Shown here piece by piece: positions 1 to 64,000 of a stretch of DNA of 64,000 bases. Numbering within the stretch: position 1 is the stretch's first letter; the number at the start of each line of letters is the position of its first letter. This DNA is from Macrostomum lignano (Eukaryota): NCBI GenBank assembly GCA_002269645.1, contig NIVC01000841.1, forward strand, positions 1 through 64,000, read 5' to 3'. The translations under genes and the position numbers were made by a program. The notes under the pieces are model-generated. The model saw nothing but the letters and a program-made list of their open reading frames with translations. It made no database searches and had not been told where the DNA came from.

Positions 1-547
1 ACAGGTGATGAAGCCTGGTTCCATCAGTACGACCGCCAACTAAATCACAGTCGATGGTTTGGTCACTCAAAGGAGCCCACTCCCAAAAGGCGAAGCGGGT
101 GAGGTCAGCTGGGAAAATCATGTTCGCAATTTTCTTCTCGCCAGAGGCATCGTGGGCTCAGTGCCTGTTGAGCAAGGCCGCACTGTGACCTCTGATTGGT
201 ACGTGACCATGCAGCTGCTTGCCCGCTGTGTTCAATTCCATCGCAACTGGCCAGCAGCGCAGGCTGGCAAATTTCAGAAAATCAAGCAGAGCTGCTGCGT
301 GGAAAGTTGTTTGAGACTCATGATGAGCTGATTTCTGCTGCTGTGAGTGAGCAGCTCAACTCCATTGAAAAAGCTGATTTTAGGGGTTGCTTTGATAGCT
401 GGCTGCAGCGCATGCGAACGTGCATAGAAATTTGTGGCGATTACGTTGAGAGATCAGATTGAGATGCTCATTAATGTGTCGCAACCCGCTTTTTGATATC
501 TGCTTGCTTTCTGTCACTTTCTACGAACTTTTGAAATACCCCTCGTA
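1..547 (+). mobile_element. Mariner (Tc1/mariner) DNA transposon, 3' part; internally deleted and frameshifted transposase plus right TIR
   Basis: Frame 1 reads TGDEAWFHQYD (first catalytic D motif, like TGDExWxxxYD). A second frame gives LRGKLFETHDELI...WLQRMRTCIEICGDYVE (mariner C-terminus). The HDNA/SPDLAP segment is absent. The end ...CTTTTGAAATACCCCTCG-TA (to 547) reads TACGAGGGGTATTTCAAAAG on the other strand, a mariner-type TIR with TA. Confidence 0.85.
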
Positions 548-1378
548 ATTGTAGAGCTTGTTCCGATCGGGGATGAAGAGCTGTCTCGAGCCCTCTCTCT
601 TGCCAACGACTGAGGGGCAGACAAAACCCCACTATAACAGTGGCAATTTGGGCGGAGCAGCTCAGCAACGAACACGTCTTGACTTTCACGCTCTTGTGGT
701 TTGTAATTTTTGTCTCATGGCCCGGGGACTTCCCTGAGGTTCATAATTGCACAAGGGCCAGCCCTCAAAGGCACAGAAAGTGTACATATCAGACTACTTT
801 GCGAAAGTAAGCGCCGCTGTATACACTCTATATGTGAGCCGTGTGCATGAGTCATTCAGAAGATGAAAGAAGTTGTTCAGCCCGAGGGATGCTGCATTTT
901 CGAATTTGCTGTGCTCGAATTTGTGTTACTCTACCAATAACGCATTTTGATATTTAGCCATAAATTTTTAGGAATCAAATATATGGCATAATTTTAAAAG
1001 CACGAGAAATTAGAAAATTTGATCTATTCTTAGATGCAATAAAAATAAGTTCTAGACACGATTTCAAAATACACTGTTTGGACGTATTTTGGGCAGCACT
1101 CGTAATAAGACAAAGACATAACTATTACAAAGAGAACTTTCAAACCAAAACTTGATTTATTGGATTTAGTTTATTGTTCTCTCAGTCCAGGAACATGCAG
1201 CTAACCGGAGATTTCAGGATCGATTCGTTCAGTGCAAAAAAATCAAAAGACAGACAGGTTTAAACTTCATTAAATCAAAACGCAATTTCTTGCTTGTAGT
1301 TATTAAAGTGTGTTAGATTTCACTGCGATTGCCCAATCTGTCGCTATCCTCGATCTCTCGCTCTCTCTATTCGCGGCT

Positions 1379-1739
1379 TTAAGTTGACCAGGTGCAGAAC
1401 TTACTCAGACACGGGGTGACGCTCGCTTGGAGCGACGCTCCACAATCGGACCTGGCGCGTGTTGGTGCCATTGGAAAACCAGCTGGATTCTCGGCGGCGT
1501 TCCAGGGACGATTTTAGATGGATCGAAGTGCTCCTCGAACTGCCTCTGCTGCTGCTGCTCACGCTGGAGCATCTTCTCCTCGATGAGCAGTCGACGCATC
1601 AGCTGAACGAGCTCTGCTTGGTCGTCGGTCTCGAAAATGTGTCGTTCGATGGCGACTTGAAAGGCCGAGCGTTCACGGCTTGATAACAGATGGACGACAG
1701 GAGAACGAGCAGGACAATGGGACCAGCTGCTGCTCTCAT
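1379..1739 (-). pseudogene. Copy 1 of secreted prepropeptide (urotensin II/somatostatin-like), four 1-bp indels; corrected C-terminus PCLSKFCTWST*
   Basis: High nucleotide identity to copies at 3547-3903 and 6262-6618. Indels near 1425 (-1), 1458 (+1), 1512 (-1) and 1644 (-1). Could be long-read error rather than true decay. Confidence 0.75.
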
Positions 1740-1913
1740 GGTGACCAGAGTCTGAAACAGGTGAAACGTACCTGTAAAATGTCACGGCAAACCCATACGG
1801 CTACTGGCAGTTGCAGTAATAACGGTTCGTAACTTACCGATTGGGTTTCTTTAAGAAGTGCGTGTTAATCAGAAAATTGTGTAGGCGAATTTGTTAAGCG
1901 CCTAAAACAACTG

Positions 1914-1965
1914 TATTTATAGACAATAAGCTTAGCCAATGGCGCCAGAGCGCGTTGGTGGGCCG
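1914..1965 (-). promoter_or_regulatory. Conserved promoter of peptide copy 1 (TATA box plus upstream CCAAT-containing block); equivalents at 4083-4130 and 6780-6835
   Basis: TATAAATA and the block AGCCAAT(G/A)GCGCCAGAGCGCGTTGGTGG are kept in all three copies while the flanks diverge. Confidence 0.7.
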
Positions 1966-3546
1966 GCGCAAGTAGGCGTTGTCCTGATAAATTATTTTTT
2001 AGCCACAGACTTTCCACTTTTTTATTAACTGATGGACAGATAATTGAAAATTTTCAACAGCTTTTACACTGATTATCGAGCCATTTCATTTTTTCGTTAT
2101 TTAATTTTTTATCAGCTTGAAAAAAACTAAGAGAAAGCATCAAATCGACGCATCTGTCGCTCTGAACTTTGTAAGTCAATTAAGTCAATTGATGGTCGTC
2201 ATTTTTTAATTTACCAATATAGTAAAATTGGGAAAATTTAAAATTAAATTGGTAAAATAGTAAAATTTAAAAAAATGTTTTTTTCCAATTACATAATGCG
2301 CAATGGAATTATCGTCATTATTATTAGTTAGTTACCAATTTTTATCGCTTCTATGTGGTTTTTCAAGTCCATACCAAGACGACAACCGACTACTCGTAGA
2401 GGGCCAATCAGATACTGTCGTACACAATTTAAGCGACTGCTGCGTCGGGTTCCACAAGTGCATCCTGTGACGGAATATGTCGCTGGATTCACACCGTCTT
2501 GATAGAATCGCAAGCGCGCTCGATGGGATTATTCCTTGTAAATCTCTGGAATCTGGACGTTTTGAAGGCCCAATTTTAGATTCGAACGAAGGCAATTCAA
2601 TTCTCGGCTCGGCCATGACACACGAGGGAAATTTAATAAGCTATCAAGATTGATATCAGGATGGGAGTACATGCTTGCTGCTTTAAACACCTTTATTCCG
2701 CAGAAGCCAGACTTGGCTTTTTACATGTTCATGGGGACTAACGTATAATCCATTATGCTAAAAATTGTTTGTCGGTAGGTAGGTATCTATCTATCTATGT
2801 TTGTGATCGATTAGAGAAAAATATAATGCTAAAGTTGGACTGTTAAATAGTATCCATGCCAGGTGTCACCGACGCGATGGGATACTTAAAGGCTGAGCGC
2901 CGTGATAACTGCTGAATTGGAAAAAAGCGGCGACCCTGGGGCGCGCCTGAGAGCAGAAACATCCCACCGGTGAATTTGTGTTTTCTTGTCTTTGGATGGT
3001 TCAAGGCCGCAATTACTCATACTCATGCATACATGTGCATCATCACCAGAGTGGTTAAAATTATAGTTCATCGATTGTCAGCAAAGCGCTGCATATTCAG
3101 GGTGCCAGCACATGTACATCTACTATGGCTCGATACGTACAGTCTAAACGCATTGAAATGCAAAATTCTGAGCTACATCTAGTCTATACGATAGAGAATT
3201 AAGTCAAAAAATGAAAAAATATCAAACCACTGTTTGCGATCTCGCTACGAGCGAATTAAGCAAGACAATATGCTACCAAGAGTTTTTCTGTCCCAAGATG
3301 TAATAAAGGATTTATTTGAAGCCATTACCGATAAGATCGATAAAACTTGGCCACAAAAGGCCAAAATAGGGGATTTCTGGAAAGAAAATTTGCACGATTT
3401 TTTTATTGAGCGGGGACATTCGACTCTATAACTTTATGATCAATTAGTTAAAATTAAAAGACAGGTGGGTTCAGCACTAGCTAAGATAAGTTTGTTAGAC
3501 TTCACTTCGAGTGCCCGATCTTTCTGAGCTTTCGGAGGCTCCAAGC

Positions 3547-3903
3547 TTAATAGGTGCAAAACTTCAGCAGACACGGGGTGACGCTCGGCTTGGAGCGACG
3601 CTCCACAATCGGGCCTGGCGGTGTTGGTGCCATTGGAAAATCAGCTGGATTCTCGGCGGCGTTCCAGGGACGATTTTTAGATGGATCGAAGTGCTCCTCG
3701 AACTGCCTCTGCTGCTGCTGCTCACGCTGGAGCATCTTCTCCTCGATGAGCAGTCGACGCATCAGCTGAACGAGCTCTGCTTGGTCGTCGGTCTCGAAAA
3801 TGTATCGGTTCGATGGCGACTTGAAAGGTCGAGCGTTCACGGCTTGATAACAGATGGCCGACAGGAGAACGAGCAGGACAATGGGACCAGCTGCTGCTCT
3901 CAT
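3547..3903 (-). CDS. Copy 2 of secreted prepropeptide, 118 aa: signal peptide, acidic/Gln-rich pro-region, RR site, mature SKPSVTPCLLKFCTY
   Basis: Hydrophobic N-terminus MRAAAGPIVLLVLLSAICYQAVNA, then dibasic ERR and a C-terminal six-residue disulfide ring. 5'UTR intron 3916-4003 (GTAAGT...TTTCAG) and TATAAATA at 4083-4090. Confidence 0.85.
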   Translation of the reverse strand: MRAAAGPIVLLVLLSAICYQAVNARPFKSPSNRYIFETDDQAELVQLMRRLLIEEKMLQREQQQQRQFEEHFDPSKNRPWNAAENPADFPMAPTPPGPIVERRSKPSVTPCLLKFCTY

Positions 3904-4989
3904 GGTGACCAGAGTCTGAAACAGGTGAAACGTACCGATTCAGAACGACATGAGAAACACATACGGCTACTGGCAGTTGCAGCAGTAACTGTTCGTAACT
4001 TACCGATTGGGTTTTTCAAGAAGGGTGCTAGTCTGGAAATTGGAAATTGTGCTAGCAATTTTGCAAGCTCGTAAAACAGTTGTATTTATAGACAATTAGC
4101 TTAGCCAATAGCGCCAGAGCGCGTTGGTGGACTGGCAGGTGGGCGTTTTCCAGAAAAATTATCTTTGTTTGAGATCTAGTCGAATGGTAGCTAATTGATT
4201 TATAAGTGCTTGTTAATTGGATTTTTTTAGCGACATGATTTTTCTCATTGCCTACATTTTTATTAGCTTGGAAATGGAAAAATTAAGAGAAAGCATGATA
4301 TCGATGCATTTAATTGTAGTTGGTACTACATAAGTCGACGATGCAGTAATTCGATGCTTTTCTGTCTGTCTAGTCCGGTTCATATGAGCTTCAGATGCCT
4401 CACTGAAGTTTCTGTAGGTCCATTTATCTGAATCGCACTGGCCCGAAGAAGGAGAACTGTTGTATTTAAGAATCTGCGCGCCATTCAGCAGAGGCCATTG
4501 AGAGGTCGAGTGTACGTCTGCGCGGGCTTGTCCACAATGTGTGGTCTCTTGACAGTTTTTCTAGGTTGCAGGTACGTGTCGTCTATATCTGTACATGTAA
4601 ACGCGCACCGCGAGCATTTGCAGAGTGGGTAAAATATTTATTTGATCAATCATGAGCGATGTGCTGAACGGTAGATCATCCTGTTGGCGGGCGGTTTTTC
4701 AAGGCGTGGTTTTAGAGTCAGTCTTGTGGTGTCCCTGGCTGTGGACTGACTTGCTGTGGAGGGATATTTTCTGGAAGTTCAGAGACTCATCGAAGAGGCA
4801 ATTCCGGCTAATTTACGGTTGCTCAATTTGGAGCTTGGTGCTTAGCACGACGTGGCACCCCTAAAACCGACATCAGTGTTCTGTACTGTTCTGAGCACCT
4901 CCTGGTTGTCTCGAAAGTCTTGATGACCGATTGGCTAGGACTCAGTGGTAGACATTGGATACGATACGCGGGCCACAAAAAGTACACAA

Positions 4990-5260
4990 AAATTAAAAAT
5001 GTCTGTTTCTCAAAGTCGATGCAAATTTAGGGAGATGACTGGTGCGCTTCTTATCAAGGAAAACCATGCTTCGCGTCTATTTTTAGCCTGCACGTTCGCC
5101 TTCAATTGGCCGACGAGCGGATAGTCATTCGCAGGCTTAAATGCCATATATCCGCAATCACACAGAATACAGGCGACTCGGCGGGCTGCATGCAATGAAA
5201 AAATTGGAAAGAGGGCTTCGGGCCACACAGAAATGGCCTGTGGACCTCAGGTTGGGGACC
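4990..5260 (-). pseudogene. Possible decayed NADAR-domain fragment
   Basis: Two frames give HFCVARSPLSNFF...LYSV and GYMAFKPANDY...QAK, resembling NADAR SPLSNFY...Y.S.E.YxxAxK. Broken and weak. Confidence 0.3.
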
Positions 5261-5679
5261 CCTGCAGGGCTAGGTCCTAGAAGAATTGGCATCGGCAACT
5301 CATGCGACAGTAGGAGGCGACGTTTCCTGGACGCTTGGGGAAGTCGAGTCTGCGATCGATGACTGGGCGATAGTAAAACAAGTATCAAGTTATGCTTCCC
5401 TTAATTAATGAAGCCTCATCCGCAAACTGGAGTGGTACTGACACCTTAACTTCTGACATTGTTAGGGGTTAAAATCAAAGCTAAAGTAAAGCTGAAGGTG
5501 ATCATTCCGTAAACTGCACTCATTGCGTCTGGTTTTGTCTGTAGTTTTAGATTGCCGGTTGTTTGCTCAGCAACATGCTTTTAAGTCAGACTATTTGAAA
5601 TAACGATTAGCGAGAAAGGCCTCTCTTTGTCTAGGCGGTAACTCGAGGTTCGTAATTTTCTAAACAGAAAGCTTTCTGA

Positions 5680-5890
5680 ATGTCAATAGAGCAATAAGAA
5701 AGGCAGGACATATCGAAAGAGGAACACTGGATCTCTCCTCTATTAAAAACAATAACAATTTTTGTGCTGAAAAATGAGAACTTCCTATCTTTGTAATGTA
5801 TTTTTTACATGTCTCCTAAAACCTGTCTCCTAAAATTTTCCAAGAAGCGTATAGTTCCCGTCCTTCTACTTGAGTAGCCTTCGGTACATG
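5680..5890. mobile_element. One arm of a dispersed foldback/MITE family (also 11190-11650 and 21550-21790)
   Basis: Shared sequence TCAATAGAGCAATAAGAAAGGC...CTCCT(C)TAT..AAAGCAATAACAATTT.TGTGCTGAAAAA...CTTCCTATCT. Confidence 0.6.
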
Positions 5891-6261
5891 AGCCAGCTAG
5901 CTATACATGCAGGGCTATTTGCAGTGAACCATGCAGTTTGTACAGTGAAGAACTGAGTAAAAAATAATTTAAATCAAACAACTTTTTGCATCTCGCATGC
6001 AGTCTCTAGAATTCAGCGAGAAAATGCATATGAGCTTCAAAGTCTCTGAAGCTGTATTAAATTTATTATTTTAAATCGTCAAACGTAAAACCGATGAAGT
6101 GTTGCCGCGAAAGACATTAAAATATAGGATTTTCGAACAAAAGCTGGCGGAATTTTTTATTTATTGCCCTCATTTGTTTGGGACATTCAGCTAATCGCAT
6201 AATTTTAGGATCGATTGATTCAAAGAGAAAAGATCGACGTGAGCTCTCCGCCGATCCAAGT

Positions 6262-6618
6262 TTACCAGGTGCAAAACTTCAGCAGACACGGGGTGACGCT
6301 CGGCTTGGAGCGACGCTCCACAATCGGGCCTGGCGGTGTTGGTGCCATTGGAAAACCAGCTGGATTCTCGGCGGCGTTCCAGGGACGATTTTTAGATGGA
6401 TCGAAGTGCTCCTCGAACTGCCTCTGCTGCTGCTGCTCACGCTGGAGCATCTTCTCCTCGATGAGCAGTCGACGCATCAGCTGAACGAGCTCTGCTTGGT
6501 CGTCGGTCTCGAAAATGTGTCGGTTCGATGGCGACTTGAAAGGCCGAGCGTTCACGGCTTGATAACAGATGGCCGACAGGAGAACGAGCAGGACAATGGG
6601 ACCAGCTGCTGCTCTCAT
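6262..6618 (-). CDS. Copy 3 of secreted prepropeptide, 118 aa, mature SKPSVTPCLLKFCTW
   Basis: Intact ORF from the ATG at 6618. The upstream in-frame extension in the ORF track lies in the 5'UTR intron 6631-6704. TATAAATA at 6780-6787. Confidence 0.85.
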   Translation of the reverse strand: MRAAAGPIVLLVLLSAICYQAVNARPFKSPSNRHIFETDDQAELVQLMRRLLIEEKMLQREQQQQRQFEEHFDPSKNRPWNAAENPAGFPMAPTPPGPIVERRSKPSVTPCLLKFCTW

Positions 6619-7529
6619 GGTGACCAGAGTCTGAAACAGGTGAAACGTACCTGTAAAATGTAACGGCAAACCCATACGGCTCCTAATAACGGTTCGTAAC
6701 TTACCGGTTGGGTTTTTTCAAAAAGCGATGTTTATTTGGATATTGTGTAAGCGAATACTGTCAAGCTTTTAAAAGTGTGTATTTATAGACAATTCGAGTA
6801 AGCTTAGCCAATAGCGCCAGAGCGCGTTGGTGGGTCGGCAGGTGGGCGTTTTTCCGATAAATTTGATTATTCTTTTATTTTGCATGTAGACTCACCTCCA
6901 CTTGCTTTGAAAAAGTGCTTTCAGATATTTGTGATTTTCAAGTGTTTTTCAACGGATTTAATCGCGACTTCTATAGAATTTTTCGTTTCCAAAATTGATT
7001 TTCATCTTTTAAAATTAAGAGAAATTGGATCGAAGCGCAGTGAAATCACAGATGTTCTATGTTACATTTATGATGCAACTGAAGCAGAAGGTTGCGCTAC
7101 AACTCGAGTTTTCTTAGAAAAGACCCGGACGCCGTTGATGAACGCGTATTTTCCGTATCGTCATTGCATTTATGTGGGATTCTGAGAAACTCAGACAAAC
7201 TGAGTGAAAAAAAATCCACGTTAGAAAAATTAGATTTTTCGAGAGCACACTGCAGCAATGAATACGCAGTAATTCCGAGTATTTTTATTCCATAGTTGTT
7301 CATGCACCGACGATAATGATTAAGTCATGCGAGAGTGTCTATTGAAATTAAAATTTTATTTATAGAATGTTGATTCATTTTTTGTCTAGAGCATACTGAC
7401 AGAAAGGACGCTTTGTCTGCGTGGATGCCGCTTTTAGGCAATGTGTCTGTCTTCTACAGAAACCATTTGCAATGAAATGTCTATAGATGTCTATATGTCT
7501 ATATGCCTGTATAAATGCATCTATAGTTT

Positions 7530-7760
7530 AACTCTACTATCCCTATTGATGATCTATAGTCAAGCACCGCTATCCCTATTGAGGATCTATAGATAAGCAC
7601 TGCTATCCCTATAGAGGATCTATAGTCAAGCACCGCTATCCCTATTGAGGATCTATAGATAAGCACCGCTATCCCTATTGATGATCTATAGATAAGCACC
7701 GCTATCCCTATTGAGGATCTATAGATAAGCACTGCTATCCCTATTGAGGATCTATAGATG
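7530..7760. repeat. 33-bp minisatellite, about 7 copies
   Basis: Unit CTATCCCTATTGAGGATCTATAGATAAGCACCG. Confidence 0.9.
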
Positions 7761-7992
7761 TGCCGTACACCCATGTCTGAATACAAACCTGTGTGAGAAA
7801 TTTCCCCATGCAGACATATCAGCCGAATTAGGGTTTCGCGTCCCGGATGTATTCAACGCGACAGGCTGCTGGACTGACAGGGCGAACAAAGACAGGGACA
7901 GGGACAAAGACTAAGACAGAGACAGGGGCAGGAATCGAAGGAATTTAAACTGTAGAGGTCGCAAACCTAAGGGATGCCGATATGCCTATATT

Positions 7993-8226
7993 TGGTCTCT
8001 TGGTTGGCGCCCCTGTCTCTTGGTAGGCGCCCCTGTCTCTTGGTAGGCGCCCCTCTCTCTTGGTAGGCGCCCCTGTCTCTTGGTTGGCGCCCCTGTCTCT
8101 TGGTAGGCGCCCCTGTCTCTTGGTAGGCGCCCCTGTCTCTTGGTAGGCGCCCCTGTCTCTTGGTAGGCGCCCCTGTCTCTTGGTAGGCGCCCCTGTCTCT
8201 TGGTAGGCGCCCCCTGTCTCTTGGTG
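7993..8226. repeat. 20-bp GGCGCC-core minisatellite
   Basis: Unit GGCGCCCCTGTCTCTTGGTA; same family as 46645-47640. Confidence 0.95.
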
Positions 8227-9179
8227 TCTCATGCTTGGCATCAACCACATCTGTCAACCACATCACTACCATGTGAGCGAACTTAAAAGAATATTAATTT
8301 GCGTTTCGAGTTTTTCTGAAGCATGCATTGAAATGCAGAGACATGAAAATTCATAGTCTTTGATTTTGCCGAAACTCAATTAGTTTTGACTTTTGTCTGT
8401 CCATTTCTATTTTTAAAACTTCAATGGTTTTTATTTCGTCAATGAGGTTTGAATTTATTAAATCAATTAATAATTGTTATAGCTTTCCGGGTATTTTAGA
8501 TAGTACTTTATTGTAGTTTATTTAATTACGATTCCGGATTGCGTTGCTTTGCTTGTTACCATAGCAACGGAAACCTGTCAGAGATGCTAGCTCCCCAAAT
8601 CTCTGACTAAAATTTATTTATTAGAAAATTTATGTTTTTTTTCTACAAGCTACAATTCTTGTCAGGATTTCTGATTTGAGAGCATATTTAGAGGTCGAAA
8701 CCGTGTGGCGCCATCTAATGGGGAGAGTGTCATTGTAAACATGAACTATGCTGGGGGGCGCCAGTAGTAAGGGGCGCCACACCCAGGGACTACTTAGTAG
8801 TCGCTGGCCACACCCTTAATCACAAGCCAGCACAGGGCGCCCTAGTCTTTGCCTTGACGTAAGCAATAGCGAAAAAAGAGCGTGTATTGGTACACGCATA
8901 GCCTGTAGAAGTGGAATTTAATTAGTTTAATTTTGCCAATCCGCTAAAACAAAGGCAATGCCATATTGGTTCTAAATTAAAAACTCTGCATAAAAAATCT
9001 ATTGCGTGCATATATTTTTCTTTTGTTTAGTGTCTGAAAGGTTGTGCTATTGATAGATTTTCCATTGGCAATGAAATGAGAAGAGAAAATCTCTGAATAT
9101 GATATTGAGCAATTGGGACTAGCGATCTAGACCCCCATTAGAGAGGCCTATAGATTTTTGGACTATCCATATTACAATT

Positions 9180-10490
9180 CTAGACCTAATGAAATAGCAG
9201 GTCTATAGATCATATAAACTATCAAGTCTATAGATCGTATAGACTACCAAGTCTATAGATCGTATGGACTATCAAAGTCTATAGATCATATAAACTGGAC
9301 TATCAGGTATACTTATCTTATGAACTATCAAGTCTATAGATCATATGGACCATCAAGTCAATATATCATATGGATAATCAATTCTATAGATCATATGGAA
9401 TATTACGTCTATAGATCTTATGGACCAGCAAGTCTATAGATCCTATGGATTATCAGGCCTATGGATCTTGTGAACTACTAAGTTTAGAATCATTTGGTCT
9501 ATCAAGTCTATAGATCATGTGCAATTCTATAGATCATGCGGACTATCAAGTCTATAGATCATGTGGACTATCAATTCGATAGATCATGTGGACTGTCAAT
9601 TCGATAGATCATGTGGACTGTCAATTCGATAGATCATGTGGACTATCAATTCGATAGATCATGTGGACTGTCAATTCGATAGATCATGTGGACTGTCAAT
9701 TCGATAGATCATGTGGACTATCAATTCTATAGATCATGTGGACTATCAATTCTATAGATCATGTGGACTATCAATTAGATAGATCATGTGGACTGTCAAT
9801 TCGATAGATCATGTGGACTATCAATTCTATAGATCATGTGGACTATCAATTCTATAGATCATGTGGACTGTCAATTCGATAGATCATGTGGACTGTCAAT
9901 TCGATAGATCATGTGGACTATCAATTCGATAGATCATGTGGACTGTCAATTCGATAGATCATGTGGACTATCAATTCGATAGATCATGTGGACTGTCAAT
10001 TCGATAAATCATGTGGACTATTAATTCGATAGATCATGTGGACTATCAATTCTATAGATCATGTGGACTATCAATTCTATAGATCATGTGGACTGTCAAT
10101 TCGATAGATCATGTGGACTGTCAATTCGATAGATCATGTGGACTGTCAATTCGATAGATCATGTGGACTGTCAATTCGATAGATCATGTGGACTATTAAT
10201 TCGATAGATCATGTGGACTATCAATTCTATAGATCATGTGGACTATCAATTCTATAGATCATGTGGACTGTCAATTCGATAGATCATGTGGACTATCAAG
10301 TCCATAGATCATGTGGACTATCAATTCTATAGATCATGTGGACTATCAAGTCTGTAGATCATGTGGATAATCAATCTATAGATCATGTGGACTGTCAATT
10401 CGATAGATCATGTGGACTGTCAATTTTATAGATCATGTGGACTGTCAATTCTATAGATCTTATGGACTATCGATTCTACCGATTTTAAAT
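9180..10490. repeat. 25-bp minisatellite with degenerate left flank
   Basis: Unit ATAGATCATGTGGACT(A/G)TCAATTC(G/T). Confidence 0.95.
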
Positions 10491-11189
10491 GGGCCATCAG
10501 GCCTTTAGATTATAATTAGAGATTTAATATATTGTTATGGATTATTATACTAAGTCTGTAGATCCCAATACTGAGATTAGAATAGAAGATGGACAAGCGG
10601 CTCAAATAGAGCTTTCTACACTGAATGCAAGAAAAGTATCAAAATCAGCAGTTAATCTGGAAAATTCCCCGCCAAGACAAAGGCAATTATGGCAATAGAA
10701 GGCATTTTTTGTCAGACGAAAGGCTGGATACGAGTAGAGGCTTCTGTTCGCATGGATGCGCGCTGTTTTGTTAAAGTGAAGTGATTAAATATTAAATTAA
10801 AAAGCTTAATATATCAAACTGGGAAATAAATGCTGTGGAAAAATCCTAAAAGCTCTGCATTTTAATTCAAGCAGAAATAGAATTGCATAAATTTGCTTTT
10901 TTTCCCCGTCTGCAGACTGGCTGCTCCAGTGTTGCTGCTCTCTAGTGATTGTTTTCTCACTTTAGCCGTCTGCAGTTCGAGTATAGGCGACAACCCCCCC
11001 CCCCCAGGTAAAGCTAGTTATCTATGCGTGGGCGGATATTGCTAATTGTTATACTGTTTTTTTTATTTTACTAAATGGTTTTCGAGAAACGAGACGGAGC
11101 AATGTCGCCATTCAAGTGCCATAGATATTGACCTTATAGTGTATTTTTGGGAATTTTTATGATGTTTATTACTAATGTGTAGCTTAATT

Positions 11190-11650
11190 AGTACCAAAGG
11201 ACTACCTAAAGAAAAAATACACTGCGGAGATGGCAAGTTTTCATTTTTTCAACACAAAGATTGTTATTGCTTTTGATAGAGGGGAGACCCAGTGTTCATC
11301 TTTTGATATGTTGTGCATTTTTTAGCTCTATTGATTTTTATAATCTTTTCGTTTAGAATATTAGAATACCATGTCAATTTTTTATTCTACGAACATTTCA
11401 TTTACCTAAAATCGTTAAAAAACAACCTTAGAATCATAATTTTCTAAACGAAAAGATTTATAAATATCAATAGAGCAATAAGAAAGGCGCAACATGTAAT
11501 TCAAAGGTGAACATACGTAGAATCTTTTCGTTCAGATTCTATGTTTGCCTCCTATCAAAAGCAATAGCAATTTTTGTGTTGAAAAATCTCCGTAGTGTAT
11601 TTTTCGGCGAAAACCAGCCTCATTAACATCTACTTTAGTAGTCCTTGCCT
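11190..11650. mobile_element. Foldback/MITE-like element with long imperfect inverted arms
   Basis: Left arm (AAGGACTAC...AATACACTGCGGAGAT...TCAACACAAAGATTGTTATTGCTTTTGATAG...GCTCTATTGA) is the imperfect reverse complement of the right arm (TCAATAGAGC...CTATCAAAAGCAATAGCAATTTTTGTGTTGA...ATCTCCGTAGTGTATT...GTAGTCCTT). Confidence 0.7.
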
Positions 11651-11671
11651 AGTACACCATATTTCACTGCC

Positions 11672-11775
11672 AACCTAACCCTAGACATAACCCTAACCCT
11701 AATCCTAACCTAACCCTAACCCTAACCCTAATCCTAACCTAACCCTAACCCTAACCCTAATCCTAATCCTAGCCC
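11672..11775 (-). repeat. Interstitial telomere-like (TTAGGG/TTAGGA/TTAGG)n tract
   Basis: Runs of CCCTAA, CCTAAT and CCTAA on the plus strand. Confidence 0.85.
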
Positions 11776-11904
11776 AAATTTGTGGTGTTAGGCAGCTGTG
11801 TGGTATTCTGGTATTTAATAATAACCATTTTGCAGGATGGTTGCATAATTGTCCATTTCGCTGACTCCTGAGCTGACATACAAGCGCTCCAATACTGTAC
11901 GAAG

Positions 11905-12345
11905 GCACAACAACAACAACAACAGAGTACGCTGTCAGTTCGCAAAAGCAGCGTCAGATGGCGCGCTTCGAAGCTTGGGCGCGAACAAACGCTGCACCGC
12001 CGGCAGAGTCCGGGGCGCCGGCGTCAGCCAGCAGACAGTCGACGTAGCGCCGAGTCCTCGCCTATCCCCGCCGGTAGGGTGCCTGCAACGTAAGTAGCAG
12101 CACCTCCTGCACCGGCTCCGGACAGTAGGCCTCGGCGCGGATGACGTGGCCTGCCAGCTGGAGTCGCCGACGGCGCAGCAGATCGCTAGGACGGGCCAGG
12201 GCGGCGCGATGATAGAGCGCCGTGTTGGTGACTCGCTCATTGCCGATCTTGAAGGCGGCGCGCAGCAGGCCAGCGTGCGCCGCGTCGACTTGAGCCTCGA
12301 GCGAGTCTGTCAGCGTCCAGGTCTCGGCGTTGTATAACAGGAAGG
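11905..12345 (-). mobile_element. 5'-truncated non-LTR retrotransposon (RTE-like) 3' end
   Basis: LYNAETWTL...LLRRRRLQLAGHVIR is the typical post-RT C-terminus (LYGxETW...RRLxWxGHVxR). Stop at 11954-11956, short 3'UTR, then a (GTT)n tail at 11906-11923. Confidence 0.85.
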
Positions 12346-12494
12346 CACACACTCATACACACGCTCACACAGGGTGTACAACGGTCCTGATTCTTTCTAA
12401 TCGTCAGGCATGTGCACTCTCTAAAGCATAAATGAATGTGGCTGAGACAGACAGCAGCTGTCGCTAGTTGCATTATTAGTACAATAATTGCTCG

Positions 12495-12726
12495 GGTCTA
12501 TGAGAATTTCCCGCCGAGGTTTTCCCTCAGGGTTTCTCCTGTCGGAAATTCAAGTCAAATCCAATCGGATTTGAAATCTAGTCTAGTTCTAATCTAGTCA
12601 AGTTTATGTCTAGTCTAGTCTAGTTTAGTCTAGTTCTAATCTAGTCAAGCATTGTCTATAGACTGTAAAAACCCTGCGGGCAAACCTCGGCGGTAAAACT
12701 TCCTGCGGGAAATTCTCGTGTTCCCC
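12495..12726. mobile_element. Mutator-like MITE with 9-bp TSD and internal (CTAGT)n
   Basis: Direct repeat AATTGCTCG at 12486-12494 and 12727-12735. Inverted termini share GAGAATTTCCCGC and begin with GG. Confidence 0.7.
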
Positions 12727-13055
12727 AATTGCTCGCTTTTTTATTTTCCCATTTTGGTAATAAAATAGTTGTGCTCTCACACGCTGGTAAAGTCTTCGAT
12801 ATTCTCAAATAAGCAACAAACAAAAAGAAGAAACCAAAGTGTACGCTGGAGAGAAGAGAGAGGAGAGAAGAAAACGAACAAAGATGCATGGACTCTACTC
12901 AGCCTGAGCACACGCACGCTCACACAGGGTGTACAACAACCCTGGCATGTACCCTCTCTGTGACTCGAAGGTTAGCAATGGCCTGTTGAACAATATATGA
13001 ACAGTATGTGCGCGTTATTAACGGTCAGTTCATAGTTGAAGCTGTTAGCTTAGTA

Positions 13056-37695
<24,640 letters not shown>

Positions 37696-38590
37696 CGCAG
37701 GGAGACTGTTGCTGAGTTGGAGATGGGGATGCTGAGTTTTAAATCCATCTCTTTATAGAGTCTCTCTCTCCTCTTAGATCCCTGATCGCCAACTGAAGCC
37801 GAAAAATGATAATTATTAAAAGCACCTGGCCAATAACCCATTGTCCATTGTCAGGCCAACCCAGGGCAGGATGGGGAAGGGGGTGGTGCCTGCCAGTTGC
37901 AGCTGGGGCTCATTGTCGGCACATGCCAAGGACTACTGAAATGTGCTAAGCAATAGTGGACTGGAAACTACCGTTTTGATAATTTGTCTAGATGCTCCGC
38001 AACATCTGAGTCCTCATTAATATAAACGATAATTGCAAAATTAGTTTCAAATCCAGATAGCTTAGTTTAGCACTCCTTGGCTGACAGCTATAGTAGAAGT
38101 CCATGAAAGAGCCCCCAAGCGGTCACAAGCGGTGAAGAGGTAATAAAATAAATTAATTGATTTTTCTTCTCTGCCTCTGAAACTGCCGCTACTGAGATAA
38201 CTGATTCAGTCATTGTGACTGGGAAAAATTAATTAGGCTCAGATGAAGTGTAATGGCAGGCTTATTGAATATGGACATTCTATTCTGGAAATATTTTAAA
38301 ATTCAATTGCCAGTGCAAGCAGTCGTCCTTAGTTCAATTGCATACCCGGCCTGACCCTTGTCCCCCCTTATTGCTGAATAAAAATTATAATTGCAGCAGG
38401 GCTGTGGAGCAAATATAATACAATAATAGTATTTATAAGATAAGACAAGATAATAATTGATAAGCTATTTACGTACTTGCAAACTCTGTGCAAATGCAAA
38501 TTATGCAAAGCGGTATGCAGCTTAATCTCATGAATTTTGGTGCAAAAAAGGCATTTTTTACGTGAAAAAACATCGAATTGTTTATGATGA

Positions 38591-40798
38591 TGTAACCACG
38601 CTCTGGTCGCGGGATAGGGCATGGGAACTTTTTCGAAAGTGCCTCCTATCCCGTGCACCCTCTGCACAGAGCTGTCGAGACTCGGCCAGGTCTCCGCCCA
38701 GGCCTGGAGACTCCCGCTCTGCTGCACCCCTCCTACTGCCTTGGTTCCGTCTCCCCTGCCGCCACACCTGCCTTTCCGGAGCTCCCTGTCCCTCTCTGTA
38801 CCCTCCCCTCTACCTTATCTCCCCTGCACTCCACCCTATTCTTCTTGTACTTTCCCTTAACCCCCTCTTTTTGTCTCTCTCTGCACTCTTTTCCTGCGCT
38901 GTCCCCTCCTTCTCTGTGTCTACTTACAGTATTTGGTGTGCTCACCGTCTCCCCATCCCCTCCCAAACTCCCAAACGGTGACGCAAGTCGTGTGACCCCT
39001 TCTTCCCCCCGATGACTCATCGATGACTCATCCCCCTCTCTTGCGCAACCTTTTCTCATGCTATTGTTCTCCTTCCCAAATTTCTCATGTGACACCCACC
39101 CCACCTCCGCTCCTATTGTTCTCGATTTTGATTCTTTTGTTCTCTCGACCCCCACCAATTATCACATTTTCTCCGATTTTCTCTTTCTTTTGTTCTCGTT
39201 TTCGCACCTAATTATCACCTTTTCCCCAATGTTTACTTTTCCATTGTTCTCAGTTCTCCCCAATTATCCCCGATTTCCAATTCCTTTGTTCTCGACCCCA
39301 GCCCTATTGTTCTCAATGTTTGCTTGCGCAACACTTTCGCGACCACCCGCTGCGCCAATTATCCCCCACCCCACCTCCGGATTGCGCAATTTCCCTATTT
39401 CTCATGTTGCTATGCCGGTCTCATGCTTCTCATCATGACTCATTCTGACGTCATTCTGCCGGCAGCCAATCAGAGAGAGGGAGCCATGGTAACGACCTTG
39501 AGGAGGCGGCTGTGAGGTCTATAAAAGGAAGCGATTTCGGCATGAGAATCCTCACACGGTTCAACTCTTCCTCCTTGGCGCCTCTTTGGGCTTGCCGTCA
39601 GACTGAGTTCTGACCCATTCGTCTATAAGACGAATCCCTGCCGGTCCGCGGTCTGTTACTGCCAAGTTATCCTTAGCTCCCCAAGTGAGATTGCCTATCG
39701 GCCAGCGGTCTGATACCGCCCAGCATCATCAGCATCGCCTGATCTACATCAGCGCTTCGTCGCTCCAGCGCATCGCCGCTTCACTGTCTGCCTGACTGCA
39801 GCCTACAGCCACCCTCGGTCACTCCGCCTCTCTCTCTCTCTCTGTGCAGCTGCCGGTAAGTTCCTGTTACTAATTTGTGCTCTAATTGCCTTTGCTTATC
39901 CGGGGTTTGCCTGTTTTCCATTGTCTGATTAGAGAGCTGAGCCAATTGTGATACCGTATCTTTTGCTGTATTTTACTCAATAGTGAAGTCGCTTAATCGC
40001 CTGATTATTCGCCTAAGGGCCTAATTATTAACTATTAACGAACTTCATCATTATTCAATCTTTCACCATCATTTAACTCATGGCTTGCTAAGCCTTTCTC
40101 CCGGGGTGGCAAAGCATAAGGAAGTTTGGCTAAGCTAATGGCCTCTCCCCGTGCAAAGCCCGCCTGTGAGTGCGTGCTGCGGGGCCGCGTGTGCGTGCAG
40201 TAGAGGGATTAGCGAGTCTTGGCACAGAATGGCAGTCGGAAGGTTGCAACCCCATGCTAACGCGTCCCTTCGCCCTGAGCAATCTAAACTGTAGACAGTA
40301 CATGTTCGCCTCATACTACTCTTAGTAATCAAAGTCGCAAGTCAGCCTCGCTCACAGCCACAAAGGATCCCCTGCTGAGAAATCCTCCAGATTGAGCCCA
40401 GAGTTCCCGATCATGCCCCAAGCAGAGTCCCTGTACTCGGCTGCATGCGTCTCCCCTGTTAGCCTAAATCTCCTGGTAACCATCCCAGGCGGGGCTCTAG
40501 CCTCGAGAGGTCTGGTAGAAAGATCCAGGTGCGCCAGGTCACATAGAGTGGTGGCAGCCACTCGGTCATACTATGACCGAGTGACCAACTATTGCACCTT
40601 GGCTACAGGTGGGGTCCATGTGGGTCCTTGGCCCTCTGGTCACGAAGCGCTACCAAAGCTACTAATCATGTGGGCGGGACAGTCTGGTGCTGGAGGTCCG
40701 TCAGGTCATTGCCCGGTCATAGGCAGCCTACGGTCATTGCCCCCTCTAGTCATGCGTTCGTCTCTCTACGGAGCGGACAGGCGACAAGGGCGGTTACA
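38591..40798 (+). mobile_element. Probable long solo LTR or LTR-derived segment
   Basis: Termini TGTAACC and GGTTACA form a 7-bp inverted repeat with TG...CA. Internal Pol II promoter and splice donor. No TSD or coding remnant confirmed. Confidence 0.4.
39436..39526 (+). promoter_or_regulatory. Compact promoter: AP-1, CRE, CCAAT, partial X-box, TATA
   Basis: TGACTCA 39436-39442, TGACGTCA 39446-39453, AGCCAATCA about 39464-39472, GCCATGGTAAC about 39483-39493, TATAAAA 39520-39526. Donor GTAAGT at 39856. Confidence 0.6.
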
Positions 40799-41169
40799 TC
40801 AATGAAATTCAAGAAATTTGTTAAATTAACTGTCTGGAACACCGTGCATTTCAGTTCAAAATTTATAACATTTCCCGGTTAATTAGTCCCGGAAGTAGCA
40901 AAAGTGTCACAAATCAAGTTTTTAGCTTTTTATAGATAATTTTTTACCCAATGAACCGAATCTCTAGAAATTGCACACAAATATGCCTCGTTATGTGGAA
41001 AATCAGGCGTCATAAAAATATTGCCGTCCTATTGCGTTTTTTGCCTCATTTCAAGCTAAATATTAAAAAATCGCTACTCTGATCGATTTTCAATCACTTT
41101 TTTCACACATTAGCATGAGCAGAAAAAAATGAGCATGGCCTCGGGTTCTCTCGCTCTCGGCTCGTTCAC

Positions 41170-41535
41170 TGGTGGAACTAGGGATTAGGGATTAGGAATA
41201 GAGATTAAGGCAAGGACGACTTACATGTACGAGTAAGTAACGTATATAGTGTCTACTTAAGTAGTCCTTGGATTAGGGATTAAAGATTAGAGTAGGGATT
41301 AGGAATAATGGATTAGGAATTAGGGATTAGGGATTAGAGTAGGGATTAGGAATAATGGATTAGGAATTACGGATTAGGGATTACAGTAGGGATTAGGAAT
41401 AATGGATTATGGATTAGGGATAGGGATTAGGAATTAGGTATTCGAGATAGGGATTAATGATTAGGGATTAGAGTAGATTTGGGGATTAGGGATTAAGGAT
41501 AGGGATTAGGGATTAGAGTTGGGATTAGGGTTACA
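41170..41535 (+). repeat. Degenerate telomere-like (GGGATTA/TTAGGG)n tract
   Basis: Repeats of GATTAGGG and GATTAGGA. Confidence 0.8.
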
Positions 41536-42085
41536 GTTAGGTTAGACCGTATTATTTTTGGCAGTCAAAACGCCGTAGACTCGAAAGAAGAGCCGCAGTT
41601 CGAGGTATGCAGAGTCGATCATGTCGCAATTCTGTTTCTGGTTATGACGAAGTTTTCAATAGCTCGCAGGATTTCAATTGAACCGGCCTGACCTCGTGTA
41701 TGCATCAGTTTGCAATGATCATGGAGCAACTCTACGCTAACTTTACTTCATACGGCAGAATTCCCCAGTTTAGAAGAAGCAAGGCAGCAGCGCGCACAGA
41801 TGCTAAATTTATTTATTATCTGTGGCAGCGCGTGCAGCGGCGCGGTTTACCACCCCCCCCACCCACCTTGTAATCGCCCACACATGACAGTTTTGCAAAC
41901 GTTCAAATTGACAATTTTCTCAGCAGCAAAGGCAGTAAATTATAAGCACAGGCAGCGATGCACCCAGCTGCTCAAACAGGAACTCGTGTCAAAGAGAGAG
42001 GAGCCAGACAAGAAAAAAAGTTTTGCCAGATTTCCCTGCCCAATTAAGGCGAGCAGCCAGTGAGAAGGCCGGCTCGTTCAGTCAA

Positions 42086-42091
42086 TATAAG
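42086..42091 (+). promoter_or_regulatory. Candidate TATA box of the EFLamide gene
   Basis: TATAAG about 100 bp upstream of the ATG. Confidence 0.4.
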
Positions 42092-42183
42092 GTGCAACAA
42101 TTGCTCTGCTTCGATTCCACTTGTCTTCTAGCAGCAAAATCTTCTTTCGTTTGTTATTGTTGAAAATATCAGCGGAAGATCTC

Positions 42184-42719
42184 ATGAAATCTGCACGCTT
42201 CGCTTTGATGCTGCTGATGGCGATGACGGCGGTGACTGTGGAGCCCAGGCCGTGTAAGACGAATAAGAACTTTATTGACGGTTCTGTGTGCTACACCCTT
42301 TGTTGGGTGGGTGATTAGCCAGCCAGACAGACAGACAGGCAGACACTAAGACACTAAGACAGACAGACAGACAGACACACAGAGAGACAGGCAGGCAGAC
42401 ACTAAGACAGAGAGACAGACAGACAGACACACAGACAAGACAGACAGACACACAGACAAGACAGACACACAGACACCAAGACAGACACAGAGAGGCTTAG
42501 ATTCGCTAATCAACTCCTTAATTTCACCGCATCCCCCCCCCAGTTGACACCGACCGACCCAGCCCGATAGAAAAGCGAGTGTCCGAGTTTCTAGGAAAAC
42601 GCGGCAGCCCGTGGCCGGTGCTCCCGCCGGAGGAGGAGACATCGGCTGAGGCTCTGGCCAAGTGGCTGCGCCAAAACGAGCGCCGCTACAGAAAGAGAAT
42701 CTCGGAATTTCTCGGCTGA
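42184..42719 (+). CDS. EFLamide/TRH-type neuropeptide precursor, 81 aa, 2 exons
   Basis: join(42184-42253,42544-42719) with a phase-1 GTAAGA...CCCCCAG intron. Protein: [81 protein letters not shown]. Confidence 0.85.
42320..42495. repeat. (GACA)n-type microsatellite in the neuropeptide intron
   Basis: Degenerate run. Confidence 0.85.
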
Positions 42720-43069
42720 ACGTTCTGAGCGCGTGCAGCAGGATGATCAAACTATAACAAATATTATTGATTTACAATTTCTGTTCGTGAACTAGAGCTG
42801 TATGAGCTACCCAAACATTGACAAAACATTCCAACTTGGAAACTAAATTATGCCGAATAAAGATGCGCTGGACGAATCCTGTCAGCAGGATTGAATGCTA
42901 AGATGCTTTTTACAGCTGCCCACTGTTGCAACAGAACTGCAACCTAAGCCTACGAATGCTGCGTTTGATTCGGGATGCTGATAATGACTACAGAATTATA
43001 AAAGATTTTGGGTAGCTTGCAAAGGAGCTATCAGGATCCGCTCTCCGAAGTTGGTGCCTCCTTTGTAGC

Positions 43070-43545
43070 TAGCGCCCCCTCTGTAGCTGGCGCCCTCTGT
43101 AGCTAGCGCCCCTCCCTCTGTAGCTGTATGGCGCCCCCTTAGTACTCGTAGCTGGCGCCCTCTGTAGCTAGCGCCCCTCTCTCTGTAGCTGGCGCCCTCT
43201 GTAGCTAGCGCCCCTCCCTCTGTAGCTGTATGGCGCCCCCTTAGTACTCGTAGCTGGCGCCCTCTGTAGCTAGCGCCCCTCCCTCTGTAGCTGGCGCCGC
43301 CTCTAGCTAGCGCCCCCTTAGTACTCGTAGCTGGCGCCCTCTGTAGCTAGCGCCCCTCCCTCTGTAGCTGGCGCCCCCTTTGTACTCGTGGCTGGCGCCC
43401 TCTGTAGCTGGCACCCTCTGTAGCTGGCGCCCTCTGTAGCTGGCGCCCTCTGTAGCTGGCGCCCTCTGTAGCTAGCGCCCCCTGTAGCTAGCGCCCCCTC
43501 CCTCTGTAGCTAGCGCCCCCTGTAGCTGTTTGGCCCTTTCTGTAG
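43070..43545. repeat. GGCGCC-core minisatellite CTCTGTAGCT(G/A)GCGCC
   Basis: Variable 16-20-bp units. Confidence 0.9.
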
Positions 43546-44529
43546 CCACCGCTCCTCTGTAATTGGCGCCCCCTCTGTACCTGGCGCCCCACTGTAGTCC
43601 CGTGCGCGGCCACATACATCCGCGCGGCTTATATGCACGAAAATTGATGAGGGGATCAATTTCACACCTACGAGGCCCAGCCCCCAAAAGGCACAGAGAC
43701 TGTACACGCCTGACGGTCAGAAAGTCTGGGCTGCTGTACACTCTGTGAGAGCGTGCTTAGGGCATGACTTGGCTCGCCTCTTTGCTGACTGCAAGAAAAA
43801 TTTAGCAGAAAAGTGAAGCTAAAAAACGCACCAAGAAAACAATTTGCAGTGCCTTGAACAGGAACATTAAGAGAATACTGGCAGATTGCAGACAAAATGG
43901 CAGACAACACGTAGATTAATAAATTTCATATATATTTTAGTCTGCAGTGCGTCAGTGCTGTTCCGAAGTTCCATATTTCATATTTCATATGTAAATATAT
44001 ATAATATGTCAATAAACCACAATTGACGAGATTACATTAATCATAATATACTTGGTTATTCACTAGCTTGCGACAGGGCCCCCATTTAATCCATACCAAT
44101 ACTATACAATACAAATATTAAGATGAAATAAAAATGCAATCTATTTTTATGTTGTTTTCAAAATAACTAATGTCACACTAATAATAAATATCGTTGGAAA
44201 AATAACACATTAATCATATAATACCATATACTTATACCATTCAGAGTATACTAATATTAACTAAATATGTTTCGTTTGGGACAATAAACTAGTTGGTTAG
44301 TAAATTATTAAAAAAATACAGATTTGAGAATTCATACTTGTTATTCTATTGAAACCTCTGTCAGCAAATTTGATGAAGTATTAGAGTAATAGATGAAGAA
44401 TATTTTGAATAGCACTGATGAGGGAGGCGCATAGTAGTTTTACAGATGCAATTATCATATAAGCAAGTGTAGCCTCTGATAATTTATCAATTTAAAATTA
44501 TTTATTAAATGGTGAATCAAAGAGCATTC

Positions 44530-44990
44530 CGTGAGTCATCGATGCATTTAATGAGTCATTTAAGGATTGAAGTGAGTCATCGATGCATTCAATGAGTCAT
44601 TTAAGGATTGAAGTGAGTCACCGATGCATTAATGAGTCATTTAAGGATTGAAGTGAGTCACCGATGCATTCAGTGAGTCATTTAAGGATTGAAGTGAGTC
44701 ATCGATGCATTCAATGAGTCATTTAAGGATTGAAGTGAGTCATCGATGCATTCAGTGAGTCATTTAAGGATTGAAGTGAGTCATCGATGCATTCAGTGAG
44801 TCATTTAAGGATTGAAGTGAGTCATCGATGCATTCAGTGAGTCATTTAAGGATTTAAGTGAGTCACCGATGCACTCAGTGAGTCATTAAAGGATTTAAGT
44901 GAGTCATTTAATGATTTAAGTGAGTCATTTAAAGATTTAAGTGAGTCATATTCAGTGAGCAACCAAGTGAGTCATCAGTGAGTCATCAAT
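44530..44990. repeat. 41-bp minisatellite with two TGAGTCA (AP-1) motifs per unit
   Basis: Unit GTGAGTCATCGATGCATTCAGTGAGTCATTTAAGGATTGAA. Confidence 0.92.
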
Positions 44991-45119
44991 GCTTGATAAT
45001 AGGTCACCAACTCAATAATCAGCGAGTCATGTCTTTAGAATAAATTAGCAAGCGAACCCTAAAAACCAAAGCAAAAAAGATAGAGAAAAACACAGGTATA
45101 TATGTATAAACAGCTTCTT

Positions 45120-48100
45120 TTAGAAGGCGGTCAGTTGCTGCTGCTGCTGCTGCTGGGGCGCCCTGGCCCGGCAGATGTACAGCTGCAACAGACGCCGCTT
45201 GGTGCCGCTCATATCGCCCAGATGCAGCATCAGGGAGTCGCCAACCTTGAGCTGCACCTGTACTAAGCAGAATATCGCCGCCTTTCGTATCGGCGACTCC
45301 TGATGCTCGCAGGCCCTGACCAGGCCGGGGCAGAGCTCTGCTAGCAGGCGTTCGAGCAGACCAGAGTCAGCCTCTTGAACTACTCGCATCTCCATCTTGA
45401 TTGCCGCCAAAGTGATTGGCACCTCAGAGTCCAGCACAATGGGAATGAGGACTCGGAGAATCTGATCAGCTGGCAGGCAGGCAGACAGAGCTTTGGCGCA
45501 ATCGTCCGCGGCTTTGGCTACAGACCGGTCCTGATCTCTGTGCGCTTCCAGCACCTTCAATACGGTGACCTCGACAAAGTCAACGAATCTGGCCGACTCG
45601 GCTCGGAGTAGCTCTTGCAGGGCGGACAGAGCGCAGGCTCGAATGTCACTCTGAAGGATTTGTGGGATGAAAACAGCACATTGCCGGATCAAAAGGTGGC
45701 AGTAACAAGGGTGTCAGATGAGGCGTCGATAAAAAGGGTGTCAGACAAGAGGTGTCAGATGAGACGTCAGTAAGCAGGGTGTCAGACAAGAGATGTCAGA
45801 TGAGGCGTCAGTAAACAGGGTGTCAGACAAGAGACGTCAGTAAACAGGATGTCAGACAAGAGATGTCAGTAAACAGGATGTCAGACAAGAGATGTCAGTA
45901 AAAAGGATGTCAGACAAGAGATGTCAGTAAACAGGATGTCAGACAAGAGATGTCAGTAAACAGGGTGTCAGACAAGAGATGTCAGTAAACAGGATGTCAC
46001 ACAAGAGATGTCAGTAAACAGGATGTCACACAAGAGATGTCAGTAAACAGGATGTCAGGACCAGTGTCACAATGAGTCTCACGGACTAAACAGAGACACA
46101 CAAGAGGAGGAATAAGAACACAATGATTGCCCTCAGTTCTGGGCGTGTCTTCAGTTAAATTTATTTTTACCAGGAGACACGGCTGAAAAATACGTAGCTT
46201 AACTGGCAAAAACGCCCACAAAACAAGCTGGGAACCCCCCAGCCGCCGCTCACCTCATTTTCGGACAGAGTTTCCAACAAAATTAGCAGGATATTCTTGA
46301 AGTGATCGTCCCAGTTCAACGCGGTCTTGTCACGAACCAGTCCAATTAGTCGTTGCATGCAAAACTTTCTTTGCTCGTGTCTGAGAAGGTTGGGTAGAAG
46401 CTGACAGTTAGACAGGAAAAGGTGTTGACAGCAATTTAGAATTGGCCTGCAACTTTCTTTGATGGAAGAAAACTCAAAATTTAATGACCCGAGGAAGACC
46501 AAAGCTAGCAAGCAGGTCAAGTCAATTAAAATAATCTCCAATTGAAGAGATTTTGTCAATTTAATCATTAATTAATGGGAAACTCAAAGCCCTTGGCGAA
46601 CTTGAAAAAAAACGTTGTTAGTCTGAGTCAGTTTTACAGAGACAGTCCCTGTCTCTTGGTGGGCGCCCCTGTCTCTTGGTAGAAGCCACTATCTCTTGGT
46701 AGAAGCCACTATCTCTTGGTGGGCGCCCCTGTCTCTTGGTAGAAGCCACTATCTCTTGGTGGGCGCCCCTGTCTCTTGGTAGAAGCCACTATCTCTTGGT
46801 GGGCGCCCCTGTCTCTTGGTAGAAGCCACTGTCTCTTGGTGAGCGCCCCTGTCTCTTGGTGGGCGCCCCTGTCTCTTGGTAGAAGCCACTGTCTCTTGGT
46901 GGGCGCCCCTGTCTCTTGGTAGAAGCCACTATCTCTTGGTGGGCGCCCCTGTCTCTTGGTAGAAGCCACTATCTCTTGGTGGGCGCCCCTGTCTCTTGGT
47001 AGAAGCCACTATCTCTTGGTGGGCGCCCCTGTCTCTTGGTAGAAGCCACTGTCTCTTGGTGAGCGCCCCTGTCTCTTGGTGGGCGCCCCTGTCTCTTGGT
47101 GGGCGCCCCTGTCTCTTGGTGGGCGCCCCTGTCTCTTGGTAGACGCCACTGTCTCTTGGTAGAAGCCACTGTCTCTTGGTAGACGCCACTGTCTCTTGGT
47201 AGAAGCCACTGTCTGTTGATAGAAGCCACTATCTCTTGGTAGAAGCCACTATCTCTTGGTAGAAGCCACTGTCTGTTGATAGACGCCACTGTCCCTTGGT
47301 AGAAGCCACTATCTCTTGGTAGAAGCCACTGTCTGTTGGTAGACGCCACTATCTCTCGGTAGAAGCTACTGTTTCTTGCTAGAAGCCACTGTCTCTTGGT
47401 AGACGCCACTGTCTCTTGGTAGACGCCACTGTCTCTTGGTAGACGCCACTGTCTCTTGATAGACGCCACTGTCTCTTGGTAGAAGCCACTGTCTGTTGAT
47501 AGAAGCCACTATCTCTTGGTAGAAGCCACTGTCCCTTGGTAGAAGCCACTATCTCTTGGTAGAAGCCACTGTCTGTTGGTAGAAGCCACTATCTCTCGGT
47601 AGAAGCCACTGTTTCTTGTTAGAAGCCATTGTCTCTTGGTAGAGCGATTTTGTTAGACTTTAGACTTTTGTTAGACTTTTGTTAGAGCGATTGGTAATCG
47701 CTGGGGGGGGGGTTTCAGGCCTCTCTCTGACCCCCAGCCCGCGTACACGCCAGTAATCTGAGTATTGGGTCAAGAAGCATTAGCAATAAACTATTGTATT
47801 TACTGCAGAACCAGACAAAAACAACAGAAGAGACAATCACCATTAAAAACAATTGAAAAACAATTTCTACTGTAAGATAAAAAAACACATGCTTAAAATA
47901 TAAGCAATTTTACAGACAGGCAACCCATGCAAAACATATTGATCGATTTTGTTTAGACTGAGTAATTACTATACTACTACTGTGTGCATAGAGTAGTATA
48001 TACGCAATGAAAATATAAAATTCGGTGCATTCCACTGCCAGCTGTTCTAAGGGACACAATAACCGCACTACAACAAGCCACCCGACTCTTAGGACCTCTT

Positions 48101-48365
48101 CGGCGTTAAACTGCGACTTCGCCGAGAGCAAGAGGGCGCCAGACTTTTGACTTCCTCAGCTGCAGCCCCCGCTGAGTCTGAGAATTTTGTCACCGGGCGA
48201 GAACTTCGGCTGCGACTGATTGCGCCTGCTGCCGGGCCGCGAGCTGGGACTTCCTGCCTTCTTTGGGAGCTGCAGATCAGTTGCGCACAGATGGATAGAT
48301 AGATAGATAGATAGATAGATGGATAGATAGATAGATGGATAGATAGATAGATAGATAGATAGATG

Positions 48366-48429
<64 letters not shown>

Positions 48430-48506
48430 CATAGATAGATAGATACATAGATAGATAGATGGATAGATAGATAGATAAATAGATGGATAGATAGATTAAA
48501 TAGATG

Positions 48507-48557
<51 letters not shown>

Positions 48558-48558
48558 G

Positions 48559-48617
<59 letters not shown>

Positions 48618-51600
48618 GGATAGATAGAGAGATAGATAGATAGATAGATGATAGATGATAGATAGATAGATAGATAGATGGATAGATAGTTAGATAGATG
48701 GATAGATAGATAGATGGATAGATAGATAGACAGATAGATAGATAGATAGATAGTTAGATAGATGATAGATGATAGATAGATAGATAGATAGATAGATGGA
48801 TAGATAGTTAGATAGATGGATAGATAGATAGATGGATAGATAGATAGATAGATAGATAGATAGACAGATAGATAGACAGATAGATAGAGATAGATAGATA
48901 GCTAGCTAGCTAGCAACACGGTGATATGCACTACAGATGTGGTGAAAAAAATACAATAAAACAGCAGTCGCATTCAAGCCATACATTAAGAAAACTCATT
49001 CTGGAAAAAATATTCCGAAATTCCCTCAGACCACAGCAGCTCACCGCTGATTCCTGGCGCCGGACAGCTCTCGAACAATATCTGCTAGAAGCAGATCGCC
49101 AGACTGCAGACTTTGCTGTTGCGGCTGCGGCTGCATCATCAGCTGCTGGTAGTCGTCTGCTGAAAATGGATCCGCCTGATAGCTCGGCAGCTGGTAGGCA
49201 GGCTGCTGCTGTTGATAATTTCTATTCGCAAGCCTTTGATTAGTTTGACCGTTCCTGCTACTAGTAGCGGCGGCAGCAGCAGCAGAAGCCACAGAGCGCG
49301 GCTCAGCCCAAGTGGCCCGACCAGCAGATGAAGTCCCAGTGAGACTCTGAATATCCTGAGCAGCCTGCCGGATGCAGGAGCTCATCTCTTCCGGGCTGAA
49401 ACTGGTGCCCTGCTGACTAGAGGACTGCTGACCGGCATTTCTGCGAATAAGAAATTATTTCAACTTGCAACTTGCAACAAATATCAACTTATTGAAAAAA
49501 AGAAAACAAAATCATTATTAATTTCCTAAATAACAAATTTCAAGGGAAAAAATTAACCGAAAAGGTAACGACACAGTAAATTTAAACTGTAAAGAAACAC
49601 AATTCTAAGAAAAACACAGTTTCTGGTGCAAATTTAAGAATCGCGTGCAATGAAAACTAACAATTTAAAAGCCTTTGTGAATGAGGAATAAACAACACCA
49701 ATTCTAAGGCAGAGATGACACACACAGATCTGAGGCAGAGATGACACACACACAGATCTGAGGCAGAGATGACACACACAGATCTGAGGCAGAGATGACA
49801 CACACAGATCTGAGGCAGAGATGACACACACAGATCTGAGGCAGACATGACACACACAGATCTGAGGCAGAGATGACACACACACAGATCTGAGGCAGAG
49901 ATGACACACACACAGATCTGAGGCAGAGATGACACACACAGATCTGAGGCAGAGATGACACACACACAGATCTGAGGCAGAGATGACACACACAGATCTG
50001 AGGCAGAGATGACACACACACAGATCTGAGGCAGAGATGACACACACAGATCTGAGGCAGAGATGACACACACAGATCTGAGGCAGAGATGACACACACA
50101 CAGATCTGAGGCAGAGATGACACACACACAGATCTGAGGCAGAGATGACACACACAGATCTGAGGCAGAGATGACACACACACAGATCTGAGGCAGAGAT
50201 GACACACACAGATCTGAGGCAGAGATGACACACACAGATCTGAGGCAGAGATGACACACACAGATCTGAGGCAGAGATGACACACACAGATCTGAGGCAG
50301 ACATGACACACACAGATCTGAGGCAGAGATGACACACACACAGATCTGAGGCAGAGATGACACACACAGATCTGAGGCAGAGATGACACACAGATCTGAG
50401 GCAGAGATGACACACACAGATCTGAGGCAGAGATGACACACAGATCTGAGGCAGAGATGACACACACAGATCTGAGGCAGAGATGACACACACAGATCTG
50501 AGGCAGAGATGACACACACAGATCTGAGGCAGAGATGACACACACAGATCTGAGGCAGAGATGACACACACAGATCTGAGGCAGAGATGACATGCCAAAA
50601 CCAAGAGTAAATTATTAATTATATTCATAAGCCGAAAGCTAAAAAAGCAAGTTGTGTGCAAGTGAGAATGCATGCAGAGGGCTGTATATGGATCTGCACA
50701 ATTGAAGCTCCAGATCGATAGCTAGCTGCATTAACCGGAATTTTATCGCTAGCCCCTACCTATTTGTACCATCCAAACCAGCACAACGAGCCGCAGACAC
50801 CGAGGGTCGCCTCATTGAAGCAAATAAAAATGACCTTCTGTCGTATAAAAGTGTCCAAGCGGATTTGATAAAAATTAATTAGTTGTTCAAATAAAACAGT
50901 GCATATGCTAGTTTACTAAGTAGCATATGCCTATGGAGCGATTTTATTAGCTAAGGTTGAAATCAATTCACTGGGGTATCTTATTGGTTATAATGTGTAA
51001 TGAGCATGCTTGCACCCAACACAAATGTGCTAACTAATAGAACAATGCATATAAGTAGTGTGAAACGAAAATAAAATTTAGAATACTCAAGTTTTAAATC
51101 AAATATAAAAATAACTAATTTCTTGCAAATCTTCAGCTACTCGTACTTATAACAGACTTAACTACTAAATAAGTGAAAATGCAATTTATTGAAACAAAAT
51201 TGTTGTGTTTCAATGTAAAACAAAGCAGAGTTCAAGTATGAAATTAAATATAAACTATATTTAATATTTATACTATATTTTACATTTTATATAAAATATA
51301 AAATGTCCATTAAAATGGGAGAATTCCTCACCTAAAATATCCCTTAAAATGGGAGAATTCCTCACCTAAAATATCCCTTAAAATGGGAGAATTCCTCACC
51401 TAAAATATCCCTTAAAATGGGAGAATTCCTCACCTAAAATGTCCCATAAAATGGGAGAATTCCTCACCTAAAATGTCCCTTAAAATGGGAGAATTCCTCA
51501 CCTAAAATGTCCCATAAAATGGGAGAATTCCTCACCTAAAATATCCCTTAAAATGGGAGAATTCCTCACCTAAAATGTCCCTTAAAATGGGAAAATTCCT

Positions 51601-54600
51601 CACCTAAAATGTCCTTTAAAATCGGAGAATTCCTTGCTCAAAATATCATTTGAAAATGGGAGACTTCCTCGCTCAAAATATTCAGCAAAATACTCACCGT
51701 CCAGTCCCAGAAGCGGTGGCGGCAGTTCCTAGACTGCCTCGACGCTGTTGCTGTTGCAAGCCGGCAGCGGTAGCCGACGCCTCCTGCTGATTGGCCACCA
51801 CCTCAGCCACTCTTTGCTGCATCGGGCCAGCTAGCGATTGCAGTATGTTAGCAAACGAATCGTTGTTTAATCTGGCCAAACCAGCTAGCAGCATCTGAGA
51901 GTAACGGCGCAGATCAGCAGACCTTGGCTCTCGTGTTAAAGCTGCTAGCCTCGCTACAACCGCTTTGGTGTCCGCGTTCGACTGCAGGGCGTGCGACGGC
52001 AAGTCTGGCAGTGACATCAGCAGGTGCTGCAGCACTGCTAATTGCACCTGGTGGGTGAAGTTTTTTGAATCAAACAAAAATTATATTGATTTTATACTAC
52101 CGATATTAATCTCATTAATACTTCATCTTAAAAATTGGTGACGGGTGGCCTTTTAAACTAGAGGACCATCTAGAGTGATGGGCGGCCTTTCAAAATAGAG
52201 GACCATCTAGAGTGATGGGCGGCCTTTTAAAATAGAGGACCATCTAGAGTGATGGGCGGCCTTTCAAAATAGAGGACCATCTAGAGTGATGGGCGGCCTT
52301 TCAAAATAGAGGACCATCTAGAGTGATGGGCGGCCTTTCAAAATAGAGGACCATCTAGAGTGATGGGTGGCCTTTCAAAATAGAGGACCATCTAAAGTGA
52401 TGGGCGGCCTTTCAAAATAGAGGACCATTTAGAGTGATGGGTGGCCTTTCAAAATAGAGGACCATCTAAAGTGATGGGCGTCCTTTCAAAATAGAGGACC
52501 ATCTAGAGTGATGGGCGTCCTTTCAAAATAGAGGACCATCTAGAGTGATGGGTGGCCTTTCAAAATAGAGGACCATCTAGAGTGATGGGCGGCCTTTTAA
52601 AATAGAGGACCATCTAGAGTGATGGGCGGCCTTTCAAAATAGAGGACCATCTAGAGTGATGGGCGTCCTTTCAAAATAGAGGACCATCTAGAGTGATGGG
52701 CGTCCTTTCAAAATAGAGGACCATCTAGAGTGATGGGTGGCCTTTCAAAATAGAGGACCATCTAAAGTGATGGGCGGCCTTTCAAAATAGAGGACCATTT
52801 AGAGTGATGGGTGGCCTTTCAAAATAGAGGACCATCTAAAGTGATGGGCGTCCTTTCAAAATAGAGGACCATCTAGAGTGATGGGCGTCCTTTCAAAATA
52901 GAGGACCATCTAGAGTGATGGGCGGCCTTTCAAAATAGAGGACCATCTAGAGTGATGGGTGGCCTTCCAAAATAGAGGACCATCTAGAGTGATGGGCGGC
53001 CTTAGCAGCTATTAATAAAAGGACCATCGAAGATGACGCATTGATCATCAATAAATGTGGATTATAAAAGCAAACAGATAAATTATAAAATAATAATCTA
53101 TTAAATACCTTAGGCAAAGTCTGCAGCCATTGATCGCACACAGACCTAAGCAGTTGTTGGAACTGCAATTCCGGTGGAAATGCCATTCGGACACGTTCCA
53201 GAGCGGCTTGTACTCGGCTTTGCTGACTAGTTAGCGTCTCGGTTGCTAAGCGACCAACCAGCCGCATCTGCAGCGTGTACAACCAGTCGTGCAGTTCGGC
53301 ATGAAATTTAGTAACAAATTCGCCAAGAGCTTCGAGAAAGAATTGCGTCACCCGGCCGTTGGTTTCGCCGAATAGGCGAGTAAAGATGTCGCAAATTTTT
53401 CGAACTTCGGCCGAGTTTAAACGACACGAATCGCGGCTGAGGTAGCTGGTCAGGCTGGCTAGGCCATCGCGGCGTTGGCTCCAGTCTCGAGACTCCAACT
53501 GCTTGATGATGTCCGCGATGTTCTGCGGCGATGGAGATGGTGGCGGAATGGAAAATTAGGGGGCGGATGACTGACGGATGAAGGGGCGGACGAGTGACGG
53601 ATGAAGGGGCGGACGATTGACGGATGAAGGGGCGGACGATTGACGGATGAAGGGGCGGACGAGTGACGGATGAAGGGGCGGATGACTGACGGATGAAGGG
53701 GCGGATGACTGACGGATGAAGGGGCGGATGACTGACGGATGAAGGGGCGGATGACTGACGGATGAAGGGGCGGACGAGTGACGGATGAAGGGGCGGATGA
53801 CGGACGGATGAAGGGGCGGATGATTGACGGATGACTGACGGATGAAGGGGCGGATGACTGACGGATGAAGGGGCGGATGATTGACGGATGAAGGGGCGGA
53901 TGACTGACGGATGAAGGGGCGGATGACTGACGGATGAAGGGGCGGATGACTGACGGATGAAGGGGCGGATGACTGACGGATGAAGGGGCGGATGACTGAC
54001 GGATGAAGGGGCGGATGACTGACGGATGAAGGGGCGGATGACTGACGGATGAAGGGGCGGATGACTGACGGATGAAGGGGCGGACGAGTGACGGATGAAG
54101 GGGCGGATGACGGACGGATGAAGGGGCGGATGACTGACGGATGAAGGGGCGGATGACTGACGGATGAAGGGGCGGATGACTGACGGATGAAGGGGCGGAC
54201 GAGTGACGGATGAAGGGGCGGACGAGTGACGGATGAAGGGGCGGATGACTGACGGATGAAGGGGCGGATGACTGACGGATGAAGGGGCGGATGATTGACG
54301 GATGAAGGGGCGGATGACTGGAGGATAAAGGGGCGGATGGCTGGAGGATGAAGGGGCGGATGACTGACGGATGAAGGGGGCGGATGACTGGAGGATAAAG
54401 GGGCGGATGACTGGAGGATGAAGGGGCAGATGACTGGAGGATGAAGGGGCGGATGACTGGAGGATAAAGGGGCGGATGATTGGAGGATAACTAGGTAGCT
54501 TTTGGTGCAGGTAATACAATAGTTATTCTAGTGAATGACGACACAAATTTGGTACAACATGCATGAATACCAGATTGCCTTACAAAGATATTCGAAAACA

Positions 54601-57600
54601 ACTAATAAGCACGATACACTACTCATACAGAATCTACACTATTTTCCAAACCGAAGTAACTAATATAGTTTGGAACACTTGTTTTTTATTACAGAAGATA
54701 CCTGCACTGAGGTGATGTTCGTTGAATGATTGTTGCATTGTGTTTGACCATTGCTGACAGCGTCAGACTTTCCAGCATCTGACTCTGTCGCCTTAATTAT
54801 AGAGTAAAGTTTTCAATTATATAATTAATTTATATTACCTGATGATCAACTTTTCATGCTCAGGGCCGTGTAAGAAAAATCAAGAGGGATTGCTCTCAGA
54901 TTCTCATAGAGAGATCGGGGGAATTGCTCTCAGATTCTCATAGAGAGATCGGGGGGAATTGCTCTCAGATTCTCATAGGGAGATCAAGGGGAATTGCTCT
55001 CAGATTCTCATAGGGAGATCGGGGGAATTGCTCTCAGATTCTCATAGGGAGATCGGGGGAATTGCTCTCAGATTCTCATAGGGAGATCGGGGGAATTGCT
55101 CTCAGATTCTCATAGGGAGATCGGGGGGAATTGCTCTCAGATTCTCATAGGGAGATCGGGGGGCATTGCTCTCAGATTCTCATAGGGAGATCAAGAGGAA
55201 CTGCTATCAGATTCTCATAGGGAGATCAAGGGGAATTTTATAACTTGTTTATCATGCTTAGAATCACGTAAATATTAAATAGAAAATCAAATACTTACGA
55301 AAAAACGGATTAACATACTCGGGATTTCAAATAACATCAAAGGCATGCGATAAGCAGAATCGGTCGTGCAGAAATTACTATATACAAAAATTATCATTTG
55401 GTTGAGGAAATTTTCGAGCTAATTAAAAATTGTAATATAAACATTGATCGCTTCATTCGAAAGTTAATGCAATTACATAGCAGCATTCCGCCACCTCGTG
55501 TGTGTGTGTGAGTATGTGCGCACGATTTTATTATAATACCTTGCTAATACGGGCAACGAATCTCCGTCCAGTATAGCAGCTCTGCGATTTCAAAATAATA
55601 TGTAATATGCTTGCAGATTTTATTGGTTTATCAATATTGAACCCTGACTCTTTCATTCTTCCCAATTCCCTAATCCCCATCATAGATTCTTCCCGATTTC
55701 CTCATCCCCATCAAAGATTCTCCCAATTCTTTAATCTAACATCATAGATTCTTCCCAATTCCCTAATCCCCATCATAGATTCTTCCCGATTCCCTAATCC
55801 CCATCATAGATTCTTCCCAATTCCCTAATCCCCATCAAAGATTCTCCAAATTCCATAATCCCCATCATAGGTTCTTCCCAATTCCCTAATCCCCGTCATA
55901 GATTCTCCCAATTCCCTAATCCCCATCATAGATTCTTTCCAATTCCCTAATCCCCATCATAGATTCTTCCCAATTCCTTAATCCCCATCATAGATTCTTC
56001 CCAATTCCCTAATTCCCATCATAGATTCTTCCCAATTCCCTAATCCCCATCATAGATTCTTCCCAATTCCCTAATTCCCATCATAGATTCTCCCAATTCC
56101 CTAATCCCCATCATAGATTCTTTCCAATTCCCTAATCCCCATCATAGATTCTTCCCAATTCCCTAATCTCCATCATAGATTCTTCCCAATTCCCTAATTC
56201 CCATCATAGATTCTTCCCAATTCCCTAATCCCCATCATAGATTCTTCCCAATTCCCTAATTCCCATCATAGATTCTTCCCAATTCTCTAATCCCCGTCAT
56301 AGATTCTTCCTAATTCCCTAATCCCCATCATAGATTCTTCCCGATTGTCTAATCTCATATCATAGAGAATTTTTAATTCCCGTAATCCCACATCATAGAA
56401 ACTTCCCGATTCCCTAATCCCACATAATAGAAACTTCCCAAATCCCAAATCTCACATTATTGAAACTTCCCAATTCCCTAATCCCACATTCAAAAACTTC
56501 CCAATTCCTTAATCCCACATCATAAATTCTTTTCAGTCCTCTAATCCCAAATCATAGATTCTTCCCGACTCCCCAATCCCCACATAATAAAATCTTCCCA
56601 ATTCCCTAAACCCACATGAAAGAAATCCCAATTTCTTAACCCCACACCCGGAACTCACATTAAAGGACTTATAAGAGCTATCCGAACAAACAGACGAAGT
56701 CTCGCTGGCCTCCTCGCCACCGCCATTAGCCGAAGCTCTGGCCAGTTTGTACTGCAACGCTTCAGCTAGAGCGCTCTGTGCGGCGGCGTCATTCTCGCTG
56801 CCAGAAGCTCGCCGGCTGGCAGAGGACGCGCCAGTTCTGTAGGTGCCACCGCCGCTATTCACCAGAGCGGCTGTTCGAGCACCTTGCGACTGGCGTCTCA
56901 AGCTGCTCATACCGCCAGAGCCAGACGAAGGGACGGGGATGCCGCTGCCGCCGCGGCCCGGGGAAGCTTCCCTACTAGCGCCCTGGGATCTGGGACCCTT
57001 GGGTCGGCTGGGAGTCACACGCTGCTGCTGATATTGGTAAGGCAGCTGTTGCTGTTGTTTCTGCTGCTGCTGCTGCTGCATCTGCTGCTGCTGCTGCTGA
57101 TAAGTCAAATAACTGTAACGAGAGGAAGGCGAAGCTTCGCGACTAGCGGGAGTCGATTGACTGACGGTTGATCCTCCAGTCTTTGTTGCCGTTCGGCCTC
57201 GCTGCTGCTGTTGCTGCTGCTGACCGAGTCGGAGTGTCCGAGCAGACGGAGCTAGAACTCGACCAGCGCCTGCGGTTGCCGCGGTCATCAAGCTGTTGTG
57301 ATCGCTGGTTGATCTGGGCAGGCCAGTTGTGCCAGTAGTGGCTGAGAGAGGCTTGCCTGCAGCTTTAGGCAGGGCCGAGGTGGCTGCCGAACCTGTACAG
57401 TTTGGTTAGCTGGCTGTAATAGGCTGTATAGTAATTGATTTTACTGTCATGCTGTAAACAGAGCCTGTACCTATAGCTACCATGCTGTAAAGAGAGCTTG
57501 TAACTAGCTGTCATGATGTAAAGAGAGTCTGTATCTAGCTGTCATGCTGTAAACAGAGCCTGTACCTATAGCTACCATGCTGTAAAGAGAGCTTGTAACT

Positions 57601-60600
57601 AGCTGTCATGATGTAAAGAGAGTCTGTATCTAGCTGTCATGCTGTAAAGAGAGCCTGTATCTAGCTGTCATGCTGTAAAGAGAGTCTGTATCTAGCTGTC
57701 ATGCTGTAAAGAGAGCCTGTATCTAGCTGTCATGCTGTAAAGAGAGCCTGTATCTGACTGTCACGTTGCAAAGAGAGCCTGTATCTAGCTGTCATGATGT
57801 AAAAAGAGTCTGTATCTAGCTGTCATGCTGTAAAGAGAGCCTGTAACTAGCTCTGGCTGTCATGCTGTAAGTAAAGAGAGCCTGTATCTAGCTGTCATGC
57901 TGTAAAGAGTGCCAGTATCTAGCTGTCATGCTGTAAAGAGAGCCTGTATCTGACTGTCACGTTGCAAAGAGAGCCTGTATCTAGCTGTCATGCTGTAAAG
58001 AGAGCATGTATCTGACTGTCACGTTGCAAAGAGAGCCTGCATCTAGCTGCCATGCTGTAAAGAGAGCCTGTATCTGTGTACCATCCTGTAAAGTTCTGTA
58101 AGCATAGCATTTCTGTAAAGTACTTTAAGCATAGCCTGTACTTATCTGTGATGCTGTAACGGTCTTTAACCACAGCCTGTATTAGCCTGTCTCAAGCCAG
58201 TAAGCTCAACAAAAAGACACAGCCTAAGCAGCAGCCATCTGTCTCTCACCCATAGCAGGTCCGGTAGAACCAGGCCTATCCTTCTCGACAGCTTGTCTGG
58301 TTTTCGCGTCTAAAGTCTTCAACAATTGCTCGGCCGGGTCGCGAAACGTAGCCCAATAGAGCCAGAAAGCTCGCCGAGAATGCGCCCGACCTTCTTGATC
58401 GGCGTCGACAAGGCCTCTACGAAATACGTCAGCGAAGGCTGTCACCTGTTTCTCCAGATAAGCCGCCGGCCAGTTGGCAAACAATATGGCAAGGAATTCG
58501 TATAAATATCTGCGCTGTATAGCTGACTTAGACTGCGAGAACTGGCACAGTATTGGCAATAGTCTCGGCGCGTGGCTGTTGCGCAATAGCAGCCGGGTAG
58601 CAACTATACCGCTAGTGCTAATCACCTTGGTACTGTTGGCAATGAGCGACAGCAGAGACTCCAGCACACTCTCGGCAAAGTGATCGAATTTGTTGCCCAG
58701 CTCGCGAGACAAATGCGCTACCGTAATGCAAGCTTCTCGAACTACCAAAGAGCGCAGATCTGTTACGCAAGTACGAAACGGCACTTCCAGAGCGCGCAGT
58801 CCCGGCGCAAACTCGTCATATTCAGCGCCGCCAGCTAAAACCAAAGAGCGAAGCTGTTTTAAACATTCCACACGTTTCTCCCAGTCTTCAACGTTGCCGG
58901 ATAGAATCTCTCGAGCTCTGGACAGGTGCTCAGTGACGTCACGACCGTTGGAGATCTGACCAAACAGGTGGAATGGGGTTTGATAGATGCCTAATTACCT
59001 CTTCTCAATAACATTTTTAACTTTGAGTTTGATTGCTACTGTCTCTACTCTAAATACGCTCCCTATCTCTACTCCAAATACCCCTCCTACCTCTGCTCCA
59101 AATACCCCTCCTACATCTACTCCAAATACTCCTCCTACCTCTACTCCAAATACCCCCCCCTACATCTACTCCAAATACCCCTCCTACATCTACTCCAAAT
59201 ACCCCTCCTACCTCTGCTCCAAATACCCCTCCTACCTCTGCTCCAAATACCCCTCCTACCTCTGCTCCAAATAACCCTCCTACCTCTGCTCCAAATACCC
59301 CTCCTACATCTACTCCAAATACTCCTCCTACCTCTACTCCAAATACCCCTCCTACCTCTACTCCAAATACCCCTCCTACCTCTACTCCAAATACCCCTCC
59401 TACCTCTGCTCCAAATACCCCTCCTACCTCTGCTCCAAATACCCCTCCTACCTCTGCTCCAAATACCCCTCCTACCTCTGCTCCAAATACCCCTCCTACC
59501 TCTGCTCCAAATACCCCTCCTACCTCTGCTCCAAATACCCCTCCTACCTCTACTCCAAATACCCCTCCTACCTCTGCTCCAAATACCCCTCCTACCTCTG
59601 CTCCAAATACCCCTCCTACCTCTGCTCCAAATACCCCTCCTACCTCTGCTCCAAATACCCCTCCTACCTCTGCTCCAAATACCCCTCCTACCTCTGCTCC
59701 AAATACCCCTCCTACCTCTACTCCAAATACCCCTCCTACCTCTGCTCCAAATACCCCTCCTACCTCTGCTTCAAATACCTATCTCTTACTCTACATAATC
59801 AATATTGTGTTGTTCCTTTTTTCGAAATGCTAAACTTCGTCAAAAAGCAGCAGTTGAATAAGTTACTCACGTGGATTCTAGGCACCTGCTCAAAAGCATT
59901 TAGAAACGTCTCTTCATCAACAGCCCCGACTCCTAAAATAGAAGGTTCAGATAATTAATAAAAATAGACATTAATAACTAGCAGATAACGCGATGCGTCC
60001 AAGAGAGTAACGACTTTTCAAGAAAGAGAGAAAATCACAAATATACCAAGAAGGAACCAAAAAATCGAAAGGTAATTCGGTTCCTGAAACTAAAAAAGTA
60101 CAACAGTTTTATTGAGTGATACACTTCTGTTTATGAAACCCGAACAATATGCTATAAATGTATATTGTCTGGACTTGACAACACTTCAAAATTTCAAAGT
60201 GTACTTTAACCCGTAGACGAGCTTTATCATTGATCGAGTGCTTGTGTACTTTAACCCGTAGACGAGCTTTATCATTGATCGGGTGCTTGTGTACTTTAAC
60301 CCGTAGACGAGCTTTAGCAATGATCGAGTGCTTGTGTACTTTAACCCGTAGACGAGCTTTATCATTGATCGGGTGCTTGTGTACTTTAACCCGTAGACGA
60401 GCTTTAGCATTGATCGAGTGCTTGTGTAATTTAACCCGTAGACGAGCTTTATCATTGATCGAGTGCTTGTGTACTTTAACCCATAGACGAGCTTTATCAT
60501 TGATCGGGTGCTTGTGTACTTTAACCCGTAGACGAGCTTTAGCATTGATCGGGTGCTTGTTTACTTTAACCCAGAGACAAGCTTTATCATTGATCGGGTG

Positions 60601-63080
60601 CTTGTGTACTTTTAACTCGACTGTGAATGGTGAAATGCTTGTGTACTTTTGTAGTAAAACAAGTACACGAAGGTTTTCTATGTGTAAAGAAACACATAAG
60701 TTTTTTTCAAATTTTGAAAACACCTGAATATGTAAACATACACTACTTGTGGCAGGTAATTAAAGGCACATTGATAGGATTCATTTGACCAATACAAGAC
60801 AATGAAGGAAGGCAATAGACTAGTAACGGAAAGCAAGCGCTGTGTAGTACTATAAATAATACTATATCGGTGTACTTCAACAAGGTATTAATTAATCTAA
60901 TTAGTTAAACAGCTACCTGCAGAGCCAATCCTTGGCCTCGGCGGTTTGGCACTGAGACCAAAACTGCTAACAACGTCGGATTTAACTAGATAGAATTTTA
61001 TAATTCGTAAAACGATATGTATCGTTAGTTAGTTATTAATATTTTAGAAGAAACAAATTACCACCGGTACTTAAAACATTTGCCACAAAAATAAAAGTAC
61101 ATTGAGAAAGTTACCGAATAACCTTGTTATAAACAATAAAAACGATTTAAGGAGAGAACAAATTAATCGCCACACTTTTTACAATCTAATTAATGTTTTC
61201 CTACCAAAACCGTATCGATCAAAGCATTTCCAGTCTAGCGAGCTTAGTGCGTCTTCCATTTTTATGCAAGTTGCGTAAAATTATAAGTTATTATTAGTTT
61301 TATTTTAAATATAATCAACTCAAACTTTGTTATACACGGCAACATTAAAATGGTTGACGTACACAAGTCAAAATTGCAAAGGGTGTACAGAAGACACCCT
61401 CTATCCGGCCCTCGGGTCCTATCAAACTTAATGACAATAGCAATCCAGCCCCGCTCAGGGTTTGTGTCTCTTCTCAGCTCTATTCTCTCTCCTCTCTCCA
61501 AATCCTCTCACATTGCCTCCCTCATCTGGCCGGCAGCCATGAGCTGATTACTTCAAAGAGCAGTCTGATAAAACCCATAAACCCCCAATCCCTGATGCCT
61601 CCCCCAACGGGGGGGGGGCGCTGATAGCTAGTCCTATATACTAAAAATGATTTGTCTCATTTCCATAGATATCTATTTATATGCGATTGATTTTAGCAAA
61701 AAAATGGCTCAATGGATTTTCTACATCATTAAGCAAAAATTTGAGCATATGGCATACAATAAGTAATAATAAAGCTCTATGGGTCCCTAAGGTTTACTAT
61801 TATTGTGTCCATGCAATTAGACTATTGTTTACATTTTATGAAATAATTATAACTGAACTTACCGCCAGCAACGCCTCTACTTGTATTAGTATAATTTCCT
61901 TGAGGCTTTTTAAGCTGCTGAGCGCCAGGCATAGCAGTGGACGCTTTAGTCTTGCTCATGTGTTTAAGCTGCTCAGGCGTGGCTGCAAGCGCAACAGTTA
62001 ATTTGATATTAAAATTGAGACAATAAAAATATTATGATGCTAAGGATATTACTGAATATTAGCATTTAGTGTGTGAAGTAGCTGAATTAGGATGAAAAAT
62101 AAGCAAATTTAAGAGAATTTTATGGTACCAAAATGATAAAACTTGAGTTCTATTGTTTTTTATAAAAATAAGTTCTAAGGTTCTTCTTTCATGATGTTCA
62201 GGGAATTTGTGACAGATTAGTGATCTATAAGATGAGTGTGGTTTAGACTTGTGACACATTGAGGCCTATGAGATAAGAGTGGTTTGAGATGAGATGAGAT
62301 AAGAGCAGTTTGAACTTGTGACGGATTAGTAATCTATGAGATGAGAGTGGTTTGATCTTGTGACTTCTTGTGACTTGTGATTTCTTTTTATTTGTATATC
62401 TTTTATCTCTTTTCTTTTATCTTACTTCTCCCATTCTTACTTTCTTTTTTCTTTGTCTATCATCCTTTCTCTCCTCTTTTCTCTCTCCTTTCTCCTTTTT
62501 CCACTTTGATTTTCTCTCCTCTCTTCTCTTGCTTTTTTCTCCTTTCTTTTCTCTCCCCTCCTATCTTTCTTCCCTTTCTTGTCTTCCCTATTCTCTCCCT
62601 CTTCTCAATGCCCTCTTTTCTTCTCTTTTTTCGTCTGTCTCTTCTTTCCTTTCTCCTTTCTACTCACTTTTTTCTCCCCTTTTTAGTTCATTCTCCTCTT
62701 GCTTCACATAGAGCAAACCTATGATAGCCAATAGTTAGTAAATTTAAAAACCCCTTTATATTAGCCAGATATAGTTAGAGGTTAGGGCAGTTGATATGCT
62801 AACAGGAGTAGTCATACATGCCCAACCTCAAAATTTCCCCTGTCTGGTGTGACTTAGTTCCTCCTGATTGCAACTTAGTTCCTCTTGATTGCGACTTATT
62901 TTCCCTGATTGCAACTTAATCTTCACTTTGTATGACATTTCTTGCCTTTTCTCTTTTATTCTCTTTCCCCCCCTCTTTTCTCCTTCCTTTTTTCCCTTTT
63001 CTTTTCCTTTCCTTTCTTCTTTCCCCAATTTTTCCTTTTTTGCGTTTTTGATTTTGCGACTTACCTTGGCCAGTGGCCAT
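45120..63080 (-). CDS. CLASP: CLIP-associating protein (CLASP/Orbit/Mast), about 1174 aa as modelled: TOG2, S/R-rich linker, TOG3, CLIP-interacting domain
   Basis: complement(join(45120-45650,46254-46380,49045-49440,51698-52047,53109-53522,56659-57392,58250-58955,59871-59932,60917-60985,61863-61982,63065-63080)), all phase-compatible. Motifs: [92 protein letters not shown]. The start exon is less certain. Confidence 0.93.
45705..46065. repeat. 29-bp minisatellite containing GTAAACA and TGTCA
   Basis: Unit GTCAGACAAGAGATGTCAGTAAACAGGAT. Confidence 0.9.
46645..47640. repeat. 20-bp minisatellite with GGCGCC and GAAGCCAC variants
   Basis: Alternating CTGTCTCTTGGTGGGCGCCC and CT(A/G)TCTCTTGGTAGAAGCCA units. 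Confidence 0.95.
48290..48900. repeat. (GATA)n microsatellite
   Basis: Long near-perfect run. Confidence 0.97.
49705..50592. repeat. 25-29-bp minisatellite CAGATCTGAGGCAGAGATGA(CA)n
   Basis: Unit length varies with the number of CA dinucleotides. Confidence 0.95.
51305..51665. repeat. 34-bp minisatellite AAAATGGGAGAATTCCTCACCTAAAAT(A/G)TCCCTT
   Basis: About 10 copies. Confidence 0.92.
52145..53005. repeat. ~37-bp minisatellite CTTTCAAAATAGAGGACCATCTAGAGTGATGGGCGGC
   Basis: About 23 copies. Confidence 0.93.
53560..54490. repeat. 23-bp minisatellite GACGGATGAAGGGGCGGATGACT
   Basis: About 40 copies. Confidence 0.95.
54885..55230. repeat. ~33-bp minisatellite GGGGAATTGCTCTCAGATTCTCATAGGGAGATC
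   Basis: About 10 copies. Confidence 0.92.
55660..56640. repeat. ~31-bp minisatellite ATTCTTCCCAATTCCCTAATCCCCATCATAG
   Basis: About 30 copies, decaying up to the CLASP donor at 56658. Confidence 0.93.
57440..58080. repeat. 31-bp minisatellite TCTAGCTGTCATGCTGTAAAGAGAGCCTGTA
   Basis: About 20 copies. Confidence 0.92.
59045..59775. repeat. 24-bp minisatellite CTCCAAATACCCCTCCTACCTCT(G/A)
   Basis: About 30 copies. Confidence 0.95.
60200..60612. repeat. ~51-bp minisatellite GTGTACTTTAACCCGTAGACGAGCTTTATCATTGATCG(A/G)GTGCTT
   Basis: About 8 copies; unit length estimated by eye. Confidence 0.9.
62370..63050. repeat. Pyrimidine-rich (CT/T) low-complexity tracts
   Basis: Two CT-rich stretches in a CLASP intron. 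Confidence 0.8.
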
Positions 63081-64000
63081 TTCACCTGTCTGGCCATTTC
63101 ACCTGCCTGTGAAATTTTTAGTATTCTTACCATTTTATTTAATAAATTTTACATGCAGTATAATTAAAAAGACATCTTTTAAAAATTAATCAAGTATTTC
63201 TAATAAAATAAAATTTAATAATATATTTTGCCTATTAGGCACCATGTCCTATGATCAGTTTTGCCTATTACCTTGTTTTTTTTACTAATATTTTGGATAT
63301 AATTTCTTCAACTTCATTTAACCAATTTTTGTACCCAATAGGCCTATACCATTCAAACCTAGGCCTAAGGCACATGACCAAGATGGCCATACACCATGAT
63401 GGCCATAGATCTATATGTCTAAATTAAAATAAAAAATAATGAGTATAGGTCTATATATTTTACTCATTTCCATTTTCCTTTTGGTAATAATTAGAAAGAT
63501 AGATGCTAAAATGGAATTATATTATATTATAATCATTCCCTTTGTTTTAGGCCTAGCATTTATTGTAGCTTGACCTATAGATGTTTATTTACTAAATAAA
63601 GCAAGTAGCCAAACATATAATAAATACCTTGTTGCATATTTAGGTATCTTATTATTGCATAGCATTATTATTAGCAATGGTTTCTTAATAAACTGATAGT
63701 GATATATTTGATATATATGGCCTTATGGGAATAAATTGGCATAAACACTAAAAAGATTGAAGTTTTTATATTATGAATAGGCCCTAATTCATTTCAAATC
63801 TATTATTGTATCAGTATTTAAAAATATGATTGATTAAAACAAAATAGTGCATGATAATAAAACAATAGCTACTAAGTTGCTAATTATTATTAAAGAAAAA
63901 GCAGATATAATAGAGATATAATGTTATGGCTATGGCCATCTTGGTCTTATACCAGGCCTAAGCCCTGGGTTTATTTTTTGTATGCAGAGTTTGCATTATA

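Follow-up and report, generated by a model that had tools for sequence, protein, structure and literature searches.

What kind of product is encoded by an array of small, near-identical coding regions in the flatworm Macrostomum lignano? The window analysed here (the whole 64-kb stretch of DNA) contains three direct-repeat gene units, all on the minus strand, with start-to-start distances of 2163 and 2715 nt, and tblastn and blastn found no further copies within it. These units are a small, previously undescribed M. lignano gene in three tandem copies, and the reading that we prefer, to which we would give an even chance, is that of tandem two-exon genes (two intact, one frame-broken as assembled) for the precursor of a cyclic signalling peptide in the manner of urotensin II (UII) and the SSRP-like peptides. 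The DNA surrounding the array is very rich in repeats. The features of the array are as follows.

1379..1961, minus strand: unit A
1379..1739, minus strand: coding region of copy A, broken as assembled, with four one-base indels (net -2) when aligned with copies B and C
1752..1837, minus strand: putative 5'UTR intron of copy A, 86 nt, with splice consensus common to the paralogs
1914..1961, minus strand: core promoter of copy A, with TATAAATA at 1914-1921 and the 33-nt box with inverted CCAAT at 1929-1961
3402..3407, minus strand: AATAAA polyadenylation-signal motif of copy B, 140 nt past the stop
3547..4130, minus strand: unit B
3547..3903, minus strand: intact coding sequence of copy B, 118 codons plus stop (signal peptide 3832-3903; Arg-Arg 3595-3600; stop 3547-3549)
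3550-3594, minus strand: predicted mature 15-mer of copy B, SKPSVTPCLLKFCTY
3916..4003, minus strand: putative 5'UTR intron of copy B, 88 nt
4004..4082, minus strand: TATA-to-splice-donor interval of copy B, without ATG and 55-61% identical between copies, containing non-coding exon 1 and the presumed transcription start
4083..4130, minus strand: core promoter of copy B, with TATAAATA at 4083-4090 and the conserved box with inverted CCAAT at 4098-4130
6160..6165, minus strand: AATAAA motif of copy C, 97 nt past the stop
6262..6833, minus strand: unit C
6262..6618, minus strand: intact coding sequence of copy C, 118 codons plus stop (signal peptide 6547-6618; Arg-Arg 6310-6315)
6265-6309, minus strand: predicted mature 15-mer of copy C, SKPSVTPCLLKFCTW
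6631..6704, minus strand: putative 5'UTR intron of copy C, 74 nt
6780..6833, minus strand: core promoter of copy C, with TATAAATA at 6780-6787, a 6-nt insertion, and the inverted CCAAT box at 6801-6833

Structurally, all three units follow one plan, with a TATAAATA box, an inverted CCAAT box (within a 33-nt conserved box in every copy), a non-coding exon 1, a 74-88 nt GT..AG intron, and one coding exon. The 5'UTR introns are putative, deduced from consensus splice sites common to the three paralogs, with the interval GTAAGTTA...CCTGTTTCAG measuring 86, 88, and 74 nt in copies A, B, and C, respectively. The 75-79 nt stretch between TATA and splice donor is free of ATG in all three copies, and ATGs occur in the intron instead, where an in-frame upstream ATG of copy C also falls (at 6675). 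Preceding the start codon is a 12-nt leader, ACTCTGGTCACC, that is identical across copies and places an A at -3, and an AATAAA motif lies 97-204 nt past the stop across copies.

At the protein level, intact 118-codon ORFs are found in copies B and C only. Their precursors have a hydropathy peak at residues 8-18, a 24-residue signal peptide ending at a (-3,-1) site between VNA and RP, and Arg-Arg pairs at 49-50 and 102-103, and the 15 residues that follow the second pair run to the stop (SKPSVTP-C-LLKF-C-TY in copy B, ending -TW in copy C). Cys111 and Cys116, which have four residues between them and lie six residues and one residue from the C-terminus, are the sole cysteines of the secreted part in both intact copies. 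The mature peptide, as predicted, combines a hydrophobic ring with a positive charge of +2, or +4 if the Arg-Arg is counted. In the AlphaFold2 model, the signal helix (6-24) is followed by a single helix predicted with confidence (38-71), and the tail is disordered; modelled in this way, the precursor appears to lack any globular fold, which is what one expects of a prohormone. Two ORFs in the window, and none in 30 shuffles, have a dibasic site and a C-x4-C tail together with an N-terminus resembling a signal peptide, and the resemblance of the units to real, locally amplified prepropeptide genes is supported.

Conservation among the copies is limited to the functional parts, that is, promoter core, leader, and coding sequence, with saturated flanks: identity is 95.5-98.6% for the coding sequence and 87-96% for the core promoter, and outside these it falls to 55-61% (exon-1 UTR), 32-49% (3' flank), and 48-60% (upstream). 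The Met of copy A opens just a 46-aa ORF (1599-1739), and CLSKFCTWST, with which its last frame piece ends, has the Cys-x4-Cys spacing with Ser at the Trp place of the loop. Since an identical base adjoins three of its four indels, which is the pattern of long-read consensus errors, this copy may be intact in the living animal. Copies B and C differ by one synonymous and four non-synonymous changes (pS 0.012, pN 0.015), counts so few that they give no statistical power for a claim of diversification, and the only change in the mature peptide is terminal Tyr versus Trp. The earlier note had suggested diversification that included the mature peptide, a suggestion that this one residue cannot carry, and its "long acidic spacer" was overstated for a pro-region that has 11-12 acidic versus 10 basic residues, net -1 to -2. 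Its signal peptide, RR site, and C-terminal Cys-ring tail are present in both intact copies, and its common 5'UTR intron and TATA/CCAAT promoter are kept in all three. The three paralogs that it described are indeed three repeat units, but only B and C are intact; likewise, the tails CLLKFCTY and CLLKFCTW end intact ORFs, whereas the third belongs only to the frame piece of copy A.

Evolutionarily, the precursor stood alone in the databases searched. A phmmer search against 1.84 billion representative proteins gave no match at E<=0.001, word-seeded sequence searches found no homologue, Pfam and PDB searches returned only noise (nothing in Pfam better than E=0.04, and none of it somatostatin- or urotensin-related), and exact-product look-ups in sequence collections yielded no record of the product. 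Short precursors often slip through such similarity searches, and the precursor of Aplysia apUII itself gave no BLAST match (PMC3493602). Of the earlier proposal of a locally amplified SSRP family, the amplification and the overall design are supported; against it, the WK motif and the phase-0 intron are absent, and phmmer, Pfam, PDB, and word-seeded searches connected the precursor to no somatostatin or urotensin family, nor to any other. No GPCR genes were found in the 64-kb window, and the literature searched held no paper tying SSRP-like or UII-type peptides to flatworms.

Functionally, we posit that the genes are transcribed and that the 24-residue signal peptide would be removed co-translationally, after which the precursor would travel the regulated secretory pathway. 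A prohormone convertase would cut after Arg102-Arg103, and possibly also after Arg49-Arg50, and oxidation of Cys111-Cys116 would then yield a non-amidated 15-mer with the ring C-L-L-K-F-C and a one-aromatic tail. From a presumed site of expression, the mature peptide would most likely act as an extracellular signal on a presumed receptor, as do the molluscan and annelid urotensin-II/SSRP-like peptides, with Leu-Lys for Trp-Lys. M. lignano has a PC2 homologue that is expressed in neurons (PMC4490696). Speaking against a signalling peptide are the lack of any matching homologue, transcript, or peptide record in the collections searched, the absence of the WK Trp and the coding intron, both common family features (PMC9048919), the one copy that is broken as assembled, and a likeness that comprises about six residues and was noticed post hoc.

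The main rival to a signalling peptide is a lineage-specific gland secretion (seminal-fluid/prostate, antimicrobial, defensive, or adhesive-associated) whose Cys loop simply converges on a urotensin-like ring, and whose genes were multiplied to raise dosage and kept alike by gene conversion; we regard this as possible, though on balance unlikely. A precursor without homologues in the searches, a tandem array with near-identical coding sequences and unalignable flanks, TATA-driven promoters, a cationic peptide with a hydrophobic ring, and the missing family-defining Trp would all fit such a product, and tandem amplification, concerted evolution, strong TATA, and orphan status are equally typical of gland products. 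However, the full prohormone layout (two dibasic sites and one short peptide at the C-terminus), taken with the class-by-class loop match to SSRP-like peptides, goes beyond what an ordinary secreted protein would call for, and 15 residues with a Pro-rich N-terminal half are short for a membrane-active antimicrobial peptide. In M. lignano, 76 prostate-limited transcripts are known, many with a signal peptide and "No Blast Hit" (PMC5977470); our sequence is absent from the supplements of that screen, a weak counterpoint since they hold no protein sequences. If it were an orphan gland secretion, the array would add to the rapidly evolving families of secreted peptides in a worm used to study sexual conflict, and would be of local interest only. 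Far less probable is a non-functional repeated segment, with ORFs that are untranscribed or untranslated relics in an array decaying as in copy A. The four frame-breaking indels of that copy, a product unrecorded in any collection searched, and the very repeat-rich setting would suit a relic, but 118 open codons are kept in two copies, conservation is sharply confined to promoter core, leader, and coding sequence, exon 1 is ATG-free in all three copies next to an intron with ATGs, and three of the four indels look like consensus errors.

True orthology to a spiralian SSRP-like (apUII-type) gene, with coding introns lost, Trp changed to Leu, and a co-evolved SST/UT-like receptor, is in our view rather doubtful. 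The 112-aa Aplysia apUII precursor consists of a signal peptide and two peptides, each followed by a dibasic site, ahead of a C-terminal cyclic peptide with the ring C-L-W-K-V-C (PMC3493602), and the protostome SSRP-like peptides are described with four residues inside the loop, WK preceded by an aliphatic residue, extensions containing Pro, Ser, or Gly, and one Trp in the C-terminal part (PMC9048919); the Capitella peptide Ct-SSRPL1 activates a GPCR at 13 nM (PMC9048919). The M. lignano precursor shares with them the signal peptide, the length of ~110-120 aa (118 vs 112 aa), two dibasic sites, the three-part layout, and one predicted non-amidated cyclic peptide in single copy at the extreme C-terminus. 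Its loop, closed by a predicted disulfide, comprises exactly four residues, of which the first is aliphatic (Leu), the third is Lys, and the fourth is hydrophobic. Its N-terminal extension SKPSVTP is Ser/Pro-rich (two of each), and copy C, alone among the intact copies, has the Trp of the C-terminal tail. In contrast, the WK motif is absent, with Lys kept but Leu at loop position 2, where Trp defines the family, and the tail has two residues (Thr-Tyr in B, Thr-Trp in C) and no Pro, versus 5-8 residues in the family. The uninterrupted coding region has neither the phase-0 pro-region intron of all SSRP-like and ASTC genes examined nor the additional phase-1 intron within the mature peptide of molluscs and most annelids (PMC9048919). 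There is also no detectable precursor similarity, no clustering with SSRP-like/UII precursors, and no sequence-level tie to any UII or somatostatin precursor. Precedents exist, as intron-structure departures occur in an annelid with a miniaturised, compact genome and a nematode FK variant is known, its membership doubted (PMC9048919); the missing coding intron therefore weakens, but does not exclude, descent from SSRP-like genes. Such peptides were recently recorded from molluscs, annelids, brachiopods, rotifers, and xenacoelomorphs, with flatworms unmentioned (PMC9048919); the family is known in several other spiralian phyla, and Platyhelminthes lies outside those reported. Kinship of the signalling peptide that we prefer with this family is thus possible rather than demonstrated.

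That the array represents the flatworm branch still missing from the bilaterian urotensin-II/somatostatin-related system, with a Leu-Lys ligand that has shed the otherwise invariant Trp, seems to us unlikely. If this were true, the receptor pocket would have co-evolved, and the "essential" Trp would prove dispensable in a natural lineage; a flatworm member would also close a gap in somatostatin/urotensin history and offer structure-activity studies a natural ligand without Trp. Because M. lignano is a transgenic and transparent model, expression of the peptide should be readily mappable.

Among the other known systems, allatostatin-C (ASTC) likewise has a single Cys-loop peptide at the C-terminus of a small precursor, but the ASTC type was rejected, since the loop of protostome ASTC invariably contains six residues, with Asn commonly among them and an FxP motif in many cases, whereas the loop here has four (L-L-K-F) and neither Asn nor FxP. 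Nematode nlp-56, compared by description only, offers a precedent for an SSRP look-alike without the Trp of WK (FK there), and its authors hold its membership uncertain, as a solitary cluster (PMC9048919). Vertebrate urotensin II differs in gene structure and in the aromatic-Trp pair that stands before Lys where Leu-Leu is found here, and the M. lignano precursor gave no Pfam match to it; like the M. lignano peptide, it has a six-position ring with Lys and then an aromatic residue before the second Cys (PMC3493602), and both urotensin II and urotensin-related peptide are placed, as here, at the C-terminal end of their precursors.

The candidate peptide genes form a minus-strand array of three direct repeats (copies A, B and C), spaced 2163 and 2715 nt apart, and comparison of one unit against the whole 64-kb window (tblastn and blastn) recovered these three only; because the array reaches the window's lower edge, further copies may lie beyond position 1. 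The earlier note had read three paralogs here, and three repeat units indeed stand, but copy A is frame-broken and intact open reading frames (ORFs) are confined to B and C.

Coding regions of the three repeat units
1379-1739, minus strand: copy A coding region, broken frame, the start codon opening only a 46-residue ORF
3547-3903, minus strand: copy B CDS, uninterrupted frame of 118 codons
6262-6618, minus strand: copy C CDS, uninterrupted frame of 118 codons

In copy A, comparison with B and C shows four one-base indel events (net -2); as an identical base adjoins three of the four, they would be compatible with genuine decay or long-read consensus error alike. The frame pieces of copy A were compared as they stand, with the breaks left unbridged, and the third peptide previously proposed, CLSKFCTWST, is simply the end of the last such piece. 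Antisense to copies B and C lie ORFs of 187 aa (3511-4074, plus strand) and 161 aa (6178-6663, plus strand), respectively; these probably arise because the antisense frame is poor in stop codons, and no protein family in Pfam matched the strand opposite the three units. A possible relic of a mariner-type transposase at 1-470 found no support in Pfam, and Rfam gave zero matches in the window.

Structurally, all three units present the same succession of elements.

Gene anatomy, minus strand, 5' to 3'
33-nt conserved box with inverted CCAAT, common to A, B and C
TATAAATA, 3' of the 33-nt CCAAT box in A, B and C
ATG-free stretch of 75-79 nt after TATAAATA, all three units
Putative intron GTAAGTTA...CCTGTTTCAG of 86 (A), 88 (B) and 74 (C) nt, containing ATGs
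12-nt leader ACTCTGGTCACC, identical in A, B and C, with A at -3 relative to the ATG
Coding exon directly after the leader, all three units
AATAAA, 97-204 nt 3' of the stop codon, all three units

The TATA/CCAAT promoter and 5'UTR intron that had been ascribed to every copy are thus borne out as shared sequence, the intron being putative: we infer it from consensus splice sites common to the paralogs. Spliced-leader trans-splicing occurs in M. lignano (PMC8629364), so the acceptor of the putative intron could instead receive a spliced leader. The ORF of copy C lengthens to 137 aa when an upstream in-frame ATG is taken, an ATG that falls within this putative intron.

Identity between copies, by gene segment
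Further upstream: 48-60%
Core promoter: 87-96%, the low values due to a 6-nt insertion in copy C
First-exon UTR: 55-61%
Putative intron: 69-84%
12-nt leader: 100%
CDS: 95.5-98.6%
3' flank: 32-49%

Evolutionarily, just one synonymous and four non-synonymous substitutions separate copies B and C (pS 0.012, pN 0.015), numbers that permit no statement on the diversifying evolution suggested earlier. So little synonymous change next to flanks that are saturated indicates that the block from promoter to stop was gene-converted or else copied very recently, together with selection acting on the promoter core. Across 1379-6833, similarity ends sharply at the stop codon on one side and immediately 5' of the CCAAT box on the other, with essentially unalignable flanks, and the first-exon UTR is less conserved than the putative intron. 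These features suggest gene-conversion tracts delimited by the gene.

At the protein level, the intact copies B and C bear out the proposed layout of signal peptide, Arg-Arg site and C-terminal Cys ring, the disulfide being predicted. The signal peptide spans residues 1-24 (basic residue at 2, hydropathy peak at 8-18, cleavage site between VNA and RP), with a helix predicted by AlphaFold2 at 6-24. The single-sequence AlphaFold2 model (pTM 0.31) consists of one helix plus disorder, and as the pro-region has one confident helix (38-71, pLDDT about 90) with the remainder disordered, the precursor is predicted to have no globular domain. Describing the pro-region as an acidic spacer was an overstatement, its net charge being just -1 to -2. 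It starts with FKSP (residues 27-30; 3814-3825 in copy B), the tetrapeptide that also begins the long form of the Aplysia peptide apUII (PMC3493602), a coincidence most likely due to chance. Arg-Arg occurs at residues 49-50 and again at 102-103, the second pair followed by SKPSVTPCLLKFCTY in copy B and SKPSVTPCLLKFCTW in copy C; having no Gly extension, the mature peptide is predicted not to be amidated. The secreted product has just two cysteines, Cys111 and Cys116. ORFs in which a signal-like N-terminus occurs together with a dibasic site and a C-x4-C tail numbered two in the window and zero in 30 composition-preserving shuffles.

Beyond the array, the window holds conserved protein-coding exons, a retrotransposon and abundant tandem repeats.

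Other features of the window
23268-24005, plus strand: DEG/ENaC channel exon (amiloride-sensitive, Pfam ASC), roughly 16 kb from the peptide genes
27269-28000, minus strand: TRPM2-like domain exon, abutting a 96-copy GGGAGAGA microsatellite at 28004-28766
33126-36656, minus strand: LTR-retrotransposon gag-pol-type ORF, 1176 aa, uninterrupted, with reverse transcriptase, RNase H and integrase zinc-binding domain, in that order
45120-45692 and 52947-53498, minus strand: CLASP HEAT/TOG-like exons (CLASP stretch 45120-58871)
58224-58871, minus strand: CLASP_N exon (CLIP-associating protein), matching the UniRef M. lignano model A0A1I8F4C6
9202-10478, 13514-15108, 46649-47643, 49703-50592, 52138-53003, 53560-54479 and 55655-56613: examples of minisatellites (TRF)
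7995-8225, 26179-26485 and 43060-43527: GGCGCCCCT-type core common to several minisatellites
41270-41530: degenerate 7-nt array GGATTAG/GGGATTAG, 69% matches, resembling an interstitial telomere-like repeat

Some members of the DEG/ENaC family are peptide-gated. Over two blocks, one of 60 and one of 82 residues, the CLASP_N exon is 100% identical to A0A1I8F4C6, a match that assigns the window to M. lignano. The overall figure of 83% is due to some 35 garbled residues in that model, a sign that the older assembly behind it may contain a frame error. The CLASP introns are packed with minisatellites, whose density is exceptional over the whole window (TRF lists 43 rows scoring >=200, their periods being 20-46 nt and their copy numbers as high as 51). 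The GGGAGAGA microsatellite yields long artefactual ORFs on both strands, and a dispersed 62-nt repeat occurs at 5650-5711 and 11434-11495 (84% identical).

The search for somatostatin/urotensin-type relatives that the earlier note had proposed returned no relative of any kind: for the two intact proteins, Pfam (E<=10) yielded noise only, as did a PDB sequence search; word-seeded searching of 5.8 billion proteins was empty for the whole protein and for residues 70-118, and an exhaustive phmmer run over 1.84 billion representatives had 0 matches. Exact-product look-ups were likewise empty for copy B, copy C, its 137-aa upstream-ATG version and the 46-aa ORF of copy A; the searched collections evidently have little M. 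lignano beyond UniRef models, the exact look-up of the M. lignano CLASP model being empty too, so these nulls show the gene to be unannotated, not unexpressed. Short neuropeptide precursors commonly escape homology searches. The precursor of apUII, a member of the protostome somatostatin-related-peptide-like (SSRP-like) family, had no significant BLAST match when described (PMC3493602). Since the letters of the ring occur in no paper in a full-text literature search, no paper found links SSRP-like peptides with Platyhelminthes, and planarian prohormone catalogues contain no Cys-ring, somatostatin or urotensin entry, the locus represents an undescribed peptide-precursor family, which would at most be a Trp-less form of a known type.

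Functionally, we give about even credence to the reading that these genes encode a secreted precursor, which convertases would process into a small disulfide-cyclised peptide acting as an extracellular signal. Processing machinery for prohormones exists in M. lignano, given that its PC2 homologue is expressed in neurons (PMC4490696), and what speaks for the reading is the anatomy together with a six-residue resemblance. Tandem amplification with concerted evolution, TATA promoters and orphan status fit equally well with the main rival, a lineage-specific gland secretion, and M. lignano has many orphan secreted prostate transcripts (PMC5977470); we regard this rival as a tentative possibility. 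That the array is a dead repeat is unlikely in view of its two open frames and of conservation confined to functional parts. Descent from the SSRP-like family appears improbable, as the Trp-Lys (WK) motif of the Cys loop, a defining feature of that family, was looked for and is absent.

SSRP-like genes encode a signal peptide, canonical processing sites and one mature peptide at the C-terminus, in which two Cys enclose exactly four residues with the WK motif after I/V/L, the extensions are rich in Pro, Ser and Gly and a single Trp lies C-terminally; the pro-region has a phase-0 intron, joined in most molluscs and annelids by a phase-1 intron (Koch et al. 2022, PMC9048919). The family is reported in Mollusca, Annelida, Brachiopoda, Rotifera and Xenacoelomorpha and absent from Ecdysozoa, Nemertea and Phoronida, flatworms are unmentioned, and the nematode FK-variant nlp-56 is regarded as a doubtful member (PMC9048919). 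In Aplysia, the 112-aa apUII precursor runs from signal peptide through peptide, dibasic site, peptide and dibasic site to the cyclic peptide, with a C-L-W-K-V-C ring and Pro and Trp in the tail (PMC3493602), and the Capitella peptide (ring C-I-W-K-V-C, tail PPTPW) activates an SST-like GPCR at 13 nM (PMC9048919).

Unlike these peptides, the Macrostomum product has Leu in the Trp place of the loop, a tail of just two residues, a coding region without introns and no similarity at the precursor level; its four-residue loop also differs from the six-residue loop of allatostatin-C. Because the defining WK feature is lacking, the step from a gene that works like an SSRP-like gene to one that is an SSRP-like gene is unjustified, and of the SSRP-like identity proposed earlier the precursor layout and loop features stand, membership being improbable. 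Besides a partial likeness in the Ser/Pro N-terminal extension and, in copy C, a terminal Trp, the shared features comprise precursor size, three-part layout and single C-terminal copy, as well as loop size, an aliphatic residue in first place of the loop, Lys at position 3 and a hydrophobic position 4.

What the first reader, a model, noticed from the sequence alone, without database searches (positions are those of the whole stretch)
42184..42719. Hidden two-exon EFLamide (TRH-type) neuropeptide gene, missed by ORF calling
Seen: a signal peptide exon spliced in phase 1 to an exon with [10 protein letters not shown] and RKR-ISEFLG-stop, predicting amidated VSEFLamide and ISEFLamide plus a 26-aa spacer peptide. 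Known: xSEFL(G)amide peptides of annelids (FSEFLGamide), crustaceans (GSEFLamide) and insects (EFLamide) are the protostome TRH-type ligands. I cannot verify whether a flatworm precursor has been reported. If not, this fills a phylogenetic gap.
Basis: partly seen in the sequence, partly recalled or inferred. Interest (0 to 1): 0.7.

Follow-up and report, generated by a model that had tools for sequence, protein, structure and literature searches.

The report
Flatworm EFLamide neuropeptide precursor gene
This is a real two-exon gene of the flatworm Macrostomum lignano that encodes a small secreted precursor for two EFLamide/fulicin-type neuropeptides (predicted VSEFLamide and ISEFLamide); it is already in GenBank as an unnamed "hypothetical protein", so the gain is a name and a testable ligand, not a new kind of gene.

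Summary
ATG 42184, donor CGT|GTAAGA at 42253/42254, acceptor C9AG| at 42543/42544 and TGA at 42717-42719 give an 81-aa product: signal peptide, [11 protein letters not shown], a spacer, then RKR-ISEFLG-stop. The window is Macrostomum lignano scaffold NIVC01000841.1. The gene is not hidden: it is BOX15_Mlig018869g3 (PAA76107.1), a "hypothetical protein" model from an RNA-seq-guided transcriptome, with the same splice. Two duplicate loci keep the same exons and splice sites. A search of 1.84 billion proteins found only multi-copy xSEFLG-KR / xEFVG-KR precursors. A profile search tied these to named GSEFLamide (lobster, crayfish) and fulicin (slug, snail) precursors and to nemertean, oyster, springtail and mayfly relatives. 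The amphipod Hyalella has the same VSEFLG and ISEFLG units. Membership in the EFLamide/fulicin family is well supported. Action on a TRH-receptor-type GPCR is inferred and was not tested here; published surveys describe such receptors in liver fluke and monogeneans. A polyclad "TRH2" proneuropeptide was named in 2023, so the phylogenetic gap is only partly open. Verdict: new member of a known kind, moderate interest.

The parts
42086..42091 (+). TATAAG, a possible TATA box; weak evidence only
   Evidence: Found. It lies 32 nt upstream of the 5' end of the deposited CDS feature for this copy (42118), but only about 14 nt upstream of the equivalent 5' end of copy g2. Its role is therefore uncertain.
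42118..42183 (+). 5' leader contained in the deposited 'partial' CDS of BOX15_Mlig018869g3 (translated there as HLSSSSKIFFRLLLLKISAEDL)
   Evidence: L003 gene range 6001-6602 equals window 42118-42719. P0003 sequence.
42184..42253 (+). Coding exon 1: start codon, signal peptide (about residues 1-18, 42184-42237) and the first propeptide residues; it ends in phase 1
   Evidence: n-region MKSAR, then a 14-residue hydrophobic core [14 protein letters not shown] (mean Kyte-Doolittle 2.3), with an A-V-T|V site that fits the -3/-1 rule.
42254..42543 (+). Intron, GTAAGA...C9AG, filled by a (CAGA)n microsatellite at 42320-42487
   Evidence: The intron is 290 nt here and 546 and 990 nt in the two duplicate loci, with the same splice sites.
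42544..42719 (+). Coding exon 2: propeptide, two peptide units, spacer and stop codon
42573..42602 (+). [10 protein letters not shown]: unit 1, predicted mature VSEFLamide (VSEFLG = 42579-42596)
   Evidence: The same VSEFLG unit occurs five times in the Hyalella azteca precursor.
42603..42689 (+). Spacer [29 protein letters not shown], acidic then amphipathic, with an internal RR. It carries the only amino-acid difference among the three copies (L/P)
42690..42719 (+). RKR-ISEFLG-stop: unit 2, predicted mature ISEFLamide (ISEFLG = 42699-42716; TGA = 42717-42719)
   Evidence: The lobster and crayfish GSEFLamide precursors likewise end in ...GSEFLG followed by the stop.
42856..42861 (+). AATAAA, a candidate polyadenylation signal 137 nt after the stop
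   Evidence: Pattern match only.

Best explanation
The locus is the Macrostomum lignano gene for a minimal prepropeptide of the EFLamide/GSEFLamide/fulicin family. Shown here: the gene is transcribed and spliced as read, because the deposited model was derived from RNA-seq. It exists in three near-identical copies with conserved splice sites. Its product begins with a signal-peptide-like segment. It carries two xSEFLG units bounded by prohormone-convertase sites. Inferred from the established chemistry of neuropeptide processing: the signal peptide is removed in the ER. Convertases cut after EKR, KR and RKR. A carboxypeptidase trims the basic residues of unit 1, while unit 2 ends at the stop codon and needs no trimming. 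Peptidylglycine alpha-amidating monooxygenase then turns the C-terminal Gly into an amide, giving VSEFL-NH2 and ISEFL-NH2. Inferred by homology: these peptides are released from neurons and activate a TRH-receptor/EFLGamide-receptor-clade GPCR. This is the pairing shown for FSEFLGamide in Platynereis, EFLamide in Locusta and ELFamides in C. elegans. My estimates: family membership about 0.9, amidated pentapeptides as products about 0.85, a TRHR-clade receptor as target about 0.65.
For: Sequence and splice.

Deposited models: identical spliced proteins are PAA76107.1 (this scaffold), PAA85705.1, PAA49470.1, A0A1I8IUX7 and A0A1I8JID1. The window is NIVC01000841.1, and L003 matches it at 100%. 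The GenBank annotation is a genome-guided RNA-seq transcriptome (PMC5730564).

Duplicate loci: the open frame and GT..AG sites are kept while intron length varies from 290 to 990 nt. The copies show four synonymous differences and one non-synonymous difference, which lies in the spacer.

Chance: two flanked EFLG units were observed against 0.015 expected.

Exhaustive phmmer over 1.84e9 proteins: apart from the gene itself, seven of the eight hits are multi-copy xSEFLG-KR, xEFLG-KR or REFVG-KR precursors; the best has E = 2e-6.

Profile search: it retrieves 'GSEFLamide' (Homarus, Cherax), 'Fulicin' (Deroceras, Biomphalaria) and fulicin-like proteins (Centruroides, Argiope). It also retrieves Orchesella, Ephemera, Tubulanus and Ostrea.

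Non-circular test: an HMM of 12 named members without the flatworm scores it 17.0 bits, against a maximum of 8.3 bits in 20,000 shuffles.

Receptor side, literature only: Fasciola BN1106_s2682B000166 has Platynereis EFLGamide receptor 1 as its best hit (E 7.6e-84). Monogenean GPCRs fall in the TRH-EFLG cluster. Ligand-receptor pairings in other phyla are summarised in PMC7294237 and PMC8398477.
Against: No peptide, expression-site or receptor data exist for this gene. I did not find or test a TRHR-clade receptor in M. lignano.

Similarity to other family members is confined to the short repeated unit and its cleavage sites. Convergence therefore cannot be excluded on sequence alone.

The three copies are 98-99% identical in exons and flanks alike, so they carry no usable signal of purifying selection.

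The signal peptide was judged by rules and hydropathy, not by a trained predictor. Pfam has no model that matches.
Confidence: 0.8

Rival explanations
1. It is a genuine EFLamide/fulicin-type peptide gene, but the peptides signal through something other than a TRHR-clade GPCR, for example another rhodopsin-type GPCR or a peptide-gated DEG/ENaC channel.
For: The receptor was not examined here. Peptide-gated DEG/ENaC channels exist in spiralians, and M. lignano has orphan channels next to the FaNaC clade (PMC9234716). A DEG/ENaC exon lies 19 kb upstream in this window, though nothing links the two.
Against: Every deorphanised EFLamide/EFLGamide/ELFamide peptide cited pairs with a TRHR ortholog. 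Flatworms keep clear orthologs of that receptor.
Confidence: 0.13
2. It is a lineage-specific secreted peptide gene whose xSEFLG units resemble EFLamide by convergence, not descent.
For: Similarity is limited to about 8-10 residues per unit, and short amidated motifs can arise repeatedly.
Against: The six-residue units VSEFLG and ISEFLG are identical to those of an amphipod precursor. The S-E-F-L-G core is shared with oyster, lobster, springtail and scorpion precursors. The terminal G-stop layout is shared with lobster and crayfish. The matching receptor clade is present in the phylum.
Confidence: 0.05
3. It is a chance reading frame or a non-functional transcript with no peptide product.
For: The gene is tiny and its neighbourhood is rich in repeats that make spurious ORFs.
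Against: Flanked units occur far above chance. The signal peptide, cleavage sites and amidation glycines appear together. The frame is intact in all three copies. The gene models are transcript-derived. The library-wide E-value is 2e-6.
Confidence: 0.02

Closest known systems
Crustacean GSEFLamide precursors (Homarus americanus A0A3S7UNF4 'GSEFLamide isoform 3'; Cherax quadricarinatus 'GSEFLamide')
   Same: Signal peptide. xSEFLG units between KR sites that would give x-S-E-F-L-amide. The last unit ends directly at the stop codon.
   Different: 15-16 units in 326-335 aa against 2 units in 81 aa. Gly rather than Val or Ile precedes Ser.
Amphipod precursor of Hyalella azteca (deposited as 'protein PRQFV-amide'), with unnamed relatives P0006, P0009 and P0016
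   Same: Units are ARVSEFLG and ARISEFLG, the same VSEFLG and ISEFLG hexapeptides as here. P0006 is the best library-wide hit, E 2e-6.
   Different: Many copies, a long N-terminal region with other candidate peptides, and an arthropod origin. The identity of V/I at that position may be coincidental.
Molluscan fulicin precursors (Deroceras reticulatum A0A1X9WED3; Crassostrea gigas Cragi-fulicin with (F/Y)S(E/D)FLamide)
   Same: S-E-F-L-amide core, dibasic processing and amidation. [quoted passage not shown]
   Different: In oyster the fulicin precursor is one of three alternatively spliced products of a gene that also encodes Mytilus-inhibitory (FVamide) peptides. No FVamide-type exon lies near the flatworm gene. 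Fulicin itself carries a D-residue at position 2; whether the flatworm peptides do is unknown.
Annelid FVa/EFLGa precursor (Platynereis dumerilii, Capitella teleta; FSEFLGamide)
   Same: S-E-F-L-G sequence. This is the ligand whose receptor was shown to be a TRH-receptor ortholog.
   Different: The annelid peptide keeps an extra Gly (EFLG-amide). Its coding region lies after the stop codon of the FVamide ORF, without its own Met or signal peptide. The flatworm gene has its own start codon and signal peptide, and would give EFL-amide as in arthropods.
Insect EFLamide (Locusta migratoria; Pyrrhocoris apterus) and C. elegans TRH-1 ELFamides
   Same: Low copy number occurs here too: Pyrrhocoris has a single TVGTEFLG unit. 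The receptor is a TRHR ortholog.
   Different: In Pyrrhocoris the unit is an alternatively spliced exon of the Prohormone-4 gene. The nematode core is E-L-F, not E-F-L.
Polyclad flatworm 'TRH'/'TRH2' proneuropeptides (Prostheceraeus crozieri larval atlas, PMC10396302)
   Same: Same phylum, and by its name presumably the same family. TRH2 marks ciliary (cilio-motor) neurons.

Membership tests
EFLamide / GSEFLamide / fulicin (protostome TRH-type) neuropeptide precursors | N-terminal signal peptide on a small secretory precursor | tested here: met
   n-region MKSAR, a 14-residue hydrophobic core (mean Kyte-Doolittle 2.3; the rest of the protein stays at or below 0.43) and an AVT|V cleavage candidate. 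This is a rule-based judgement; no trained predictor was available.
EFLamide / GSEFLamide / fulicin (protostome TRH-type) neuropeptide precursors | Repeated units with core E-[F/L]-[L/F/V] followed by Gly and flanked by basic cleavage sites | tested here: met
   [11 protein letters not shown] and RKR-ISEFLG-stop. The core signature is as stated in PMC8398477.
EFLamide / GSEFLamide / fulicin (protostome TRH-type) neuropeptide precursors | Statistically significant sequence similarity to accepted members | tested here: met
   phmmer E 2e-6 to 5e-4 against a library of 1.84e9 proteins, with all family-type hits. Those hits are linked to named GSEFLamide and fulicin proteins. An HMM of 12 named members, built without the flatworm, gives 17.0 bits against at most 8.3 bits in 20,000 shuffles.
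EFLamide / GSEFLamide / fulicin (protostome TRH-type) neuropeptide precursors | Transcribed and spliced to give the predicted reading frame | tested here: met
   Indirect. The deposited models with this junction come from an RNA-seq-guided transcriptome assembly. I did not see reads.
EFLamide / GSEFLamide / fulicin (protostome TRH-type) neuropeptide precursors | Mature C-terminally amidated peptides present in the animal | not testable with these tools
   Needs peptidomics. Expected [M+H]+ values are 593.3293 and 607.3450.
TRH-type signalling system (ligand of a TRHR/EFLGaR-clade GPCR) | A TRHR/EFLGamide-receptor ortholog in the same genome | not tested
   No M. lignano proteome can be searched directly. 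A database search with human TRHR (my recalled sequence was checked against PDB 7WKD) would list only the best 120 hits, which I expected to be vertebrate receptors, so I did not spend it. Literature: an ortholog in Fasciola hepatica (best hit Platynereis EFLGamide receptor 1, E 7.6e-84) and in monogeneans.
TRH-type signalling system (ligand of a TRHR/EFLGaR-clade GPCR) | The peptide activates that receptor at physiological concentration | not testable with these tools
   Needs a cell-based receptor assay.

The most novel reading that the evidence does not exclude
VSEFLamide and ISEFLamide would be the first sequence-defined flatworm ligands for the TRHR/EFLGamide-receptor orthologs that free-living and parasitic flatworms (liver fluke, monogeneans) retain as orphans. 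In addition, the stand-alone two-unit gene, with its own signal peptide and no FVamide partner, would suggest that the shared FVamide/EFLGamide gene of annelids and bivalves is a later trochozoan fusion, not the ancestral spiralian state.
Probability: 0.4. Interest if true: 0.5.

Novelty: new member of a known kind. Interest (0 to 1): 0.35.

Why it matters
A meaningful name can now be given to a gene that three GenBank entries call 'hypothetical protein' and two UniProt entries name misleadingly.

In 2018 the flatworm TRH-like receptors were reported without any known flatworm ligand. This gene gives a concrete pair of peptides to synthesise and test, in M. lignano (a transgenic, RNAi-amenable model) and on the orthologous receptor of Fasciola.

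It also adds a data point on how the EFLamide gene was organised in early spiralians. The gain is incremental: the family is widespread in protostomes, and a polyclad 'TRH2' precursor has already been named.

Tried and rejected
1. A word-indexed database search with the 81-aa precursor alone returned only the gene's own cluster. The family appeared only with the exhaustive search and the profile search.
2. I looked for the polyclad TRH/TRH2 sequences in the supplement of PMC10396302 and found none held. Supplements of the monogenean and Fasciola GPCR papers give identifiers and BLAST tables but no sequences. I therefore had no flatworm receptor to use as a query.
3. I validated a recalled human TRHR sequence but did not spend a database search on it, for the listing-limit reason given in the membership test.
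4. A selection test on the three gene copies has no power: exons and flanks are equally 98-99% identical.
5. Pfam has no model for the precursor.
6. The bacterial-type promoter/terminator scan is irrelevant for this eukaryote and found nothing useful.
7. I searched for an FVamide-type partner exon around the gene, as in annelids and oyster. Only two chance matches turned up elsewhere in the window.
8. The organisms of the unnamed hits (L004-L010) could not be identified from run accessions alone.
9. Literature searches for VSEFL, ISEFL, SEFLGKR, Mlig018869, or Macrostomum together with TRH receptor or EFLa found no prior naming of this gene.

Full report
**1. What is in the sequence**

- An ATG at 42184 opens a 70-nt coding segment that ends at 42253, before a consensus donor (CGT|GTAAGA).
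- 290 nt further on, a run of nine C followed by AG (42533-42543) precedes a 176-nt segment that ends in TGA at 42717-42719.
- Joining the two in phase 1 gives 246 nt, coding 81 aa: [81 protein letters not shown].
- The intron is mostly a (CAGA)n microsatellite at 42320-42487.
- The unspliced frame runs into stop codons, and a plain ORF list does not show the gene.
- A TATAAG lies at 42086 and an AATAAA at 42856. Both are pattern matches only.

**2. More than chance**

Across all six frames of the 64-kb window there are exactly two EFLG tetrapeptides.
- Both are in this frame, 120 nt apart.
- Each has basic residues upstream and either KR or the stop codon downstream.
- In 200 shuffles of the window, such flanked units averaged 0.015 per window and never exceeded one.
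- The N-terminus has the three-part layout of a signal peptide: basic MKSAR, a 14-residue hydrophobic core with mean Kyte-Doolittle 2.3, and an A-V-T|V site. Nothing downstream of residue 25 is hydrophobic. This is a rule-based judgement.

**3. Organism and database status**

- A protein search with the 81-aa product returned one cluster at 99% identity, from Macrostomum lignano.
- Its members are PAA85705.1, PAA49470.1 and PAA76107.1 (BOX15_Mlig018869g1, g2 and g3, 'hypothetical protein, partial') and UniProt A0A1I8IUX7 and A0A1I8JID1, which are auto-named 'PSCyt2 domain-containing protein'.
- Fetching the encoding contigs showed that locus L003 (NIVC01000841.1:36118-48719) is 100% identical to window 36118-48719. 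The window is therefore the first 64 kb of that scaffold of assembly Mlig_3_7, and the gene here is copy g3, with its CDS feature at 42118-42719.
- The deposited proteins carry the same exon junction (…EPRPFDTDRP…). They begin with a translated 5' leader, as transcript-derived ORFs do.
- The genome paper states that the GenBank annotation is a genome-guided transcriptome built from RNA-seq with StringTie/TACO plus a de novo assembly (PMC5730564).
The gene is 'hidden' only in the sense that nobody has named it.

**4. Duplicate loci**

- Two further loci (L001 on NIVC01000307.1 and L002 on NIVC01003869.1) have the same neighbours: a TRPM-like channel gene upstream and a CLASP/HEAT-repeat gene downstream, both on the opposite strand.
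- All three copies keep the start codon, GTAAGA donor, C-rich acceptor and stop codon. The intron is 290, 546 or 990 nt long because the microsatellite varies.
- The coding sequences differ at four synonymous sites and one non-synonymous site (Leu/Pro in the spacer).
- Flanks are as similar (98-99%) as exons, which fits the recent duplication described for this line. The copies show that the frame is intact everywhere, but they cannot demonstrate selection.

**5. Family assignment**

*Exhaustive search.* An exhaustive phmmer search of 1.84 billion representative proteins found nine hits with E < 0.001: the gene itself, one spurious plant protein, and seven multi-copy precursors.
- Two are built of [12 protein letters not shown] and ARISEFLG units (E 2e-6 and 1e-4).
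- One has YSEFLG and FNEFLG units, one has YGEFLG units, and three have IREFVG or LRDFVG units.
- These seven carry no names.

*Profile search.* I aligned four of them with the flatworm protein and searched the larger named collection.
- The profile retrieved 310 proteins; the best 120 were listed.
- They include 'GSEFLamide isoform 3' of Homarus americanus, 'GSEFLamide' of Cherax quadricarinatus, 'Fulicin' of Deroceras reticulatum and 'Fulicin-like precursor' of Biomphalaria glabrata.
- They also include 'fulicin peptides-like' proteins of a scorpion and a spider, and unnamed proteins of a springtail, a mayfly, a copepod, a horseshoe crab, an oyster and the nemertean Tubulanus.
- The only named flatworm protein in the list is the M. 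lignano one.

*What the named sequences show*.
- Arthropods mostly have GSEFLG units.
- The amphipod Hyalella azteca has VSEFLG five times and ISEFLG twice, the same hexapeptides as here.
- The oyster has Y/FSEFLG.
- The lobster and crayfish precursors end, like this one, with a unit immediately followed by the stop codon.

*Non-circular check.* The flatworm sequence was part of the search profile. As an independent check I built an HMM from twelve named members only. It scores the flatworm protein 17.0 bits, while the best of 20,000 composition-matched shuffles reaches 8.3 bits. No Pfam model exists for the family.

**6. How it most likely works**

The mechanism is given in full under the best explanation. 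In brief:
- *Shown:* a transcribed, spliced gene for a signal-peptide-bearing protein with two xSEFLG units at convertase sites.
- *Inferred from standard neuropeptide processing:* the products are VSEFL-NH2 and ISEFL-NH2, with expected [M+H]+ of 593.3293 and 607.3450. A 15-residue N-terminal propeptide and a 26- or 29-residue acidic spacer are by-products.
- *Inferred by homology:* release from neurons and action on a TRH-receptor-clade GPCR. The papers I read state that EFLGamide activates the Platynereis TRH-receptor ortholog, that Locusta EFLamide activates its EFLa receptor, and that C. elegans ELFamides activate a TRHR ortholog and promote growth.

**7. The receptor side**

- I could not search the M. 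lignano proteome, so I did not test whether this species has the receptor.
- Published surveys show the clade exists in the phylum. A Fasciola hepatica GPCR (BN1106_s2682B000166) has Platynereis 'EFLGamide receptor 1' as its best hit at E 7.6e-84 and carries the InterPro TRH-receptor signature.
- Two monogeneans have GPCRs in the TRH-EFLG cluster.

**8. Differences from the closest known forms**

- The flatworm precursor has the fewest units (two) and is the shortest (81 aa) of the family members I read. Single- or low-copy forms exist in insects.
- It would give EFL-amide as in arthropods and oyster, not the Gly-extended EFLG-amide of annelids.
- In annelids the EFLG region lies behind the stop codon of an FVamide ORF and has no start codon or signal peptide of its own.
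- In oyster the fulicin precursor is one of three splice forms of a gene that also encodes FVamide-type Mytilus inhibitory peptides.
- I saw the same layout in an unnamed marine contig: an FVamide ORF, a stop, 58 nt, then the EFLG ORF, with a second product that has the same signal peptide joined directly to the EFLG part.
- The flatworm gene has its own signal-peptide exon, and no FVamide-type exon occurs anywhere near it.

**9. Novelty**

- No paper in the searchable library contains VSEFL- or ISEFL-type flatworm peptides or the gene identifier, or links Macrostomum with EFLamide or a TRH receptor.
- Other M. lignano propeptides have been used by their Mlig identifiers.
- However, a 2023 single-cell atlas reports 'TRH' and 'TRH2' proneuropeptides in the larva of the polyclad Prostheceraeus crozieri, with TRH2 in ciliary neurons. 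A 2026 review lists TRH among polyclad peptides.
- The finding is therefore a new, sequence-defined member of a known family in a phylum where the family has been mentioned but, as far as I could find, not shown.

**10. Verdict**

Novelty: new member of a known kind. Interest is moderate (0.35). A specialist would not be surprised, but the gene supplies concrete peptides for deorphanising flatworm TRH-like receptors.

Noticed in passing
window 33126-36656 (-): A 1176-aa ORF of a Ty3/gypsy-type retroelement with a zinc knuckle, reverse transcriptase, RNase H and the integrase zinc-binding domain. No integrase core domain was detected, so it may be truncated. It lies inside or beside the TRPM-like gene region.
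   Followed up: partly
window 23268-24005 (+): A 245-aa ORF that matches the N-terminal part of the amiloride-sensitive sodium channel family (PF00858, E 1e-10). It is probably the first large exon of a DEG/ENaC channel gene. M. lignano channels next to the FaNaC clade remain without a known peptide ligand (PMC9234716).
   Followed up: partly
window 38588-40801: About 2.2 kb between the TRPM-like gene and the neuropeptide gene is present in this copy but absent from both duplicate loci (L001, L002). It has a strong negative GC skew and no Pfam hit in its ORFs. It is probably a copy-specific insertion.
   Followed up: no
window 41270-41530: About 38 copies of the 7-mer GGATTAG (a TTAGGGA, telomere-like repeat) about 650 bp upstream of the neuropeptide gene.
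   Followed up: no
window 13476-15213, 27269-29974, 49634-50673, 52947-54519, 43060-43527, 44531-44949: Several long mini- and microsatellite arrays produce long spurious ORFs on both strands. The 134-aa antisense ORF at 42346-42750, which overlaps the gene's intron and exon 2, is of the same kind.
   Followed up: partly
L008 171-1931 (Logan ERR1711988); proteins P0007, P0017: An unnamed contig, probably from a marine sample, carries a signal-peptide-bearing FVamide precursor ORF with many RTMFVGKR units. After a stop and 58 nt comes an ORF of YSEFLG-KR units. A second product (P0017) has the same signal peptide joined directly to the EFLG part. This reproduces the shared FVamide/EFLGamide gene layout described for annelids and oyster.
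   Followed up: partly
database entries seen: Several clear xSEFLG-KR precursors carry misleading names: 'PSCyt2 domain-containing protein' (M. lignano, UniProt), 'protein PRQFV-amide' (Hyalella), 'Ribosome-binding protein 1(-like)' (Penaeus, Eriocheir, Armadillidium, Macrobrachium) and 'enterin neuropeptides-like' (Palaemon, Tigriopus).
   Followed up: no
L007 831-1253 (Logan ERR14224706); protein P0008: A short precursor of unknown origin resembles the flatworm protein beyond the peptide unit: …TVPSTGDDARPLLEKRIMEFLGKR… against …[26 protein letters not shown]…. It appears to start just after a splice acceptor, which hints at a similar signal-peptide-exon/peptide-exon structure.
   Followed up: partly
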